Origin: Patescibacteria group bacterium
Lineage (GTDB): Bacteria; Patescibacteriota; Patescibacteriia; SBBC01; CAIJZX01
Direction: 5' to 3'
NCBI GenBank assembly: GCA_038065275.1
Contig: JBBTRH010000007.1
Coordinates: forward strand, 2,873-66,872
Length of the DNA stretch: 64,000 bases
Part shown: positions 1 through 64,000 of the stretch, piece by piece
Numbering within the stretch: the stretch's first letter is position 1
Layout: every line of letters begins with the position of its first letter
Translations under genes and position numbers: made by a program
Notes under the pieces: generated by a model
Databases searched by the model: none
Seen by the model: only the letters and a program-made list of their open reading frames with translations
What the model was told of the DNA's origin: nothing

Positions 1-1325
1 AACAGCTCTTCGCGCCGGGCAACCATTTCTTCTTTAGTTTTCGCCTCAACCGTCAAGCGCAGTAGCGGTTCGGTGTTCGACGGCCGGACATTAAACCACC
101 AGGTCGGGTATTCGACGGTCAGGCCGTCAGTTTCGTCTGGTGCGCCGGTGGCGTACACAGCTTTGATCTTGGCGATCGTCCCCGAAATATCGTCAACCTT
201 CGAGTTCACTTCCGCGTCATGGGCGTAGATATCAATGGCGCGGACCAGTTCTGACAGCGGTTTGTCCTGGCCGCTCAAGAAATCAAGTCCGGCCACCATC
301 GCGTCAAGTCCGGAGTCGGCGTAGTAGTGGTCGCGAAAAAAGAAGTGTCCGGAAATTTCGCCGCCGAACGGCGCGTCATGCTGGCGCATGGCCGGTTTCA
401 TGTACGCGTGGCCGACCGCCGAACGGATCGGCTGACCGCCCGCCTTGGTAATTTCTTCGGGGACCATGTGCGAGCAGATCAGGTTGTAAACGATGGCCGA
501 ACCGGGATATAGCTTGAGAAAGTGTTTGGCCAGGAGCGCGGTCATGGCGTCGCCCAAGACGCGTTGGCCGTGTTCATCGGTGAAGAACATCCGATCGGCG
601 TCGGCATCGAACGCCACGCCGACATCCGCTTTGGCGCTTAGCACCGCTGATTTCAATCCATCAAGCGCGCCGGGCGCTAACGGGTTCGGATTGCGGCCGG
701 GAAACGTTCCGTCCGGCTCCATGTTGATGGCCGACCAGGCGAACGGCAGACGAGCCATCACGTCCGGCAGAAAACGGCTGACCGTTCCGTTGCCCGGATC
801 AATGACTACTTTCAGTTTGCGGGCTGACATGAACGTACCGAAAGATAACACCTGTTCAACATAGGCCGGTTGAATGTCGAAATTGGTCAAGGTGCCGGGT
901 CTGGCCGCCTGTTTAGCGAAGCCATCGGCCGCGACTATGTCACCGATTTGCTTGATCCCCTGATCGCCGAACAGCGGGATAGCCTGTTCACGCGTAAATT
1001 TCACGCCGTTCCATTGCGGCGGGTTATGGGACGCGGTCACCATCGCCCCGCCGTCATAGCCGTATTTCCCAACGGCGAAATACAACGCGTCCGTCGTCAC
1101 CACGCCGATGTCAACCACCGCGACGCCGAGACTGCGGATGCCGTCAATCAACGCCGCTTGCAATTCCGGCCCCGAGACGCGTACATCGCGGCCCGTCACT
1201 ACTCGCTTCGGCTTCAAATAAGTCGCGTACGCCTGGCCGATCGCCCGCATGATCTCGGTTGAAAGGTTGTCGCCGACCACGCCGCGAATGTCGTAAGTTT
1301 TGAAGATGGACGAGTCTACTTGCAT
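1..1325 (-). CDS. Phosphomannomutase/phosphoglucomutase (alpha-D-phosphohexomutase), C-terminus cut by window edge
   Basis: Minus-strand ATG at 1325..1323 reads MQVDSSIFKTYDIRGV..., with the phosphoserine loop MVTASHNPPQWNG (TASHNP motif). The ORF runs off position 1 and is therefore missing from the track. The plus-strand ORFs 327-1262 are antisense artefacts. Confidence 0.85.
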   Translation of the reverse strand, partial: MQVDSSIFKTYDIRGVVGDNLSTEIMRAIGQAYATYLKPKRVVTGRDVRVSGPELQAALIDGIRSLGVAVVDIGVVTTDALYFAVGKYGYDGGAMVTASHNPPQWNGVKFTREQAIPLFGDQGIKQIGDIVAADGFAKQAARPGTLTNFDIQPAYVEQVLSFGTFMSARKLKVVIDPGNGTVSRFLPDVMARLPFAWSAINMEPDGTFPGRNPNPLAPGALDGLKSAVLSAKADVGVAFDADADRMFFTDEHGQRVLGDAMTALLAKHFLKLYPGSAIVYNLICSHMVPEEITKAGGQPIRSAVGHAYMKPAMRQHDAPFGGEISGHFFFRDHYYADSGLDAMVAGLDFLSGQDKPLSELVRAIDIYAHDAEVNSKVDDISGTIAKIKAVYATGAPDETDGLTVEYPTWWFNVRPSNTEPLLRLTVEAKTKEEMVARREEL

Positions 1326-1686
1326 AGTGGTAATTATTAATACCCGCTTGGTGTGCCTATCAACTGTGAAATTGGTAATTTACTAGTCCACCCTGAGCCA
1401 TAATCTTTCGAGGCGAAGGGTCTGGGATCAACATTCATACAAGCAGTATATCACGACTATTGACGTCTCGACGACTTCGTGGTAAGAAGCCTTAGCTTCG
1501 AGAAACGCTCGAGGCTTGCCCTTTGACAACGGGCGTTCCGCCTGGCGTACCGACCGGAGGATCCCGTCCCGAGCAAAGCCGAGGGACCGGATGGACCGCG
1601 TCCGTATCGCCACCCGCCTGTCCCGAGCGGAGTCGAGGGATCTCTCCCTTGACACCGCGAATGACATGGCCGGAAAGGAGAACGTA

Positions 1687-2658
1687 ATGAAACGTCCCAA
1701 AGCGTGGTTCGACCGAAGGTACAGTCACAAACACGTTATTCCTCGCTCTGGATGGTCGTTGTGGTTTTTCTTTCTGCTTTTTCTCGCGTTCACTGCCAGT
1801 AGCGTCATCGGCTTGTTCCGGGTTTGGGGTGACGCTTTTCTCGGGGGCACGGCCGCACCAATCACCGTCCTTCGGGCATTTGGACTGACCCTTCTCACCG
1901 GACTCATTATCTCGGCTACAGGGGGTGTGTCCTTTCTTCTGTTTTCCCGGGAGCTGTGGCCCAAGCATATTCGCGGTTACGTTCTGTGGATCTTGACCGG
2001 CTCGAGCGGTCGTGAGTGGCGCGTCGTCACCCCCCGTGGCCAGCGGCCGCGGCTCAAGACGGCTAATCTCTTCGCTCTCGGTGTTCCGCTCGGCGGGTGG
2101 TGGCATTCCGGCCAGATCTGGAACGGCTCGGACCGCCTGACGCTCGACGTGAGGCAAAAATCTGAGTGGATGGGAAAGAAGATCCAAATTCGCGATCCCT
2201 TCTATCATGATTTGGTCTCCACCAGCTACGAGGACACTACCGCCGTGCTCCGACTGCTTCGAGAAAATCCCTCCGGGGCATGGCGTGACATCCTGTACCA
2301 GGCTCAGCTCAAGATCGAAGGCCTGCGGACGGACAACGAGCGGCTACAAAGCCGAATCCGGGGAGATCGAGACCGTATTCTCGGCCTCGAGACTCAACTC
2401 TCTGACTGGAGAGACGCGGCTGACGAGCTCTTCAACAGCCTGATGGGGACGAGTCGGCTCGTTTATTCCAGTGAAGGCCAGGAGATCGCCCGCCGGTGGC
2501 GTGATCAACTGCTCAAGCTCATGCCGGAGAACATGAGCACCTATCTGAAGTACCGCGAGGCCCAGATTCCGCCGACTCGACGGCGTCTGAAAACGACCCG
2601 TGAAGACCCTCCTCACCGGTCATCCGACCACGGTAAAACACCGACGAACGTCGGCTAG
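1687..2658 (+). CDS. Hypothetical membrane protein with C-terminal coiled-coil region
   Basis: ORF 1516..2658 trimmed to Met58 (ATG 1687), which is preceded by GGAAAGGAG at 1672-1680. It has hydrophobic helices (WSLWFFFLLFLAF...) and a heptad-like C-terminus, and is followed by an intrinsic terminator. Confidence 0.55.
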   Translation: MKRPKAWFDRRYSHKHVIPRSGWSLWFFFLLFLAFTASSVIGLFRVWGDAFLGGTAAPITVLRAFGLTLLTGLIISATGGVSFLLFSRELWPKHIRGYVLWILTGSSGREWRVVTPRGQRPRLKTANLFALGVPLGGWWHSGQIWNGSDRLTLDVRQKSEWMGKKIQIRDPFYHDLVSTSYEDTTAVLRLLRENPSGAWRDILYQAQLKIEGLRTDNERLQSRIRGDRDRILGLETQLSDWRDAADELFNSLMGTSRLVYSSEGQEIARRWRDQLLKLMPENMSTYLKYREAQIPPTRRRLKTTREDPPHRSSDHGKTPTNVG

Positions 2659-2673
2659 CACCTCAACTCTATC

Positions 2674-2706
2674 GAGCCGCCGAGCAATCCGCGGCTCGTT
2701 TTTTTT
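2674..2706 (+). terminator. Rho-independent terminator
   Basis: GAGCCGC-N10-GCGGCTC stem followed by a T8 run. Confidence 0.7.
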
Positions 2707-2731
2707 ACGAAAAGTTGCTATACTTTTGCCG

Positions 2732-3553
2732 ATGTTCCTCCATACCTGGCACCCGCAACCATTGATCGCCGCCCTCGGCGGATTTTCCTTTCGCTGGTAC
2801 GGTTTGCTGTTGGCGCTGGCGGCGTTGGTCGGTTTCGGCCTGATTCAACGGATCGGCCGGCGCTACCGGCTCGACGTCAACCGCCTGTTCGACTTGGCGC
2901 TGATCACCCTCGTCGCCGGTTCCATCGGCGCCCGGATCTACCATGTCCTCAACGAATGGACGTACTACTGGGCTCGTCCGACGGAGATGTGGAAGGTCTG
3001 GAACGGCGGCTTGGCCCTACATGGCGGGTTAATCGTCGGCGCCGCGGCGCTGTTCATCATGGCCAGACGCTGGAAATGGAACGCTTGGTTGATCGCCGAC
3101 GTCATGGCTCCGGCGGTAGCCCTCGGCCAAGCTATCGGCCGCTGGGGCAACTACGCCAACCAGGAACTGTTCGGCCGGCCGACCTTGCTTCCTTGGGGCA
3201 TCCCGATCGATCCCCTCAACCGCCCGCCGGCCTACGTGACGCAGACGTATTTCCATCCCACCTTTCTCTACGAATCGCTTGGTCTGTTGGTCATCGCCGT
3301 TTTGCTGTGGCTGATGCACCGGCGTCGGTGGCGGGTGTCGGCTTCGTCACAGCCTCAACCCTACGGCGCTATTGCACTGGCCTATTTCGTCCTGTATTCG
3401 GTCCTGCGCATCAGCACCGAATCGCTTCGCCTCGACCGCACGCCCATCATCGGCGGCGTTCGTTTGCCCATTCTCGTCAGCGGATTGATAATCGTGGTCG
3501 CGCTGGTTATTCTCTTCATCCGCTACCGCCGCACACCTGCCAGTTCCGTTTGA
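2732..3553 (+). CDS. lgt: Prolipoprotein diacylglyceryl transferase
   Basis: Polytopic membrane protein with the Lgt signature GRWGNYANQELFG. Start taken at Met45 of ORF 2600..3553. Confidence 0.85.
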   Translation: MFLHTWHPQPLIAALGGFSFRWYGLLLALAALVGFGLIQRIGRRYRLDVNRLFDLALITLVAGSIGARIYHVLNEWTYYWARPTEMWKVWNGGLALHGGLIVGAAALFIMARRWKWNAWLIADVMAPAVALGQAIGRWGNYANQELFGRPTLLPWGIPIDPLNRPPAYVTQTYFHPTFLYESLGLLVIAVLLWLMHRRRWRVSASSQPQPYGAIALAYFVLYSVLRISTESLRLDRTPIIGGVRLPILVSGLIIVVALVILFIRYRRTPASSV

Positions 3554-3594
3554 CCCCCGTTAGAGGCTTCACTCATAAAACTTATCCGACACGC

Positions 3595-4857
3595 ATGTTG
3601 AACAATTCGAAAAATGCGGCCTCTAGCGGGGTTGATCCTCAATTGAAGAGGTTGCTGAACGCCGAACTCAAGCGTCAACGTGATGGTTTGACATTGATCG
3701 CTTCGGAGAACATTGTTTCGCCGGCGGTCCTGAAGGCGGTCGGCAGTGTCTTAACGAACAAGTACTCCGAAGGCTACCCCGGCAAACGTTATTACGGCGG
3801 CAATCAGTTCATCGACGAAATCGAAAGGCTCGCCATTGCTCGGGCGAAAAAACTTTTTGGCGCCGAACACGCTAACGTCCAGTCCCACGCCGGCGCGATC
3901 GCGAATATCGCCGTGTTTTTTACCTTCTTGAAACCTGGCGACACGATATTGTCGATGAGTCTGCGCGCCGGCGGCCACCTCACTCATGGTTACAAACTCA
4001 ATCTTTCCGGCCAGGTCTACGACGTGGTCCACTACGGCGTCAATGCCGACGGTTTCATCGACTACGATGAAGTCGAGCGCTTGGCGCTTGCCCGGAAACC
4101 AAAACTGATCATCTCCGGCGCCTCGGCCTACCCGCGACAGATCGACTTCAAGCGTTTCGGCGCCATCGCCAAGAAGGTCGGCGCCTATCACCTGGCTGAC
4201 GTGGCTCATGTGGCCGGTTTGATCGTGACCGGTTTACATCCTGATCCAATCCCGTACGCTGATGTCGTTACGACCACCACGCACAAAACATTACGCGGGC
4301 CGCGCGGTGCGATCATCCTCTGTAAAGCCGAGCATGCCGATCTGATCGATAAAGCCGTTATGCCCGGCATTCAGGGTGGTCCGCTTGATCACGTTATTGC
4401 CGGAAAAGCACAGGCTTTCGCCGAAGCGCTGACGCCGGCCTTCAAAAAATACCAACAGCAAGTCATTAAAAACGCGGCGCGAATGGCTGAGACGCTGGCC
4501 GGTCATGGCTTAGCCCTCGCCACCGGCGGCACGGATAACCATCTTATCTTGGCTGATGTCACGCCGATGAATCTCACCGGCGCACAAGCTGAGGTATTAC
4601 TCGAATCGGCGGGAATATACGTCAACAAGAACTTAATCCCGAACGACCCGCGAAAAGCTTTGGACCCCTCCGGCATCCGTCTCGGCACGCCGGCTATCAC
4701 CTCGCGTGGGCTCAAGGAAAAAGATGTCGAAAATTTAGCTCATCTGATATTACAACTGCTCCTAGCGCCCACGAATGCTGTTATCAAACGCCGCGTCGCG
4801 GCCGCTGTTCGAACACTGACCAAGCGTTTTCCACTCTACCCGGGTTTGAAAGCATGA
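3595..4857 (+). CDS. glyA: Serine hydroxymethyltransferase
   Basis: Met214 of ORF 2956..4857, reading MLNNSK..LIASENIVSPAVLKAVGSVLTNKYSEGYPGKRYYGG...TTTTHKTLRGPRG (PLP-lysine region). The N-terminal 213 aa of the tracked ORF are an out-of-context extension. Confidence 0.9.
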   Translation: MLNNSKNAASSGVDPQLKRLLNAELKRQRDGLTLIASENIVSPAVLKAVGSVLTNKYSEGYPGKRYYGGNQFIDEIERLAIARAKKLFGAEHANVQSHAGAIANIAVFFTFLKPGDTILSMSLRAGGHLTHGYKLNLSGQVYDVVHYGVNADGFIDYDEVERLALARKPKLIISGASAYPRQIDFKRFGAIAKKVGAYHLADVAHVAGLIVTGLHPDPIPYADVVTTTTHKTLRGPRGAIILCKAEHADLIDKAVMPGIQGGPLDHVIAGKAQAFAEALTPAFKKYQQQVIKNAARMAETLAGHGLALATGGTDNHLILADVTPMNLTGAQAEVLLESAGIYVNKNLIPNDPRKALDPSGIRLGTPAITSRGLKEKDVENLAHLILQLLLAPTNAVIKRRVAAAVRTLTKRFPLYPGLKA

Positions 4858-4884
4858 TCCCGTTTCGTTCAAATGGATTTCTAA

Positions 4885-4993
4885 TCCCGTTAGAAATGAA
4901 CGAAGATGAACTATTGGTAAAAGCGAGGTTGTATTTACTTCCGCTACATTTTTCAAAAATAACGTTTTATTCATTTCTAACGGGACTAACGGG
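4885..4993. repeat. CCCGTTAGA hairpin element, copy 1
   Basis: Left arm TCCCGTTAGAAATGAA (4885-4900) and right arm TTCATTTCTAACGGGA (4970-4985), followed by a second CTAACGGG that abuts the folD ATG. The spacer is AT-rich. Confidence 0.7.
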
Positions 4994-5797
4994 ATGAGCG
5001 CGATCAAGCTCGACGGCCGCCGCGCGGCTGATCGAATGTTGGTACAATTAAAGAAAAAAATTCGGCGCACGCGGGAACCGATCACGTTAGCCACGATTCT
5101 CGTCGGTTCGCGTTATGATTCATCCCTCTACGTCCGCCTCAAGCGCCGCGCGGCCACTCGCGTCGGGATTAAAACCGAAGCGCATCATCTTCCGGCAACG
5201 ACAAAACAAGCGTCCTTGACGCGCCTGATTCGCGCGCTCAACCACCGCAAAAACATCAGCGGCATTCTACTACAACTCCCTTTGCCACCGCGCCTCGATG
5301 CTGACGCGGCCATCCGCGTCATCGATCCCCGCAAAGATGTTGACGGTTTTCACCCGCGCAACGCCGTAGTTGTTCCCCCGCCGGTAGCCGCCGTCTTGCG
5401 TCTTATCAATCTCGGCCAACCGCCGCGAGGTTCGTTCGCGGCCATCGTCGCCCAGCCGTCAGTTTTTACCGCCCGACTGGCGACCGAACTTGCCCGCCAT
5501 GGTTTTGTTCCGGCTGTCGTTGAACCGCACCGTAATCTGAACCTGGTCACGACCAAAGCCGACATTGTCGTCACCGCGCTTGGTCAGGGCGCGCGCTTGA
5601 CGGCCCGCGACGTCAAGCGTGGCGCGATCATCGTCGATGTCGGAATACGTCGGCACGGTAAAAAAACCATCGGCGATGTTCATCCCTCAGCCTGGAAAAA
5701 AGCTAAGGCCATCAGTCCCGTACCCGGCGGAGTTGGGCCGTTGACGGTCTCCTGCGTCCTCGAAAATACTTATCAGCTGGCCGAACATCAGTCGTGA
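4994..5797 (+). CDS. folD: Bifunctional methylenetetrahydrofolate dehydrogenase/cyclohydrolase
   Basis: KDVDGFHP motif; follows glyA, giving a one-carbon metabolism pair. Confidence 0.9.
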   Translation: MSAIKLDGRRAADRMLVQLKKKIRRTREPITLATILVGSRYDSSLYVRLKRRAATRVGIKTEAHHLPATTKQASLTRLIRALNHRKNISGILLQLPLPPRLDADAAIRVIDPRKDVDGFHPRNAVVVPPPVAAVLRLINLGQPPRGSFAAIVAQPSVFTARLATELARHGFVPAVVEPHRNLNLVTTKADIVVTALGQGARLTARDVKRGAIIVDVGIRRHGKKTIGDVHPSAWKKAKAISPVPGGVGPLTVSCVLENTYQLAEHQS

Positions 5798-5846
5798 TCC
5801 TCCAAAATCTTGGGTTCGAGAAAAAGGAATTGACCGGCGAGCAAGC

Positions 5847-6044
5847 GTGAAGCTCCGCCAGTCGCCGCCTTTGGCGGGATCCCGCTTGCGGCGGTGACAG
5901 GAGCTGGCGGCCTCACCGAGATGCGGTGCGGAGCCACGTAGAAGCCAGGCGCTTTACGTGGCGGAGCGTAACCCCGCACCGGAGGCCGAGCGCACCATAC
6001 TCCTCCACCGACAGAGTCGGTGGCCTCCTGGTGCGCGGGTAAAA
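5847..6044. repeat. GC-rich structured repeat, copy 1 (129-nt core plus 36- and 33-bp insertions)
   Basis: Matches 10281-10409 exactly outside two insertions. The core has several internal stems, including CCACCGAC-AGAG-TCGGTGG and GGTGCGG-N9-CCGCACC. Confidence 0.75.
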
Positions 6045-6074
6045 AAGAACCGCGCCCATCGATCGCGGTTTTTC
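6041..6074. terminator. Bidirectional intrinsic terminator
   Basis: A6-AACCGCG-N9-CGCGGTT-T5. It gives T6 on the minus strand directly after the stop of the 6079..6645 gene. Confidence 0.7.
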
Positions 6075-6078
6075 GTTG

Positions 6079-6645
6079 TCATATCCCCTGGCCGTTGGCC
6101 AAGAGGATGAAATTGCGGAGCGTGACCGAGTCGATCGGCAGTCGAATCGTCGTGCGGAGATACCCGCCCTCATCGGGACGTCCCGTGACGATCGCGACGC
6201 GGCCCGGCGGCCAGGGGTATTTTCCGAAACGATAGATCTCCAACCGAATGCCGTTTGCCGGACGCAACGGGCGGCCGTCGCCGTCAAGGATCCGGAGACT
6301 GATGCCGAGATCAGCCTGATCCTGTTTACCGGCGCGACGAATGAGTCCGGTGAGGAACATCGAATCGACCGGAAACTTGGCCATGACCAGCATGTTTCCT
6401 TCGCTGTCGAGCCGGCCGATGATGTACGCCCAACGGCCCGGCGCCCAGGTAGTCTGGCCGAAACGGGATACTTCCAAGCGGACGCCCGTCGGCGGATGGA
6501 GCGGCTGTCCATTTCCGTCAAGGACCCGGACCCCGACGCACATTTCAACGATTTTGATGTGTCCGCCATCCCTCGCGAATCCGGCTGTCGGATTCACCAT
6601 CGGGCCAAGGAGCAGAATGGCTATCATCCACCGAGACAGATGCAT
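6079..6645 (-). CDS. Secreted hypothetical protein with two internal ~60-aa repeats
   Basis: Signal peptide MHLSRWMIAILLLGPMVNPTAGFA. Two tandem repeats: VRVLDGNGQPLHPPTGVRLEVSRFG... and LRILDGDGRPLRPANGIRLEIYRFG... Confidence 0.7.
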   Translation of the reverse strand: MHLSRWMIAILLLGPMVNPTAGFARDGGHIKIVEMCVGVRVLDGNGQPLHPPTGVRLEVSRFGQTTWAPGRWAYIIGRLDSEGNMLVMAKFPVDSMFLTGLIRRAGKQDQADLGISLRILDGDGRPLRPANGIRLEIYRFGKYPWPPGRVAIVTGRPDEGGYLRTTIRLPIDSVTLRNFILLANGQGI

Positions 6646-6763
6646 CTCGAACCCCCGTTGGACATGAGAAAGATCAGAACGTCGGTAATGTCGGACGGAT
6701 AATAGCGGGTGGACGCTACGTTGTCAATCTTTCGCGGCAAAAAGAAAAACGCCGCGTGGTGGA

Positions 6764-7039
6764 TTACGCGGCGGTGGGGCGGCGAGTTGGCAGTGTCCCG
6801 TACCGGATGCCGTTCGACAGGCGCACGCAATGCGTGCACGCTTGATGGAGTTCCAGAACCGCGTAGGCGGTCCAAACTCGATCAGCGTATTGCCAGACCG
6901 CTTCGAGGTTCCCCTCGATCAGCGACAAGACGGCGCGATCGTTGGCCGCCAGCAAGTCGGCGCGGTAGCCGCCGAGAATCTGGCGGTGGATCGTGTCGAT
7001 TCCTCGCAGGCGACACATAAACTCTTGGAGCTGTTCCAT
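6764..7039 (-). CDS. Hypothetical small protein (91 aa)
   Basis: ATG preceded by GGGAGGAG. A hairpin + T-run terminator overlaps the stop codon. Confidence 0.5.
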   Translation of the reverse strand: MEQLQEFMCRLRGIDTIHRQILGGYRADLLAANDRAVLSLIEGNLEAVWQYADRVWTAYAVLELHQACTHCVRLSNGIRYGTLPTRRPTAA

Positions 7040-7212
7040 GGCTCCTCCCTGAACAGCGGTGTAGCAAAGTCCGTATCATTTCCCTCCCGGTTCTCCGACG
7101 GTGCGATGCAAGGTGCGATGAGGATACACTACGTGATGTTGATGGTGATGTCAAGGCGCTATGAAGAGTGCCGTTGTCGCGGCGTCAACTGCGTGGTACG
7201 CTACATTCCCCT

Positions 7213-8292
7213 ATGTCATTTTCTGTTGGCATCGTTGGTCTGCCCAACGTCGGAAAATCATCGCTGTTTCAAGTGCTGACGAAAAAACAGGTCGACACTT
7301 CGAATTACCCCTTCGCCACCATTGATCCGAACGTCGGCGTCGTGGCCGTGCCGGACCCGCGGCTCGAAGTGTTGACAAAGATGGAAAAATCGGCCAAGAC
7401 GATCGCCACCGCCATCGAATTCGTCGACATCGCCGGCTTGGTCAAAGACGCGCATAAGGGCGAGGGTTTGGGCAATCAATTCCTGGCGAACATTCGCGAA
7501 GTCGATGCTATCACTGAAGTGGTGCGGGCTTTTGATGATCCGAATGTAATCCATGTCGCCGGCAAGATAGACCCCGCGTCTGACACGGCGACGATCGACA
7601 TCGAGCTGGCCATGGCCGACCTAAGCACCATCGCGAAAAGGCTTGACACGTTGACCAAACAAAAAAAGGCCGGATTGGACAAACAACAAACATCGGAACT
7701 GGCGTTGATCGAACGGGTCCACGCTCATCTTAGCGATGGAAAACCGGTTCGTGTTTTGCCTTTGACCGATGAAGAGCGCTCGGAACTGAAATCTCTCAAC
7801 TTGTTGACTATTAAACCGCTGATCTACATCCTCAACGTCAGTGAAAACCAAGTAGCCGCGTCCAGAGCGGAAACGTATGGCTTACCGCCGGAGCAAACTG
7901 TCGTCATCGCCGTGAAAGTCGAGCAGGAATTAGCCGACTTGAGTCCGGCTGATGCCGCCGCGTACCTCAAAGAACTCGGATTATCCGCTTCCGGCCTTGA
8001 CCGGCTGATCCAAACTGCGTACCGAACGCTCGGCCTGGTGACGTTCCTCACCACCGGCCCGGATGAGACACGGGCTTGGACAGTTCCGTCCGGCACGAAA
8101 GCGCCCCAAGCCGCCGCGGTTATCCACACTGATTTCGAACGGCATTTCATCCGCGCCGAAGTGGTAAGTTACCCTGATCTTGTCGCCGCTGGATCATGGG
8201 AGATGGCAAAAACGTCGGGGAAACTCAGAATCGAGGGAAAAACATATGTCATTCGGGATGGTGATGTCGTGTTTTTCCGAGTGAGTGTTTGA
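7213..8292 (+). CDS. ychF: Ribosome-binding ATPase YchF (Obg-like GTPase family)
   Basis: [20 protein letters not shown]1 motif; TGS domain at the C-terminus. Start at Met16 of ORF 7168..8292. Confidence 0.9.
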
Positions 8293-8300
8293 ACGGTTGA

Positions 8301-8403
8301 CCCAGCACCACATTGGCTAAAACAAAAGACTTGCCGATGATTCATTGATTACTACAACGTGACTTCTCAGTAAATCAACAAGTTAACCAATGTGGTGTCT
8401 GGG
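8301..8403. repeat. CCCAGCACCACA inverted-repeat element, copy 1
   Basis: CCCAGCACCACATTGG (8301-8316) and CCAATGTGGTGTCTGGG (8387-8403) flank a 70-bp AT-rich spacer. It starts 9 bp after the ychF stop. Confidence 0.65.
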
Positions 8404-8408
8404 TTAAT

Positions 8409-8508
8409 CCCGTTAGAAGCGGCTAAGCAAAAATTATTGATGAAGTGTTATTATGTGGCCACAAACAGAGTACACTATTTTGGTGCAGGTTTCCCCGCTT
8501 CTAATGGG
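8409..8508. repeat. CCCGTTAGA hairpin element, copy 2
   Basis: CCCGTTAGAAGCGG (8409-8422) and CCGCTTCTAATGGG (8495-8508), followed by TTGACA. Confidence 0.7.
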
Positions 8509-8625
8509 GTTGACAAGCCGTTGCCGTTTGTCGACGGAAGTCGTAGACTTGTACATAGTAGCCCTTTCCATTCCCAGTGATAAACACTCACGGGAGATTT
8601 GCGGCTCACACTTCAAGGAGGACGC

Positions 8626-8769
8626 GTGTTCAAGAGGAGCACGGTTCGCACCACCCAGCACCGCCGTCGGCTGATCCACGGTTACCGTAACCTGCTGGCC
8701 CGCTGGCTGACACCGTTCTGGAGGGTCAAGGACACCCGGCCGATCAGTGCGCGAACGTGAATCGCCCAT
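8626..8769 (+). CDS. Candidate small basic protein (47 aa)
   Basis: GTG start 8 nt after AAGGAGGA (8615-8622), reading MFKRSTVRTTQHRRRLIHGYRNLLARWLTPFWRVKDTRPISART. No homolog recognised, so this is speculative. Confidence 0.25.
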
Positions 8770-8926
8770 CACCCCTCGACACAAATCACCTCGGGGAGGA
8801 GCCTCCGATGCGAAGGCATCAGCTGACGCACACCCACAACCTGCGCTAGCGAGGAGGTGATCCGTATCTTCGCCGGGCTAATTCCCCGGTACGCCATACT
8901 GCCAGTCCGTTCGCGGGCTGGCTTTT

Positions 8927-10138
8927 TCACGTCAATGTCCACTTTCGGATTTGCCGTAACACCCGCGCCCCATCTCGCGCGTAGATAAGCATGTTTGGAT
9001 GAGGAATGTTTAAAATGGTAGCCGACGCATCGGACAGTAGCGGTTCTTGCCTGAATCCTAAGTTTGCGACCGCCTGTTCGATGTCAACGCGAATGTTCCC
9101 GTCGGGAAAAACATACTCCGGCCAGATCATCACCACCCGCGCGCCGGGCCGTAGCTTCGTCGCCCACTGTTCAAAACATCGAAGATACAGCGTTTGTACT
9201 TCTTTAGCCTGCTGACGCAACCACGGTCGCGGTTCATGTCCGCGCAACGGTTTACCCAAATACGGTTCGGTCACGATCACGTCGGCGGCCACATTGATAT
9301 GTCGCGCGTTGCGTGAGGTAATTTCCACCGTAGCCTGAACTTTTGGAAATTCTTTAAAGAGCCAACGGAGATTCTCCTGGCTCTCTCGCACCGCTCGCGA
9401 GTCCGCATCTGTCCCGTAGATTTCTTTCACGCCCATCAACACCGCTTCCTGTAAAATCGTACCCGCACCGCAGAATGGATCGAGCAGGATTGTTTGCTCA
9501 TTGACATTGGCAATATTCAACATCATCTGCGCCAGTTTTGGTGGCACCATGCCGCTCTTGGCGTTCGCGGCCGGGCGGCCGAAGTCGCGTCGGCCATAGG
9601 CTTCGTAATCCTGCACGGCTGTCGTCACGCCGACAATTACCTCCGATGCTGTTTTTACGAATACCAATTCTTTCCCCTTCTCCAACAATCCGTTTTTCTT
9701 CACGGTCACCGCCGACAGTTGCGGTTCGCGAGACGTGACGTACCGCACCGGTCGCCCAGTATGAACTAATTCTTTTTTCAAGCGAAGCCCCTGGCGATTC
9801 CCGGCCGCGCGTTCAGAATTCGACGCGCCGTAGACGCTTAGGCCGAATTCAATGCGGCCGCGGTCAGGAAAGAGTTTCTGCGCCCAGTCTCCGGACAACT
9901 CCTCGATCAGCGTCGTCACCAGATTCGTGGTGATCGGCCAGCGCTCAAGTACGGTCACCTGCTTGACGCTTCCGCCGAGGCGGTCAAGCGCCCGATCGGG
10001 CAATCCGCCCTCATGACGAACAAGCGCGACACTTGTTGACGCCACCGTTACCGCGGCCGACCATGCGGTCGTCATGGCCTCCAATTCCGCCACCGACAGT
10101 TCCGGCTCACGACCCAGGATAAACAGGGTTTCCGACAT
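8927..10138 (-). CDS. THUMP-domain class I SAM-dependent RNA methyltransferase
   Basis: SAM-binding motif LDPFCGAGTIL and catalytic TEPYLG (NPPY-like). THUMP-like N-terminus. Confidence 0.75.
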   Translation of the reverse strand: MSETLFILGREPELSVAELEAMTTAWSAAVTVASTSVALVRHEGGLPDRALDRLGGSVKQVTVLERWPITTNLVTTLIEELSGDWAQKLFPDRGRIEFGLSVYGASNSERAAGNRQGLRLKKELVHTGRPVRYVTSREPQLSAVTVKKNGLLEKGKELVFVKTASEVIVGVTTAVQDYEAYGRRDFGRPAANAKSGMVPPKLAQMMLNIANVNEQTILLDPFCGAGTILQEAVLMGVKEIYGTDADSRAVRESQENLRWLFKEFPKVQATVEITSRNARHINVAADVIVTEPYLGKPLRGHEPRPWLRQQAKEVQTLYLRCFEQWATKLRPGARVVMIWPEYVFPDGNIRVDIEQAVANLGFRQEPLLSDASATILNIPHPNMLIYARDGARVLRQIRKWTLT

Positions 10139-10280
10139 AGGTCGTCAGTATAGCGGAATTGGGCGCTCCTGCCGACTTTCCTGCCCAGCCCCACTTTTAC
10201 GCCCAATGAATCGCTTGATGAAAGGTTTATAAAACGTCTGCCAATACTCGCGGCGCTCACGCGTCGCCGGAAAATCAAGG

Positions 10281-10409
10281 GTGAAGCTCCGCCAGCAGGA
10301 GCTGGCGGCCTCACCGAGATGCGGTGCGGAGCGTAACCCCGCACCGGAGGCCGAGCGCACCATACTCCTCCACCGACAGAGTCGGTGGCCTCCTGGTGCG
10401 CGGGTAAAA
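10281..10409. repeat. GC-rich structured repeat, copy 2
   Basis: 129 nt identical to the copy-1 core. It lies in the rpsF upstream region. Confidence 0.75.
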
Positions 10410-10595
10410 GTGGGGCTGGGCTTGCCAGGTTTTCCGGCTCATGGTACCCTGCGTCCACGATGGTTGTGTCCCGAAGCGCTACGGCCTTCGGGACTCCCCG
10501 CAGATTGTGGGGACCCGCGCGCCATCGATCCGATCGAGGCACACCTTCGACGGTCATGGCGGGCGCCTCCCGCTTATTAGGTATTCATCCACTCC

Positions 10596-11087
10596 ATGCC
10601 ACAGCACTACGAACTCCTCTACATCATACCCGGCACCAAAGGCGAAGACGAAGTCCCGGCTCTGACCGCCCAAATTCACGAGCTACTCAAGACGAATGGC
10701 GCCGCTATCGTCAAGAACGATTTTTGGGGCAAGCGTAAACTGGCTTATGAAATTAATCACATTCGCTATGGCTACTACGACACCGTTGATTTCGACATGG
10801 AATCGACGAAACTCGGCGCCCTGGAACAAGCTCTGCGCTTAAACGCCGGCATCTTACGATCCCAAATCACCAAACGCAAAGTTTTGACGTCCGAACAACA
10901 GACCGCCGCCACCCAGCTTCGCGAACGCATCACCGCCAAGCGCGAAGTGGCCAAAGAGAAAGAAGCCGCGGCCATGCTCAAACCGGCCGCACCGGTCGCC
11001 GCACCGGTCGCACCGGCCCCGGTTGAGACCAAGCAACTCGAAGAAAAGCTGGAGGAGATTCTTGGGTCAGACAAAGTTGAATTTTAA
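10596..11087 (+). CDS. rpsF: 30S ribosomal protein S6
   Basis: MPQHYELLYIIPG...; heads the conserved rpsF-ssb-rpsR arrangement. Confidence 0.9.
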   Translation: MPQHYELLYIIPGTKGEDEVPALTAQIHELLKTNGAAIVKNDFWGKRKLAYEINHIRYGYYDTVDFDMESTKLGALEQALRLNAGILRSQITKRKVLTSEQQTAATQLRERITAKREVAKEKEAAAMLKPAAPVAAPVAPAPVETKQLEEKLEEILGSDKVEF

Positions 11088-11111
11088 ACATCGTTCACTC
11101 ATTACACGCCT

Positions 11112-11564
11112 ATGAGTTTTAGCCTCAACCGCGCCACCATTCTCGGCAATATCACCCGCGACCCCGAGTCGCGGACGACCACCAGCGGCCAGTCAGTCGT
11201 CTCGTTCAGTGTTGCCACCAACCGCCGCTGGAAGGATCAAACCTCGGGCGAACTGAAAGAAGCCACCGAGTTCCATAACTGCGTCGCCTGGAGCAAGCTG
11301 GCCCAGACGATCAGTACCTACGTCCGCAAAGGCAGTAAAGTCTACGTCGAAGGCCGGATCCAGACCCGTTCCTGGGACGACCCGACCGGCGTCAAGAAGT
11401 ACCGCACTGAAATCGTGGCCGATAATCTGATTATGCTCGACAAGAAAGGCGACGCTCCGTCCGGCGCCGCTCCGGCTACTCCAGTCACAGCGCCAGCCGA
11501 TCCTACCGCCCAACCCGCCGCGCCGACCGAGGCCGAGATAAATATTGAAGACATCCCCTTCTAA
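11112..11564 (+). CDS. ssb: Single-stranded DNA-binding protein
   Basis: OB-fold N-terminus; Pro/Ala-rich linker; acidic C-terminal tail ...EDIPF. Confidence 0.9.
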   Translation: MSFSLNRATILGNITRDPESRTTTSGQSVVSFSVATNRRWKDQTSGELKEATEFHNCVAWSKLAQTISTYVRKGSKVYVEGRIQTRSWDDPTGVKKYRTEIVADNLIMLDKKGDAPSGAAPATPVTAPADPTAQPAAPTEAEINIEDIPF

Positions 11565-11587
11565 TTTATAAACGGTCAGCCCATTAA

Positions 11588-11650
11588 CCAACTAACGAGC
11601 TATCAAGCTAACCGTCTAACCGGCTAGCCAGCTAACGAGCTAACCAGCTG
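11588..11650. repeat. GCTAAC-type short tandem/degenerate repeat tract
   Basis: AACCAACTAACGAGCTATCAAGCTAACCGTCTAACCGGCTAGCCAGCTAACGAGCTAACCAGCTG immediately 5' of the rpsR ATG. Confidence 0.6.
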
Positions 11651-11654
11651 CCCC

Positions 11655-11888
11655 ATGCGTCCTAAACCATCTCACGCCCCGCTCAAAGAGCGAACCTGTT
11701 ACCTCTGCGCCAACGTCATCGATGACCTCGACTACAAGGATGTCCGCAGTCTCCAGCGCTTCACCTCGGCCTCGGGCAAGATATTTCCCCGCCGCCGGAG
11801 CGGTGCCTGCATGAAACATCAGCGCGTCATCGCCGAGGCCATCAAACGCGCCCGGATCATGGCCCTGTTGCCGTTCACGACGCACTAA
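11655..11888 (+). CDS. rpsR: 30S ribosomal protein S18
   Basis: 77 aa: [36 protein letters not shown]... Confidence 0.9.
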
Positions 11889-11904
11889 CGTTTGCCGTAC
11901 GGAT

Positions 11905-12468
11905 ATGCTGGACATGAACGATATTCGCGTCGGCACGTTGGTTAAAATCAACCGCCAGCCGTACGTTTGTTTGTGGTCGGACTTCATGCGCACCGCCCAG
12001 CGCAAACCAGTTCGCCGCACCAAGCTGAAGAATCTCATCACCGGCAACATCCTTGAACAGACTTTCAAGCACGGTGATAAAATCGAGGAAGCCGATGTGG
12101 AACGGAGCAAGGCCAGCTATCTGTACTCCGACGCCACCGGTGCCCATTTCATGGACAGCACCAGTTACGAGCAAGTCGCCGTGCCGAAAGAAATGGTCGC
12201 TGAGCAATTACATTTCATGAAAGACGGCACCGAGTACACGCTTGTCAACTTCGAGGGCCAGCCGATCACTGTCGAACTGCCGAAGAAAATCGAACTAAAA
12301 GTGACCGAGACGAACGACGTGGTCCGCGGAGACACGACCGGCGCGGTGCTCAAAGACGCCACTCTCGAAACCGGTCACGTCGTCAAGGTCCCGCAATTTG
12401 TTAAGACCGGCGACGTCATCAGAATAAATACAGAGACCGAAGAGTATACGGAGCGCGTTACCGAATAA
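11905..12468 (+). CDS. efp: Elongation factor P
   Basis: 187 aa with KOW-like N-terminus and the conserved lysine region KNLITGNILEQTFKHGDKIE. Confidence 0.85.
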   Translation: MLDMNDIRVGTLVKINRQPYVCLWSDFMRTAQRKPVRRTKLKNLITGNILEQTFKHGDKIEEADVERSKASYLYSDATGAHFMDSTSYEQVAVPKEMVAEQLHFMKDGTEYTLVNFEGQPITVELPKKIELKVTETNDVVRGDTTGAVLKDATLETGHVVKVPQFVKTGDVIRINTETEEYTERVTE

Positions 12469-12484
12469 TTTCTCCACCAATGTA

Positions 12485-12526
12485 CAGCCACAGGCTCCCC
12501 AGCCTGTGGCTGTTGTTTACGTTTTC
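12485..12526. terminator. Bidirectional intrinsic terminator between efp and recA (convergent)
   Basis: CAGCCACAGGC-TCCCC-AGCCTGTGGCTG followed by a T-rich tract. Confidence 0.65.
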
Positions 12527-13621
12527 TTATTCCTTTTTCTCCGGTTCGCTTGTGGCCGGCTCCGGCACACTCGGCATTCGCCCGATCGCATCGTCCTCGA
12601 TTTGCCGTTCTTTCGCCACCGACAGCACCTTGAGGCGCACTTCTTCCGTCACTTTCGGGTTATCATGAAGGTACTGTTTGCATGCCTCGCGCCCGACGCC
12701 GAGCTTCACCTCGCCGTAGGCCATCGTGTTACCTGATTTGGTCAGCACACCATACTGGAGCGCCGTGTCGAGCACATCGCCTTCGAGATTAATTCCCTGG
12801 TTATACAGAATGTCGAACTCGGCTTGGCGGAATGGGGCGGCGACTTTATTTTTCACCACTTTAGCTTTCGTCCGGTTGCCGACAATCTTGTCGCCGAGTT
12901 TCAGTTGACCGATACGGCGGACTTCAATCCGCACCGAGCAGTAAAACTTCAAGGCCGTGCCGCCGGTGGTTGTTTCCGGGTTGCCGAAGAACACGCCGAT
13001 CTTCATGCGCGTCTGGTTGATGAAGATGACGATAGTTTTTGTTTTGGACACAATGGCGGTCAGCTTGCGGAGCGCCTGGGACATTAAGCGCGCCTGTAAC
13101 CCCATGTGTGAGTCGCCCATTTCGCCTTCAATCTCCGCTTTCGGCGTCAAGGCGGCCACCGAGTCAATTACCACGACATCAACGGCATTCGAGCGCACCA
13201 ATGTTTCCACAATTTCCAGCGCTTGTTCGCCGGAATCCGGCTGTGAGATGAGGAGGTCGTCAATATTGACCCCGAGTTTCTTAGCATAACTTGGGTCAAG
13301 GGCATGCTCGGCGTCAACGAAGGCGGCGGTCCCGCCGAGTTTCTGAACTTCGGCCACGATGTGCTGGGCCAGCGTTGTTTTCCCCGATGCTTCCGGACCG
13401 AAAATCTCAATTACCCGTCCGCGCGGCACGCCGCCCACTCCCAGGGCCAGGTCCAACGACAAACAACCGGTCGAGACGACATCGACGTCCATCGCCCGCG
13501 CTTCGCTGAACTTCATGATCGAGCCTTCGCCGAAGCGTTCGCGAATCTGCTCGACCGCCGCCCAAGCGGCATTATGCTTAACTTCTCCCGCTGAGCGGGA
13601 CTCTTTTTGGCCTTTGGCCAT
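12527..13621 (-). CDS. recA: Recombinase A
   Basis: Walker [12 protein letters not shown] and the canonical RecA core (…[10 protein letters not shown]…IDSVAAL…). Confidence 0.95.
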
Positions 13622-13733
13622 AGTATTGTTCCTTCCGCCGCTCGTCTCCCCACGAATCGGGGGCAGTCGGGGCTTAATAACTATAGGTTAACCGAAGAAA
13701 TACCGAATGTCAAGACTGTCCCTGTGGATAACT

Positions 13734-13913
13734 ACCTCCCCGTAATAAGGTAACACCTTTTCATCCAATAATGCCTATCAAGTAAGTACCTGCACTAAAA
13801 ATCCTCATATCGCACCCCTCCTTGCGAAGGAGGGGTGTGTTGATGTACGTTGCTAGCGCTCATTTAAGATAAAGGGGGTAGAACATTGGGGCGATACTAT
13901 TTGACGGGGAGGT
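13734..13913. mobile_element. MITE-like element family (CCTCCCCCGTCAAATA TIR), copy A
   Basis: Terminal inverted repeats ACCTCCCCGTAATAA and TATTTGACGGGGAGGT. Internal hairpin CACCCCTCCTT-GCGA-AGGAGGGGTG. AT-rich and non-coding. Confidence 0.65.
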
Positions 13914-14003
13914 GGCGTCGATCGCACGTCTGGTGCGTGGGTAAGAACTTAGGGAAAAACGCCAACCGCCGCCCGTCGATCAAACCGGCGGCTTTCTATT
14001 GCC

Positions 14004-14702
14004 CTAACTATTCGTTGTGCTCGCCGGTGCCACAGCCGATTCGACAAGAATATTCCTGATTACCGTCCGCGGTCGGCTGTGTTTCTTAATGGCCGAAATT
14101 TTCAGCGCATTGAGTCCGATATGAAGGTCGATCGATTCATTAAACCGACCGTCACCGGAAGTCTGGACGTCCTGGTCGTTGATGGTCACCGTGGCGTTCG
14201 GGTCGGTCGTACCGCTGATGATCAAAGTCACGGCCGAGGTTGAAATATCCGTCGCCGGTTGCGTGACGGTCAACCGCGGGGGCAGGAAATTCCGCACAGC
14301 TTGGGTGCCGAGGTAGGTGACGGCTATGACCACGATGATGCCGGAGACGATGAAGCGAAGATGGCGCCGCACCCAGGGAAACTCCGTCGATGCTCGCGGG
14401 GTGAGGAGCGGCCGCGCGGTCGGTCCGGTCTTGGCCACCACGGCATATTCTTGCTCGAAGATCCCGACCGCCGTTTCCACGTCCGTCTCCAGCGCTTCCG
14501 CATACCGGCGGACGAACTGCCGAGCATAGACCAGCCCGGGCAAGTCACGATAACGCGATTCCTCGACGGCCGTGAGGTATTTCGAGGTGACGTGAATCCG
14601 CCGTCCGACGTCTTCAACTGACCATCCGGTTTCAGTCCGCAGGGCCCGTAGGCGGTCACCGAGCGTCGCCCCGGCCGTGAGCGGCCGCTTGGTGAACGTC
14701 AT
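14004..14702 (-). CDS. RodZ-like helix-turn-helix membrane protein
   Basis: N-terminal XRE-type HTH (LGDRLRALRTETGWSVEDVGRRIHVTSKYLTAVE), a single TM segment, then an extracytoplasmic domain. Confidence 0.6.
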   Translation of the reverse strand: MTFTKRPLTAGATLGDRLRALRTETGWSVEDVGRRIHVTSKYLTAVEESRYRDLPGLVYARQFVRRYAEALETDVETAVGIFEQEYAVVAKTGPTARPLLTPRASTEFPWVRRHLRFIVSGIIVVIAVTYLGTQAVRNFLPPRLTVTQPATDISTSAVTLIISGTTDPNATVTINDQDVQTSGDGRFNESIDLHIGLNALKISAIKKHSRPRTVIRNILVESAVAPASTTNS

Positions 14703-14775
14703 CCCGTTAGAGCGTTATATTGAAGCATTATTATTCTCATTACGGTCTGATCCGACGATGGCCGCTCTAACGGGA
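14703..14775. repeat. CCCGTTAGA hairpin element, copy 3
   Basis: CCCGTTAGAGCG (14703-14714) and CGCTCTAACGGGA (14763-14775). The element fills the whole 73-bp gap between the ftsK stop and the ATG of the RodZ-like gene. Confidence 0.75.
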
Positions 14776-17049
14776 TCATGCGCGGCCGGCCTCGTCCTCC
14801 CCGCCCCCGACCGGCGTCCGTTCATCGCTGGCTGGACTGTCATCAACGGGCAGGTCTCGCGGGTCGACCGGGATTCCATCCGCCGTGGCCGATACCTGAC
14901 CGGCATAGATTTCCCTAGGCTTGGCGCCGGAGCCGGGGCCGATGAATCCTTGTTGTTCAAGCAGATCCATGATGCGCGCCGCCCGGGCGTAACCGAGGCG
15001 AAGGCGGCGCTGGAGGAGAGTGGTCGAGGCTTTGCCGCTCTGGAGGATGACTTCTCTGGCTTGGGTCATCAGTTCGTCATCCCCGAGATCTTCCATGCTC
15101 CCGCTGATCATCGGCGCGGCTTTTTCGACGATGTCGTTCATATAATCCGGTCGGCCGCGTTGCTTAAGGAACTGGGTCACGCGTTCCACCTCTTTTTCCG
15201 AAACATAGGCGCCCTGCAAACGCTTCGGTTTGCTCAGCTCGGCCGAGACGAAGAGCATGTCTCCTTTGCCTAGCAATTTTTCGGCGCCAGAGGTGTCGAG
15301 AATCGTCCGCGAATCGATCTGCGAGGCGACGCTGAAGGCAATGCGGGCGGTGACGTTGGCCTTGATTAGGCCGGTGATAACATCGACTGACGGCCGTTGC
15401 GTGGCCAAGACGAGGTGGATGCCGACGGCTCGGGCCATTTGCGCCAACCGCACGATCGCGCCCTCGACTTCCTTGGCCGCGACCGACATCAAGTCAGCTA
15501 ACTCATCGATCACCACCACGATATAAGGCAGGTCGTCATTAATGTCTTTACGATAGGAGGCGATGTTGCGCTTGCCGGCGTTCTGGAATAACTGAAACCG
15601 GCGGTCCATTTCGCTGACCACCCAGCGCAGGGCGTTGATGGTCTTGATCGTGTCGGTAATGACCGGTGTTAAGAGGTGCGGGATGTCATTATACAACGAC
15701 AACTCGACTCGTTTTGGATCGACCAAGATGAGCTTCAAATCATCCGGCGAGTTGCTGTAGAGCAAACTCAGAATCAAACCGTTGATTTGCACCGATTTTC
15801 CCGAACCGGTCGCGCCGGCGATCAGCAGGTGCGGCAACGGATCGAGGTTGGCTACCCACGGTTGCCCGGACACGTCTTTGCCCAGTGAGAACGTCAAGTT
15901 CGACTTCCGGTTCTTAAAGTTGTCGGCTGTCAGGATATCGCGCAGATTGACCAGCGCCACGGCCTGATTCGGGACTTCAATGCCGACTAGGGACTTGCCG
16001 GGAATCGGCGCTTCAATGCGAATCGGGTGGGCGGCCAGGGCCAGGGCCAAGTCGTTGTATAGCGACGCGATCTGGGCTAAGCGTACTCCTTCCGACGGTT
16101 TGAGCGTGAACTGGGTGACCGTCGGGCCGACATTGACTTCGCCCATTTCGACCGCAATGCCGAAAGTTTCCAGCGTTTTGCGGATTTTTTCTTTATTCGC
16201 TTCAATGTTGCCGCTGGTCGGCTTGCCGGTCGATAGGTCCAGCAGGTCAAGCGGAATAGTGATCTGCCGCTTCTCTTTTTTCGCCGGTGCTGGCGGCCGG
16301 GGAGCGTCGGCTTCCTCCTCGTCCTCATCGCCGGCGCGATCATCGTCTGCCGGCGCATCAGCGATCGCTTGCTTCGTAAAACCCGGCGCGGCGTTTTCCG
16401 TTGCTTGCTCTTCATGGCCACCGGCATCCAGCGTTAATTTCCGGCGCCACCAGCGGTGACGGACCCAGGCCAAGAATTTCGCCGGCAGGTTCCCGCGATC
16501 GGCTAAGCCGCGCAGGGTCGTGTTGAACATGATCAACAGAGCGATAATAAACAATCCGGCCATGATCAGTCCGGCGGCCACCGCCCCGAACCCTTGGCGG
16601 AGCGGATAGTCCAATAACACGCCCAAGTATCCCCCGCCCTCACCGCCGATCGCCCGGCTGACCGACTCCGCCGCCGGCAGGAACAGTTGCAGGATGCCGG
16701 AGACGCTGATTACGGCTAAAACGAATCCGGCCCACTGGGTGGCGTTGATATGCAAACGCTCGGGAAACAGGAGCAGTGTCCCGACGACCGCTAGGTACAC
16801 CCAAATCACGTAGCGTTGCCAGCCCACCAATGTCCCCAACCCGCCGCTGATGGCGCTACCCAGACCGCTGGCGCCGTTGAAAACGCTCAACGCGCCAACC
16901 GCCGCCAGGATGAACAGCGCGACGATCGTGACGGCGCGGCGAGTTTCAGGAGTTAGCCTAGACCGCGGCGGTTCAGCCGAAACTGGGCGTCCGGATTGTT
17001 GATCGCCGTTGGCACGAGCGCGTCGCGCTGATCGTTTCGACTGAGCCAT
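14776..17049 (-). CDS. ftsK: DNA translocase FtsK
   Basis: N-terminal TM segments; FtsK/SpoIIIE motor with Walker A GATGSGKS; winged-helix C-terminus. Confidence 0.9.
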   Translation of the reverse strand: MAQSKRSARRARANGDQQSGRPVSAEPPRSRLTPETRRAVTIVALFILAAVGALSVFNGASGLGSAISGGLGTLVGWQRYVIWVYLAVVGTLLLFPERLHINATQWAGFVLAVISVSGILQLFLPAAESVSRAIGGEGGGYLGVLLDYPLRQGFGAVAAGLIMAGLFIIALLIMFNTTLRGLADRGNLPAKFLAWVRHRWWRRKLTLDAGGHEEQATENAAPGFTKQAIADAPADDDRAGDEDEEEADAPRPPAPAKKEKRQITIPLDLLDLSTGKPTSGNIEANKEKIRKTLETFGIAVEMGEVNVGPTVTQFTLKPSEGVRLAQIASLYNDLALALAAHPIRIEAPIPGKSLVGIEVPNQAVALVNLRDILTADNFKNRKSNLTFSLGKDVSGQPWVANLDPLPHLLIAGATGSGKSVQINGLILSLLYSNSPDDLKLILVDPKRVELSLYNDIPHLLTPVITDTIKTINALRWVVSEMDRRFQLFQNAGKRNIASYRKDINDDLPYIVVVIDELADLMSVAAKEVEGAIVRLAQMARAVGIHLVLATQRPSVDVITGLIKANVTARIAFSVASQIDSRTILDTSGAEKLLGKGDMLFVSAELSKPKRLQGAYVSEKEVERVTQFLKQRGRPDYMNDIVEKAAPMISGSMEDLGDDELMTQAREVILQSGKASTTLLQRRLRLGYARAARIMDLLEQQGFIGPGSGAKPREIYAGQVSATADGIPVDPRDLPVDDSPASDERTPVGGGEDEAGRA

Positions 17050-17130
17050 ATCCCGTTAGAAGCTATCTGAAAAAAAAGTGAATTGTTTGTTCATACGTGA
17101 TAAGCTTGTTATTACGGCTTCCAACGGGAC
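17050..17130. repeat. CCCGTTAGA hairpin element, copy 4
   Basis: CCCGTTAGAAGC (17052-17063) and GCTTCCAACGGG (17117-17128). It starts 1 bp upstream of the ftsK ATG. Confidence 0.7.
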
Positions 17131-17682
17131 ATGGAAGCGCTTAGGATAGCATAAAAATGGCCTTGCGGCAATCTGATTTGTAATCCTGACGCCCAGGCGA
17201 GGATAGAGTACGCTCGATACTATCCGGTGGCTGAGGAGAAGCTATGCCTCAACACGCCATCTTCACTACATACAGCACACGCTGGGGAGCATGCGCTGTG
17301 GGAAAAGGGGAGAGCTTGCGGAGCAAGAAAACTACTACCTCTTCAAACACCGTCGGCGCCCCCGCCGGCGGTCGCCGAAGAAGAATAAGTGTTACTCACT
17401 GTCAGCCCAAATTTTCCCGGGTCGTCCAATAGATTTAGCTTTCTAGGATCTCAAATTGTCCCTCTCTCAAAGCAAAAATGGGTAAATCCGCTTTATGCTT
17501 CTTCAATTTAGCATCTGCCTTACCCAATCAATGTTCGGCGCATTAATATTCACCCAAACTGTGTCGACCCGGCGTGAATGGGGTCGGCACAGTTTCTGTC
17601 TTTCGTACCCTCACCTGCCCCACTCCTCACCAGACCGCAACCATCCTCACCTATCCCGCCCTCGTGCGGAATGATGCGGTCT

Positions 17683-20600
17683 TTACGTCGCGGCGTTTTG
17701 GGCCGCTAGTTCATTCGCGGCGTTTTGGCGTTGATGAAGTTCGAATCCGGTCCCGGCCGGAATCGGTTTACCGATGATCACATTCTCCTTCAACCCGCGA
17801 AGCGGATCGATCTTACCCGAAACGGCGGCGTCGATTAAGACGCGGGCGGTTTCCTGGAATGAGGCGGCGGACAGCCAGCTTTCGGTGGTCAACGATGATT
17901 TCGTCACGCCGAGCAGGAGCGGTTCAATCTCCGGCGGCGACTTTTTTAGCCTGGCGATCAGCTCGTCGGCGACCGCCCGATCGACGATTTCCCCGACTAC
18001 TAGTTCAGTCCCGCCAGCCGACTTAACGTAGGCGCGGGAGAACATCTGGCGGACGATGATCTCGATGTGCTTGTCATTCAGGTATTGGCCCTGCGACGAA
18101 TAGATGAACTGGATTTCCTTGATGATGTATTTCTGCACCGCCTGACGGCCCTGGAGAACGTAGAGTTCCTGGAGATTAATCGATCCGTCGGTCAAGACGG
18201 CGCCGACATCCACCAGGTCGCCGTCGTTGACCCGCAAGATGGTATTGCCGGCCACGTCGAAGTCGGTCGTCGCTTGATGATCAAACTCGACGTAGGCCGC
18301 GGTAGGAGCGATCTTGACGATGCCGGCGCGTTTGGCCGTCACCGTCTTCTCGCCGATCGTCATCAGTAGCGCGCCGGCACTAACCCGAGCGCCGTCCTTG
18401 ACCTGGAGAACGGCTTTCACCTTGGCCCGCGCCTTCGGCAGGTCATAGCGGTCGTGGCCTGGCGCTTGATGGGCGAGCTTGATCACCCGGTGGTCGCCGC
18501 TGGAATCGATCTGTACTTGACCGGCCACGGTCGCTAACAGGGCCGGCGATTTCACCGGTCGGGCCTCGAACAACTCCTCGACCCGCGGCAAACCTTGAGT
18601 AATGTCATCACCACCGGCCACGCCGCCGGTATGGAACGTGCGCATGGTCAGCTGGGTGCCCGGTTCGCCGATTGATTGGGCAGCAATGATGCCAACGGCG
18701 GTGCCAATCTGCACCAGATCATTCCGGGCCAGGTCGTATCCGTAACAACGCTGGCAAACCCCCCGCACCGCTTTGCAGGACAGGACGGAGCGGATGGTGG
18801 CGGAGGTAAGGCGGGCCTTTTTTAGTTTGGCGACGATTTTCGGCGTCAACAGTTCGCCGTTCTTCACTAGCGTCTTCCCCTTCCCGTCGACCAGATCGGC
18901 CGCCAGCACCCGGCCGCTGATGCGGTGGATGATGTCGTAGCCCATCTCTTCGCTCTCGGCGGTGGTGATGGTGAACCCCTCAGTGTCGCCGCAGTCTTCC
19001 AGGTTGATCACCACATCCTGGGACACATCGACCAGCCGTCGCGTCAGATACCCGGCGTTAGCCGTCTTCAGCGCGGTGTCCGTTAGCCCTTTCCGCGCGC
19101 CGTGCGTGGAAATGAAGTATTCGAGCACATCGAACCCTTCCTTGAAACTGGCCTTGACCGGCAACTCGATAGTCTTCCCCGACGGGTTGCCGACCAACCC
19201 TTTCATGCCCATCATCTGGGTGGTTTGAGCCCACGATCCGCGCGCGCCGGAATTAATCATCATGTACACCGGGCCGAGCTTATTCAGCGTTTCTTTCGAA
19301 GCCGCTTGAATGTCTTCCTTAGCCGTCGTCCAGGTATTGATCACCCGGACATAGCGCTCGGTATCAGTCAGCAAACCGGCTTCGTAGGCTTCTTGAATTT
19401 CCCGGATGCGTTGTTCGGCGCGGGACAGAATGTCGGCTTTCTGGGCGGGGACTTCCAGGTCGCTCATGCCCCAGGAGATGCCGGACTGCGTGACGTATTT
19501 GAATCCGAAGTTCTTGACTGCGTCGAGCAGTTCAACCGTCCGCTCCTGGCCGAGCTCGACGAATGATCGTGAAACCAGCGCCGAGAGGGATTTCTTATCC
19601 ATGTTCTCGTTGATGAATCCGAGTTCCTTCGGCAAGATGCGGTTGAACAGAACGCGGCCGACCGTGGTGGCCATGCGTTCGCCCTCGATCCGGATAGTGA
19701 CCCGGGTCTGGAGGCCGATCCGGCCGGATTCGTAGGCTAGAATAGCCTCATCGGGGTGGGCAAAAGTGTAGTCTTTCTGGTCACCGGATTGAGTCATGTA
19801 GTAGCAACCCAAAACAATGTCCATGTTCGGCGTCATGACCGGCGTGCCGGTCGCCGGCTTGAGGAGGTTTTTCGTCGACATCATCAGGTTGGCCGCTTCC
19901 CACTTGGCCTGTTCGGTCAACGGCACGTGGACAGCCATCTGGTCGCCGTCGAAATCGGCATTAAAGGCACTGCAGACCAGCGGGTGGATCTGGATCGCCT
20001 TGCCTTCGATCAAAATGGGTTTGAAGGCTTGGATACCCAGGCGATGGAGGGTTGGGGCGCGGTTGAGGAGGACGGTCGCGCCCTTCGTCACCCCTTCCAA
20101 GATGTCCCAGACTTCGGGATGTCCGGCCTCAATGTACCGACCGGCGGAGCGGACGTTATGGACGTATTCGCGCTTGATCAACTCGGAGATGACGAACGGC
20201 CGAAAAAGTTCAAGGGCCATCCGTTTCGGCAGGCCGCACTGGTCGAGTCTGAGATACGGACCGATGACAATCACCGAACGGCCGGAGTAGTCGACCCGCT
20301 TGCCCAGGAGATTCTGACGGAACCGGCCTTGTTTGCCTTTCAGCATATCGGCGATTGAACGGAGCATCCGCTTTTGGCCGGTTGAGGCGGTGACCGTCTT
20401 GCCGTGACGGGCGCCGTTGTCGATCAAGGCGTCAACGGCTTCCTGTAGCATCCGTTTTTCGTTGCGGACGATGACTTCCGGAGCGTTAAGCTCAAGTAAT
20501 CGCTTCAGACGGTTATTCCGGTTAATGACCCGGCGGTACAGATCATTCAAGTCAGAGGTGGCGAACCGGCCGCCGTCGAGCTGGACCATCGGTCGGAGAT

Positions 20601-21552
20601 CGGGCGGGATGACCGGCATGACCGTCATGACCATCCACTCGGGCCGGATGCTGTTGGCTTTAAAATTCCTGGTCAGGCGCAGGCGGCGGATAATGCGGCG
20701 CTGTTTCGACTCGGTCGCTTTGGCCACCTCGTCTTCGAGTTGGGCGATCAATGCGTCGAGGTCGATGTTCGACAGCAGATGATGGATGCCTTCAGCGCCG
20801 ATCGAAGCCTCGAAAACATGGCCGTATTTCAGCGACAGGTCTTGGTAGGCTTGCTCCGTCAGGATTTGGAGCGGGGCTAAGTTGTTCAGTTCGCGCCGCG
20901 CCGTGGCCACCGCCTCGTCGAGGAGTTTCAGTTTCTCAATTTTGGCCAGGCTGAGATTCTGGCGGTCGGTCTCAATTTTGGATTTCGCTTTGGCGTCGGT
21001 CGTGCCGAGGATCTGCTGTTTCAACTGATTCGCTTGCTGTTGCCACTCGCCGTCGATCTGCTTCTTTTTCGAGCTGTATTCGCCGTCAAGCTGCTGGAGC
21101 GTTTCATGGCGCAGGTTCTCGTCAACCGCCGTAATGATGAAGTTGGCGAAGTAAATGACTTTCTCCAGGTCCTGGACGCCCAGGTCGAGCATCAGGCCGA
21201 TTTTCGACGGCACGCCGCGCAGGAACCAGATGTGGGACACCGGCGTGGCCAGGTTGATGTGGCCCATCCGTTCGCGCCGGACGACCGACCGGGTGACTTC
21301 GACGCCGCACTTGTCGCAAACGATGCCCTTGTAGCGGATGCGCTTGTACTTGCCGCAGAAACATTCCCAGTCTTTCGAGGGTCCGAAGATTTCTTCGGCG
21401 AACAGTCCGGATTTTTCCGGTTTCTGGGTGCGGTAGTTAATCGTCTCCGGCTTGGTGACTTCGCCGAATGACCAGCGGTGGACGTCTTCCGGCGACGCCA
21501 CTTTCAAGCGGATGGCTTTGAAGTCGACGGCGTGGGTTTCTTCGTAGGGCAT
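17683..21552 (-). CDS. rpoC: DNA-directed RNA polymerase subunit beta'
   Basis: [24 protein letters not shown]..., NADFDGD catalytic motif and zinc-finger cysteines. Start trimmed to Met19 of the tracked ORF by alignment to the conserved N-terminus. Confidence 0.95.
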
Positions 21553-21555
21553 ATG

Positions 21556-21615
21556 ATATATTGGGTAGCTCGTTAGCTGACAAGCTATAGAGCTAACTGC
21601 TAACAAGCTAAAAAG
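21556..21615. repeat. GTTAGC/GCTAAC-type repeat tract in the rpoB-rpoC spacer
   Basis: GGTAGCTCGTTAGCTGACAAGCTATAGAGCTAACTGCTAACAAGCTAAAAAGCTAG. Confidence 0.6.
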
Positions 21616-24600
21616 CTAGGTCACCACTTTCTCTTCTTCCTTGAGCGTCTGGCCCTCTTTTTCTTCGATGAGGACCGGTGATTCTGGTGCGGGTAATTCT
21701 TCAGCGACAAGTGTATCGGGCGGAATCTCGTACTTCCGGTTCGGCCGCTCTTCTTCTTCCGGAGCTACTTGCGCGCCGATCAGGTCAACTTCGAGGCCGA
21801 GACCTTTGAGTTCGCGCACCAAGACATTAAACGATTCGGGAACGTTCAGTCGCTTGATCGGCTCTCCTTTGATGACGGATTCGTAGGCCTTCGAGCGGCC
21901 GGGAACATCGTCGGACTTGATGGTCAGAATTTCCTGCAAGGTCGCGGCCGCGCCGTAGGCTTCCAGGGCCCAGACTTCCATTTCCCCGAAGCGCTGGCCG
22001 CCGAACTGGGCCTTGCCGCCGAGCGGCTGTTGGGTGACTAGCGAGTACGGTCCGATCGAGCGCTGGTGGATCTTGTCCTCGACCAAGTGGTTGAGCTTCA
22101 GGACGTACATCACGCCGACGGTCACCGGCAGGTCGAATGGCTGGCCGGTCCGGCCGTTGTAGACGGTCATCTTGCCGTCCGCGGGCAAGCCAGCTGACCG
22201 TAAGAGCTCTTGAATTTTCGTCTCCGGCAGGCCGTCGAGCACCGGCGAGGCGACGTGGAGCCCCAGGCGCTTGGCGGCGATACCGAGGTGGGTCTCAAGG
22301 ATCTGACCGAGGTTCATGCGCGAAGCCACGCCCAGCGGATTAAGAATGATATCGACCGGCGTACCGTCAGCCAAGTAGGGCAGATCTTCGACCGCCACAA
22401 TGCGGGAGATGACGCCCTTGTTCCCATGACGACCGGCCATTTTATCACCCACCTGGATCTTCCGGAGCTGGGCCACCGACACCTGGATCTGCTTGATCAC
22501 GCCGGCCGGGAGTTTGTCGCCTTTGTCGCGGGAGAAGATTTTGATGTCGACGACTTTGCCGTGCTCGCCGTGTTCGAGATAGAGTGATGAGTCTTTGACG
22601 TCCTTAGCCTTGTCGCCGAAGATGGCGCGGAGTAGCTTCTCCTCGGCCGACAGCTCAGTTTCCCCTTTGGGCGTAATTTTGCCGACTAGGATATCGCCCG
22701 AAGCGACTTGGGCGCCGATGCGGACAATGCCCTCGTCGTCAAGGTCCTTGAGTTTCTCTTCGGAGATGTTCGGGATGTCGCGGGTGACAATTTCCGGGCC
22801 GAGTTTGGTATCGCGGACGTCGATAGTATAGTCTTCAATGTGGATCGACGTGTACCGGTCCTGGTGGACGACGCGCTCGGAGATGAGGATGGCATCTTCG
22901 TAATTGCCGCCCTCCCAGGGGATGAAAGCCACGACCAGGTTTTGACCGAGGGCCAGTTCGCCGTTCTCGGTGGCCGCGCCGTCCGCCAAGAGCGTGCCCT
23001 TGGCCACCGACTGACCCGGCTTGACGACCGGCTTCTGGTTAATCGACGTCGAGGCATTGGAGCGGAAGAAATTGCGCAGGTGGTAGCTACGGACATTACC
23101 ATCGTCTTCCATCACCTGCACCTCACTCGCTTGGACCTTGATGACTCGACCGGCTTTCTGGGTCAAGACGACCTGCCCGGAATCGGCCGCCGCTCGGCTT
23201 TCGACGCCGGTGCCGACGATTGGCGCTTCCGGCTTAATGCAGGACACGGCTTGTCGCTGCATATTCGTACCCATCAAGGCCCGCACCGCGTCGTCATGTT
23301 CAAGAAATGGGATTAAGGCGGTGGCAATGGAGACGATCTGTTTGGGTGAGACGTCCATGTAGTCGACGGTCTCGACCGCCGCCATAGTCGGTTCGCCGTG
23401 CCGGCGGACTTCGACTTTCTCCTGAACAAAGTACCCGTGCTCGTCGAGCGCGGTGGTCGCCGCGGTGGTGACGTGGCGTTCCTCCGTGAAGGCATCGAGG
23501 TAGAGCACGTCCTTCGTCGCTCGCGGTTTGACCGGGATCGTCTGCCGATTGGTGTCCTTGAGCCGCTTGGCCTGGGCCGGGGATATTTTTTCGCCCGACT
23601 TAACGACGTTGTCGAAATCTTCACGGGCTATTTCACCGATCGCCGCTTCACCGTCATTCGGCACGTCGTGAACGACCTTGCGGAATGGCGTCTCGATAAA
23701 GCCGTAATCGTTGACCCGGGCGTAGCTGGCTAGGTGGCCGACCAAGCCGATGTTCGGGCCTTCCGGGGTAGCGATCGGGCAAATGCGGCCGTAGTGCGTG
23801 CGATGGACGTCGCGGACGTCGAACCCGGCCCGTTCGCGAGACAGGCCGCCGGGGCCCATGGCTGAGAGGCGGCGCTTATGCTCAAGCTCAGCCAGCGGGT
23901 TCGTCTGGTCCATGAACTGCGACAGCTGGGAACTCATGAAGAATTCCTTGATGGCGCCGATCACCGGCCGGGCGTTGATCAGCTGGTTGGGAGTCAGGGT
24001 GTTAATGTCGAGCGTCGACATCCGGTCTTTAATGATCCGCTCCATCCGCGCCAGCCCGACCCGGAATTTGTTCTGGACCAGCTCGCCGATGGCGCGGACG
24101 CGGCGGTTGCCGAGATGGTCGATGTCGTCCGGTTCCTGCTGGGAGTTATTCAAGCGGATGATTTGCTTGACGATTTCGATAATGTCCTGCCGCTGGAGGA
24201 CGCGGAACTCGGGCGTGATCGGGAAATCAAAATTGAAACGGGTGTTCAGTTTGTAGCGGCCGACCCGGCCGAAGTCGTAGCGGTCAAAGGAGAAGAACAT
24301 CTTGTGGATCAGGTCGCGGGCGTTATCGATGGTCGCCAGGTCGCCCGGACGGATCCGCTTGTAGACTTCTTTCAATCCTTCCGCTTCGTCGTGTGACACA
24401 TCCTTAGCGATCGTCGCGGCCAAGTATTTGACCTTCGGGTTCGTGTCCACGTCTTTAAACAGCTCGAATTGTTCGGCATCCGTCGGCGTGCCGAAAGCAC
24501 GCAAGAGCGCGGTGATCGGCACCTTGCGCTTGCGGTCGATTTTGACGGTGATGACGCCGTTGACGTCCGTTTCGAGTTCCAACCAAGCGCCGCGGTTGGG

Positions 24601-25077
24601 AATGATCTTGGCTCCGTAGTAGCGGCGGCCGCGGATGCTTTCGGCGGTAAAAAAGACGCCGGCTGAGCGGATCAGCTGGCTGACAACCACGCGTTCGATG
24701 CCGTTGACGATGAACGTCCCGCGATCGGTCATCAGCGGAAAGTCACCGAGGTAGATTTCTTGTTCCTTTATTTCGCCAGTCTTCTTGTTCACCAGGCGGA
24801 CCTGAACGCGCAACGCCGCTTCGTAGGTGACGTTCTTGGTCTTAGCCGTCACCTCGTCGAACTTCGGTTCGTCGAGGTAATAATCAAGGAAGGACAGCTC
24901 CAGGTCGCGGCCGATGAAGTCGCGCACCGGCGAGATCTCGGCAAACAGCTCCTTCAGTCCGTCGCGGAAGAACCAGTCGTAGCTTCGTTGCTGGATTTCG
25001 ATCAGGTTCGGCAACGACGTCGCTTCGTGCAACGTCGTGAAGTACTTCCGCTCGGCCACTGTCGCTTGGTCAGACAT
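21616..25077 (-). CDS. rpoB: DNA-directed RNA polymerase subunit beta
   Basis: 1153 aa with canonical rpoB blocks; immediately upstream of rpoC. Confidence 0.95.
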
Positions 25078-25282
25078 GAAGAAAATACCCCATCCTCTCC
25101 TGGGCCGGAGAGTGGTTACGATTGCTCAGATTCCGCCCCGCACCAAGGGACGGCGGGCGCTCAAAGGCGCCGAGTATACGCTCAAAATATGGCTCAAAAT
25201 ACGCTAACTGATAATAACAACATTGTGCGTCCCTGTCAAGGATAAATGTGATAGGTTGTCAATACACAAATATTTAGCTAAT

Positions 25283-25394
25283 GTTAGCCCCGTTAGAGGT
25301 GATAGCGAAAACAAGGTGGAGATTAGTTGTCGTTATCCACAGCAATGTGGCGTATTAAAAAAAGTAATTACATTCGCCTCTAACGGGGTTAGCC
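25283..25394. repeat. CCCGTTAGA hairpin element, copy 5
   Basis: GTTAGCCCCGTTAGAGG (25283-25299) and CCTCTAACGGGGTTAGCC (25377-25394). A candidate promoter TTGTCA-N17-TAATGT (25256-25284) abuts its left arm. Confidence 0.7.
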
Positions 25395-25598
25395 ATCCTT
25401 TTTCGTCATGGTGTACAGCAACAAAAAACTATCCCCAATTATATCCAGAAGGTATCCACAGGAGGTAATTTCATAAATACACCTAATAATAACCGGCGAA
25501 AGTTGGTCCTGAGGAGCTATCGCTGGGGCACACCAATGGAGGCGGTGATCAGCGCCTCCCCATTGCCGACCCCCATTTCAATGCGTTAAGGTGTAGAC

Positions 25599-27002
25599 AT
25601 GGCTAATCAACTCTTCACTCCCGATTTGGCCCACTGGGTTTTTTCCCAAGCCTGGTTCCCTAAAGAACAAGAGTCGGCCTGGCACGAGCTCTGGTCGCCG
25701 GAACTATGGCCGGAGAATGATCGTCCGACCGATGAGACGCTGGAGATTTTTTTGAACCAGTGGATCATCTATGACCGGCCCACGTCGACGCACCATCGCA
25801 CGCCGCTTGAATTGTTCATCGATGCCAAGGTCAAACAGCGGCCGGTCGAGCGATCGGTGTTTGAAGGTTTCAAACGAAGTTGGGTCGGCGCGTTCGGCCT
25901 TGAGGCCATTCAGCCGCTCCAATCTATGCTCCTGCTCGACCTAGCCAGCGGGCGCCGATTCGAAGTTCAGGAACAGCAGGGCACCGTCGGCCCCCAAGTC
26001 GGCGACGTGCTGTTAGCCCGGATCCTCCCCTTCGGGCAGACCTTTCTCATCGGCGCCTCGTACGGGTTAGTCCAACAACCGGAGGCCGTGGCCATGCGGT
26101 ACACTTGGGATCGTTTGCGGCGGGACGGGCCGCTCCCGCCGTTAACCGCGCCGCAGTTGGCCCCGTTTATCATTCAACCGACGCCGGCCCTCCGGAAGTG
26201 GCAACTGATCGTCGAGTTGGATGATTTTTTGCGGGCGAAAAAGTACGCCGCTCAATCGGCGACGGCCATCGTCCGCGAGTTTGAGCGGCTCGACGATCCT
26301 AACGGGGTTCTCCGTCGCTTGCTGAACGAGGTGCCGCTGAAAACAACGGCCGAAGTAAACACCCTGTCGAGGCTCATCATCGAACTGTGGAACGCCTTTC
26401 AAGCGAAGGTTCCGCGGCGCGGCGAACCGGGTGCCGGCCCGATCGAAACGGCCATCATCCACGATCTGCTAACCAAGATGCAAGTTGAACAACCGACGTC
26501 CCACCTGAACGATTCCGACCAGGCGAAACGTTTCGGCGAGGAATGGTACCAACGCTACCTGCATCTCCCCCAGGCCGAGTTGCACGGACGCACGCCATGG
26601 CAGATGATCCTCGCCGAGCGGCAGGAGCGGGGCAATCCGGATACGGGCTGGCATTACGAATTCTCGGCCCAGCCCGTACCCAACCCGGCGGTCGCGAAAT
26701 TTCAACGATTGCTCGACAACGCCGTGGCGGCCCATCAAGACAAAAAATTCGGCCCCGCGCTCCGCCAGTACAAAAAATTATTATCCTACGGCGACGACCA
26801 GGTACCGGAAATCTGGCGGATCTACGGGAACGCCGGCGCTTGTGCCTGCGAACTCAACGACTTTGACGCGGCGGAAGAGTATTTCAAAAAAGCGCTTCGC
26901 CTCAATCCAAACTACAGTTTGGCTAAGAAAAATTTACGGCGGCTAAAGAAATTTCGCGCCTCGGGGCAACAGCCGCCGGGCGCTAACCGCCCAACCGCTT
27001 GA
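25599..27002 (+). CDS. Hypothetical protein with C-terminal TPR-like repeats
   Basis: 467 aa. The C-terminal region (…YKKLLSYGDD…AEEYFKKALRLNPNYSLAKKNL) looks like TPR. No catalytic motif recognised. Confidence 0.55.
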   Translation: MANQLFTPDLAHWVFSQAWFPKEQESAWHELWSPELWPENDRPTDETLEIFLNQWIIYDRPTSTHHRTPLELFIDAKVKQRPVERSVFEGFKRSWVGAFGLEAIQPLQSMLLLDLASGRRFEVQEQQGTVGPQVGDVLLARILPFGQTFLIGASYGLVQQPEAVAMRYTWDRLRRDGPLPPLTAPQLAPFIIQPTPALRKWQLIVELDDFLRAKKYAAQSATAIVREFERLDDPNGVLRRLLNEVPLKTTAEVNTLSRLIIELWNAFQAKVPRRGEPGAGPIETAIIHDLLTKMQVEQPTSHLNDSDQAKRFGEEWYQRYLHLPQAELHGRTPWQMILAERQERGNPDTGWHYEFSAQPVPNPAVAKFQRLLDNAVAAHQDKKFGPALRQYKKLLSYGDDQVPEIWRIYGNAGACACELNDFDAAEEYFKKALRLNPNYSLAKKNLRRLKKFRASGQQPPGANRPTA

Positions 27003-27133
27003 CACCCTGGTCGACGTCGAATACTATACCTTCAAGGTAAGTCGGTGGCGGAAAGTATGCGCCTCTATGTTAAAGAGCGCGGTGTTCGAGCGTGTTTGCC
27101 GTCCCATAAGCCTTCGCCGATTTCCATGATCCC

Positions 27134-28939
27134 ATGCGCGCCATCCTAAAAAAACATTTCGGGTACGAGGAATTTCGGCCCTTGCAAGCTGATATTATCA
27201 CTCATGTCCTGGCCCGGCGCGATGCGTTAGTCTTGATGCCGACCGGCGGAGGTAAGTCGCTGTGTTTTCAATTGCCGGCCCTAATGTCTGCGGGAATGAC
27301 CATCGTCGTTTCGCCGCTCATCTCGCTGATGAAAGATCAGGTCGACGCATTGCGAGCGAACGGCATCGCCGCCGCCCAGATCAACAGCGCCGTTGAGGGC
27401 GCCGCCATCGGCGAGATCAAACGACAAGCCGAGTCGGGACGGATAAAATTATTATATGTCGCGCCGGAACGATTAGCGATCCCGTCATTTCGGGCCTGGC
27501 TTAAAACTCTCGCTGTCTCGCTCATCGCGATTGACGAGGCGCATTGTATTTCCGAATGGGGCCACGATTTTCGACCGGATTATCGTACCTTGTGCACGCT
27601 CCGGCCGTATTTCCCCGGCGTATCGGTGTTGGCTCTGACCGCCACCGCAACCGACCGCGTGCGGCGGGACATAATCAAGCAATTGCGCCTCAGCCAACCG
27701 CGGATATTCGTGTCCAGTTTCAATCGCCCCAACCTGACCTACACCGTGCGGCCAAAGCGCAACGCCTTCCCAGTGTTGGTCGATTTACTGCGCCAAGACC
27801 CCCACGCCAGCGCGATCATTTATTGTTTTTCCCGCACCGGCACGGAAAAACTGGCTGACAAACTTAGGCGGCAGGGTTTTGTAGCCGAAGCCTACCACGC
27901 CGGTTTAGACAGCGAGACCCGCCGCCAGACGCAAGAACGGTTTATCCGCGATGAAACGCGGATCATCGTCGCCACCATTGCTTTCGGGATGGGGATTGAT
28001 AAACCGGATGTACGGTTGGTCATCCATTATGACCTGCCTAAATCCGTCGAAAATTACTATCAAGAGACCGGCCGCGCTGGACGCGACGGGTTGCCGAGCC
28101 AGTGTTTTCTTTTCTGGTCGTACGGCGACGTGATGAAGCATCGTTTTTTCATTCGAGAAATTGAGAATCCAGCCGAGCAACAGCGGGTCGAGGAAAAATT
28201 ACAGCAGATGGTACAGTATTGCGAACAACGGTCGTGCCGCCGACAATTCTTGCTGAACTATTTCGGAGAACAGTGGACGGCGGACGATTGTCGGGGCTGT
28301 GACATTTGTTTACCGTCAGTAGCGCCGGATGTAGCATCAATGCCGGCCCCGACCTTCGATCGCGAACTCTTTGAACAACTGCGGCAACTGCGCACTATGC
28401 TGGCCGACCAGCGCCGCGTGCCGCCCTTCGTCATTTTCGGCGACCGCAGTTTGCAGGAAATGGCGACCTATTATCCGCAAAACCTCGCCAGTTTCGCCCG
28501 CCTTTATGGCGTCGGCCAACGCAAAATCACCGACTTCGGCCCGCAATTTGTCCAGCTGATCCGCCGCCACGCCGCCGATAAAAACCTCAAAGAACTGGCC
28601 CGTCCGATTTGGCGCGAACGTGAAGCCGCCGACACGGATATTGTTAGCGCCACGTACGAGGAAACTAAGGCCCTGGTCAAACAAAAACTTTCCATCGCCG
28701 AGATAGCCAAGCGGCGCGGTTTAGTAACCGGCACTATAATGGGGCATCTCGAAAAAATTCACCGGATCGACCCGGCGCTCAACCTGGATTACCTGCGGCC
28801 GGAATCGACGCGCCTGGCAAAGATAACAGCCGCTTTCAAAAAAACTGGCGGCATGAGTTTGTCGCCGGTGCGTGAAATCCTGGGCGAGGAATATTCTTAT
28901 GACGAGTTGCGGTTGGCGAGGATGTTTGTGCGGTCGTAA
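27134..28939 (+). CDS. recQ: ATP-dependent DNA helicase RecQ
   Basis: Helicase motifs (LVLMPTGGGKSLCFQLPAL, DEAH-box region, RQC zinc cysteines, C-terminal HRDC). Confidence 0.9.
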   Translation: MRAILKKHFGYEEFRPLQADIITHVLARRDALVLMPTGGGKSLCFQLPALMSAGMTIVVSPLISLMKDQVDALRANGIAAAQINSAVEGAAIGEIKRQAESGRIKLLYVAPERLAIPSFRAWLKTLAVSLIAIDEAHCISEWGHDFRPDYRTLCTLRPYFPGVSVLALTATATDRVRRDIIKQLRLSQPRIFVSSFNRPNLTYTVRPKRNAFPVLVDLLRQDPHASAIIYCFSRTGTEKLADKLRRQGFVAEAYHAGLDSETRRQTQERFIRDETRIIVATIAFGMGIDKPDVRLVIHYDLPKSVENYYQETGRAGRDGLPSQCFLFWSYGDVMKHRFFIREIENPAEQQRVEEKLQQMVQYCEQRSCRRQFLLNYFGEQWTADDCRGCDICLPSVAPDVASMPAPTFDRELFEQLRQLRTMLADQRRVPPFVIFGDRSLQEMATYYPQNLASFARLYGVGQRKITDFGPQFVQLIRRHAADKNLKELARPIWREREAADTDIVSATYEETKALVKQKLSIAEIAKRRGLVTGTIMGHLEKIHRIDPALNLDYLRPESTRLAKITAAFKKTGGMSLSPVREILGEEYSYDELRLARMFVRS

Positions 28940-28961
28940 AGCCCTGGGGGATTCATCGTCG

Positions 28962-29142
28962 ACCTCCCCCGTCAAATAATAATGACAACCTTTGTTACAC
29001 AGAATAAACTACGCAATTAACAAAATCGTTGCCCCCCAACGCACCCCTCCTTCGTAAGGAGGGGTGTTTAAGACAAAACCGAAGACGTTTTTAACGATGC
29101 TGGTAATAGAAAGCACGAATGTTACTATTTGACGGGGGAGGT
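28962..29142. mobile_element. MITE-like element, copy B
   Basis: TIRs ACCTCCCCCGTCAAATA and TATTTGACGGGGGAGGT. Internal hairpin CGCACCCCTCCTTCGTAAGGAGGGGTG. It sits exactly between the recQ stop and the NUDIX gene stop. Confidence 0.7.
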
Positions 29143-29681
29143 CAACGTCGCACTTCCAGAACCCCTAATGCCATCAACCCCCGATACGCCGTTTCGCCGT
29201 CGGTCATTTTTCCTTCGGCCAGCATTGTGAAAAACGTTTTCATTGACACGGTTACGACTTCGATGGCTTCGTATTCGTCATTCTTCGGTTTTTGCGCCGC
29301 TTTCGCATTGGTGAATAAAAAATGGTGGCGCCAGCCGTCTGACCATCCATCATTAGATGTTCTGCCTAATGAGCGGCTATGTCCACGATATCCGGTTTCT
29401 TCAAGAACTTCACGAATCACCGCTTGCCTCGGTGTCTCGCGGCGGTCGATCCTTCCGCCTGGAAGTTCAAACATTACTCGTTCGACGCCGGGGCGGAATT
29501 GTTTCGCAATCACTACCTTGTTGTCAGGCGTAATAACCAGAGCGCAAACAATGTTCGGCCTATTGATTGTATAAAAGTCTCCCACTGCGCCATTCGGCAA
29601 CCGGAAACGCTTTTTTCGAAGTGACCGGAAGCGATTGATTTTGATAACGCGGTCGCTGATTTTTTCCCAGGCCAATCTCAT
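29142..29681 (-). CDS. NUDIX hydrolase
   Basis: Nudix box …RQAVIREVLEETGY…. Confidence 0.8.
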   Translation of the reverse strand: MRLAWEKISDRVIKINRFRSLRKKRFRLPNGAVGDFYTINRPNIVCALVITPDNKVVIAKQFRPGVERVMFELPGGRIDRRETPRQAVIREVLEETGYRGHSRSLGRTSNDGWSDGWRHHFLFTNAKAAQKPKNDEYEAIEVVTVSMKTFFTMLAEGKMTDGETAYRGLMALGVLEVRR

Positions 29682-31003
29682 GACCCGTTTGACAGCATCT
29701 TCCGCACCGTCTCGACATCACTCCACTCCATTTTCTGTCCCCTGACCATCATCGACGTCTCCGAACCCATGCCGGTAATTGCAATCACATCCCCCGGTTG
29801 AGCGAGTTTTATCGCGTGATGTATGGCTTCTTTGCGATCCAGGATAATTTCCGCCTTCCCCTGTTGATCAACGGGCAGACCGTCATAAATCGTAGCGCAA
29901 ATCTGTTGCGGATCTTCATCATACGGGTCGTCCGTAGTTAAAATAATCTTGGCACAGTATCGCGCGGCAATCTTCCCCAGTTCCGGGCGTTTCCAGGCGT
30001 CCCGTCCGCCGCCGGCCGCACCGAAGACAGCAATGATGCGCTTCGCACCGTCTGATTTCAGCGATTGATAGAATTGTTCAAGCGCGGCGGGTGTCAGCGC
30101 ATAATCAACCACTACTCGCCACGGTCGGCCGGTGGCTATTTCTTCGCTTCTTCCCGGCACCGCCTGTGCGCTAGCCAGCCCCTTAACGATCGCTTCCCAC
30201 TCCAGCCCCAAGGCGCGGCCGACGGCGATGGCTTGCAACGCGTTACGGACATTGTATTCGCCGGACAACGGTAGCGTGAAATCGCGGCCGTCAACGGTGA
30301 ACATCATCCCGTCCGCCGTCGGCCGCGCGCCGCTCCCCGCAATGACCGTCATTTTCCCTTCGGCATCCGCTATCGTTCGGTGATGACTTAACGTTGTTCC
30401 ATAGTGCTTTTCGGCCCAAAATTTCAGGTAATAGTCGTGTGACGCATCGTCGAGATTAACGACGGTGACTTTGGGAATGGCGGCGCCAAACAAGTGCTTG
30501 TCGCCGCTACGGATAATCGAGGTGAAGAGCAGGCCTTTAGCTTGCCGATAGGCTTCGAACGAACCGTGTGTCTTGATGTGCTCGGGCGTAAGATTGGTGA
30601 TCACCGCCACGTCGAAGTCGACGTCGGTATGGCGGTACTGAACCAGCCCTTCCGACGACGCCTCAACGACCGCGTAGCGACAGCCAGCCTGGACCATTCG
30701 TCGCAGGAGCCGCTGTAGTTGAAACGGGTCGGGCATGGTCAGGTGCGATTCGTTGAGCCAGCGCTGTTCGCCAATCTGAAACACCGCCGACGTCGACAAC
30801 CCGACCGGCGCGCCGCTCGCGCCGAGCACATCGGCGATCAGCGACGCCGTAGTGGTTTTGCCGTCAGTCCCGGTCACGCCAACCACAATTATATGGCGCG
30901 ACGGCCGTCCGTACCGCCAGCCAGCCAGAAGCGCCAGCAAGTGATGGTACTGCCGGCGGATAGTCGGCGGAGCTAGGCGCTTTAGTGTTCCCAGCGCGGG
31001 CAT
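29678..31003 (-). CDS. Mur ligase family protein (MurE-like UDP-MurNAc-tripeptide synthetase)
   Basis: VVGVTGTDGKTTT ATP-binding motif and the C-terminal TTDDPYDEDP (DNPR-EDP-like) motif. It overlaps the NUDIX gene by 4 bp. Confidence 0.75.
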   Translation of the reverse strand: MPALGTLKRLAPPTIRRQYHHLLALLAGWRYGRPSRHIIVVGVTGTDGKTTTASLIADVLGASGAPVGLSTSAVFQIGEQRWLNESHLTMPDPFQLQRLLRRMVQAGCRYAVVEASSEGLVQYRHTDVDFDVAVITNLTPEHIKTHGSFEAYRQAKGLLFTSIIRSGDKHLFGAAIPKVTVVNLDDASHDYYLKFWAEKHYGTTLSHHRTIADAEGKMTVIAGSGARPTADGMMFTVDGRDFTLPLSGEYNVRNALQAIAVGRALGLEWEAIVKGLASAQAVPGRSEEIATGRPWRVVVDYALTPAALEQFYQSLKSDGAKRIIAVFGAAGGGRDAWKRPELGKIAARYCAKIILTTDDPYDEDPQQICATIYDGLPVDQQGKAEIILDRKEAIHHAIKLAQPGDVIAITGMGSETSMMVRGQKMEWSDVETVRKMLSNGS

Positions 31004-31008
31004 AGGAA

Positions 31009-31263
31009 TTAAGCGAACGATTCCGGGGTCAACTCCTGATCGTCGCTCAAGCGCACCGTGAACGAAAAATCCTTGTTACGCACGAGATCGTAACGCCGGC
31101 CCTGGAAAATTAATGTGGTGATGCCGTAACGCTTGGCCGTGTAGAACAATCCTTCGACCACGTCGTGATCGGCATTCTTGAGGTAGACGATGGCGTCTTT
31201 ATCTCCCTCAACTTGGTGGACGTTGATCAGCTCGCGGCGCGGTTTATCATTCGGCAACGGCAT
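31009..31263 (-). CDS. Small hypothetical protein, paralog 4 of 4
   Basis: 84 aa (LINVHQVEGDKDAIVYLKNADHDVVEGLFYTAKRYG...). Confidence 0.55.
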   Translation of the reverse strand: MPLPNDKPRRELINVHQVEGDKDAIVYLKNADHDVVEGLFYTAKRYGITTLIFQGRRYDLVRNKDFSFTVRLSDDQELTPESFA

Positions 31264-31312
31264 AGGTCGCTAGTCTAGCAAACATGGCGTCGCCTGGCCA
31301 GCGCGGGGATTA

Positions 31313-31552
31313 TCAGATCACCAGGTCGTCGTCCGCGGCGATAATCGTGTAACTGTTGTCGCGATCATGATTAATAACATACGCTGTACCGCGAACATGA
31401 AACGTACTCTGTCCGCGCCGCTTGGCTCGGTAGAGAAGCTCTTCCGTCCGCAGGTGACTGCCCTCCTTGAGGTAATCTATGGCGTCCTGATCGCCGTGGA
31501 GACGATGGACGACGATGTATTCTTCGTCAGTCTGGCGGTAGGGTTTTTTCAT
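31313..31552 (-). CDS. Small hypothetical protein, paralog 3 of 4
   Basis: 79 aa (YIVVHRLHGDQDAIDYLKEGSH...), clearly similar to paralog 4. Confidence 0.55.
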   Translation of the reverse strand: MKKPYRQTDEEYIVVHRLHGDQDAIDYLKEGSHLRTEELLYRAKRRGQSTFHVRGTAYVINHDRDNSYTIIAADDDLVI

Positions 31553-31554
31553 GC

Positions 31555-31785
31555 TTAGAGAATCCCCTGGACGAACGAGCCCGGCTCAAGCGTGAAAGTG
31601 TGGTCGGGATGGCGGCGAAGGATGCGTTCCTGTCCGTCGAGAATGAGGCGGGATTGCCCATGTTCCTGGGCCTCAGCGAACAGTCGGTTAAGGTAGGCGG
31701 CCGATTGCCGGCGGAGAATTAGGGCCAGCTCCGGATCGCCGATGACGATGTGCCCCTGAATGTTCGTGCGTTTAAAACCAGCCAT
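31555..31785 (-). CDS. Small hypothetical protein, paralog 2 of 4
   Basis: 76 aa; overlaps the previous ORF by 14 bp; same pattern. Confidence 0.5.
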   Translation of the reverse strand: MAGFKRTNIQGHIVIGDPELALILRRQSAAYLNRLFAEAQEHGQSRLILDGQERILRRHPDHTFTLEPGSFVQGIL

Positions 31786-32017
31786 GGGAGACGTTGGTCG
31801 CTACGACGACGAATGCGCCGTTTTCGCCGTCTACCAAGCTGAACTTGCGGTGGTCCTCGTCCTCGAAGGCGACTTCTTTTTGTGCCTCAACTTGCTTGAA
31901 CAACTCCAGCGCCTCGTCTTGGCTGAGTTTGTAGGCTAGATGCTTAACCCCGAAAAACGACCGCTCGTCGTCGCAGGTGACGCGATGACCGTGGACGGTC
32001 AGCTGGTGGTTGCTCAT
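31772..32017 (-). CDS. Small hypothetical protein, paralog 1 of 4
   Basis: 81 aa, first gene of an overlapping four-gene array, sharing the pattern hVH..G...A..YLK....L....EL...A...G...F. Confidence 0.5.
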   Translation of the reverse strand: MSNHQLTVHGHRVTCDDERSFFGVKHLAYKLSQDEALELFKQVEAQKEVAFEDEDHRKFSLVDGENGAFVVVATNVSHGWF

Positions 32018-32080
32018 ATGGATCGTATGAGATGATGAAGCCTACCGCCATCGTAGCACTATCGCAAAAAAATGCCAGTT

Positions 32081-32219
32081 AAAAAGGAGAGACACACTGG
32101 TGAGAGTGTGTCGTGGTAAGTAGGGGGGTTGATTGAGGTGGCCGTGGGGCGAAGGTTTTTTGGGAGCTTGGTGCTTCCGGAAACCATTTCGCTCGAGAGC
32201 TACCTCATTTCCTACTTAC
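32081..32219 (-). ncRNA. Candidate small structured RNA (~139 nt), class unknown
   Basis: A near-consensus sigma70 promoter lies just upstream on the minus strand. The transcript begins GUAAGUAGG, and a 9-bp terminal helix GUAAGUAGG/CCUACUUAC encloses the body. It ends with GACACACU-CUCACC-AGUGUGUC plus UCUCCUUUUU. No convincing ORF. Confidence 0.5.
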
Positions 32220-32225
32220 AGCTGA

Positions 32226-32254
32226 ATTATAGACCTATACGGTTTCTACGTCAA
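32226..32254 (-). promoter_or_regulatory. Sigma70-type promoter TTGACG-N17-TATAAT for the candidate sRNA
   Basis: On the minus strand, TTGACG (32254-32249), a 17-nt spacer, then TATAAT (32231-32226). Confidence 0.55.
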
Positions 32255-32316
32255 GAGGTATTTTTCTTAGGAAAAACCAGGTGTTTTCTACCGCCGTGTA
32301 TCCAAAAAAAGGTTAT

Positions 32317-32346
32317 CCACAAAAAGACCTCGGAATTTCTTCCGAG
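32317..32346 (-). terminator. Intrinsic terminator of the exonuclease gene
   Basis: Minus strand: CCTCGGAA-GAAA-TTCCGAGG followed by TCTTTTTGT. Confidence 0.65.
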
Positions 32347-32358
32347 GCGCAAGCACTA

Positions 32359-32964
32359 TCATGCCGATTGACGACGGGCGTTCAACCGGGCGTCGATCTG
32401 AACTTCGTATCGAGCGCCGGCCAGCCCGCGGTGCGGTTTGGCTTCTTCACCCAGTCCGAGGTACGCGCCGACGGACGAGAGTGACAACTTGGTGATGCGG
32501 CCGGCCAGGAAATCCGGCCGCAGGGCTTCGCTGGCCTTGGTCATCAGGCAGTGCCAGTGGTAGTCGCCCCGCCATTCCCGACCGTAGCGGTAGAAATAGT
32601 CGGCCAGCCAGCGGAACTCGAAGCTGACGTTATACGCCCAGGGCACACATCCGGCGCAGAACGCGTTGAGCTGATCAAGCGCCTGCTCCGCCAGAATCGC
32701 GTCAACCCACTCGGCGAAGGTGAAACCGTTGTAGCGATGGTACGACAGCTCCTCTTCCGACCTGCCGAACGGATTGGCGACCCCGAACATGAGGTTGAGT
32801 TCGGCCAGCGCGTCGCCGCTGACCGGATCGACTTTCACCAGTCCGGCTTCACAGACCTCGCCCCCTTCGGCCAGGCTGTCGCCGGTGGTTTCCAGATCAA
32901 TAAAGACCCTTGGCAAAGCGATGAAATCGGCCGTGCCGCTGACACGGTTGGGGCGCATACTCAT
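32359..32964 (-). CDS. DEDDh-family 3'-5' exonuclease (DnaQ-like)
   Basis: Exo I motif VFIDLETTG. The C-terminal H-x4-D-like region is HRGLAGARYE. Confidence 0.75.
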   Translation of the reverse strand: MSMRPNRVSGTADFIALPRVFIDLETTGDSLAEGGEVCEAGLVKVDPVSGDALAELNLMFGVANPFGRSEEELSYHRYNGFTFAEWVDAILAEQALDQLNAFCAGCVPWAYNVSFEFRWLADYFYRYGREWRGDYHWHCLMTKASEALRPDFLAGRITKLSLSSVGAYLGLGEEAKPHRGLAGARYEVQIDARLNARRQSA

Positions 32965-33063
32965 TTATGTGCCTCCCTGTGAAAGATCAAACCCAAAAAG
33001 CATGGCTGGACAATACTCTATCTTTAGCAGAAGTCAAGCGCGTGTGTAAGACACCGTCGCCCT

Positions 33064-33250
33064 ACCTCCCCCGTCAAATAGTAACATTCGTACTTTCTAA
33101 TGCCATCATCTATACAAAACGTTTTTGGTTTTATCATAAACCCCCCTCCTCCCGCGCGGGCGGGAGGAGGGGTGCGTTTGGGGCAACGATTTCGCTAAAT
33201 GTGTAATTTATTTTGTAATTCAGACAATCAGTAACATTTGACGAGGGGGG
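33064..33250. mobile_element. MITE-like element, copy C (inverted relative to copy B)
   Basis: TIRs ACCTCCCCCGTCAAATA (33064-33080) and CATTTGACGAGGGGGG (33235-33250). Its interior is the reverse complement of copy B: GTAACATTCGTACTTTCTAATGCCATCATC versus GATGCTGGTAATAGAAAGCACGAATGTTAC, and the GGGAGGAGGGGTGCGTTTGGGGCAACGATTTCG block. Confidence 0.7.
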
Positions 33251-33254
33251 CGGG

Positions 33255-33959
33255 CTACGTCGTAGTCTGCAATGCCGCCTCAATCTTCGGAATGTCCGTC
33301 GGCGCCGTCAGGTCGAGCCAACGGTCTTCCAGCGCGACGACCTCGACCGCTTCGCGTCCGGCGATGACATTAATCGCGTCCGTAATTTCGTATTCGCCGC
33401 GCGGCGAAGGTTGTAATTGTTCGATGATCGGGAAAATAGCCGGGGTAAACAGGTACAGGCTGGCGTTGATTAAATCACCGACGAACTCGGTCGGTTTTTC
33501 AATAATTTTATCGAGCGTGCCGTCCGGTTTCTGTTTGAGAATGCCCATTCCTTGCCACTGCGGCGTCCGGTAGCCGCCGATAATCATCTGTCCGTCATAC
33601 CGCGTCATCTTCCGCAGGTCATTGACGCTGTAAAGGTTATCACCGGCGATGACGGCGAAAGGTTTGCCTCCGACCGCGGATTTAACGTTCTCTACGGCGG
33701 CGGCCGTACCGTAACGTTCATGGAAGCGGTGCTGTTCCGCTAAGCGAATGTCCGGCACATTTTTGTACATCGAAAAAGTATGGCCGTTGTGGCCGATGAG
33801 GATGACCAGGTCGGTAAACCCGGCTTGGCGGAGCCGGTCGAGCGTGTAGTCGAGGAACGGCCGCCCGAGCACCGGCAACAGGTGTTTCGGCTTATCCGAC
33901 GCTAAATCTTTCATTCGCGTGCCGCGCCCGGCGGCCATGATGACGACGGTGGAGACCAT
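33255..33959 (-). CDS. Sugar-phosphate nucleotidyltransferase (glucose-1-phosphate thymidylyl/uridylyltransferase-like)
   Basis: N-terminal MAAGRGTRM (G-x-G-T-R) nucleotidyltransferase motif. Confidence 0.75.
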   Translation of the reverse strand: MVSTVVIMAAGRGTRMKDLASDKPKHLLPVLGRPFLDYTLDRLRQAGFTDLVILIGHNGHTFSMYKNVPDIRLAEQHRFHERYGTAAAVENVKSAVGGKPFAVIAGDNLYSVNDLRKMTRYDGQMIIGGYRTPQWQGMGILKQKPDGTLDKIIEKPTEFVGDLINASLYLFTPAIFPIIEQLQPSPRGEYEITDAINVIAGREAVEVVALEDRWLDLTAPTDIPKIEAALQTTT

Positions 33960-33975
33960 GTGTAAAAAATAGTTG

Positions 33976-34500
33976 CTACATTCCTAAAGATATCGACTGA
34001 CCGTTCAGTATCGCCAGATCTCTTATGACGCTCCGTAATTCTTCATCACTCGTCGGGCCGATTGTTGCCGTTTCTTCTTGCGACACCCATTTAAATTCGG
34101 AATGATTATCGGGCTGGAGGGTGATCTTTTCGATCGGATCAATACACCTCGCAAAGTATACCACCTCGATGGAATGAGAACCCTTGATCTCGTTGGTATA
34201 TGTAAAGGCCGCGTACGGATCGCCAACGTTGATGTGCGCCCCCAGCTCTTCCCGCACCTCTCGCTTCAAACCCTCGACAATGTCCTCGCCCCAGTTGATA
34301 TGACCGCCTGGAAGTTCAAATACGCCTGGCAGGAATTTCTTGGTAGCCGCCCGTTTCGCGACCAACACTTTTTCCACCCCATCGATATTGTGGTGAATCA
34401 GCGCACAGGCGGTTATCACTTGCTGACCACGGGCTGGGGTTTCGCTGTCGTGGGAAGTTTTGCTCATAATATTGGCTACTGTACGAACGTCGGAAAACAT
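33976..34500 (-). CDS. NUDIX hydrolase
   Basis: Nudix box GLKREVREELGA. Confidence 0.8.
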   Translation of the reverse strand: MFSDVRTVANIMSKTSHDSETPARGQQVITACALIHHNIDGVEKVLVAKRAATKKFLPGVFELPGGHINWGEDIVEGLKREVREELGAHINVGDPYAAFTYTNEIKGSHSIEVVYFARCIDPIEKITLQPDNHSEFKWVSQEETATIGPTSDEELRSVIRDLAILNGQSISLGM

Positions 34501-34622
34501 CGTAGTCTGTACATTGTTTTCCGCGCCAGGTGGTGCCCTCTAGAACCTCTAATCGATCGCCGCACGAAGCCCCTGTCCTCGAGTGGAATCGACGCCTCGC
34601 AGTGATCCGTCCCGCCCCAGCC

Positions 34623-34697
34623 TGGTGCCCCCCAGAGGAATCGAACCTCTATCGCGAGATCCGGAATCTCGTGTCCTATCCGTTGAACGAGGGAGGC
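34623..34697 (-). tRNA. tRNA-Arg(CCG)
   Basis: The minus strand folds as a cloverleaf. Acceptor GCCUCCC/GGGGGGC (one G-U). D-arm GUUC/GGAC. Anticodon stem CGAGA/UCUCG with loop UUCCGGA, giving anticodon CCG. T-arm AGAGG-UUCGAUU-CCUCU. Discriminator A and an encoded CCA. 75 nt. Confidence 0.85.
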
Positions 34698-34843
34698 CCA
34701 GGCTGGGGCGGGATATCCGTTGAACTACGAGGGCACGGGTCTTGTGCGGGATGTGCGTTGCCGGGCGAAGCCGGGTCCGGCTCCGCCGGAAACGAGGGAG
34801 GCATCATCTAGTGCGGAACGGAAACAGCTTATCAGAAGTTTTC

Positions 34844-35851
34844 CTATTCATCAACCCCGCCCCGCATGCGCTTGGCCAACCGGTATGCCTGGTACCACTG
34901 TGGTTGCAGAATGGCGTTCAGTGACAACGGAAAAACGATCTGCCGTCCGCTAAACCCGCGTTTAAATCGTGTGATACCGGCCCATTTATGCGTCGGTTCA
35001 TCATCCGGCGCTATCCCCCACAGGTCGTATTCTTTCACTCCACGTTGGTGAGCCTGCTTGATCGTCTCCCACTGCAACAGATATGGCACCATGGCCTCTT
35101 TTGTGCTGTCATCGGAGCCACCATGCAGATAGGTAGCCGTCCGGCCGTGCCAGATGATCATATGCGCGGATCGAACAGCACCGTTATATTCTCCAAGAAT
35201 GAGTTCGGCCATGCCCGCCGTTTGTAGCACGGTGAACAGTTGGCGGTAGTATTGATCCTGATGCAATCGGATGCCCTGCCGCTGAGCAGTTTGATGCATT
35301 AAACCGAGAAACGTTTCCAGGTCTTGAAGCTCAGTACTCCATCGCACCGTCACCTTTTTCTTTTCCGCCAAACGAATATTGTAACGGGTTTTCGGATGCA
35401 TCGAGGCCAGTAGATCATCAGGCGATTGGGCCGTATCAATGACCAGGGTTTGTTGCGGTTGTAACGTTGTGCCCAATGTATATTTTCCGGCTAACTGCGT
35501 CACGTCATCGGCAAAATGATAAATTCCCGGATCAACTTTGACATACATAGCATTCTCTTTTTCTCCCAGACTCCGCATCGCAACGAACAGTGTTCGAGCG
35601 ACTTCCGACCTATCAGCCAGCGGGCCACGCGGACAGTATAAGTACGTTTTTCTGAGCAGTAGCTCGTGTCCGATCACTAACGCCGAACCGACCAACCGGT
35701 TTTCATCGAAAGCTCCCAGCCACCATATTGGCCGTCCGAGTACATGCTGAAACTCACCCCAAGTCCAGGATTGTAAAAATGGTTGCAACGGCTGGCGTCC
35801 GACCAGATCGTGTAGTGCCTCTTTGTCGTCAAGCGTACGGACGGTGACCAT
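34844..35851 (-). CDS. FemAB-family peptidyltransferase (peptidoglycan interpeptide-bridge formation)
   Basis: 335 aa with two GNAT-like halves and FemAB-like composition (…HGGSDDSTKEAMVPYLLQWETI…). Confidence 0.65.
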   Translation of the reverse strand: MVTVRTLDDKEALHDLVGRQPLQPFLQSWTWGEFQHVLGRPIWWLGAFDENRLVGSALVIGHELLLRKTYLYCPRGPLADRSEVARTLFVAMRSLGEKENAMYVKVDPGIYHFADDVTQLAGKYTLGTTLQPQQTLVIDTAQSPDDLLASMHPKTRYNIRLAEKKKVTVRWSTELQDLETFLGLMHQTAQRQGIRLHQDQYYRQLFTVLQTAGMAELILGEYNGAVRSAHMIIWHGRTATYLHGGSDDSTKEAMVPYLLQWETIKQAHQRGVKEYDLWGIAPDDEPTHKWAGITRFKRGFSGRQIVFPLSLNAILQPQWYQAYRLAKRMRGGVDE

Positions 35852-35855
35852 AGTT

Positions 35856-36410
35856 TTATCCGACGCGTTTCAGGGCTTGTTTGACGCGCTGTTCGATCGG
35901 CAGGGCCGGCGACGTCGTGGCGGCGGCTTCGCGGGCTTCTCGGCTCGTGTAACCGAGATTGACCAGCGCGTCAATGACGGTGCCCATGGCGCTATCGCCG
36001 GCCGCTTCATCGCGAACCAGTTTTCCTTTCAGGTCGACGATGATCCGCTCGGCGGTTTTGGTGCCGACGCCGGAAACTTTCGTCAGCAATCCGGCTTGAC
36101 CGCGTTCAATGGCCGCTTCCAAATCTTCGACGCTGGCCGCCGACAGCACCCCGAGCGCCAGGCGCGGCCCGACGCCGGACACGGTTAGGAGCTTCTCAAA
36201 GAGACGTCGCTCCGCGGCGCTCGCGAAGCCGTAGAGTTCAAGCGCATCTTCCCGCACGTGGAGATGGGTCGTCAACGCGGCTTCACTGCCGACCGGAAAC
36301 TGTTCCAGCGTGCGCGGCAACACAAAGAGACGGAACCCAACGCCGTGGACATCAACGGTCAGCGACCGCTCGTCGTGGGCCGTCACCAGGCCGCGGAGCG
36401 AAGCCAGCAT
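35856..36410 (-). CDS. ruvA: Holliday junction branch-migration protein RuvA
   Basis: OB domain at the N-terminus, two HhH motifs (LLTVSGVGPRLA, LTKVSGVGTKTAERI) and the C-terminal domain III. Confidence 0.9.
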   Translation of the reverse strand: MLASLRGLVTAHDERSLTVDVHGVGFRLFVLPRTLEQFPVGSEAALTTHLHVREDALELYGFASAAERRLFEKLLTVSGVGPRLALGVLSAASVEDLEAAIERGQAGLLTKVSGVGTKTAERIIVDLKGKLVRDEAAGDSAMGTVIDALVNLGYTSREAREAAATTSPALPIEQRVKQALKRVG

Positions 36411-36412
36411 CG

Positions 36413-38047
36413 CTAGGTGCTCCCCAACCGCAGACCGTTCTTCACCGTCCGCGGGAAGACGAAATAGTTCTGGATCTGCTCGAACTTTTTCTTCAGGCCG
36501 CTGTAACGGAAGACGCGGAGGCCGGGATCGCCGTTCCGGTATGTCCCGGTGATGATTTCTTCGCGGCCGTCGCGGTTGACATCCAGGACGGTCAACGTCA
36601 CGCCGCCCCGGTAGGCCTTCGACGTCGGCAAGAAGTGCGCTCGGAGTTTGCCGTTGATATCGAAGACGTTGATGTCCGAGTAATACCCCGGTCCGCCGAC
36701 GGTGATGATGTTCGCCCGGCCAGTGCCGAAGACGTCGCCGCTGGCCACGGTCAGCCCCGAAGTAAACTGGATGGGGTAGGGATTAAAGCGACGCACCACT
36801 TTCAGCTCATTCTTGTCATTCAGGTTGAGAATCGTTACTGAGCGGCCGTTGAGGCGCGGGGCCACGATGATCTCCGCCCGGGCATCGCCATCGAGATCGC
36901 CAGTTGCAATCGAGTACCCTTGACGCTGGGTCCGGTCGTAGGCGAACCCTTGGGCCAAGCTGGTGAATTTTTTCGTGGTCTGGTTATAAGTCCAAATACG
37001 AATCTGCGGGTAAGACTTGGCCGGAACGGTGATGAGCTCGTCAACACCGTCAGCGTTCACGTCGCCCGCCGCGACCGCCACCCCGGTTTTCCGCTCGGTG
37101 GAATAGGGATTGAAGCTGGTGACGAGCCGGCCGTCAGGCGTAAACACTTTCACCAGCGGGTCAGTGCCGGCGCCGGTTCCGACAATGACGTCGGCTTGAT
37201 GGTCCCCGGTGACGTCCCCCGCGGCGACGTTAATCCCGTTTCGATCTGATTTGGCGAACGCGTTGAACTGCTTGGTCGTTTTTTTCGTGACGGGGTCAAT
37301 CACCCGCACTGTCGGTTCGCGACCCGGAGCCAAACCGGCCACGATGATGTCCTTGATAACATGCACCGGTCCGCCGCCGGTCGGTGACGGTTTGTCGGGT
37401 GAAACAACAGGCCCAACGCATGATTGCTTGATCAGCGGCACGTCGAGTCCGGCCGGACAACCGTTGGTGGCGGTGCAAGTCCGGCTCTGGGTGCCGCTGA
37501 CACAGGCCGTCCATTCCGAACAGGTATAGGTTGGAACGCACGCCTGCAACGTGGCCGCGGTGGTTTTCGTAGCCACGTTAGACATGGTCGAGACGTTGCC
37601 GGCCTCATCGGTCGACTTCAAAGCGAAGAAGTACGTGGTGGCCGGTTGGAGGTTGGTGACCGTGGCGGTCTCGGTCGTGCCGGCCGGAGCCGGGATTGGC
37701 GGCCCAAGTACCAAGATGGCTGAATCGAAGGATGCTTCGGTGATCGGACTGGCGGCGTACCGCAGGTTGTAGCTGGTTGCTTGGCCGACGTTGCCGTCGT
37801 CACCAGGCGCCGTCCAGGTCAGCGTCACGGCCGTGGCCGTTGATGGCGCCGATTGTTCGCTGACCGGGCCCGGGATGAACAAAAACCCGGCGCCCGGACT
37901 GACGAACAGGGCGGTGCCGAGCGCCAGCGAGATGAGGCTGAGGGAAATGGCAATCAAGCCAATCGACACTTGATGGACGGTGTTGATTCGTTGCTTGGTG
38001 GCGATTTCTGTGCGGCGCGGGGGCATAAAGAATCGTGATAATAGCAT
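36413..38047 (-). CDS. Cell-surface protein with a fibronectin type III domain and FG-GAP/VCBS-like repeats
   Basis: N-terminal TM/signal anchor, FN3-like segment (…LTWTAPGDDGNVGQATSYNLRY…), then repeated GDVxxDGxxEII propeller blades. Start at the first in-frame ATG (Met6 of the tracked ORF, which begins at a TTG). Confidence 0.7.
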   Translation of the reverse strand: MLLSRFFMPPRRTEIATKQRINTVHQVSIGLIAISLSLISLALGTALFVSPGAGFLFIPGPVSEQSAPSTATAVTLTWTAPGDDGNVGQATSYNLRYAASPITEASFDSAILVLGPPIPAPAGTTETATVTNLQPATTYFFALKSTDEAGNVSTMSNVATKTTAATLQACVPTYTCSEWTACVSGTQSRTCTATNGCPAGLDVPLIKQSCVGPVVSPDKPSPTGGGPVHVIKDIIVAGLAPGREPTVRVIDPVTKKTTKQFNAFAKSDRNGINVAAGDVTGDHQADVIVGTGAGTDPLVKVFTPDGRLVTSFNPYSTERKTGVAVAAGDVNADGVDELITVPAKSYPQIRIWTYNQTTKKFTSLAQGFAYDRTQRQGYSIATGDLDGDARAEIIVAPRLNGRSVTILNLNDKNELKVVRRFNPYPIQFTSGLTVASGDVFGTGRANIITVGGPGYYSDINVFDINGKLRAHFLPTSKAYRGGVTLTVLDVNRDGREEIITGTYRNGDPGLRVFRYSGLKKKFEQIQNYFVFPRTVKNGLRLGST

Positions 38048-38132
38048 ACTGAAAAACCGCAAAAATGTGAAGGGGGGTCAACTGAAGGAATTTTCTAAAG
38101 CACCCGAGAAAATTGATGGATGTTTTTTAACG

Positions 38133-40730
38133 TTAGGGTTTACCTCTTATTTTCTTCGGATAAAGCTTTTTAGCTTGACCGATGACTTCCTTCGCCGCCC
38201 AGTCAGGAGCATCACCGAAACTTTCCAAGTTCGTTCCGTCCGGCGCATATGTTGATACGACTTGTCGGGCACCGGATCCGATGCCTCCAGCTTTCACAAT
38301 CGCGCCTAAAGATTTCAGCGACTCTTTGGCGGCAATGGTCGTGGCCGGATTATCACTGCCGCCATCGGCTGAAACCAAGACTAATCGTAAACGTTCCTTG
38401 CCTGAAGTATGTTCACTCGCGTCTTCTTGAATCATTCGTCGAACGGTCTGCAATCCCAAGTGATCGGGAGTTCCGCCGCCGACATTCTCCTGCAAAGATC
38501 TCCAAACCCTGGCTTGTTCTTTCGGCCCCCATGATGTGCCGAGCGGCAATTCCACCTTACCCGATCCACCTTGAAAACTCACTAACGCCACGCGCAAATC
38601 CAGCGGAGAAATCAACTTAATTTTCTGTCGTTTGAACTCCTGGGCCGCCCCGTACATGGAATCCATCATCAGGAACACGAACGTTTGCTGATCTTCCCAT
38701 TTCGGCCGACCACTGCTTGGATCGGTCTCAGACATGGACCCGCTTTTATCAACCGTCAAAAATGCATCAAACCCGCCGTAAATTTGTTCACGTTCCACCT
38801 TTCGTTCGTACTTGGAAAAACCCGACGGATCAGCCTCGCCGGCCGCCATATCCAAAACCGTTTCCACCGGATCAACGAGTTCCTGACCGCGAGAAAGTCT
38901 GATGGGTGCGGTGTATCTAATTCGGTTTACTAAATTATCTTGAATGACTTTTTGCCATTCCGCCAGCAACCGTGATCGAATATTCCGTCCTTGGTTGTCT
39001 CTCTTTTCTCGTGCTTCGGAAATCTTTCTCATAATTACCTTGGCCTCTTCTGGCGTACAATCGGCCTCGGCGGCAAAACGAAGTGCGGCCAGCTCCTCCG
39101 GCGCTCGCTCTTTCTGCTCCAGGGCTCGCTCAGCATCAGCCATCAGTTTTTCCAGCTGTTCGTCACTTAACACTTCCGCCTCTTGTTCGCCAAAATCACC
39201 TTCAAAAGCATCATCAGATTTTTCTTCGTCCGTTTCTTGGACGTCCATGTTTGGATCACCCGGCGGGGTGGCGTCTAATCTCTGCCAACGCTGGCCATCC
39301 CAGGCTTCCGCCCAGGCATGCGCCGTGCCGGAAGACATCACGGTGGCATTCTGCTTATCTTTTACTTTAACATAATGGCCGGATACCAGACACGATGGAA
39401 TTCCTATTCGGCGCAATAAAGCCACAAAGTAGGTGTTGGCGACATCGCAATCCGCCTGCCGGTGTTGCTCGATGCGTGAAAAGTATTCATTCGGGTCGCC
39501 GGACCGATAAACCGCATTGAAACTGGAATCATTGGAGTATTTTAGTGTGCTTCTGACAAAAGCCTTCAACGCCCGAGCTTTATCAAGAGCTGATTGATTG
39601 GATCTTACAATTTCTTCCAACTTACGTTGAGTTTCAGGAGAAAGAACTTCTGTCCCTGGCTGTGGCGCACTGGGGGCAACTTCTAAAACCGGTGTTGTAT
39701 TTTTACCAATCTCGGCTGAAAAAGAAATGAGTCCACGTTGCTTACTGGCGTCGATAATGAAACTGCCATGTCCATCACTTTTCACCGGCAAGACTTCACC
39801 ACCATGGGTCCGGATGGTTTGGACATCAGGCGCGTATCCATAAGGCATCGGAAGAATGGTTCTCTTGCCTCCATGTATCGTTCCGGCTACGGTTTTCCTG
39901 GTTTTTGCATCAAGCGACGTTTCTTCAACATCAGCAAGCGAGCTAGCCGACTTCTCCCAGCGCATGGCTCGATTGTTCCAGGTGTCAAAATCATCACCAC
40001 GGTAATACCCGCCGTAGAATGGTCGGACAGTGAAATATGCGCCCGGTTCATTCTCTTTGGATCGTTCCATCTCCTCCATGCTTGGGGTCAACGTGTCCTC
40101 TTGCGGCGGCGGAACATTCAAATCGGGTTGCTCCTGTTTCTGTTTCATGACTTCCGGCGGCGGTGGCTCCTGGGCTTTCGCTCGAGCTTCTTCCGTATCA
40201 CGAGATTCCAACCAATCCAGTGCTCCGGCTAATCGTGATTCAAACCATTGAAATTTGCTCCCGTAACTGATATTCCCTGAAGCCATCAGTTCAGAAACAT
40301 CAACCTCTCCTTCGGTCGATTGGCTCTTTACAATCCGGGTAAAAATCCGCTCCACCTCCGGGCGAACTTTTGGCATCGGCTGACCCAACTGCTTTGCCCG
40401 AAAACAAGAGAGGAGTTCGTTAACCCGATTTGGTTCAAGGCCAGTTGGTTCAGTTTGAGCCATGACTTCCGCCTGTAAGGCTTCAGTGTTTTCTGGGGAC
40501 GCCCTGACCGATCGATCGTATGCGCCGAGGGTTTCAAAAACGTGTTTCGCCGTCCGGGCTGATTTGCTCCGCTTGCCCAGCGATTGCCAAGAGCGCAGGC
40601 CGGCAATTCCCTCTCTTGATTGTAGGGCCTGGCCGATAGCCGCATTTTTGGCCTGGCGAAAAGCGTCTTTGGCGTCAAAACTGGCGATCTCTGGTTGTTC
40701 GGGATGACGACTTAATTCCGGGTTAGACAT
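38133..40730 (-). CDS. Large protein with transglutaminase-like cysteine-protease core and C-terminal von Willebrand factor A domain
   Basis: TGc core …QADCDVANTYFVALLRRIGIPSCLVSGHYV…GTAHAWAEAWDGQRWQRLDATP (Cys-His-Asp). vWA with MIDAS motif VDKSGSMS. Its start overlaps the RT stop by 8 bp. Confidence 0.75.
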   Translation of the reverse strand: MSNPELSRHPEQPEIASFDAKDAFRQAKNAAIGQALQSREGIAGLRSWQSLGKRSKSARTAKHVFETLGAYDRSVRASPENTEALQAEVMAQTEPTGLEPNRVNELLSCFRAKQLGQPMPKVRPEVERIFTRIVKSQSTEGEVDVSELMASGNISYGSKFQWFESRLAGALDWLESRDTEEARAKAQEPPPPEVMKQKQEQPDLNVPPPQEDTLTPSMEEMERSKENEPGAYFTVRPFYGGYYRGDDFDTWNNRAMRWEKSASSLADVEETSLDAKTRKTVAGTIHGGKRTILPMPYGYAPDVQTIRTHGGEVLPVKSDGHGSFIIDASKQRGLISFSAEIGKNTTPVLEVAPSAPQPGTEVLSPETQRKLEEIVRSNQSALDKARALKAFVRSTLKYSNDSSFNAVYRSGDPNEYFSRIEQHRQADCDVANTYFVALLRRIGIPSCLVSGHYVKVKDKQNATVMSSGTAHAWAEAWDGQRWQRLDATPPGDPNMDVQETDEEKSDDAFEGDFGEQEAEVLSDEQLEKLMADAERALEQKERAPEELAALRFAAEADCTPEEAKVIMRKISEAREKRDNQGRNIRSRLLAEWQKVIQDNLVNRIRYTAPIRLSRGQELVDPVETVLDMAAGEADPSGFSKYERKVEREQIYGGFDAFLTVDKSGSMSETDPSSGRPKWEDQQTFVFLMMDSMYGAAQEFKRQKIKLISPLDLRVALVSFQGGSGKVELPLGTSWGPKEQARVWRSLQENVGGGTPDHLGLQTVRRMIQEDASEHTSGKERLRLVLVSADGGSDNPATTIAAKESLKSLGAIVKAGGIGSGARQVVSTYAPDGTNLESFGDAPDWAAKEVIGQAKKLYPKKIRGKP

Positions 40731-41805
40731 AATCAGTATTTAGTCCGAGGCTTAGGCGAAGTTTCTCCCGCAGGTTATAGCTTTTCAACTGCGCCAGTAA
40801 ACCAATGTATGAAGCGAGCTGTTTCCCGACCAGACTCTGATATCCTTGGCTAGCCGCGTCGCCAGCCACCGCCAACGATGCCCTCCGCAATCTGATTCTC
40901 GGTACCAACCCATAAGGAAAAGCTACGGCTCCCAACATATCAACTCCCTGACTTAAACTACGGATAATGATTTTCTCGTCTGGTAAGGTTAAGTGGAGTC
41001 GAGTACGTAAAAAATCTTTCGCTTTCTGCGATACCTCGATTAAATGATTTTTATTCGCGGACACGATGTAAAAGTCGTCATTATACCGAGCGTAGCAACG
41101 AATATCACACACTTGTTTCATGAAGTAATCGAACTCATGCAAATAGATATTGGCGAATACTTGGGAAGTAAGGTTGCCGAGCGGAATCCCACGACCGCCA
41201 CTTCTCGAGTCCGAGCCTCGAAGTCGAGGACTGACATCTCCGGCGGAGCCGGATCCGGCTTCGCCGGAAAAACTGTTAATAATTGTCCGGCACAGTCGGA
41301 TATATTGCGGATCCTTCACTTGGCGACGGATGAGTGACAGTAAAATCTGATGATCGACGCTCCCGAAAAAGTTAGCGACGTCTCCGTGAAAAACATAGAC
41401 CTCTCGAGAAAAACTCTTGCTTTCCTGCCGCAAAAAATCCCAGATCCGGCTGATAGCCGCTTGCGTGCCCTTTCCCAGCCGACACGAATATGAATCAAAA
41501 AAGAATTGCCGATCGAACAGCGGGCACAAGGCCGAATATATCGCTTGGTGCACAATTCGATCCCGCACCGTCGCTTTATGAATAGAACGAAATTTAGGAT
41601 CTCGAACATAAAATCGGTTGTACTCGTCGTGCCGGTACGTTCCCGACTTAAGCTCTTTCGACAACTGCATCAGCTCCGATTCTAAATGGCGCTCGAAATC
41701 GATAACATCCCGTCGTTCCTGTTTTCCGCGTCGAAACCGTCTCCAGGCAAGATAGAGATTATCAAATCCTATTAACCCACTAAATGTTTGCAAACTATAT
41801 GTCAC
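40723..41805 (-). CDS. Diversity-generating retroelement reverse transcriptase
   Basis: RT motifs RSIHKATVRDRIVHQAIY, SYSCRLGKGTQAAI, FHGDVANFFGSVDH, the DGR-type motif GIPLGNLTSQVFANIYL (with the [I/L]GxxxSQ signature) and catalytic YARYNDDFYIV. GTG start with no ribosome-binding site. The gene has lower GC than its surroundings. Confidence 0.85.
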   Translation of the reverse strand: MTYSLQTFSGLIGFDNLYLAWRRFRRGKQERRDVIDFERHLESELMQLSKELKSGTYRHDEYNRFYVRDPKFRSIHKATVRDRIVHQAIYSALCPLFDRQFFFDSYSCRLGKGTQAAISRIWDFLRQESKSFSREVYVFHGDVANFFGSVDHQILLSLIRRQVKDPQYIRLCRTIINSFSGEAGSGSAGDVSPRLRGSDSRSGGRGIPLGNLTSQVFANIYLHEFDYFMKQVCDIRCYARYNDDFYIVSANKNHLIEVSQKAKDFLRTRLHLTLPDEKIIIRSLSQGVDMLGAVAFPYGLVPRIRLRRASLAVAGDAASQGYQSLVGKQLASYIGLLAQLKSYNLREKLRLSLGLNTDYV

Positions 41806-42164
41806 AAGATTCTTTCGACCCGCCGGTCGTTATAAAGATTTATAAAACCTATCAGATTTTCATTCCGCTACTGGCGAATTTCCCGAAACCGCAACGATAT
41901 ACTCTCGGACAGGTGATTGATCGTTCCCTTTTAAGCATGTTGGAATACATCTTTGAGGCCAATGCTATGCCGCTACCCTTGCGAGAGTCCTTACTCCTCC
42001 GAGCGATGGCGAAATGCGAATTGACAAAGATACTTATTCGGCTGTCATGCGAGAGTAGCATCATCAATAACACGCAGTACTTCCAACTCATGTCTAATCT
42101 TCAGGAGGTTGGTAAAATGCTGGGAGGATGGATCAAATACATTCGCCATCTGCCGGTAAAGTAA
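41784..42164 (+). CDS. avd: Avd-like four-helix-bundle protein (accessory variability determinant candidate)
   Basis: 126 aa with …FPKPQRYTLGQVIDRSLLSMLEYIFEAN… and C-terminal …EVGKMLGGWIKYI, matching the layout of the four-helix-bundle (bAvd) family. It ends 12 bp before the TR but is on the opposite strand, and its start overlaps the RT start head-to-head. Confidence 0.55.
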   Translation: MFANYMSQDSFDPPVVIKIYKTYQIFIPLLANFPKPQRYTLGQVIDRSLLSMLEYIFEANAMPLPLRESLLLRAMAKCELTKILIRLSCESSIINNTQYFQLMSNLQEVGKMLGGWIKYIRHLPVK

Positions 42165-42175
42165 TGACTGTTCTC

Positions 42176-42299
42176 ACAACGACCGCGGGGCGGGCACCCA
42201 ACTTCGGGTTCGAATTGTCAGCGTCGTTCCAGTTCACGTTGACCTGCCTATCCTGCGGATTCCAGTTGGCATTGGCGACCTTCGATGACGACACGCGGC
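42176..42299 (-). repeat. DGR template repeat (TR)
   Basis: 124 bp; in minus-strand sense rich in AAY codons (…AAT GCC AAC TGG AAT…AAC GTG AAC TGG AAC…). It differs from the VR at 18 positions, 17 of them TR adenines. Non-coding; the overlapping tracked ORFs are rejected. Confidence 0.9.
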
Positions 42300-42513
42300 C
42301 ACGCCCCGTATTCCTTGATCCATCCATACGCGCGGAGCCTTCCGCAGAAAACCCCTGACCGATATTCCCACAAGGAACGTCGTTGTGCTTCACTTGTTCA
42401 TCCCGCCCGGAGCCAACACTGTTGGATCTCCGATTCGGTGGAATGAGAGTCGGCGAACCAATCTCTCACATACGTATGTCGTACAGGAGGGTGGCTTCAT
42501 AAGCCGAAAATGG

Positions 42514-43164
42514 CTATCTGATTATTCTGTTGGCAATGATCGGTACTTCCCGTAAAAAATACTTCTTTACCTGCGCCCAGGTAGCGTCAAAATATATTTC
42601 CGGGTTTGGGTCGGTTTCGGCGTCTTCAAAAAAGACCAAGCTCTTCAAAATGTGGTGGTAATTGTGAGCCACCGACGGATACTGAATTTTCAATCTCTTA
42701 ATAATGTCCTCCAAGGATTCAACATTATTGGCGCACCAGTACAAATCAAAATAATCTCTTTTTTTACCGCGCTGTGAGATGGCGGTGATCTTCATGACCG
42801 CGATATCAAGCTGATTCAGTATCCGGATCGATCCGTAACGGAGAAAATTTTGTTTTGGGAGAAAGAATGGGTAGGCGATGAAACTTATTTTGCTTTTGGA
42901 CAGCTCGCCGTAAATGGTATTTTTTTCTTCCACGGTCGTCTCCCAGTTTTTATAGCGGGCAAAGTTCGATAGCAACTTTTTGGTATCAAAATCTGAATCG
43001 AGCGTAAAAAAATCTAAATCCAGAGACCGACGATGGCCGGCCTGAAGCGCCAGAGCCGTTCCGCCCGCCAAATACCATCCCGACGTAGTAAGCCATTGCT
43101 GTTGAGACAAAAAATCAAGTGCCTTCCTAGTGCGGTGCGGTAATGTTTGGTATTGCCAGTTCAT
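42514..43164 (-). CDS. AbiEii/AbiGii-family nucleotidyltransferase (type IV toxin-like)
   Basis: LAGGTALALQAGHRRSLDLDFF motif typical of DUF1814/AbiEii nucleotidyltransferases; AT-rich. Confidence 0.65.
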   Translation of the reverse strand: MNWQYQTLPHRTRKALDFLSQQQWLTTSGWYLAGGTALALQAGHRRSLDLDFFTLDSDFDTKKLLSNFARYKNWETTVEEKNTIYGELSKSKISFIAYPFFLPKQNFLRYGSIRILNQLDIAVMKITAISQRGKKRDYFDLYWCANNVESLEDIIKRLKIQYPSVAHNYHHILKSLVFFEDAETDPNPEIYFDATWAQVKKYFLREVPIIANRIIR

Positions 43165-43385
43165 GCTTTGAGTAGAAGTGTCCAGAGCGCCCTAGTCCTC
43201 GGTCGCAGACTTCGGGAACGTGTGATTATTTTTTTTAGCAGTTTTTGATCATAAAAATCCAAGACCCACCGCGCCTCTTTATCGTTCCCAAAATCAGCCA
43301 CCCGTTCAACAATATATTGGGCGTTCTTACGCGGATCAATATTTTTGGGATCAACATCCCAAAATAGCGTCGGCCTAAATTTCAT
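43161..43385 (-). CDS. Small hypothetical protein (possible cognate partner of the AbiEii-like gene)
   Basis: 74 aa; 4-bp overlap with the downstream nucleotidyltransferase gene suggests translational coupling. Confidence 0.4.
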   Translation of the reverse strand: MKFRPTLFWDVDPKNIDPRKNAQYIVERVADFGNDKEARWVLDFYDQKLLKKIITRSRSLRPRTRALWTLLLKA

Positions 43386-43458
43386 ATCACTATCAGTATA
43401 TCAGATTGCAAGCTCATTCGAAATGATAAATAATAAAGAAAAGTCTAGCCATTAAAAC

Positions 43459-46140
43459 TTAAAGTATCTCAACAACGACCGCGGGGCGGGCACCCAACCC
43501 CGGGCCCGACCTGCCAGCGTCGCTCCAGCTCACGCTGACCCGCCTACCCCGCGGATCCCAGTGGGCATCGGCGACCCCCGATGACGACACGCGGCTGTCT
43601 AATAGCCATGACCATTGAGATTTGGTCGCATCGTCGTCATAAGCGTCGAAACTGTGATTATTATGCTCTTCAAGTTCACGGCGTTGAAGAAGAAGATATT
43701 CGGACATCGTTAAGCCATTCCACTTTTTTTGTTGAAACAGCGTTTCCAGTTGATCCGGCGTTTTACCCTTCGTTTCCGACGGAACTGGTCTTGATTGGTA
43801 CATTAGCATATATGCTTTCACCGGACGGTTACGGGTTTGTGATTGTTTTGTTCCCTCGGCAATGTATGGATCGCCGTATTGATCGGGGGCGGACAAGCCG
43901 GTATGAGGTTTTTTAGCCATCTGCTCAATAACGGCGTTGATGGATCGCCCTTGAAGTTCGGCCTGCGGCAATATCATCGCCTTATCAAACCCCATTTTCA
44001 GCGCTTCTCGAATTCGCGCTTCGCCCTCCGGGGAGAATCGAATTTCTTTCGGCAGATTGTCGACAAAGTCGTAGAGGTCGTGTTCTTCATAGAACTCCTC
44101 CGAAACGCGCCGTGTTTCCGTAACGTCAAGCTTGATTTCCTTTCCTTCAAACCTTTCGGCAAAAGTCAACGAGGCGGCTGCCCATTCGCGTCGCAGGACT
44201 CGTTGGTCAACTAACTCAATGCCTGCTTCGCCCTCCATCACGACTTTACCCTGATGCGCGCCTTTTCCAACTCCTAACATACGCCATGGTCGTTTGCTAC
44301 GGTCTCCTTTTTTCATCCACTGCGACCGGCCGCCCGTTTGTTCGGGACTGTACACCACTTCCGTGCCGTCAGCTAAAAACTTGCTGGCCTCAACCGGTTT
44401 CGGGGCCTCTTTTAATGTTTCGGCTTCTCGCGGTACGCGCGGAGACAGAGCGCCGATTTCTTGCGGGGTGAGAAATCGATGTCCGCCTTCGGTATGAATG
44501 GAGTCCACCGATTCATCCAGCCGATAGGCCTGAAGAAATTTCCCTAGCAGGACGCGATCTTCCGACGGTAAACCCTTCCGGCCGGCCCATTCGTGCAACT
44601 GGTGGGTCAGAAACTCGGTCAGGCTTTGCCGGCGCATGCTGTGAAGCGCTTTCCGGTAGGCGCCGAGCCAGGACAAGACCAGGCCGGTATCAAGCACCGC
44701 CGCCCGCAGGTAGGAGGCTTCCCTTTCCGTCGGGGTCAAGGCGTTGGCTTGGCCGGTATAGCTACGCTGGATGTCGGCCATAAGATTAGCAAACCGCCAC
44801 AGCGTTCCGCCGGCTTCTGGCTGGGTTTTTAGTTCCTGGCGCTTAACATTGGTGGTGGCGTCCACCACGTCTTCATATTCCGGCGCAAGTTCCTCGGCCG
44901 GTAGACGAAGACGGCCGTTTTGGTCCATCAGTCCGGCCGTCAGCAATTCGTAGAGTTCCGGATTTTCCGGCGTCTGTGGCTGGTAGCCGATTTCTATTTC
45001 CCCCAACTCGCGAGCGACTTCAATCGGCAGATCCGACCGGTCGGGGTGTTTTTCCGACGGCAGGTTGGCCGAGCCGATAAACCCGAACTCGGACGAAAGC
45101 CGCTCAACCCGGCCGGCCCAAGCCGCGAAGGTGATGGCCTCGCCCGGCCGGCGGCCGGAGATCTGTTTGATCAGCGACCGCAGAGCATCCGGTGGATAGC
45201 CGTTCATTTCATCCATGTAGAAAATACCGCCCGGCCCTGGTTCCGTGCTGCGCGAGGTTTCCTTGCCGGTTAAGGCCTGACCCAGCTGACCGTAGTGGAT
45301 GTACGATCCTTCGCCGTCAATGGCTTTCGAACCCAGCAAAGGACGAATGTCGGATTTGGCCTCTTCCCCGACTTCAAGCGGGGATCGACCGACCAGGCGT
45401 CGGGATGCGTTCCTGGCGAGCGCGGTTTTTCCTGTCCCGGTTTCGCCGACAAGAAGGAGCGGGCGATTTTGGTTGAAGATGACCAGATACTCGATCATTT
45501 TCTCAAAATGTTGTTCGCGCGACGGAGTCCAGGCGAATCCTTCGGTTCGGAGTTGGTCGTTGTATTCCACCATGCGCTCAAACGACAACCGAGCCGCAAA
45601 CTCAGGGCTTTGATGTTCCAAAGAATCCAATCGCCGTTCTTGCGCCTCGATCTGCGCGGATAACTCACCAAGGCGGATTTGCGTCAGTTCGTCAGGGTCG
45701 CGGTCGCGATGCCGGAAAACAGTGCGGTAGAGTTTTTCTCTCTCGGCGAGGTACGAGTCGCGAGTGTCGCGCAGCTTTCGAAAATCAACCATCGGTTCGG
45801 CCAGCTTGATCCTTTCTTCGTACCACTGACGTAATTTTTCCATGAATGCTTTTTGTGTTTCTGGATTGTGCCACCGCTGTGCGATGGCATCTTTGACGGT
45901 AGCTATCCTATCAGGGCCTGGATGCTCTTCGTGCCGCCGGCGACCGTAGTCTTCCCACAACGCAAAAAGCTCTTCCGCTCCTCGAACCGCCTCGGAGTTG
46001 AAGACGGAAGTCTCCGGCGATCCTTGCGGTTCTGCCCCTTGCGGTGAGCGCGTCGAACCCGTGGTCTCGGGAGGGAGCGGTTCTACCTCTTGCTCGATTC
46101 TTTCCCAAATTGGATGGGTACCGCCTCGTTCAGAGCTCAT
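43459..46140 (-). CDS. DGR target: AAA+ ATPase (AAA_5/MoxR-like) with C-terminal C-type-lectin-like variable domain
   Basis: Walker A LLLVGETGTGKTALA and Walker B IFYMDEMNG. The VR forms the last 41 codons. Start set at Met14 (MSSERGG…) of the tracked ORF. No signal peptide. Confidence 0.8.
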   Translation of the reverse strand: MSSERGGTHPIWERIEQEVEPLPPETTGSTRSPQGAEPQGSPETSVFNSEAVRGAEELFALWEDYGRRRHEEHPGPDRIATVKDAIAQRWHNPETQKAFMEKLRQWYEERIKLAEPMVDFRKLRDTRDSYLAEREKLYRTVFRHRDRDPDELTQIRLGELSAQIEAQERRLDSLEHQSPEFAARLSFERMVEYNDQLRTEGFAWTPSREQHFEKMIEYLVIFNQNRPLLLVGETGTGKTALARNASRRLVGRSPLEVGEEAKSDIRPLLGSKAIDGEGSYIHYGQLGQALTGKETSRSTEPGPGGIFYMDEMNGYPPDALRSLIKQISGRRPGEAITFAAWAGRVERLSSEFGFIGSANLPSEKHPDRSDLPIEVARELGEIEIGYQPQTPENPELYELLTAGLMDQNGRLRLPAEELAPEYEDVVDATTNVKRQELKTQPEAGGTLWRFANLMADIQRSYTGQANALTPTEREASYLRAAVLDTGLVLSWLGAYRKALHSMRRQSLTEFLTHQLHEWAGRKGLPSEDRVLLGKFLQAYRLDESVDSIHTEGGHRFLTPQEIGALSPRVPREAETLKEAPKPVEASKFLADGTEVVYSPEQTGGRSQWMKKGDRSKRPWRMLGVGKGAHQGKVVMEGEAGIELVDQRVLRREWAAASLTFAERFEGKEIKLDVTETRRVSEEFYEEHDLYDFVDNLPKEIRFSPEGEARIREALKMGFDKAMILPQAELQGRSINAVIEQMAKKPHTGLSAPDQYGDPYIAEGTKQSQTRNRPVKAYMLMYQSRPVPSETKGKTPDQLETLFQQKKWNGLTMSEYLLLQRRELEEHNNHSFDAYDDDATKSQWSWLLDSRVSSSGVADAHWDPRGRRVSVSWSDAGRSGPGLGARPAVVVEIL
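43472..43595 (-). repeat. DGR variable repeat (VR) inside the 3' end of the AAA+ ATPase gene
   Basis: 124 bp aligning with the TR end to end. It encodes …RVSSSGVADAHWDPRGRRVSVSWSDAGRSGPGLGARPAVVV, against TR-encoded …RVSSSKVANANWNPQDRQVNVNWNDADNSNPKLGARPAVVV. Both share a GC-rich 3' block GGTGCCCGCCCCGCGGTCGTTGT. Confidence 0.9.
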
Positions 46141-46166
46141 AATGATTGAAAAGTATGTGACATAAA

Positions 46167-46271
46167 CCCAGCACCACAATGGTTGATTCGTTGTTATTTC
46201 TGAAAAAAGTGCAGTCTTTACTCACGTATACGTATTTTTTTTAGTTCGCATTATACCATTGTGGTGCTGGG
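46167..46271. repeat. CCCAGCACCACA inverted-repeat element, copy 2
   Basis: CCCAGCACCACAATGGT (46167-46183) and ACCATTGTGGTGCTGGG (46255-46271), a perfect 17-bp IR around a 71-bp AT-rich spacer. It lies in the divergent region between the DGR target gene and uvrB. Confidence 0.7.
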
Positions 46272-46418
46272 TAAACGTTGCAACTTACACCATAATCGTT
46301 CTTTTGTCAATCTAGATTTTTTTATTCTGTTCGACTGCTATTATAGCAGAGATTGGGAGAAAAATCAAGTTTTTTCTTCAAGACCTATATGCCATAGACA
46401 TGGTAGGCTACCCGCATC

Positions 46419-48503
46419 ATGCCCCCGCCGCGGTTCCAACTCGCCGCTCCTTTCCAGCCGACCGGCGACCAGCCGGCGGCGATCGCCAAGTTGGTGTCCG
46501 GATTGCGGGCCGGCCACCAAGCCCAGACGCTCCTCGGCGTGACCGGGTCGGGCAAGACCTTCACCATGGCTAATGTCATCGCGGAGCTCAACCGACCGGC
46601 GCTGATTATTTCCCATAATAAAACCTTGGCCGCGCAATTGGCCAGCGAGTTTAAGGACTTTTTCCCGCACAACGCCGTCGACTATTTCGTCTCGTATTAC
46701 GATTACTACCAACCCGAGGCGTACATGCCGCAGAAAGATTTGTACATCGAAAAAGAATCGCAGATCAACGAGGAAATCGACCGCTTGCGCAACGCCGCCA
46801 CGCGCGACTTGCTCAGCCGCCGCGACGTGATTATCGTGGCTTCCGTGTCCTGCATCTACGGCCTCGGCAGTCCGACGGCTTACCGGCAAGCGGCGATTTC
46901 CGTCGCCCGCGGTCAGCGCTTGCCGCGCCTGCCGTTCCTCAGGCAATTGAACTCGGCGCTCTACCAGCGGAACGACTACGACCTGACCCGCGGAACGTAT
47001 CGCGTCCGCGGCGAGGTGATTGACATCGTTCCGGCCTATGCCCAGGACTTGATCCGTCTTGAATTCGATGATCACGCCCTCCGGCGCATCTCAACGGTTG
47101 ACCAGCTGACCGGTCGAGTCGCCGCGGAGCATCAACGCATCACCATTTTTCCCGGCCGGCAGTTCGTGACTCAAGCCGCACAGTTGCCGGCCATCGCTCA
47201 AGCTATCCGAGCTGAGTTAGCCGTACGGGTAAAAGAGTTTGAGCGACTGCATAAGCCCCTCGAAGCCGAGCGGATCGCCCAGCGGACGAATTTCGACCTG
47301 GAGATGCTCCTCGCCACCGGCCTCACCGGCGGCATTGAGAACTACTCGCGGTACTTCGACGGCCGCCAACCGGGTCAGCCGCCAGCGACGTTGTTCGAAT
47401 ACTTCCCCGCCCCCGCCAAGGCTATGGCGAGCGGGCCCAAAGATTTCCTCCTGTTCATCGATGAGTCCCACATGACTATCCCCCAATTCCGCGCCATGTA
47501 TGAGGGCGACCGGGCGCGGAAACAGACGCTTGTTGATTACGGTTTTCGCCTGCCCTCGGCGCTCGACAACCGTCCCTTGAAGTTTGAGGAGTTCCTGAGT
47601 CGCATCCACCAACGGGTGTTCGTCTCGGCCACGCCGGCGCCGTATGAAATCCAAGAATCGCAACAAGTGGTCGAGCAACTCATTCGGCCGACCGGCCTGC
47701 TCGATCCGGCCGTCGCAATTCGTCCGACCGAACACCAGGTTGATGACCTGCTGAAAGAAATCAAAGCGGTGACCGGCCGGGGTCAGCGGGTGATCATTAC
47801 TACCCTCACCAAGCGCATGGCCGAGGACCTGACCGAGTACCTCCAGGAGTTGCAGATCAAGGTCCAGTACCTCCACTCCGACGTCGAGACTTTTGAACGG
47901 CTGGAAATCCTGCGCGACTTGCGACTCGGCGTCTATGACGTGGTGGTCGGCATCAATCTCCTCCGCGAGGGGCTTGATTTGCCCGAAGTGTCGCTGGTAG
48001 TCATTCTCGACGCCGACAAAGAAGGGTTCCTCCGTTCGGAAACCGCCCTAATGCAGGTCATGGGCCGGGCGGCCCGTCATGTCGAGGGCCGCGTGGTCAT
48101 GTACGCCGACGCGGTCACCGGCTCGATGCGACGGGCGATCGACGAAACCAAGCGCCGCCGCGCCACCCAGGAATCGTACAACTGGCGACACGGCATCACG
48201 CCGAAGACCATCGAGAAGGCCGTCCGCGAGGACCGCCTGGCCGGTCGGAAGCGCGAGGTGGAAGATGTCCCGACCATCGCCGCCGCTGACGTCCCGCCCG
48301 ACGAACTGCCTTTTCTCATCAAGACGCTCACCAATCAAATGGACTTAGCCGCTAAGAACCTCGAATTTGAAAAGGCGGCCGCCCTGCGGGATGAAATAAC
48401 CAAGCTTGAAAAAAGCCTGCCGCCGAAAGCCCGGACAAGGGGCGGTTTGCGGAGCAGCGGCCGGGGCAAGAACGTTCGGCGGCGGTCAATTGGCCGACGG
48501 TAG
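46419..48503 (+). CDS. uvrB: Excinuclease ABC subunit B
   Basis: GVTGSGKTFTMANVI Walker A, helicase motifs, and the C-terminal UvrB/UvrC interaction region. Confidence 0.95.
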   Translation: MPPPRFQLAAPFQPTGDQPAAIAKLVSGLRAGHQAQTLLGVTGSGKTFTMANVIAELNRPALIISHNKTLAAQLASEFKDFFPHNAVDYFVSYYDYYQPEAYMPQKDLYIEKESQINEEIDRLRNAATRDLLSRRDVIIVASVSCIYGLGSPTAYRQAAISVARGQRLPRLPFLRQLNSALYQRNDYDLTRGTYRVRGEVIDIVPAYAQDLIRLEFDDHALRRISTVDQLTGRVAAEHQRITIFPGRQFVTQAAQLPAIAQAIRAELAVRVKEFERLHKPLEAERIAQRTNFDLEMLLATGLTGGIENYSRYFDGRQPGQPPATLFEYFPAPAKAMASGPKDFLLFIDESHMTIPQFRAMYEGDRARKQTLVDYGFRLPSALDNRPLKFEEFLSRIHQRVFVSATPAPYEIQESQQVVEQLIRPTGLLDPAVAIRPTEHQVDDLLKEIKAVTGRGQRVIITTLTKRMAEDLTEYLQELQIKVQYLHSDVETFERLEILRDLRLGVYDVVVGINLLREGLDLPEVSLVVILDADKEGFLRSETALMQVMGRAARHVEGRVVMYADAVTGSMRRAIDETKRRRATQESYNWRHGITPKTIEKAVREDRLAGRKREVEDVPTIAAADVPPDELPFLIKTLTNQMDLAAKNLEFEKAAALRDEITKLEKSLPPKARTRGGLRSSGRGKNVRRRSIGRR

Positions 48504-48563
48504 CTGACACTTGCGCTCCTGGCGGAACGTGCTAAGATAGCCCCCGTTCTTTGTCATTTCTCC

Positions 48564-48683
48564 TTGTCCGACGAAGCCTTCTTGTCCACCGAAGCTTCAG
48601 CGTAGGTGGAGGCGTAGTCGGGCTTGTCCGACGAAGCCTTCTTGTCCACCGAAGCTTCAGCGTAGGTGGAGGCGTAGTCGGGC
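48564..48683. repeat. Perfect tandem duplication of a 60-bp unit
   Basis: TTGTCCGACGAAGCCTTCTTGTCCACCGAAGCTTCAGCGTAGGTGGAGGCGTAGTCGGGC occurs twice. Each unit contains the hairpin CCACC-N14-GGTGG. The array sits between a candidate promoter (TTGCGC-N16-TAAGAT, 48511-48538) and the M16 peptidase start. Confidence 0.85.
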
Positions 48684-48714
48684 TAAACCCGAAACCCGCT
48701 AGGAGGTGATCGCC

Positions 48715-49995
48715 GTGAGCCGGCTGTCCCAACGGAAATTGGCCAACGAATTTACCGTCATTTACGACCCCTTCGTCAGTTTGACCGTCGGGGTGGCCCT
48801 GGCCGTCATCGGCGGTTATCGCGACGACCAGGAGCGGCCGGGCATCCGCCACGCGCTTGAGCATAAACTCTGGCGTTCGACCCGGTTGCATCCGACCGGG
48901 ATGTCGTTCGCCCGTCATTGGGAACGGTTCACCCCGATGCTCCACGCCGAAACCGACAAATCGTCAGTGGTGTTCCACTGCGAGACGTCCCACCGGCATG
49001 TCCGGCCGGCTATCCGACTGATGGCCGAGATCGCTAAGCATCCGACCTTCCCGGCGGAACAAGTCCGGAAAGAAACGGAGCGGCTCCAAGAGGAGCGCGG
49101 CGACGAGGAAGACTCTCCCGAAACGAGATTGAACGAGGTGCTGGACCGGCTGATGTTCGCCGGCGACGGGCTCGGGCGCTCGGTTGATCGCGGCCACGCT
49201 ACCGTCGGCCAGTTCCGGCCCGCGGAACTGCGGACCCTCTACCGGCAGAAATTCGTCGGCCAACGCTTGGCGCTGATCGTGTCCGGAGGATTCACCCGTG
49301 ACCTGGTCGAACCGCTTATCACCCGGCTGTTCTCCGACCTCCCGCCCGGAACGGTTCACCAGTCGGCGGCGCTGAATTACCGCCGGCTCCGCGGCGGCAT
49401 CCGCCTGACCAGGGCCGAGTGCCAGAAACTGACGTTCCTGATCGGTTTCCCGACTTTCGGATTCGACCAGGAGTTGCCACGGATAGCCCTGGGCGTGATC
49501 CGCAACCACTTTTCCTCCCGGATCACTTCACGGCTGGGGATGAAGTTGGACGCCGCCGGGTTCGTTTACAGTTCCACCGACTCTTTGTGGTTCTGGCGTG
49601 ATGTCGGTCAATACTACTTTCAGGTTCCCCTCTTCCCCGAGAAGTTTTCCCGGGCCCTGGAAATCATCGCCGCTGAGCTCAATCTCCTCCGGGCCGAAGG
49701 CGTCACGGCTGACGACTTGGACCACGCCAAACATAACCTGGCCATGGAGGCCGGGGTCCGGTTCACCAAGCCGGAGGACGCCGCGCCGTTCTACGGCCGG
49801 GGGTGGGTGAATTGCGGCGGAGCGCCGGTACTCTCCGCCCCCCGTTACCGGCGGGTACTTGGGCGCGTCGATTGTCGCCTGACCCGCCGGGTAGCACGAA
49901 TGATCTTTACGAATGGGCGACTGGTTCTCGTCGCCCACGGACCGATCCCGAAGCTGACCAAGACGCAGATCCGTTCCTTACTGCGACTGCGTTGA
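48715..49995 (+). CDS. M16-family zinc metallopeptidase (pitrilysin-like)
   Basis: Inverted zinc motif HALEHKLW (HxxEH). GTG start 8 nt after AGGAGG. Confidence 0.75.
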   Translation: MSRLSQRKLANEFTVIYDPFVSLTVGVALAVIGGYRDDQERPGIRHALEHKLWRSTRLHPTGMSFARHWERFTPMLHAETDKSSVVFHCETSHRHVRPAIRLMAEIAKHPTFPAEQVRKETERLQEERGDEEDSPETRLNEVLDRLMFAGDGLGRSVDRGHATVGQFRPAELRTLYRQKFVGQRLALIVSGGFTRDLVEPLITRLFSDLPPGTVHQSAALNYRRLRGGIRLTRAECQKLTFLIGFPTFGFDQELPRIALGVIRNHFSSRITSRLGMKLDAAGFVYSSTDSLWFWRDVGQYYFQVPLFPEKFSRALEIIAAELNLLRAEGVTADDLDHAKHNLAMEAGVRFTKPEDAAPFYGRGWVNCGGAPVLSAPRYRRVLGRVDCRLTRRVARMIFTNGRLVLVAHGPIPKLTKTQIRSLLRLR

Positions 49996-49996
49996 C

Positions 49997-50024
49997 CCCT
50001 GTACCCACGGGGGTTTTTCTTAAA
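49997..50024 (+). terminator. Intrinsic terminator after the M16 peptidase gene
   Basis: CCCCTGTACCCACGGGGG followed by TTTTTCTT. Confidence 0.65.
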
Positions 50025-50391
50025 AAAATACCCGCCGGTCGTGTGCCGAAGACCGAACACGCGACCGGACGGGGTTTAGGGGTACTGTTGGCTCCCTCGG
50101 GAGCCAGAGGGGGGGGAACCCCGATCAGATTCAAAGAGCTCTGGAGCCAGAGGGTGCGGACGTCGATCTCACCGGGCTAGAAGCAGCCCGACGAGATCAT
50201 GTAGCGGCAGACCGCCTCCTGGAGGGTATACCAGAAGGGGATGAAAACCTGCACTTCCCCGTTGATGTCCCAGTCGGCGAGCGCCTTGCCTGCCGCCGCT
50301 GACATGACTGCCGTCGCTACCAGCGTCCGCCGCAGCTTCAGGAATTTCCGCACACGTATCACCTCCTCTCCTCTGGAATAGCCAGCTCCGG

Positions 50392-51156
50392 CTACGGTCC
50401 GACGCTGGCTCGTTGCGCCAGTACTGGATTCCGCTCCAGGGTGAGTTGCCGGCCGATCACGCTGATCTGGATACCGACAATATCCTTAAAGTCGAAGTCC
50501 CGGCCGGCATTCTGGAAACCGACAAGAAACGTGTTCGTTGTCGGTCGATCCTGGTACAACGGACTTTTGTCCCAGAGCTGCCGAAGCTCGGCTTGACTGT
50601 AGAGAATCTTCCAACTAAGCATGGCCTTCATCTGCCAGCAGTGATGCTCGATGACCGAACTTGGATTGCTCACCGTGGGCCGCGGTTCCGGCAGCGTTAC
50701 TGGTCCGATCGAGGACACCACCCGACCATCGGATAGCCGTATGGTCACCTTGTCCTTGTCTGATGCTCGCCAACTCGGACGCCCAGACTGAGGGAAGGGG
50801 CCCGTGACGGACATATTGACGATGAGGAACGTCAGGTTCTCGAGCGGATGGTACTGCTGATCCTTGAGTACGATCCGTTTCCAGAAGTAACCGCTCGACG
50901 TGCCCCGCGCCCACTTTTCCCAGGCATTCGGTCCGCAGTTGACGCACGAGTTCCGGGCGGCGTGTTGCGTGTCCGAAAAGCTCAGTCGCCGTCCGCGGTA
51001 CATCGCTCCGGAATCGACGGTGACCTCGAGGGTATCGTCGCCGGCGGTCGAGAAATACAGTTTCCCGCGCCAAGGAGCCTGCTCATACGAACTGGCCCGC
51101 GCCTCCGACAGCAGTCCGGCTGCCAGCACCAATATCAGCAACCACCGCCATCTCAT
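50392..51156 (-). CDS. Secreted hypothetical protein
   Basis: Start at Met24 (MRWRWLLILVLAAGLLSEARA signal peptide) with GAGGTG upstream. ATGA overlap with the upstream membrane-protein gene. Confidence 0.55.
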   Translation of the reverse strand: MRWRWLLILVLAAGLLSEARASSYEQAPWRGKLYFSTAGDDTLEVTVDSGAMYRGRRLSFSDTQHAARNSCVNCGPNAWEKWARGTSSGYFWKRIVLKDQQYHPLENLTFLIVNMSVTGPFPQSGRPSWRASDKDKVTIRLSDGRVVSSIGPVTLPEPRPTVSNPSSVIEHHCWQMKAMLSWKILYSQAELRQLWDKSPLYQDRPTTNTFLVGFQNAGRDFDFKDIVGIQISVIGRQLTLERNPVLAQRASVGP

Positions 51157-51626
51157 ACGGCACCTCGCGATCCGGGGCTGATCAGCGGCGCCGGAGCGAC
51201 GCTGTGTTTGCGGGTGACCAACCAACTCGCCGTGATGAAACCAGCGAGTTGCATGAACTTATCAACCAGCGGCCATGTCGGCCAACTACGTTGCAACTGT
51301 TCGCCGACAGTCACCAAATAGATGAGGTTGAACAGGGTGTAAACGACCAGGATCAGACTGGTCGTCAGGTACAGCTCGACGAACTTCGACCAGCGCGGCG
51401 CATTGGGGTTCACGACGTGCATGAACTTCCAGACCAGACCGGTCCAGAGGAACAGCCCTATCGAGAAACCGATGACTGTGCCGAGCATGTCTTTCCCCAG
51501 ATCGAATCGGAGCAATCCGTAGGCGTCGAACGCCCAGCGCTTGATGACCTGCGTGACCGTCAGCACGATCATCATCAAGATGATGAGAGACGGATTGCCA
51601 GCCATCGCAGTCCTTTGAGGATCCAT
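51153..51626 (-). CDS. Hypothetical integral membrane protein (about 4 TM)
   Basis: Start at Met9 (MDPQRTAMAGNPSLIILMMIVL…), preceded by AAGGAGA. Confidence 0.55.
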   Translation of the reverse strand: MDPQRTAMAGNPSLIILMMIVLTVTQVIKRWAFDAYGLLRFDLGKDMLGTVIGFSIGLFLWTGLVWKFMHVVNPNAPRWSKFVELYLTTSLILVVYTLFNLIYLVTVGEQLQRSWPTWPLVDKFMQLAGFITASWLVTRKHSVAPAPLISPGSRGAV

Positions 51627-51983
51627 GGTTGATTCTCCTTTTGTTGTCAAAGATCGCCGGAACCCAGCGATCTATGGGGTCTGCCTATGCTAAATAGTCG
51701 CTAATGCTGGGTTTCTACCCCCACCCTACTCCTCCACTTTTCGTTCGTCAAGGCAACTCCCCCCTCACGAACGGCGTGGACATGAAAAAGGGTGCTGGTG
51801 TCAACGGCTGATGGAGGTGCCAGACTCACCGTTGACGTTCTCTCCGTCGGAGGGGCCTCCGGCAGCGGAGGGGGGACCTCGACATCAGGGACGGATCGGC
51901 GGATCGCGGGTCCAGCCGATTTTAGTCCAACCAGCACCCAACAATTACAGTATAGCCCTCCGGCTGGTAGCTGGCTATATCGC

Positions 51984-52012
51984 TTGATGGACACCACAGG
52001 TTGTGGTACACT
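51984..52012 (+). promoter_or_regulatory. Candidate sigma70 promoter of rpsT
   Basis: TTGATG-N17-TACACT, about 35 nt upstream of the rpsT ATG. Confidence 0.4.
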
Positions 52013-52048
52013 CCGCCTGCTTGGCTGTTTATTTATTCCTGACTCGTC

Positions 52049-52309
52049 ATGCCCACTACTACCGCCGCCGCTAAAGCTTACCGCCAGAATCTTAAAGCTC
52101 GGGCGCGCAACGCGATCGTCAAGCATCAACTGAAAAAACTCCAGGTCCGGCTCCGGAAAGCGCTCACCGCCAACCAGACCGACCAGGTGAAGACCGTCGC
52201 TCAGGAACTCGTCCGTGCCTACGACAAAGCGGCCCAGAAGAAGGTCATCACTCGGAACACCGCGGCCCGCAAGAAGTCGCGGTTAGCCGCCGCGTTGCGG
52301 TCAGCCTAG
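52049..52309 (+). CDS. rpsT: 30S ribosomal protein S20
   Basis: 86 aa, basic: MPTTTAAAKAYRQNLKARARN…. Confidence 0.9.
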   Translation: MPTTTAAAKAYRQNLKARARNAIVKHQLKKLQVRLRKALTANQTDQVKTVAQELVRAYDKAAQKKVITRNTAARKKSRLAAALRSA

Positions 52310-53301
52310 CGTTCAATCAGAATCAGATCGAGCAACGTCTCTGCGTCGAGCGGCGACGTTTTAAGATCGTGGTCAATCTCAAGCAGGCGATGGTGGAGAT
52401 CGCGTAGTTCAGCGGGCCGGAAATGCGATGTCTGGGCTAACGCTTTTTGGACGACGTACGGGTGCAGGCTAAGTTCGGCCGCGATCGCCGCCGGGCTGAG
52501 GCCGCGTTCCTTGGTCCGCTGCACCTGCCACAAATTACGGACATGGCTGGCCAGCGTGGCGATCAGGGCGAACTCGTTCGATCCGGCGGACAATTCGCGG
52601 TGCAGTAACTCAAGCGCCCGCGCGGTCTGACGCTGGCCAAGCGCGTCGGTCAAGGCAAAGATGTCGCTGGCGTATTCGCTCTTGACCATGGCGTCGACAT
52701 CGGCCACGGTCACGACGCGGCCGGCGGCGTAGGCCAACAGCTTCTCCAGTTCCGTCGCCATCCGCCAGGAATCCCGATTGCACAGCGCCACCAGGCGCTG
52801 GGCCGCGGCGGGATCGAGCAGGCCGGCTTGTGCTTGAGCTTCCCGGCCCAGCCAGGCCACGGCTTGCGCCGCCGTCAGCTGGGCGAATGTTTCACGTTTT
52901 TCCTTCGGCAGGACCAGTTGGCCGGGCGCTGTTCGTCCGGTAGTTTTGGCGCGTGACCCCGCCGCCGGTCGCCTGGCGGAACGCTCCGGCTCTGCCAGCA
53001 GGTCACGAATAACAACCACTACGTCGCTGTCCTTCGCCGCGACCGGTTCGAGTAGCGACGACAAGCGGTCTGGTTTGAGCGGCCCGTCAGGCGCATAGCG
53101 GTCAAGGGCGACAAATCGTTTGGCCGCAAAAAAACCCGTCGTCGTGACGGCGGTCCGCAGTTCTTCCAGGCTCGTCGTGGCGCCGTCGAGCGTCACGGTA
53201 TTGAACCCGCGCGGATCGTGCTTGGCTACGAATGCCGACCGCAGTTCGGCCAGTCGTTGGGCTGAACGGTAGGTGTCGGCGCCGGTCAGGTGGATGGTCA
53301 T
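52306..53301 (-). CDS. holA: DNA polymerase III subunit delta
   Basis: Start at Met22 (MTIHLTGADTYRSAQRLAEL…), typical HolA N-terminus. The tracked N-terminal extension reads through hairpin element copy 6. Confidence 0.75.
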   Translation of the reverse strand: MTIHLTGADTYRSAQRLAELRSAFVAKHDPRGFNTVTLDGATTSLEELRTAVTTTGFFAAKRFVALDRYAPDGPLKPDRLSSLLEPVAAKDSDVVVVIRDLLAEPERSARRPAAGSRAKTTGRTAPGQLVLPKEKRETFAQLTAAQAVAWLGREAQAQAGLLDPAAAQRLVALCNRDSWRMATELEKLLAYAAGRVVTVADVDAMVKSEYASDIFALTDALGQRQTARALELLHRELSAGSNEFALIATLASHVRNLWQVQRTKERGLSPAAIAAELSLHPYVVQKALAQTSHFRPAELRDLHHRLLEIDHDLKTSPLDAETLLDLILIER

Positions 53302-53402
53302 CCCGTTAGAGGTGATGGAAATAAGAACATATCGAACTGCTTCTGGTGGATGCTTGGAGTGCACCTAATGGAAATAACATAGTATTCGTCACCTCTAACG
53401 AG
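53302..53402. repeat. CCCGTTAGA hairpin element, copy 6
   Basis: CCCGTTAGAGGTGA (53302-53315) and TCACCTCTAACGAG (53389-53402). It begins at the base after the holA ATG. Confidence 0.7.
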
Positions 53403-53521
53403 ATCATGGCGTTGACCTCATCAGAGACAGTTTCCGTCCAACCGGACAATAAGACGACTATGCGTAACGAGGAAACAATGGTTGGGTTTGAACATGATCA
53501 TGCCCACGCTAATGGAGTTGG

Positions 53522-53617
53522 CCCCGTTAGAGGCGAAAGTTGTTTGCCTCAGTTAGCTGGTGCGATTCCGGACGCCGGAAAGATCAACCGTTCTCTTGAT
53601 ATCAGCGTCTAACGGGG
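53522..53617. repeat. CCCGTTAGA hairpin element, copy 7
   Basis: CCCCGTTAGAGGCG (53522-53535) and CGTCTAACGGGG (53606-53617), immediately followed by TTGACA. Confidence 0.7.
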
Positions 53618-53646
53618 TTGACAATCGGTCTTCCTTCTGCTAGCAT
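53618..53646 (+). promoter_or_regulatory. Sigma70-type promoter TTGACA-N17-TAGCAT
   Basis: The -35 hexamer directly abuts the right arm of hairpin copy 7. The gene starts about 55 nt downstream. Confidence 0.5.
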
Positions 53647-53704
53647 CAGGCGTTATCGTAACAGTATCACGGTTGGAACACAACGCACCTTCAAGGAGGA
53701 ACGC

Positions 53705-53956
53705 ATGATCCATCTGTCGCGGTATCATCGCTGGCGGTTGCGCCAGTTGGGCCTGACGGCGCGATCCGGCTCACCCGACAAGTGTTCCGGGGCTGATCTC
53801 GACCGGGTACTTCCGCGGCATTTCCCGCTCTCTCTAACCAGTGAGACCAGTGATCCGCCGGCTGGTGCCGATGCGCCGCACACGAATCAGGAACTGAACG
53901 TGATCATCAGCGGCTCGGCCGGAGGAATTCTCCCACCGCGTCTGCGCCAGAAGTAG
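53705..53956 (+). CDS. Hypothetical protein (83 aa)
   Basis: Met30 of the tracked ORF, preceded by AAGGAGGA. Low-complexity sequence, so it may be non-functional. Confidence 0.35.
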   Translation: MIHLSRYHRWRLRQLGLTARSGSPDKCSGADLDRVLPRHFPLSLTSETSDPPAGADAPHTNQELNVIISGSAGGILPPRLRQK

Positions 53957-53968
53957 CGGGGACGACTC

Positions 53969-54070
53969 ATGCATCTTGGTCAACTGCTCTTCCTGATCGC
54001 GGTCGCCGCCGCGATTCTCCCGGTCTTTCGCCTGATCTGGAATCACGGTGACCGCTTCCCCAAGCGCTGA
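53969..54070 (+). CDS. Candidate 33-aa hydrophobic micropeptide
   Basis: MHLGQLLFLIAVAAAILPVFRLIWNHGDRFPKR: one predicted TM helix, ending inside the terminator. Confidence 0.25.
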   Translation: MHLGQLLFLIAVAAAILPVFRLIWNHGDRFPKR

Positions 54071-54094
54071 TTACAAGATCGGCGCTCTTTTTTC
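54063..54094 (+). terminator. Intrinsic terminator
   Basis: AGCGC-N14-GCGCT followed by a T6 run. Confidence 0.6.
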
Positions 54095-54140
54095 TGTGGA
54101 CAGTTACATGTTGACATTGATGGGGAAGTAAGAATAGACT

Positions 54141-54438
54141 ACCAATAACCGTGTGTCGTTTCCTTCGCTCCCTTTGCGGGGCCACGGAATCGGCGTGCGG
54201 ATGTCCGCAGGCGTCTTCCCCTTTCTCCAATTGTGGAGAGTGGCACATGAAGTGTCATTGTTGCTGGGACCACCCCGGCTAGCGCCGCCGCCTCGGCAAC
54301 ACAGCTCGTCCCCTAGCTCACGACCATCCGACCTCCTTCGGGAGGACTACGACCGCCGGGTCCGCTACAGTCGCCCTTCGGGGCCGCTCCAGGACCACAA
54401 AGTCATCGAAAGGCCGCTGTGAGCTAGGGGTCTTTTTT
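54141..54438 (+). ncRNA. Candidate structured RNA (~300 nt), class unknown
   Basis: Putative promoter TTGACA (54111-54116)-N18-TAGACT (54135-54140). GC-rich body with two UUCG-capped hairpins (CCUCC-UUCG-GGAGG; GCCC-UUCG-GGGC), a UGUUGC/GCAACA stem, and a 12-bp long-range helix CCCCTAGCTCAC (54310-54321) / GTGAGCTAGGGG (54419-54430) that ends in a T8 run. No RNase P, tmRNA or SRP hallmark was found. The overlapping 89-aa ORF is Pro/Arg-rich and unconvincing. Confidence 0.3.
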
Positions 54439-54774
54439 ATACTCCTCCCCTGTACTGGAGGGGATGGGGAGGAAGTGAAGCCGAGCGAAGCGAGAGCTGA
54501 ACGACGGAGAGGGGTCGGTATGCCGGGAATTATTGTTCGTTCTCGACATCGCTTTCTTCGTCACCTAGGGCAGGAGCCTCGTTCGATTCGTTATCCCCGA
54601 CGTCGCCCGTCACGACTTCGGGTGTTTCCGGTTTTTCGTCGTCTGGCGGATCTTTCACGTATTCCCGACCCACCCGATCGTCGACTTCATGTTCAGTTTC
54701 CTCGTCCTCAAACCCCGTATCCTTTGGCTCGCGATCTTCTGGACCCATTGTTGTATACTTAAGTTGATAAAGCG

Positions 54775-55359
54775 TTATTGGTTCATCATCCCCTTAAGCG
54801 ATTTGACGACCGAGGTCAGGACCATCACCCCGTCTTCTCCGCCGAGGTGGCGTTTCTGGTGCTCGATGACCAGTTTAGCCCCGAGTTCCCTGACGAAGAG
54901 TTTGCCGGCCTCTACCGGGACATATTGATCGTCGTCGGACATGATGGCGGTCAGGTTTTCAAAATGCGAACGAATCTTCGGCCAGTTTAGCGGCCGTTCG
55001 AGCCAGGGCGTCGCGACCGCGGCCGCTTCTTCGTCTTCCATCGCCACCGGTTTGAGCGTCACCCATCCGGCCACTAGCACCACCCCGCCAACTTTCACTC
55101 CCGCCGGCAAGGTTTCGAGATAGCGCAATATCGCCTGACAGCCGATGCTGTGGCCAACCATGAATGTTTGCTCATCGGCCCGACCGACAACGTGTTTGAG
55201 AAACGGCACCCAGGTGTCGATGGTCGGATGAGCCGGATCGGGCATGGCCGGCACATGAACTTCAACGCCCTCTGCCTCAAGTTTTTTCTTCAACCAGGGA
55301 AACCAGCCCTCCTGCGGCGATCCTTCCCAGCCGTGAATAATAAATACCCTCTTAGTCAT
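54775..55359 (-). CDS. Alpha/beta-hydrolase-fold serine hydrolase (YdeN/RBBP9-like)
   Basis: MVGHSIGCQA (GxSxG nucleophile elbow); about 190 aa with a small alpha/beta fold. Confidence 0.7.
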   Translation of the reverse strand: MTKRVFIIHGWEGSPQEGWFPWLKKKLEAEGVEVHVPAMPDPAHPTIDTWVPFLKHVVGRADEQTFMVGHSIGCQAILRYLETLPAGVKVGGVVLVAGWVTLKPVAMEDEEAAAVATPWLERPLNWPKIRSHFENLTAIMSDDDQYVPVEAGKLFVRELGAKLVIEHQKRHLGGEDGVMVLTSVVKSLKGMMNQ

Positions 55360-55481
55360 ATATTAATTAGAGGCCGTCCTTGCCCCGCACCCGACGAGCG
55401 GCTGAGGAGCGGTGCGGGGCCAACCGTGGATGATGAAAACTCGTTGTTTCATGATTTATCGTCCGTAGTCAACACCCCTCC

Positions 55482-58256
55482 TTAGTCGAGGAGGGGTTTC
55501 TGCGCGAGGGCGCAGAAAAGGGGTGGGCATTTCGCCTCCCCCCAATTCTTCCCCACCCCCACCCCCACCTCAATCGGCACATTCAATGTGTACACACTAT
55601 CCATCGTCTTCTGCAGAAACTTGCTCACCCTTTCAACGTCATCAACCGGCGCCTCGACCACCAATTCATCATGCACCTGCAGTAACAACCTGGCCTGGGG
55701 GCTGATTTTTGGCAATTCGGCGTGCACTTTAATCATCGCCATCTTCATCAGGTCCGCCGCCGTCCCCTGGATCGGCGCGTTAATGGCTTGCCGTTCGGCC
55801 GACGCCACCAACATTCCATTCGATGAGTTTATTTCCGGAAAATACCGTCGTCGGCCGAACAACGTTTCCACGTAGCCTTTTTCATGAGCCAGTTTCTTGG
55901 TGTTGTCAATCCAGGTTTTGATGTTCTGGTGGATGGCGAAGTACTTGTCGATGAATTCCTTGGCCTGCTGGCGCGAAATTCCTTCGCCCTGGGCCAGGCC
56001 GACGTACCCGAGACCGTAGATGATGCCGAAGTTCACCGCCTTGGCCGCCCGGCGCATCTGGTGCGTCACTTTATCGAGCGGCACGCCGTTGATGTTGGCG
56101 GCGGTGCGGGCGTGAATGTCTTCGCCTTTTCGAAAAGATTCCATCATGGCCTCGTCCTTCGCCATCGAGGCCACGATACGCAATTCAATTTGCGAATAGT
56201 CAGCCGACAGCAGGCGGAAACCGCGTTCGGCGATGAAGGCTTTGCGGATTTCCGCGCCGAGTTCGGTGCGAATCGGAATGTTTTGCAGATTTGGATCGGA
56301 CGAGGATAGCCGGCCGGTGGCGGCGACGGTTTGGTTGTAGCTCGTGTGCACTCGGCCGGTTTTTTCGTTCACCAATTCGGGCAAGGCGTCGATATAGGTT
56401 GACAGAAGTTTCGCCAGTTCTCGCTGTTGAGAAATCAGCGGGATAATCGGATGACGGTCCTTCATTTTCTCCAGTTCATCGGCCGCCGTCGAGACGCCGG
56501 TTTTCGTTTTTCCTAATCCGGCCGTCGAGATTTTTAGTGTTTCAAACAACACCTCTTTCAACTGGAGCGGTGAGTTGATGTTAAACTCGTGTCCGGCGAG
56601 TTCATAAATCTTCGATTCGATCTTCTTCAGGTCGCCGCGTATGCGCTTCGACATGGCCGCTAAAAATTCCGTATCAATTTTGATGCCGGCTAGTTCCATG
56701 TCGGTCAGGACTCGCACCAACGGCATCTCCATTGATTCAAAGACGCCGCTGACGTCCGCCGCCTCAAGTTTCGGCCGGAGCCGTTCCACTAAGCGCCAGG
56801 TAAAATCCGCGTCTTCGCTCGAATACCACGACAGTTTTTCGAGCGGCACGTCGGCCATCGAAAGTTGCTTTTTTCCTTTCGGCCCAATCAGCGCCTGAAT
56901 CGGCATCATTTCGTACCCGAACTCCGTAAAGGCCAGTGCGTCGAGGGAGTGCTGGCGCGTGCCAGGGTTTAGCAAATATGACGCCAGCATCGAATCGAAA
57001 CTCATCGGATTCAGTCGAATATCGCTCATGGCCAACACCGCAGCATCAAATTTCATATTATGCCCGTACTTCTCTGTTTTTTCATCCTCCAGGATTGGTT
57101 TAAGAGTTTTCAGCCATTCTGGCTTCGCTACTACATACCAACCCTCTCCGGCTTCCCAGGAAAAACTAAGTCCAAGAAGTTTCGCTCTCCAAGGATCAAG
57201 TCCGGTCGTTTCAGTATCAACAGCAAATTCACTTTTTCTCCCCAATTCACCAATGAACTTTCCCCACGTCGCCTCATCATTCACCAGGGTATATTTGTGT
57301 CCCTCTTTCTTCGGCGCCGGCGCGGACAAATCGAAGCGCATGGCCGCTTGTTTGCCTGTCTTGGCGTCGATCTCCGGCAGTTTTGTCAGGAGCGACTTAA
57401 AATTTAAATCCTGAAACATGCTCACGACTTTCGACCGGTCATAATGCTTGATGGCGGCGGTGTTGACATCAAAATCAATCGGCACGTCGCGCTTGATGGT
57501 GGCAAGTTTTTTCGACAAGAACGCGTCGGTCTTGTGCGACAGCAATTTTTCACGAATCAACCCGCGAATAGCTTGAGATTTTCTTGTATTGTCAGCCAGC
57601 GCGGTGTAGAGATCTTCCAGGGTATCGAAGTTTTGCAGTAATTCAGTGGCCGTCTTTTCGCCAATGCCTTTGACTCCCGGAATGTTGTCCGCGGCGTCGC
57701 CACGCAGGGCTTTGTAGTCGATGATTTGGTCCGGTCGCAAACCGTATCGCTCCTTCACCCCGGCCGAATCGTACAGAGCGGTGTCGCTCAATCCTTTGCG
57801 CATGGTGAAGACCTTGGTGTGCTCGTCGACTAACTGCATCGTGTCCATGTCGCCGGTCAAAATGACTTTCTCAACCCCCTTAGCCTCTTTGGTGATAGTC
57901 CCAATGACATCGTCCGCCTCAAAACCCTGTTGTTCGTAGATCGGAATATTGAAGCTCTTGACCATCTCCTTGACCCGCGGAATCTGCTCGTACAATTCAT
58001 CCGGCGCTTTGACTCGCGTGGCTTTATATTCCTTGTACATCTCGTCCCGGAACGTCGGCCCCTTCAAGTCAAATGTGGCCACGATGTGCGTCGGCTTCAG
58101 CTCTTTCCAGGCTTTTAACAACGACGAAGCAAACCCGTAGACCGCGTTCACCTGCTCACCCTTCACGTTCGTCAACGGCGGCAACGCATGAAAACTCCGG
58201 TGTACTAAAGCATTCCCATCAATGATTAAGAGTTTCTGCTTAGCGGGCATGAGCAC
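55482..58256 (-). CDS. polA: DNA polymerase I
   Basis: 5'-3' exonuclease N-terminus, 3'-5' exo domain, and polymerase motifs including RRAAKAVNFGIIYG and HDELV. Confidence 0.95.
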   Translation of the reverse strand: MLMPAKQKLLIIDGNALVHRSFHALPPLTNVKGEQVNAVYGFASSLLKAWKELKPTHIVATFDLKGPTFRDEMYKEYKATRVKAPDELYEQIPRVKEMVKSFNIPIYEQQGFEADDVIGTITKEAKGVEKVILTGDMDTMQLVDEHTKVFTMRKGLSDTALYDSAGVKERYGLRPDQIIDYKALRGDAADNIPGVKGIGEKTATELLQNFDTLEDLYTALADNTRKSQAIRGLIREKLLSHKTDAFLSKKLATIKRDVPIDFDVNTAAIKHYDRSKVVSMFQDLNFKSLLTKLPEIDAKTGKQAAMRFDLSAPAPKKEGHKYTLVNDEATWGKFIGELGRKSEFAVDTETTGLDPWRAKLLGLSFSWEAGEGWYVVAKPEWLKTLKPILEDEKTEKYGHNMKFDAAVLAMSDIRLNPMSFDSMLASYLLNPGTRQHSLDALAFTEFGYEMMPIQALIGPKGKKQLSMADVPLEKLSWYSSEDADFTWRLVERLRPKLEAADVSGVFESMEMPLVRVLTDMELAGIKIDTEFLAAMSKRIRGDLKKIESKIYELAGHEFNINSPLQLKEVLFETLKISTAGLGKTKTGVSTAADELEKMKDRHPIIPLISQQRELAKLLSTYIDALPELVNEKTGRVHTSYNQTVAATGRLSSSDPNLQNIPIRTELGAEIRKAFIAERGFRLLSADYSQIELRIVASMAKDEAMMESFRKGEDIHARTAANINGVPLDKVTHQMRRAAKAVNFGIIYGLGYVGLAQGEGISRQQAKEFIDKYFAIHQNIKTWIDNTKKLAHEKGYVETLFGRRRYFPEINSSNGMLVASAERQAINAPIQGTAADLMKMAMIKVHAELPKISPQARLLLQVHDELVVEAPVDDVERVSKFLQKTMDSVYTLNVPIEVGVGVGKNWGEAKCPPLFCALAQKPLLD

Positions 58257-58351
58257 ATTCTACCACGATGGGAGTACGAGTTGTAGGATTTAGGATTTAA
58301 GACTTAAGAATTAAGCTTTTGCGCGAAACGTTTTCCAACCTTCCGCTTAAA

Positions 58352-58440
58352 TCATAAAATCCTACAACTTACACCTTACAACCTAAACCCTACAACCTAT
58401 ATCCTACAAACCACAACTTACAATTTTAATCCTACAACCT
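58352..58440. repeat. Tandem ~14-bp repeat array (TAAATCCTACAACC-like)
   Basis: About 7 degenerate units of YYTACAAC spaced 13-15 bp, immediately 3' of the four-helix-bundle gene. An inverted partial copy (GTTGTAGGATTTAGGATTTAAG…) lies at about 58280-58320. Confidence 0.7.
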
Positions 58441-58785
58441 CTCCAACGCTTGCTCAAGCCGAAAAAGCATCCTCGAACATACCTCAAAGTCGTTGTAGAA
58501 CTGAATAAAGTCTTTCTTCGGGACATAACCTTTGTTGAACGCTATGCGTAGATGGTGTTTCGTCTCTCGTGTTTCACCCTGGGCGCGACTGATGCATTCC
58601 GTATAGATATTGGTGTGCTTATTGCCGAATCCCTCGGCCAGGTTGGCCGCCACCGAATTTGACGATCGTCGCAGTTGTGAACCCAGTTCATACACTTCAA
58701 ATTTCGGAAACGTCATCGTTAAGTCATGCACCCGTATCACCAAATCAACGAGCCTCCGATAAACCTCTAAATCCTCAACTCTCAT
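58432..58785 (-). CDS. Four-helix-bundle protein (23S rRNA IVS protein / Avd-like family), second copy in this window
   Basis: 117 aa: …FPKFEVYELGSQLRRSSNSVAANLAEGFG…FIQFYNDFEVCSRMLFRLEQ. It is flanked on both sides by 14-bp tandem repeat arrays. Confidence 0.7.
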   Translation of the reverse strand: MRVEDLEVYRRLVDLVIRVHDLTMTFPKFEVYELGSQLRRSSNSVAANLAEGFGNKHTNIYTECISRAQGETRETKHHLRIAFNKGYVPKKDFIQFYNDFEVCSRMLFRLEQALERL

Positions 58786-58789
58786 GTCA

Positions 58790-58848
58790 TAGTATCCTTC
58801 AACCTAAATCCTACAACCTCAATCTTACAACTTAAATCCTACAACGTT
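58790..58848. repeat. Tandem ~14-bp repeat array (TAAATCCTACAACC-like), upstream copy
   Basis: CCTTCAACCTAAATCCTACAACCTCAATCTTACAACTTAAATCCTACAACG. The last unit overlaps the stop codon of the metalloprotease gene. Confidence 0.7.
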
Positions 58849-59990
58849 CTTCCCCCACCGATCGGCAACGGTTTGGCCGTCCGTGGAAAGTCTACTCTGA
58901 CTGTCAGCTTCTCCGGCGTCGCATCTAGGGTGGTCAAACGCACGCCGGACTGAAGATCAGTGAAGCTCGCGCCGAGTCGCAGGATATTCACGCGGACATA
59001 GGCCGGCGGCGTTGGATCAACAAGAAAGGTTTTTCCGCCGTCACCGCTAATGTGTAGCAAGGCACCGGAAAATACCGCCGGGTCATCCAAACTAAGGTCA
59101 TATCCGATGGGCTGGCGATACTCGACCGACAATACTGTCCCGTCACCGCGCGATATGTTCAGCGCCTTCACGCCGGGGGACAACGATTCAAGTGGTAACA
59201 GGTTGTAGGTGCCGGAAACTGGAGCCGTCAACACATCGCCTTCGTTAAGCCACCCCAATTGTTGTTTGTGCAATGCGTCAAAGTGTCCGCCCATCGTCTC
59301 GTAGGCGCCGCCCATCAGATCAAAGTGATCGCCGTATTCCCAGACCGGACACTGCGAAACAGTCATCACCGCCAGGTCGCAGTTGAGCAACCCGGCGTGG
59401 TGAAGCCCCAGACCATGCCCTAACTCATGAGCCAAGCTGTAGAGGGTCGCGGCGCTGGCGCGGATGACGGCCCGACTGCCGGTCACCGTCCCGTCAGGGG
59501 TTAGGAAGGGTGTAGCGCCGATAAGCGATGCGCCATCACCGCAAGTGGCATTCGTATATGGCGCAACAACGATGAAATGCTGGTAGTCGAGAAAGTGAAC
59601 GTTGGCGCCGCTGGTAGCCAGAGCATTGACCGCCGTCAGGATCAGGTCTCTGATGGCGCACGTCGAGTCGATCGGCAACTGGTACCAGCCGTGGACTTCG
59701 CCGTCAAGCTGGAAACGGCCGTAAGAATTCTCGCGGTAGTATCCGCTGACGCTCGGCACTGAACTGCCGAACATCAGCGTCTGGATCGAGGTCTGATCAA
59801 TTCCCGTCGGCGGCGTTTGGCCGGCAAAGTACGTTAGCATCACCAGGGCACGGTGCGTCGCAACGCCAGCGGTAAACCCATCGTCCCCTGAGCCATCAAT
59901 GACCAGCGCCTCGGCCCTGAAGACCGGCGTGGGCCAGAGTAAGAGCAGAACGATGGCCGGAACCGCCAGGCATCGTTTAGCCGGGTTCAT
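58839..59990 (-). CDS. Secreted zinc metalloprotease (zincin HExxH…H)
   Basis: Signal peptide; LAHELGHGLGLHH zinc-binding motif. Confidence 0.75.
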   Translation of the reverse strand: MNPAKRCLAVPAIVLLLLWPTPVFRAEALVIDGSGDDGFTAGVATHRALVMLTYFAGQTPPTGIDQTSIQTLMFGSSVPSVSGYYRENSYGRFQLDGEVHGWYQLPIDSTCAIRDLILTAVNALATSGANVHFLDYQHFIVVAPYTNATCGDGASLIGATPFLTPDGTVTGSRAVIRASAATLYSLAHELGHGLGLHHAGLLNCDLAVMTVSQCPVWEYGDHFDLMGGAYETMGGHFDALHKQQLGWLNEGDVLTAPVSGTYNLLPLESLSPGVKALNISRGDGTVLSVEYRQPIGYDLSLDDPAVFSGALLHISGDGGKTFLVDPTPPAYVRVNILRLGASFTDLQSGVRLTTLDATPEKLTVRVDFPRTAKPLPIGGGRTL

Positions 59991-62157
59991 GGGGGCGGCC
60001 GCGTCCTTTCCGCCAAGCCACCCAGGCCGGTTTCGCCCCGGCCCCTAACCCCCCGAGCGCCGCCAACGCCCAGTACCACAGCGTCTGGTTCCGCGATGCC
60101 GCCGGCGCGGTCATCGTTGGCGCGGGCGCGACCGTGGCCGCCCCGAGCACGCGTTCAACGCGGAGATCGTTCTGCATCCGCGGCAGGATCCGCACGCCGC
60201 TGGTCGACACGCCGACCACGCCAACCGCATCAACCGTATCACCGGCTTTAACTTTCGGCCGGACAATGCCGGTCGACGACTTCAGGTACAGCGATACCGG
60301 CCCGCTGCCGTCGTCGATTTCGATCCGGTTGCCGCTGGCTAAACTGACCACCCCTTTGACGTGGACCAGTTGATCGGCTTGGTCCGGCCCGACCTCATCG
60401 GTCGTCACCGTCGGCGGAGTCGGGACCGCCGGAGCGGAGGTTAGGATGCGCAAGCTGTGGGCGGCGACGCTGACGTACCGCCGGCCGTTCTTCAGCCGGA
60501 CGGTGCCGGTCGCTTCGACCTCCTGCCCAAGCTGAATGCTCTTTTCACCGTTGGGAATGGCCAGGCTCACTCCGCCGGCGTCGCTTTGGACATAGGCCAG
60601 CGTTGCCCCGAGCGCGTCGCGCGGCACGGTGACGATGCCGCTGACTATCACCCGATCACCCGAGTCAAGCTCTTGCACCTGGGTCAATGATACCCGTTCG
60701 GCCGGCGGTTCGGTTGACGCCGTTTTCTTAGTGCTGATCGTTTTCTTTTTCGTCGCGGCACCCTTGGTCGCGCTTGAAGCGCTTTTCGGCGCGCTCGACT
60801 TATCCACGGCCACATTCGCCAGAACGTTGATCGCGCCCGGGGTTGGTTTGCCTGTCCACGACCAGGCGTCGCCGAACCGCGCCCACGTTTTTCCTTCGGC
60901 CGCGGCGCCGTAAGTCGCCCGATCAAGTTCCGCGCCGTCGCTGTCGACGAATCGCACCGTCGCGCCGCCGTTATTCAAAGTCAGATGCGTTTCCGATTTC
61001 GGCAACAATAGCCGCGCGCCGCGCGCCACTGTTTTCCCCGCCGGTATTTTGTACGACCGCGTGGCCGTAGTGAATACCGCGCACGCGCCGGTGGTGACCT
61101 CTTCATCGCCGTCATTAACCAATTCGATAAATTCGCCGCTATCGACGCCGGGCGGGTTCGGATACAGCTCTGAAATATGCAACTCAAGACACGAAGTGGC
61201 CGGGGCCGTCGCCGCTGTTTTCCCCGCCTCTGCTGGGGAGAGGTTAGGGGCGGTGGGAGTCGGGGACGGTGCGGCAACGGGCGTGGCCGGAGTATTTTCG
61301 ATCGTCGCTTTGGCCGTGTCGCTGGCCGAATCACTCCCGTCGTTTACCGCCAGGGTCACTGCATACGCGCCCGCCGCCGCGTAGATGTGCTTCGGGGTAG
61401 CTTCAGTGCTGGACACCCCATCACCGAACGACCAGGCATAGGTCAACGGCTGGCCTTCCGGGTCGGACGAATCACTGCCGTCGAAGTTCAGCTCCTGGCC
61501 GACGGTTCCGGTTTGATCCGGACCGGCATGGGCGGCCGGCAGGCCATTGGAATTGACACTGCCCGGCGTGCCGAGCTCGACGGCGGACGGTTTGAATCCG
61601 AGACCTCGGCTGGCCGCGTGCCAATTCGAGGCTTGCGTACCGTCGCCGGGTACGGGATTGCGTTCCATGCTGGCGTACAGCTTTTTAGCGCTGTCATAGG
61701 CGCCGGATAACGGGTTGCCGACGCCGTCATCGACCGTATCAACGAGCGTTTTCGCCGCATCGTAGAGTTTAATCTGCAAGGCGGTGTTGCTCAACGCGAC
61801 GTCGGTCGTGACGTAATCGGGAACGACGCTAAGGACCGAGTTGGCGCTGGTGACGGCGTAGTTGCTGATCAGGAATATACCCCCCGGGGGTATATTTTTC
61901 CCGGCGGGAATAGCCAGCATCGGCGCTTCAGCCCCGCCGCTCTTCTTCGTTAGCGTCCAATTCGAGAGATCGACCGGCTGATCAGTGACATTGCGAAGTT
62001 CAATCCACTCATCCGCCGACGAGGCCGACGACCCCATCCACATCAGCTCGTTGATGACGACCGTCGGTCCGTCGGCCTGGACGCGGCCGGAACCAAGCCC
62101 GGCCGGCATGGCCAGGGCGCTGAAAACCGCGATAATACTGAGAATTCTGGATAGCAT
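59977..62157 (-). CDS. Cell-surface protein with two lamin-tail domains and a PKD domain
   Basis: Signal peptide. LTD motifs (VINELMWMGS…DEWIELRN…DLSNWTL; ISELYPNPPG…EFIELVN). PKD (LNFDGSDSSDPEGQPLTYAWSFGDG). Pro/Thr linkers and a C-terminal TM anchor plus basic tail. Confidence 0.75.
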   Translation of the reverse strand: MLSRILSIIAVFSALAMPAGLGSGRVQADGPTVVINELMWMGSSASSADEWIELRNVTDQPVDLSNWTLTKKSGGAEAPMLAIPAGKNIPPGGIFLISNYAVTSANSVLSVVPDYVTTDVALSNTALQIKLYDAAKTLVDTVDDGVGNPLSGAYDSAKKLYASMERNPVPGDGTQASNWHAASRGLGFKPSAVELGTPGSVNSNGLPAAHAGPDQTGTVGQELNFDGSDSSDPEGQPLTYAWSFGDGVSSTEATPKHIYAAAGAYAVTLAVNDGSDSASDTAKATIENTPATPVAAPSPTPTAPNLSPAEAGKTAATAPATSCLELHISELYPNPPGVDSGEFIELVNDGDEEVTTGACAVFTTATRSYKIPAGKTVARGARLLLPKSETHLTLNNGGATVRFVDSDGAELDRATYGAAAEGKTWARFGDAWSWTGKPTPGAINVLANVAVDKSSAPKSASSATKGAATKKKTISTKKTASTEPPAERVSLTQVQELDSGDRVIVSGIVTVPRDALGATLAYVQSDAGGVSLAIPNGEKSIQLGQEVEATGTVRLKNGRRYVSVAAHSLRILTSAPAVPTPPTVTTDEVGPDQADQLVHVKGVVSLASGNRIEIDDGSGPVSLYLKSSTGIVRPKVKAGDTVDAVGVVGVSTSGVRILPRMQNDLRVERVLGAATVAPAPTMTAPAASRNQTLWYWALAALGGLGAGAKPAWVAWRKGRGRPHEPG

Positions 62158-62541
62158 TTTGGTGACTCCTTTCCTAGGGAGCCACCAAAATTTGTCTATG
62201 TGGACAGTATACCCCAGCGCCGGAAAACGTCAAGTGGCACCGTGAGTCCCGTCCCAGTGGTGCCGCTAGTCGCCGCCCCTCCAACGGCGAGCAGGCCGGG
62301 CGCGCCTTGGAGTTTACCCCGCACCAGAATGGTGCGGGGACGATTTTCCCGCCACCTAAATCCAGGTGATTATGTGGGCGGGATCCCGCTTCGCGGGATA
62401 ATCCTTCGACTCGCTCCGCTCGCTCAGGACACGGTTTTTCTACGGATTCCGAATTAGTACAGATTCGGAATTCGTAGGTAAAGTCTATTCGACTTTACCT
62501 TCCTGTGGTGAGCCGGGCCGAACCATGACGGCAAATTCCTA

Positions 62542-63285
62542 TTATAATTTTCGAGCTAATTCTTTATATGCTGTAATGATATATGGCATTTGAGGAATGA
62601 TAGTTTTAATATCAACATCGACAAGAGGATTGTGTGCAGATACATCTCCAAGAAATTTTATTCCTTTAATTTCTCGTGCAGTTTTGGAAGTAAGAAAGGG
62701 CGCTCCATGGATCTTTTCAGAAGAAGCACTGTTTATCATTGTTTCCAATCCTACCAAACCACCGGGCTTGGTACGGTCTTCTAATTTTGATCCGAGACGG
62801 TTTCTGTTGAATGAAATATAAATCAACTTCTCTAAAACTTTACGAAGCAGAAAGGCAGTACAGTTACCGCTCTTCCCAAAGTTTAACTGCAAATCTTCAA
62901 GTTCAACATTGAAATTCCTTTTCAATTTTTTTACAAGTGACTCAGAAAATAATTCACTTTCTGCGGTAACAGCTTTGCTTCCGCCGGCTGCCAATTTTAA
63001 GGCTTTGGCGCGGAGAACACTTGAAAGAACCCATAGATTGCCAATCAAGCCCTCTTTCTTGATAGCTTGGATAATTCCCTCCATCATGAATTTCTGCATG
63101 TATGTCTGCACATGATTGGGCTTCAATTTTTTCCCAAATCTTTCCTTCACTCTTAGGATAAGTGCCGGGCTAGTAACTGGGGTATCAAAAAATCCTTCGA
63201 GAATAAGAGTTCTAATAAATTCGTGTTTACCCTTTGCCCGTAAAGAAAGTTTTTTAGCCCTTTCTTTTAGTGCTTTTGCCGTCAT
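62542..63285 (-). CDS. Hypothetical protein in a low-GC block
   Basis: 247 aa, lysine-rich; about 40% GC against about 60% upstream. Confidence 0.45.
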   Translation of the reverse strand: MTAKALKERAKKLSLRAKGKHEFIRTLILEGFFDTPVTSPALILRVKERFGKKLKPNHVQTYMQKFMMEGIIQAIKKEGLIGNLWVLSSVLRAKALKLAAGGSKAVTAESELFSESLVKKLKRNFNVELEDLQLNFGKSGNCTAFLLRKVLEKLIYISFNRNRLGSKLEDRTKPGGLVGLETMINSASSEKIHGAPFLTSKTAREIKGIKFLGDVSAHNPLVDVDIKTIIPQMPYIITAYKELARKL

Positions 63286-63294
63286 ATTTGCTTG

Positions 63295-63645
63295 TCATTT
63301 ACGTACAACATATTTCCAATTCTTATCGTCCTTGTCGCGAAAACGCGTTAAAACTCTTTCGCGTACTAAATTCAACAGCCCCATCGATATTGTAGATCTT
63401 GAATAATGCCTTCCTTCTTGCCGCAGAAATTCAATAATTTCTGTCAATTGTTTTGGTGAGTCAATTTTTCCTTCTTCAACCAGCAGGCGAATTCCGCCGG
63501 TAGCGCCGGACATATCTTTATTCTGTGATTTAGGAGTTTTGTGTACCCCTACTGATCTGTGAGTAGCAGGCACACCCGCAAGCGATGCAAGCTCTATTAC
63601 CAGAGTGTTAATTTGTTTAGCAATTATTTGTGGGTCTTTTTTCAT
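63295..63645 (-). CDS. Hypothetical winged-helix-like small protein
   Basis: 116 aa; paralogous to the next ORF (…QLTEIIEFLRQEGRHYSRSTISMGLLNLV…). Confidence 0.4.
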   Translation of the reverse strand: MKKDPQIIAKQINTLVIELASLAGVPATHRSVGVHKTPKSQNKDMSGATGGIRLLVEEGKIDSPKQLTEIIEFLRQEGRHYSRSTISMGLLNLVRERVLTRFRDKDDKNWKYVVRK

Positions 63646-63659
63646 ATAATTTTTTAAAA

Positions 63660-63971
63660 TTAACGTTGACGATACCTAAATGGGCCCTTTCCATCGGCAG
63701 CTTCGTTACGCCCAATAATCTTTTTTCTGATTAGGAGTAAAAGCGGTTTCATTAGTGACGTTGTTGGTTTGTTAACACCTTCGAGTCGGAGCTTCTTCTG
63801 GATTTCAGAGATAGTGCGCGGCTCTTTGAAAAATCCGTCCTGAACCAGATCGAATATTTCGCCGGTAAGACCGGAGAATTCCTGCCCGGCATTTTTTTCT
63901 TTTGTTGCCCTTTTAATTTTCGGGGCATTGCCCCCCAGAGAAGATTTAAGTTCTAATAAAAGTGCCTCCAT
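63660..63971 (-). CDS. Hypothetical winged-helix-like small protein
   Basis: 103 aa (…RTISEIQKKLRLEGVNKPTTSLMKPLLLLI…); low GC. Confidence 0.4.
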   Translation of the reverse strand: MEALLLELKSSLGGNAPKIKRATKEKNAGQEFSGLTGEIFDLVQDGFFKEPRTISEIQKKLRLEGVNKPTTSLMKPLLLLIRKKIIGRNEAADGKGPFRYRQR

Positions 63972-64000
63972 TTTTGCTATGATTTCGACGTTTCTGTCCA

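What the first reader, a model, noticed from the sequence alone, without database searches (positions are those of the whole stretch)
42176..43595. TR/VR mismatches are adenine-specific: 17 of 18 differences sit at TR adenines
Codon alignment in the coding (minus) sense: TR AAG/AAT/AAC/AAT/CAG/GAT/CAG/AAC/AAC/AAC/GAC/AAT/AAC/AAG versus VR GGG/GAT/CAC/GAT/CGG/GGT/CGG/AGC/AGC/AGC/GGC/AGG/GGC/GGG. Seventeen substitutions are A to G or A to C at TR adenines, and one is a T to G. Both flanks are identical, including a GC-rich 3' block GGTGCCCGCCCCGCGGTCGTTGT that is IMH-like. The TR is dominated by AAY codons, the classic DGR design that samples many residues at ligand-contact positions.
Basis: seen in the sequence. 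Interest (0 to 1): 0.85.

Follow-up and report, generated by a model that had tools for sequence, protein, structure and literature searches.

The report
Diversity-generating retroelement in a CPR bacterium
The two near-identical 124-base stretches are the template and variable repeats of a diversity-generating retroelement that rewrites the tip of an ATPase protein in a Patescibacteria bacterium; this is a known kind of system, but the template carries a conserved RNA structure on an unexpected side.

Summary
Confirmed. Window 42176-42299 (TR) and 43472-43595 (VR) align without gaps on the minus strand. There are 18 mismatches, 17 at TR adenines (16 A>G, 1 A>C) plus one T>G; P = 4e-13 given 27 adenines in 124 bases.

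All expected parts of a diversity-generating retroelement (DGR) are present:
- a reverse transcriptase (RT) whose closest solved relative is Bordetella phage bRT;
- a bAvd-like gene on the opposite strand;
- a non-coding TR;
- a VR ending a 906-aa AAA_5 ATPase whose C-terminal domain models as a C-type-lectin/FGE fold.

Thirteen related Patescibacteria cassettes give 199 of 202 mismatches at TR adenines. The TR-(avd)-RT layout and AAA-ATPase targets are already described for CPR DGRs, so this is a new member of a known kind.

Three things go beyond the finding:
- The substitution spectrum is skewed to A>G: 71% in the family and 94% here, against about 35% for the Bordetella enzyme.
- The cassette sits inside an older AAA-ATPase / transglutaminase-VWA operon.
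- An 85-nt covarying RNA element lies upstream of the TR (42302-42386) and pairs with the TR 3' end. It may be the priming/Avd-binding "spacer" moved from the 3' to the 5' side. That reading is inference.

The parts
43472..43595 (-). Variable repeat (VR): the last 41 codons of the target gene; it differs from the TR at 18 positions
43459..46179 (-). DGR target gene. It encodes an AAA_5 (MoxR/dynein-like) ATPase with Walker A GETGTGKT at residue 245 and Walker B IFYMDE at 319, and a C-terminal CLec/FGE-fold domain carrying the VR. No transmembrane segment was found. The true start is probably downstream of the TTG: public calls give 893 or 794 aa.
43161..43385 (-). DUF6922 small protein, the putative antitoxin partner of AbiEii; inserted between VR and TR
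42514..43164 (-). AbiEii-family nucleotidyltransferase toxin; an insertion not present in most relatives
42302..42386 (-). Conserved structured RNA element 5' of the TR. P1 5' strand ACAACGAC 42386-42379; P2 42378-42370 pairs with 42319-42310; P3 hairpin 42355-42334 with UGCG loop 42346-42343; P4 5' strand CGGGGCG 42308-42302.
42176..42299 (-). Template repeat (TR), 27 adenines. Its 3' end (P4 3' strand 42192-42186, P1 3' strand 42183-42176) pairs with the 5' element.
41784..42164 (+). bAvd-like accessory protein (126 aa) on the opposite strand, lying between the TR and the RT
   Evidence: the same arrangement in L001, L004, L009, L011
40723..41805 (-). DGR reverse transcriptase (360 aa; LGNLTSQ and YNDD motifs; a 20-aa Gly/Ser-rich insertion before motif 4)
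38133..40730 (-). Transglutaminase-core + VWA protein (865 aa). It overlaps the RT stop by 8 nt and is a conserved partner of the ATPase in all relatives, including those without a DGR.

Best explanation
This is a chromosomal diversity-generating retroelement of the Patescibacteria (CPR) type, laid out as target(VR) - TR - (avd, opposite strand) - RT.

How it most likely works: an RNA containing the TR is copied by the RT-Avd complex into cDNA, with misincorporation opposite template adenines. The cDNA then replaces the VR, recoding up to 16 codons (about 1e15 protein variants) on the ligand-binding face of a C-type-lectin-fold domain. That domain ends a soluble MoxR-like AAA ATPase. The ATPase works with a transglutaminase/VWA partner encoded just after the RT, so the DGR diversifies the recognition end of an intracellular ATPase-VWA machine, probably a sensor or conflict system.

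Shown here: the repeat anatomy, adenine specificity, gene identities, the fold, conservation in relatives, and VR hypervariability among close relatives of one family member.

Inferred: that this copy is still active; the function of the target; and that the conserved 5' RNA element (P1-P4) positions the TR 3' end for self-primed reverse transcription, standing in for the downstream spacer RNA of the Bordetella phage element.
For: - Adenine specificity: 17/18 mismatches at TR adenines, P = 4e-13. In 13 distinct related cassettes 199/202 mismatches are at TR adenines and 60% of TR adenines are changed.
- Genes: RVT_1 RT whose best solved relative is bRT (8ub7, E = 6e-32) with aligned hallmark motifs; Avd by Pfam and NCBIfam.
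- Conserved gene order in nine relatives.
- Recent activity in the family: members of the 90% cluster of the Doudnabacteria relative differ mostly or only at VR variable codons. P0056 has 1 difference, in the VR; P0058 has 11 of its 28 differences within about 30 VR residues.
- Literature: the TR-(avd)-RT architecture is typical of CPR DGRs (PMC5758913), and CLec fused to an AAA ATPase is their commonest target (PMC10907252).
- RNA element: 97% of cells paired, 13 pairs with compensatory change, 0/500 shuffles as good, slid-partner controls 39-56%. The diverged relative L073 rebuilds P3 and P4 from unrelated sequence.
Against: - No direct evidence that this particular copy is active: the only other assembly of the same gene (P0054) has an identical VR.
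- The RT carries a 20-aa Gly/Ser-rich insertion not seen in most relatives.
- A toxin-antitoxin pair separates VR and TR by 1296 bp, against about 360-470 bp in relatives.
- The NCBIfam Avd score (69.5) is below that model's cut-off of 80.
- No GC-rich hairpin follows the VR.
- The RNA priming model has no experimental support. P4 shows no double compensatory changes within the close family, and P1 is only 7/9 paired with the TR in L073.
Confidence: 0.93

Rival explanations
1. It is a fossil DGR. The TR/VR pattern records past mutagenic homing, but the element in this genome no longer works, for example because of the RT insertion or the toxin-antitoxin insertion between VR and TR.
For: The VR is identical in the two assemblies that carry the gene. 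The RT has a window-specific 20-aa insertion. The VR-TR spacing is unusual at 1296 bp. Relative L076 keeps a VR-like C-terminus with no RT or TR nearby, so DGR loss does happen in this family.
Against: The RT, Avd and target ORFs are all intact with catalytic motifs. The 5' RNA element and the TR flanks are perfectly conserved. The closest relative, L004, has a shorter version of the same RT insertion and 23 adenine-specific mismatches. Two assemblies are too few to show invariance.
Confidence: 0.25
2. The conserved 5' element is real RNA structure, but it is not a relocated primer/spacer. P1 and P4 simply sequester the TR 3' end (a resting or regulatory state, or protection from homing into the TR). 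Priming happens elsewhere, for example from sequence within the antisense-avd region or from nicked target DNA.
For: P4 would have to be unwound right after initiation, and P1/P4 have few compensatory changes within the close family. The 5' strand of P1 complements the VR version as well as or better than the TR version in several loci. Viral TR-(gene)-RT loci have a hairpin just downstream of the TR.
Against: The strand order (TR-3'-end partner immediately followed by the partner of the sequence just upstream of the TR) mirrors the Bordetella Sp47-56/Sp59-70 arrangement, and P3 looks like the Avd-binding stem-loop: 9 bp, one bulge, UNCG loop. The downstream flank is coding on the other strand, is displaced by a GIY-YIG gene in L004, and its complementarity to the upstream flank does not covary.
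Confidence: 0.3
3. The differences come from adenine deamination (A-to-I editing or a DNA adenine deaminase acting on one copy) rather than from error-prone reverse transcription.
For: 16 of 17 adenine changes in the window are A>G, the signature of deamination.
Against: The window also has an A>C and a T>G. Across the family 29% of adenine changes are A>C or A>T. A complete RT-Avd-TR cassette is present and conserved. No deaminase gene was found in the cassette.
Confidence: 0.02
4. It is an ordinary partial gene duplication that has diverged by drift.
For: None beyond the existence of two similar copies.
Against: Base specificity at P = 4e-13, restriction to codon positions 1-2, sharp homology boundaries and recurrence in 12 other cassettes.
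Confidence: 0.005

Closest known systems
CPR/Patescibacteria DGRs of architecture B3, TR-(avd)-RT, with AAA-ATPase-linked targets (Wu et al. 2018, PMC5758913; Paul et al. 2017 as cited in PMC10907252; DGR clade 2 of Roux et al. 2021, PMC8144416)
   Same: The host lineage matches. So do the order and orientation of TR, avd and RT, the C-terminal VR on a protein with an AAA ATPase domain, the lack of membrane or secretion signals, and the chromosomal context.
   Different: Nothing essential differs. Local peculiarities are a DUF6922/AbiEii pair inserted between VR and TR and a Gly/Ser-rich insertion in the RT. The papers I could read mention neither the linkage to a transglutaminase/VWA gene nor the 5' RNA element. 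Paul et al. 2017 could not be read.
Bordetella phage BPP-1 DGR (mtd-avd-TR-brt), the mechanistic prototype
   Same: Adenine-specific TR-to-VR transfer with about 50-60% of TR adenines changed; AAY-rich TR; GC-rich 3' block; an RT homologous to bRT; an Avd homologue; a CLec-fold target with a C-terminal VR.
   Different: avd lies on the opposite strand, downstream of the TR. There is no hairpin after the VR. The target is a cytoplasmic ATPase, not a phage tail fibre. The substitution spectrum is A>G 71% against about 35%. The RNA strands that pair with the TR 3' end and with the TR-proximal upstream sequence lie 5' of the TR rather than in a 3' spacer.
DGR-diversified MoxR-vWA 'VMAP ternary' conflict systems of cyanobacteria and Thiohalocapsa (Kaur et al. 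2020, PMC7159879; Dore et al. 2024, PMC10907252)
   Same: A MoxR-like AAA ATPase and a vWA protein are encoded together with a DGR that diversifies a CLec/FGS domain. The products are predicted to be cytoplasmic.
   Different: Here the CLec domain is fused to the ATPase rather than to the vWA protein. The vWA protein carries a transglutaminase core. No VMAP protein was identified. The RT belongs to the CPR group, which those authors place apart from their clade 5.

Membership tests
Diversity-generating retroelement (DGR) | A TR/VR near-repeat whose mismatches fall at adenines of the template copy | tested here: met
   17/18 mismatches at TR adenines, P = 4e-13
Diversity-generating retroelement (DGR) | A DGR-clade reverse transcriptase nearby ([I/L]GxxxSQ motif 4, YxDD) | tested here: met
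   RVT_1 domain; best PDB hit is bRT 8ub7 at E = 6e-32; GIPLGNLTSQ aligns to GIPIGSLTSQ and YNDD to YMDD. No phylogeny was built.
Diversity-generating retroelement (DGR) | The VR lies at the 3' end of a protein-coding target gene and the TR is non-coding | tested here: met
   The VR is the last 41 codons of the 906-aa ORF. The only ORF over the TR is a spurious read-through.
Diversity-generating retroelement (DGR) | Accessory variability determinant (Avd) | tested here: met
   PF22296 bAvd 55.2 bits (cut-off 40). NF033474 scores 69.5 bits, below its cut-off of 80. No PDB sequence hit.
Diversity-generating retroelement (DGR) | The variable residues sit on a C-type lectin (or Ig) fold | tested here: met
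Diversity-generating retroelement (DGR) | IMH at the VR 3' end, distinct from IMH* at the TR 3' end | tested here: inconclusive
   A GC-rich block is present but identical in both copies. Divergence starts right after GTCGTTGT. Relatives show scattered TR/VR differences there.
Diversity-generating retroelement (DGR) | Ongoing VR diversification in the population | tested here: inconclusive
   The window's VR is identical in P0054. Close relatives of the Doudnabacteria homologue differ mainly within the VR.
Diversity-generating retroelement (DGR) | Adenine-mutagenised cDNA made from TR RNA and homed into the VR | not testable with these tools
   Needs experiment.
CPR DGR architecture B3, TR-(avd)-RT (Wu et al. 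2018) | Order TR, then avd on the reverse strand, then RT; host in the CPR | tested here: met
   TR 42176-42299 (-), avd 41784-42164 (+), RT 40723-41805 (-). Patescibacteria MAG. Definition.
VMAP ternary conflict system (Kaur et al. 2020) | MoxR-like AAA ATPase plus a vWA protein | tested here: met
   AAA_5 in the target and VWA_2 in the 865-aa neighbour.
VMAP ternary conflict system (Kaur et al. 2020) | A third component carrying the VMAP domain | not tested
   No model for VMAP was available. No extra conserved gene is seen between or beside the two genes in relatives. I therefore do not file it as a member.

The most novel reading that the evidence does not exclude
In this CPR DGR family the RNA elements that in the Bordetella phage lie in the spacer downstream of the TR have been moved to the 5' side of the TR. 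Those elements are the primer strand pairing with the TR 3' end, the adjacent 'stop' duplex strand, and the Avd-binding UNCG stem-loop. The result would be a circularly permuted DGR RNA, in which the nucleotide that primes cDNA synthesis lies about 200 nt upstream of the initiation site. This would explain how avd can occupy the downstream flank on the opposite strand. A family-specific preference for dCTP misincorporation would explain both the A>G excess and the rare T>G changes.
Probability: 0.35. Interest if true: 0.6.

Novelty: new member of a known kind. Interest (0 to 1): 0.4.

Why it matters
The finding itself is a textbook-clean DGR, useful mainly as correct annotation of a Patescibacteria locus. 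It shows once more that these tiny-genome bacteria invest in targeted hypermutation of an intracellular ATPase-linked binding domain.

The wider comparison adds three testable points for DGR biology:
- The DGR cassette was inserted between the two genes of an older AAA-ATPase / transglutaminase-VWA pair. This ties the hypervariable domain to a defined two-protein machine.
- The mutation spectrum differs strongly from the Bordetella enzyme. That would shape which amino acids are sampled, favouring Gly, Ser, Asp and Arg.
- The RNA that organises reverse transcription may be arranged differently from the only structurally characterised DGR. This matters for engineering DGRs as programmable mutagenesis tools and for recognising TR RNAs in the very large CPR DGR set.

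Tried and rejected
- More VR or TR copies in the window: none.
- Rfam scan: only a tRNA, and no known RNA family over the cassette.
- A duplex flanking the TR (upstream GGATGGATCAA with downstream TTGATCCATCC, like the Bordetella 'cPRT Stop'): it is perfect in the window and appears in the single-sequence fold. Across 12 relatives every change breaks a pair and covariation is zero. The downstream arm is simply the Avd C-terminus (GWIKYI) read backwards. Rejected as a conserved element.
- GC-rich hairpin or terminator after the VR: none.
- Degenerate motif scan of genome contigs: 52 hits, mostly chance (Streptomyces and others), with only five real family members. Three of the nine metagenome hits were also chance.
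- Energy screen (duplexfold) of TR 3'-end pairing with upstream versus downstream flanks in 61 DGR loci (52 viral plus 9 of the CPR family): not discriminating.
- Extending the 5' element to viral TR-(gene)-RT DGRs: these have a different upstream structure plus a hairpin downstream of the TR, and the covariance model finds nothing outside this family in 678 kb.
- Paul et al. 2017, the primary description of CPR DGRs, is not in the library, so its content is cited second-hand.
- Evidence for VR variation of this exact element: the only other copy (P0054) is identical.
Full report
**1. The observation**

Read on the minus strand, window 42176-42299 and 43472-43595 align without gaps over 124 nt. 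Homology stops abruptly at both ends. There are 18 mismatches. At 17 of them the lower-coordinate copy has A (16 A>G, 1 A>C), and the other is a T>G next to an A>G, turning codon AAT into AGG. That copy has 27 A in 124 nt, so the chance of at least 17 of 18 mismatches landing on A is 4e-13.

All adenine changes are at codon positions 1 or 2 of the frame of the 906-aa ORF 43459-46179, and TR adenines themselves avoid position 3 (11/15/1). The 26-nt 3' block is identical in both copies, and no third copy exists in the window.

**2. What surrounds it**

All genes below are on the minus strand unless stated.

| Feature | Coordinates | Identity |
|---|---|---|
| Target gene | 43459-46179 | AAA_5 ATPase; VR forms its last 41 codons |
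| Small ORF | 43161-43385 | DUF6922 |
| Toxin | 42514-43164 | AbiEii nucleotidyltransferase |
| TR | 42176-42299 | non-coding template repeat |
| avd (plus strand) | 41784-42164 | bAvd-like, 126 aa; Pfam bAvd above threshold, NCBIfam Avd model just below |
| RT | 40723-41805 | RVT_1 reverse transcriptase |
| Partner gene | 38133-40730 | transglutaminase-core + VWA, overlaps the RT stop by 8 nt |

- **Target protein.** It has intact Walker A and B motifs and no hydrophobic segment long enough for a membrane span.
- **RT.** Its closest solved relative is the Bordetella phage DGR enzyme bRT (8ub7, E = 6e-32). GIPLGNLTSQ aligns to GIPIGSLTSQ and YNDD to YMDD.
- **Context.** The flanking genes are housekeeping (UvrB, RuvA, an M16 peptidase), so this is chromosomal and not a prophage.
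- **Organism.** The target protein is 100% identical to an 'AAA family ATPase' of a Patescibacteria-group MAG.

**3. The target domain**

**4. Relatives**

About 15 full-length homologues (51-65% identity) exist, all from Patescibacteria such as Candidatus Doudnabacteria.

- **Gene order.** The nine contigs fetched for full-length homologues all show target - TR - RT - transglutaminase/VWA; a reverse-strand avd between TR and RT was called with a Pfam bAvd hit in five of them.
- **Adenine specificity.** With further members found by a DNA motif scan, 13 distinct cassettes give 202 TR/VR mismatches. Of these, 199 are at TR adenines, and 60% of all TR adenines are changed.
- **Recent diversification.** Within the 90%-identity cluster of the Doudnabacteria homologue, one member differs from the representative only at the last variable codon. 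Another has 11 of its 28 differences inside about 30 VR residues. This is evidence of recent diversification in the family. For the window's own element the only other copy has the same VR, so present activity is not shown.
- **Older operon.** Two more distant homologues (L075, L076) have the ATPase gene directly followed by the transglutaminase/VWA gene, with no RT, avd or TR. The DGR cassette is therefore an insertion into an older two-gene unit. L076 still ends in a VR-like sequence.
- **Insertions tolerated.** Toxin-antitoxin or homing-endonuclease-like genes have repeatedly landed in or beside the cassette: AbiEii here and in L073, HicAB in L074, GIY-YIG in L004.

**5. Comparison with what is known**

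- Wu et al. 2018 define architecture B3, TR-(avd)-RT with avd on the reverse strand. They report that it makes up 90% of their CPR set, and that one group of CPR targets matches a Midasin/AAA-ATPase domain.
- Doré et al. 2024, citing Paul et al. [quoted passage not shown]
- Roux et al. 2021 place CPR DGRs in their own clade and note targets without membrane domains.

So the element is a new member of a known kind.

The pairing of a MoxR-like ATPase with a VWA protein recalls the DGR-linked 'VMAP ternary' conflict systems. Here, however, the CLec domain is on the ATPase, the VWA protein carries a transglutaminase core, and no VMAP component was identified. I treat that as a functional analogy, not membership.

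**6. Mutation spectrum**

| Source | A>G | A>C | A>T |
|---|---|---|---|
| Window | 16 of 17 (94%) | 1 of 17 | 0 |
| Family (n = 199) | 71% | 14% | 15% |
| Bordetella bRT-Avd in vitro (PMC7826257) | about 35% | about 22% | about 43% |

The Bordetella figures come from misincorporation of dA 22%, dC 18% and dG 12% opposite template A. The family spectrum differs from it at chi-square P = 4e-27.

Two of the three non-adenine changes in the family are T>G. Like A>G, a T>G change requires dC misincorporation in the cDNA. An intrinsic dCTP preference of these RTs would explain both. Selection on the protein is the alternative, and I cannot separate the two.

**7.

Every TR in the family is preceded by about 85 conserved nucleotides that are absent upstream of the VRs. 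RNAalifold on 12 distinct members predicts four helices:

| Helix | 5' strand | Partner |
|---|---|---|
| P1 | ACAACGAC, 42386-42379 | last 8 nt of TR/VR homology, GTCGTTGT, 42183-42176 |
| P2 | GTTCCTTGT, 42378-42370 | ATCAAGGAAT just upstream of the TR, 42319-42310 |
| P3 | 42355-42347 | 42342-42334; a 9-bp hairpin with one bulge and a UGCG/CGCG tetraloop |
| P4 | CGGGGCG, 42308-42302 | GC-rich CGCCCCG of the TR 3' end, 42192-42186 |

- **Support.** On this alignment 97% of cells are paired, 13 pairs show changes on both sides, no shuffle of 500 reaches the observed values, and sliding the partners drops pairing to 39-56%. All nine P3 pairs covary, while P1 and P2 each have two pairs with compensatory changes. 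P4 varies only through G-U/G-C/A-U changes.
- **Strand.** G-U pairs occur only on the TR-sense strand, which points to RNA.
- **Independent folds.** The window's sequence folds into P1-P4 on its own. In the diverged relative L073, whose TR ends differently, the fold rebuilds P3 (UACG loop) and P4 (AGAGGCGGA:UCCGCCUCU) from unrelated sequence.
- **Specificity.** A covariance model of the element finds only the window's own copy in 678 kb of window, decoy and viral DGR loci. No Rfam family matches.

**8. Reading of the RNA element**

In the Bordetella phage RNP (Handa et al., bioRxiv 10.1101/2023.10.23.563531) a continuous strand of the downstream spacer makes two pairings. It pairs first with the TR 3' end (the template:primer duplex, TR118-129:Sp47-56, priming from Sp A56). 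Two nucleotides later it pairs with the sequence just upstream of the TR (the 'cPRT Stop' duplex). An Avd-binding stem with a UNCG loop lies just after the TR.

Here a continuous strand (P1 then P2, with no gap) makes the same two pairings in the same order, and P3 resembles the Avd-binding stem-loop. But all of it lies 5' of the TR.

This fits with three observations about the downstream flank:
- it is occupied by avd on the other strand;
- in L004 a GIY-YIG gene is inserted 69 nt after the TR;
- upstream-downstream complementarity does not covary.

I therefore propose, as inference, that this family uses a permuted DGR RNA. I could not generalise this: viral TR-(gene)-RT DGRs have a different upstream structure plus a hairpin downstream of the TR. 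A simpler reading, in which P1/P4 merely sequester the TR 3' end, is not excluded.

The P1 5' strand complements the VR version of the sequence as well as or better than the TR version in several loci. I cannot explain this.

**9. Verdict**

The element is a DGR of the known CPR type, chromosomal, and targets a CLec domain on a MoxR-like ATPase that partners with a transglutaminase/VWA protein. Activity of this exact copy is likely but unproven. The A>G-skewed spectrum and the 5' RNA element are the parts that a DGR specialist might want to follow up.

Noticed in passing
window 42302-42386 (-), pairing with 42176-42192: An 85-nt conserved, covarying RNA element lies immediately 5' of the TR. 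Its two outer strands pair with the TR 3' end, and its core is a UNCG-capped 9-bp hairpin. It may be a 5'-relocated equivalent of the Bordetella DGR spacer RNA. No Rfam family matches it.
   Followed up: yes
window 43472-43595 vs 42176-42299; loci L001-L011, L016, L027, L065, L073: The substitution spectrum at TR adenines is strongly skewed to A>G: 94% here and 71% over 199 changes in 13 cassettes, against about 35% for Bordetella bRT-Avd. Two of the three non-adenine changes are T>G, which also needs dC misincorporation.
   Followed up: partly
L075:220-5607 and L076:263-5464: Distant homologues have the AAA ATPase gene directly followed by the transglutaminase/VWA gene, with no RT, avd or TR. 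The DGR cassette is therefore an insertion into an older operon. L076 keeps a VR-like C-terminus (LGARPAVVVEINS) without a nearby TR.
   Followed up: partly
window 42514-43385 (-); L073:1012-1870; L074:3437-3924; L004:3773-4099: Small selfish modules recur in or beside these cassettes: DUF6922+AbiEii between VR and TR here, AbiEii upstream of the target in L073, HicB/HicA after the target in L074, and a GIY-YIG gene between TR and avd in L004.
   Followed up: no
window 42312-42322 and 42118-42128 (minus sense): A perfect 11-nt inverted repeat, GGATGGATCAA / TTGATCCATCC, brackets the TR in this window. The downstream arm is the Avd C-terminus (GWIKYI) read in antisense. The pairing is broken in most relatives and shows no covariation.
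   Followed up: yes
window 41193-41277 approx. (RT residues 177-204): The RT has a 20-aa Gly/Ser-rich insertion just before the LGNLTSQ motif. It is absent from eight relatives and half as long in L004. Its effect on activity is unknown.
   Followed up: partly
window 41784-41805: The longest RT ORF (GTG start) and the avd ORF (ATG start) overlap by 22 nt at their 5' ends on opposite strands. True starts are probably internal, since L001 has a 5-nt gap instead. This implies that avd is transcribed antisense to the TR-RT transcript.
   Followed up: no
P1 region: window 42176-42183 / 43472-43479 and equivalents in L006, L008, L016, L027, L073: Where TR and VR differ in the last 8-10 nt of homology, the 5' RNA strand is complementary to the VR version more often than to the TR version: five loci against two, with five ties. 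This is unexplained. It could bear on how cDNA is directed to the VR rather than the TR.
   Followed up: partly
L078:3376-3506, L080:3320-3450, L107:3279-3409: Viral-contig DGRs with a wide TR-to-RT gap share a different conserved-looking structured RNA upstream of their TRs (a long stem enclosing two hairpins, with an AAAUAAAAUACA linker) plus a hairpin just after the TR.
   Followed up: no
window 42133-42393 (-): An 86-aa ORF reads through the TR in the VR frame. It is almost certainly spurious, a by-product of the TR copying coding sequence, but gene callers may annotate it.
   Followed up: no
window 5285-5375 (-): A weak match (16 bits, E = 0.18) to the covariance model of the 5' element; probably chance.
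   Followed up: no
P0055 versus P0005 (Doudnabacteria relative, VR residues 867-878): One close variant differs at four VR-region residues. By my reading of the L001 VR codons two of these imply non-adenine changes (L>V by C>G, V>G by T>G), but P0055's DNA was not examined. This may be noncanonical mutagenesis or an assembly of mixed variants.
   Followed up: no

Follow-up and report, generated by a model that had tools for sequence, protein, structure and literature searches.

The DGR locus and the nested gene pair

The window, i.e., the whole stretch of 64,000 nucleotides that was analysed, derives from a groundwater member of the Patescibacteria (CPR), and the same locus is also present in Hainich groundwater assemblies. 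It carries an 8-kb island bordered by RuvA, FG-GAP and UvrB genes, in which a diversity-generating retroelement (DGR) and a pair of small genes were found (Table 1). Read along the minus strand, the order is the target gene with the VR, a gene for a DUF6922 protein, a nucleotidyltransferase (NTase) gene, the template repeat (TR), the Avd gene (inverted), the reverse transcriptase (RT) gene and, after the RT, an 865-aa transglutaminase-core (TGase)/VWA gene; the pair is therefore nested between VR and TR. The DUF6922 and NTase ORFs overlap by 4 bp (ATGA at 43164-43161), exactly as an earlier reading of the sequence alone had described them.

Table 1. Positions of the DGR components, of the gene pair and of the inserted cassette in the window
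Feature	Position	Strand	Basis
Target gene, 906 aa, C-terminal VR	43459..46179	-	Pfam AAA_5 (MoxR/dynein-like ATPase), E 8.8e-10
VR, 3' end of target gene	43472..43595	-	124-nt repeat of TR
Inserted cassette, ~910 bp, promoter stub and two genes	42511..43420	-	Alignment to pair-less relatives
Putative extended -10 box TGaTATACT	43395..43403	-	Predicted from cross-locus conservation
DUF6922 gene, 74 aa, putative antitoxin/regulatory partner	43161..43385	-	Pfam PF21956
DUF1814/AbiEii-MenT-type NTase gene, 216 aa, putative toxin	42514..43164	-	Pfam PF08843, PADLOC, fold
Conserved pre-TR region of the DGR class, intact	42300..42510	-	Conservation in 7 relatives
TR (template repeat)	42176..42299	-	124-nt repeat shared with VR
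Avd accessory gene, strand opposite RT/TR	41784..42164	+	Pfam bAvd, E 1.1e-14
DGR reverse transcriptase (RT)	40723..41805	-	Pfam RVT_1, E 1.8e-15

The host element is a DGR, with an RT, an Avd gene and an adenine-specific TR/VR pair whose VR lies at the 3' end of the target gene. The two repeats share 85% identity along their 124 nt, and TR adenines account for 17 of the 18 mismatches, so that the earlier placement of the pair between the TR and VR of a genuine DGR stands. The Avd protein matched the NCBIfam model DivGenRetAVD with an E-value of 2.5e-19 and 69.5 bits, which is under the 80-bit cut-off of the model. An inverted Avd orientation was also found in the loci L014, L029, L038, L083, L091, L094 and L097. 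Gene callers begin the RT at about position 41670, which gives a protein of 315 aa. The element resembles the Patescibacteria-restricted DGRs (clade 2; Roux et al., 2021, PMC8144416) in being cellular, in its RT, Avd and A-biased TR/VR and in its C-terminal VR, but differs from them by the AAA_5 domain of the target and by the TGase/VWA gene that ends the cassette. Two further assemblies of the same population were 99.98-100% identical to the window; they are uninformative on current DGR activity because their VR is identical. Scans with Rfam and for tRNAs (regions 38000-47000 and 36000-49000) gave two sub-threshold chance matches and no tRNA attachment site.

The GC content is 44.0% for the pair, 43.8% for Avd and 47.4% for RT, compared with 56.2% for the window. 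The sequence-only reading had put the pair at about 38% against about 60% for the genome, and these values need correction. Low GC is a trait of the whole 8-kb island and is not specific to the pair, since Avd and RT are equally low.

The nucleotidyltransferase and its 74-residue partner

The larger ORF of the pair encodes a member of the AbiEii/DUF1814 family (Pfam PF08843, E 3.6e-15, 57 bits, cut-off 22.5). Fourteen AbiEii models of PADLOC matched it as well, the best at 4e-8, and NCBIfam gave no match for either protein of the pair. An identical 216-aa protein from a Patescibacteria MAG is deposited at NCBI as "nucleotidyl transferase AbiEii/AbiGii toxin family protein". The family is large: 3724 database clusters were collected at E ≤ 1e-3, of which the 120 top-ranking ones share 65-79% identity with the query. 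Across 31 aligned NTase homologues the residues G34-G35-T36, D49, D51, K125, R136-D137 and D140 were invariant. Judged from its sequence, the protein possesses motifs I/II, hG[GS]...DxD, which lie in the stretch GGTALALQAGHRRSLDLDF (residues 34-52), as well as K...R and RDxxD of motifs III/IV, where the assignment of residues to motifs III/IV is our own reading of the motif descriptions in PMC7450476 and PMC11375011.

The AF2 model of the NTase (pLDDT 91.6) was compared with known structures by Foldseek. The top matches were JHP933 (4OK0/4O8S, E ~4e-7), MenT1/MenAT1 (8AN4/8AN5) and MenT4 (6Y56), all with a probability of 1.00 and a TM of ~0.45-0.5, and the model has the bi-lobed fold of MenT and JHP933. 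Poly(A) polymerases, ANT(2'')-Ia, LnuA and CCA-adding enzymes followed at lower ranks. Single-sequence and profile searches of the PDB with the NTase revealed nothing significant, and the link to MenT and JHP933 is therefore drawn from fold comparison only. The family assignment made from the sequence alone, for which a profile comparison with AbiEii had been proposed as a check, is thus borne out by profiles (Pfam and PADLOC) and by the fold. The NTase had no relative in a collection of viral contigs that was scanned, and a phage-borne origin is therefore unsupported.

The characterised DUF1814 toxins MenT1, MenT3 and AbiEii add pyrimidines to the 3'-CCA end of tRNA and thereby block translation; several unrelated families provide their antitoxins (the 68-aa MenA1; COG5340 with AbiEi, MenA3 and MenA4; and COG4861), which trigger the auto-phosphorylation of an active-site Ser/Thr that is strictly conserved (PMC7450476, PMC10435456, PMC11375011, bioRxiv 10.64898/2026.01.19.700257). 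The 74-aa protein upstream of the NTase shows no detectable similarity to any of them. It was assigned to DUF6922 (PF21956, E 2.5e-17, 62.5 bits, cut-off 27), and a Pfam search at E-values up to 10 matched this family alone. DUF6922 comprises small stand-alone proteins (1157 representatives at 50% identity), nearly all of 70-140 aa, and the close relatives of the window protein are 68-84% identical to it. Rare fusions of DUF6922 with AbiEii also occur (P0304 and P0373). The AF2 model (pLDDT 90.4) predicts an extended N-terminal segment followed by four short helices. Searches of the PDB by phmmer, by profile and by Foldseek, including the chains of 8AN5, revealed no relative of DUF6922; PADLOC, NCBIfam and PHROGs gave no match for the 74-aa protein, and no paper on DUF6922 was found in a literature search. 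DUF6922 has no detectable relation to known antitoxins, including AbiEi and MenA1.

Comparison with the characterised systems locates the pair near, but outside, each of them. With AbiE of Streptococcus agalactiae and Lactococcus, a toxin-antitoxin (TA)/abortive-infection system classified as type IV and now proposed as type VII, it shares the two-gene operon with the partner upstream, and the downstream DUF1814 NTase with GG[ST]...DxD and a C-terminal K...R/RDxxD. AbiEi, however, is a COG5340 protein of ~200-290 aa with a wHTH and a C-terminal domain, whereas the partner here has 74 residues, and the identity of the NTase to characterised AbiEii is low and confined to the profile level. The pair is not an AbiE system, because no AbiEi/COG5340 gene lies upstream. 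Of the AbiE-type pair suggested earlier, the tight module with a small upstream partner holds, but the partner is DUF6922, which has no similarity to AbiEi. MenAT1 of Mycobacterium tuberculosis (Rv0078B-Rv0078A) has a comparable layout, in which a short ORF of 68 aa (74 aa in the window) lies ahead of a compact DUF1814 NTase (~190-216 aa); MenT1 ranks among the top structural hits, and the motif I Ser/Thr corresponds to T36. MenA1, however, is described as MazE-related and largely disordered, binding via one long helix, whereas the prediction for DUF6922 is a compact protein of four helices, and the upstream ORF shows no detectable homology to MenA1. JHP933 from the Helicobacter pylori plasticity zone is the best Foldseek match (TM ~0.49), of similar size and likewise located on a mobile island, but it is only 17-18% identical in sequence and has another partner gene, and its own function is poorly defined.

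Distribution of the pair and its insertion into the DGR

One genome per species was scanned for the pair. Relatives were found in 333 genomes, and the best 80 loci were fetched. These best 80 of 333 stem mostly from Patescibacteria or unclassified MAGs; about 10 are labelled otherwise, e.g., Gammaproteobacteria, Bdellovibrionales and Smithella. The synteny of the pair is obligate in this set: DUF6922 lies immediately upstream of the NTase in 80 of 80 loci (best 80 of 333 species genomes), and the position of the stop/start overlap is common to 69 of 81 loci. A second full pair is present at L062 and a divergent extra AbiEii-like gene at L059, L072 and L080. By their sequences, the bicistronic operon, translational coupling and patchy mobile distribution correspond to the generic layout of a TA module.

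The contexts of the pair are promiscuous. The 135 immediate neighbours fell into 157 Pfam families, mostly housekeeping, the commonest being EF-G (5 loci), followed by SMC, topoisomerase, aminoacyl-tRNA synthetases, Pol A and gyrase B. Over all contexts, 59 of 73 upstream neighbours are co-oriented with the pair. Neither a defence island nor a constant partner was found among the immediate neighbours at the best 80 of 333 loci. The defence-island context proposed in the sequence-only reading is ruled out by these heterogeneous housekeeping flanks and by the RuvA, FG-GAP and UvrB genes at the window locus. No transposase, recombinase or terminal repeats were found that would account for the movement of the cassette.

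The closest relatives of the DGR were examined for the pair. Seven distinct relatives were available (L083/L089, L091, L092/L093, L094, L095, L096 and L097), with RTs 54-73% identical to that of the window. Six of the seven show the order AAA_5 target, TR, inverted Avd, RT and TGase/VWA; L095 is without the TGase/VWA gene. A-biased TR/VR pairs are present in all seven. The sister locus L083 holds a GIY-YIG gene, another small selfish gene, between TR and Avd. The DUF6922-NTase pair was found in none of the seven, and their VR-TR spacers measure 231-340 bp, compared with 1172 bp in the window. The suggestion that the pair travels with the RT-Avd-TR unit thus failed from both sides, since a DGR RT or Avd was found in the fetched flanks of only 4 of the 80 pair loci, with no DGR within up to 10 kb at the remaining 76. 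This is not the co-inheritance expected of an Avd-like DGR accessory gene.

Alignment with the relatives allowed the cassette to be delimited to within a few bases. Homology to L083, L091, L092 and L097 runs from the target gene through the VR and ends at ~43421; it restarts at TTTTCGGCT (42510), 3 nt past the NTase stop codon. The insert thus consists of 35 bp of upstream sequence, the two genes and ~3 bp, and it took the place of ~75-100 bp of spacer that is not conserved. This segment contains a hairpin, GTTTGAAAAACC-GTAG-GGTTTTTCAA, in L083, L091 and L092, the three closest relatives. The parts of the spacer that are conserved throughout the class are all kept in the window, namely the ~40 nt that follow the VR and the pre-TR region of 210 nt. 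In the seven relatives the latter contains the conserved blocks TTTCGGCTnATGAAACCAC and GATTGGTTCGCCGACTCTCA and a block of ~95 nt, and it is predicted to form a covarying stem-loop (19 pairs by RNAalifold, 7 of them with compensatory changes). Because the relatives are without the pair, their spacers are shorter and the junctions can be aligned, the pair represents an insertion of ~910 bp.

The 35-bp upstream stub may provide the cassette with its own promoter. Across the 80 loci (best 80 of 333) a conserved motif, TTTTGaTAaAAT, is located 6-9 nt before the ATG, and in the window copy the candidate extended -10 box lies 9 nt ahead of the ATG of DUF6922. This conservation suggests a promoter that would give a near-leaderless mRNA. 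A consensus promoter/terminator scan did not call the cassette promoter, because its -35 is poor; the same scan found no terminator-like sites in 41700-43700. In the window copy the usual start codon of the family is changed from ATG to CTG and an ATG 7 codons downstream is used; the ATGA overlap of the window copy results from this shift. The level of expression of the window copy is uncertain because the usual start codon is lost.

Interpretation of the pair and of its place in the DGR

We consider the pair to be a self-contained, horizontally mobile TA-like operon, a passenger of the DGR and not one of its components, which this lineage alone acquired recently by insertion into a dispensable stretch midway along the VR-TR spacer (probability about 0.7). 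It is probably a TA module with a new partner family that inserted opportunistically. By homology to MenT1, MenT3 and AbiEii, the 216-aa NTase would add nucleotides to the 3' CCA ends of tRNA, so that aminoacylation and translation would be blocked and growth inhibited. The co-translated 74-aa DUF6922 protein would, by analogy, neutralise the NTase and keep it inactive, probably by direct binding and possibly by inducing auto-phosphorylation of T36 in motif I, in the way described for MenT1, MenT3 and AbiEii and their structurally unrelated antitoxins. The operon would be transcribed from its own near-leaderless promoter. The module may protect against phages by abortive infection, or may do no more than secure its own persistence and, as a side effect, that of the DGR island; stabilisation of the DGR element by the pair, which had been proposed from the sequence alone, is possible.

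Four of the 80 loci (L014, L029, L038 and L069), besides the window, adjoin a DGR, each within 0.7 kb of a DGR component. L014 is nested like the window, with VR (9545-9664), pair (9777-10657), TR (10865-10984), inverted Avd and RT, its RT being 37% identical to that of the window. In L038 the pair lies between two tandem target genes that are 98.8% identical, in L029 it follows the RT by ~20 bp, and in L069 it adjoins the remnant of an RT. The distance from the VR-bearing target gene to the start of the pair is 73-124 bp in the window, L014 and L038, and the RTs of L014 and L038 are 35-37% identical to that of the window. The pairs linked to DGRs occupy scattered positions in the NTase tree; at 63-69% identity they are as similar to one another as the family is on average (65%). 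The 80 loci cover 972 kb of flanking DNA, a small sample, in which the adjacency to DGRs appears to exceed what random placement would give and suggests a mild, unexplained enrichment. DGRs are common in CPR genomes (PMC8144416). In the simplest reading, long, AT-rich and dispensable DGR spacers are permissive landing sites in densely coded genomes, which is supported by the GIY-YIG gene of L083.

The recurrence beside DGRs has to be weighed against other explanations. A true DGR accessory, whose NTase would for instance tail or prime the 3' end of TR RNA or cDNA, or which would limit mutagenesis to stressed cells, could explain the short distance of the pair from the VR-bearing target in three elements with such distant RTs, and the scatter of the DGR-linked pairs over the NTase tree suggests repeated capture. 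We consider such a role highly improbable, as the seven closest relatives work without the pair, judged by their A-biased TR/VR, and 76 of the 80 pairs have no DGR nearby; moreover, the pair takes various positions, behind the VR, behind the RT or next to the remnant of an RT, and the substrate of the known DUF1814 enzymes is tRNA. A link at the level of transcription, in which the cassette promoter or read-through from the target gene would supply the pre-TR/TR RNA and tie mutagenesis to TA regulation, would fit the common minus strand of target gene, pair and TR, the lack of a terminator-like site between 41700 and 43700, the replacement by the cassette of the hairpin seen in L083, L091 and L092, and the co-orientation of the pair with the adjacent DGR target in L014 and L038. 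It is nevertheless quite unlikely: the hairpin is missing in L094-L097 and hence is not class-wide, the co-orientation found at most upstream neighbours in all contexts is not DGR-specific, and the pre-TR region may hold a promoter of its own. That the pair is ancestral to the DGR class and was deleted in the relatives is hardly credible. The same nested order in the distant DGR of L014 would speak for it, but it needs at least 7 precise deletions, each independent, or else a loss deep in the tree and a later regain; in the relatives, homologous spacer sequence occupies the place where the window holds the cassette, and the NTase of the window is no closer to that of L014 (67% identity) than to random members (mean 65%). 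The ancestral-component idea was rejected on parsimony.

A different doubt concerns the TA nature of the pair itself. The NTase may be a regulated, non-toxic enzyme of RNA 3'-end repair or modification or of small-molecule nucleotidylation, with DUF6922 as an activating or specificity subunit. Both proteins retain unusually high identity (~65% and ~70%) across many Patescibacteria lineages, and the occasional natural fusions (P0304, P0373) are atypical of classical TA pairs; furthermore, some DUF1814 proteins are not linked to an antitoxin (PMC7450476), and the fold is also similar, at lower rank, to ANT(2'')-Ia, LnuA and CCA-adding enzymes. On the other hand, the nearest structural and profile matches belong to the toxin clade of JHP933, MenT and AbiEii, the patchy, multi-copy and context-free distribution is what selfish or defence modules typically show, and a small overlapping upstream gene is the classical TA layout, so that we regard a non-toxic role as unlikely. 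The preferred reading thus remains that of a mobile TA-like operon carried as a passenger by the DGR. No published TA pair inside a DGR cassette was found in a literature search. The novelty is modest and consists of a candidate antitoxin family for a known toxin and of a TA pair as a DGR passenger.

It is very doubtful that the recurrence of the pair beside unrelated Patescibacteria DGRs (the window, L014, L029, L038 and L069) is non-accidental, with the template RNA under the TA promoter or the NTase acting on the 3' end of DGR RNA or cDNA. By either route a TA system would be wired into targeted mutagenesis, and if the TA promoter drove the template RNA, hypermutation would rise upon depletion of the antitoxin, e.g., under stress or phage attack.

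In a large clade of DUF1814 NTases found throughout the Patescibacteria, DUF6922 apparently serves as the obligate partner; it is uncharacterised and would be the fourth partner family of these enzymes. With only 74 residues it would offer a minimal test case for the model of antitoxin-induced auto-phosphorylation. The insertion shows that the middle of the VR-TR spacer is dispensable, while conservation extends over the ~40 nt that follow the VR and the ~210 nt that precede the TR. For the annotation of DGRs this means that ORFs between VR and TR need not be accessory genes, as these spacers gather small selfish genes.

The DUF6922-NTase pair in the window and at other loci

In the window NTase gene, the usual family start codon ATG is changed to CTG, and an ATA seven codons downstream is changed to ATG. 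These changes shorten the window protein by 7 residues and make the ATGA overlap of the two genes a derived feature. In another genome (L038), the pair lies between two tandem DGR target genes which are 98.8% identical and differ mainly within the VR. The gene upstream of the TR at this locus contains a third VR-like copy. Among the best 80 of 333 species genomes, L062 contains a second DUF6922-NTase pair (coordinates 10001-10648 and 14341-14930), and L059, L072 and L080 contain an extra divergent AbiEii-like gene (28-31% identical) within a few kb.

Coordinates of features in the window and in related loci
Feature	Location	Strand	Remarks
NTase start region	window 43164-43185	-	family MDTxxxxINW..., window LDTSTQSMNW
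RT	window 40723-41805	-
Avd	window 41784-42164	+	opposite to RT and TR
TR	window 42176-42299	-
Pre-TR region	window 42300-42510	-	~210 nt upstream of TR, conserved across DGR class
DGR class island	window 38133-46179		AAA_5 target gene, RT/TR, transglutaminase-core + VWA gene
Pair region	L038 8655-11654		between tandem target genes
TR	L038 7138-7256
409-bp insertion	L083/L089 3712-4120		between TR and Avd; 108-aa GIY-YIG ORF
Mobile-element-type genes near sister DGRs	L091 8581-9987; L097 593-2374, 10542-12999; L092 1551-2465

The TR surroundings and the orientation of Avd

Comparison of the DGR class revealed conserved elements in the pre-TR region, namely TTTCGGCTnATGAAACCAC, GATTGGTTCGCCGACTCTCA and a 95-nt block. 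RNAalifold predicted 19 pairs in this region, 7 of them with compensatory changes, and a search against Rfam gave no family match. The region probably forms a structured part of the DGR RNA near its 5' side. Since Avd is inverted relative to the TR, a TR transcript running on downstream would be antisense to avd. The same inversion was found in three DGRs adjoining the pair in other genomes (L014, L029, L038) and in the pair-less relatives L083, L091, L094 and L097. The end of Avd is separated from the TR by 11 bp in the window, whereas the closest sister DGR (L083/L089) carries the 409-bp insertion at this position; its GIY-YIG ORF is a further case of a small selfish gene residing in a DGR spacer.

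Composition, surroundings and gene layout of the DGR island

The DGR island (window 38100-46260) has 51% GC and gene GC3 values of 0.41-0.60, whereas uvrB and the FG-GAP gene on its flanks have a GC3 of about 0.76; the entire island is compositionally foreign. Several sister islands (L091, L097 and L092) adjoin genes for serine recombinases, a transposase or a ParB-methylase, or a faint match of terminase type, which suggests that the DGR island itself is carried on integrated mobile elements. The island in the window has no gene of this sort in its flanks, where the neighbours are UvrB and FG-GAP/RuvA.

RT and TR are flanked on one side by the AAA_5 (MoxR-like) ATPase target gene and on the other by an 860-aa transglutaminase-core + VWA gene, which overlaps or abuts the RT stop. 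This layout is kept in six of the seven pair-less relatives (L083/L089, L091, L092, L094, L096 and L097). Proteins with VWA domains classically work together with ATPases of the MoxR type, and the two genes may therefore encode a two-protein machine, one half of which is diversified by the DGR.
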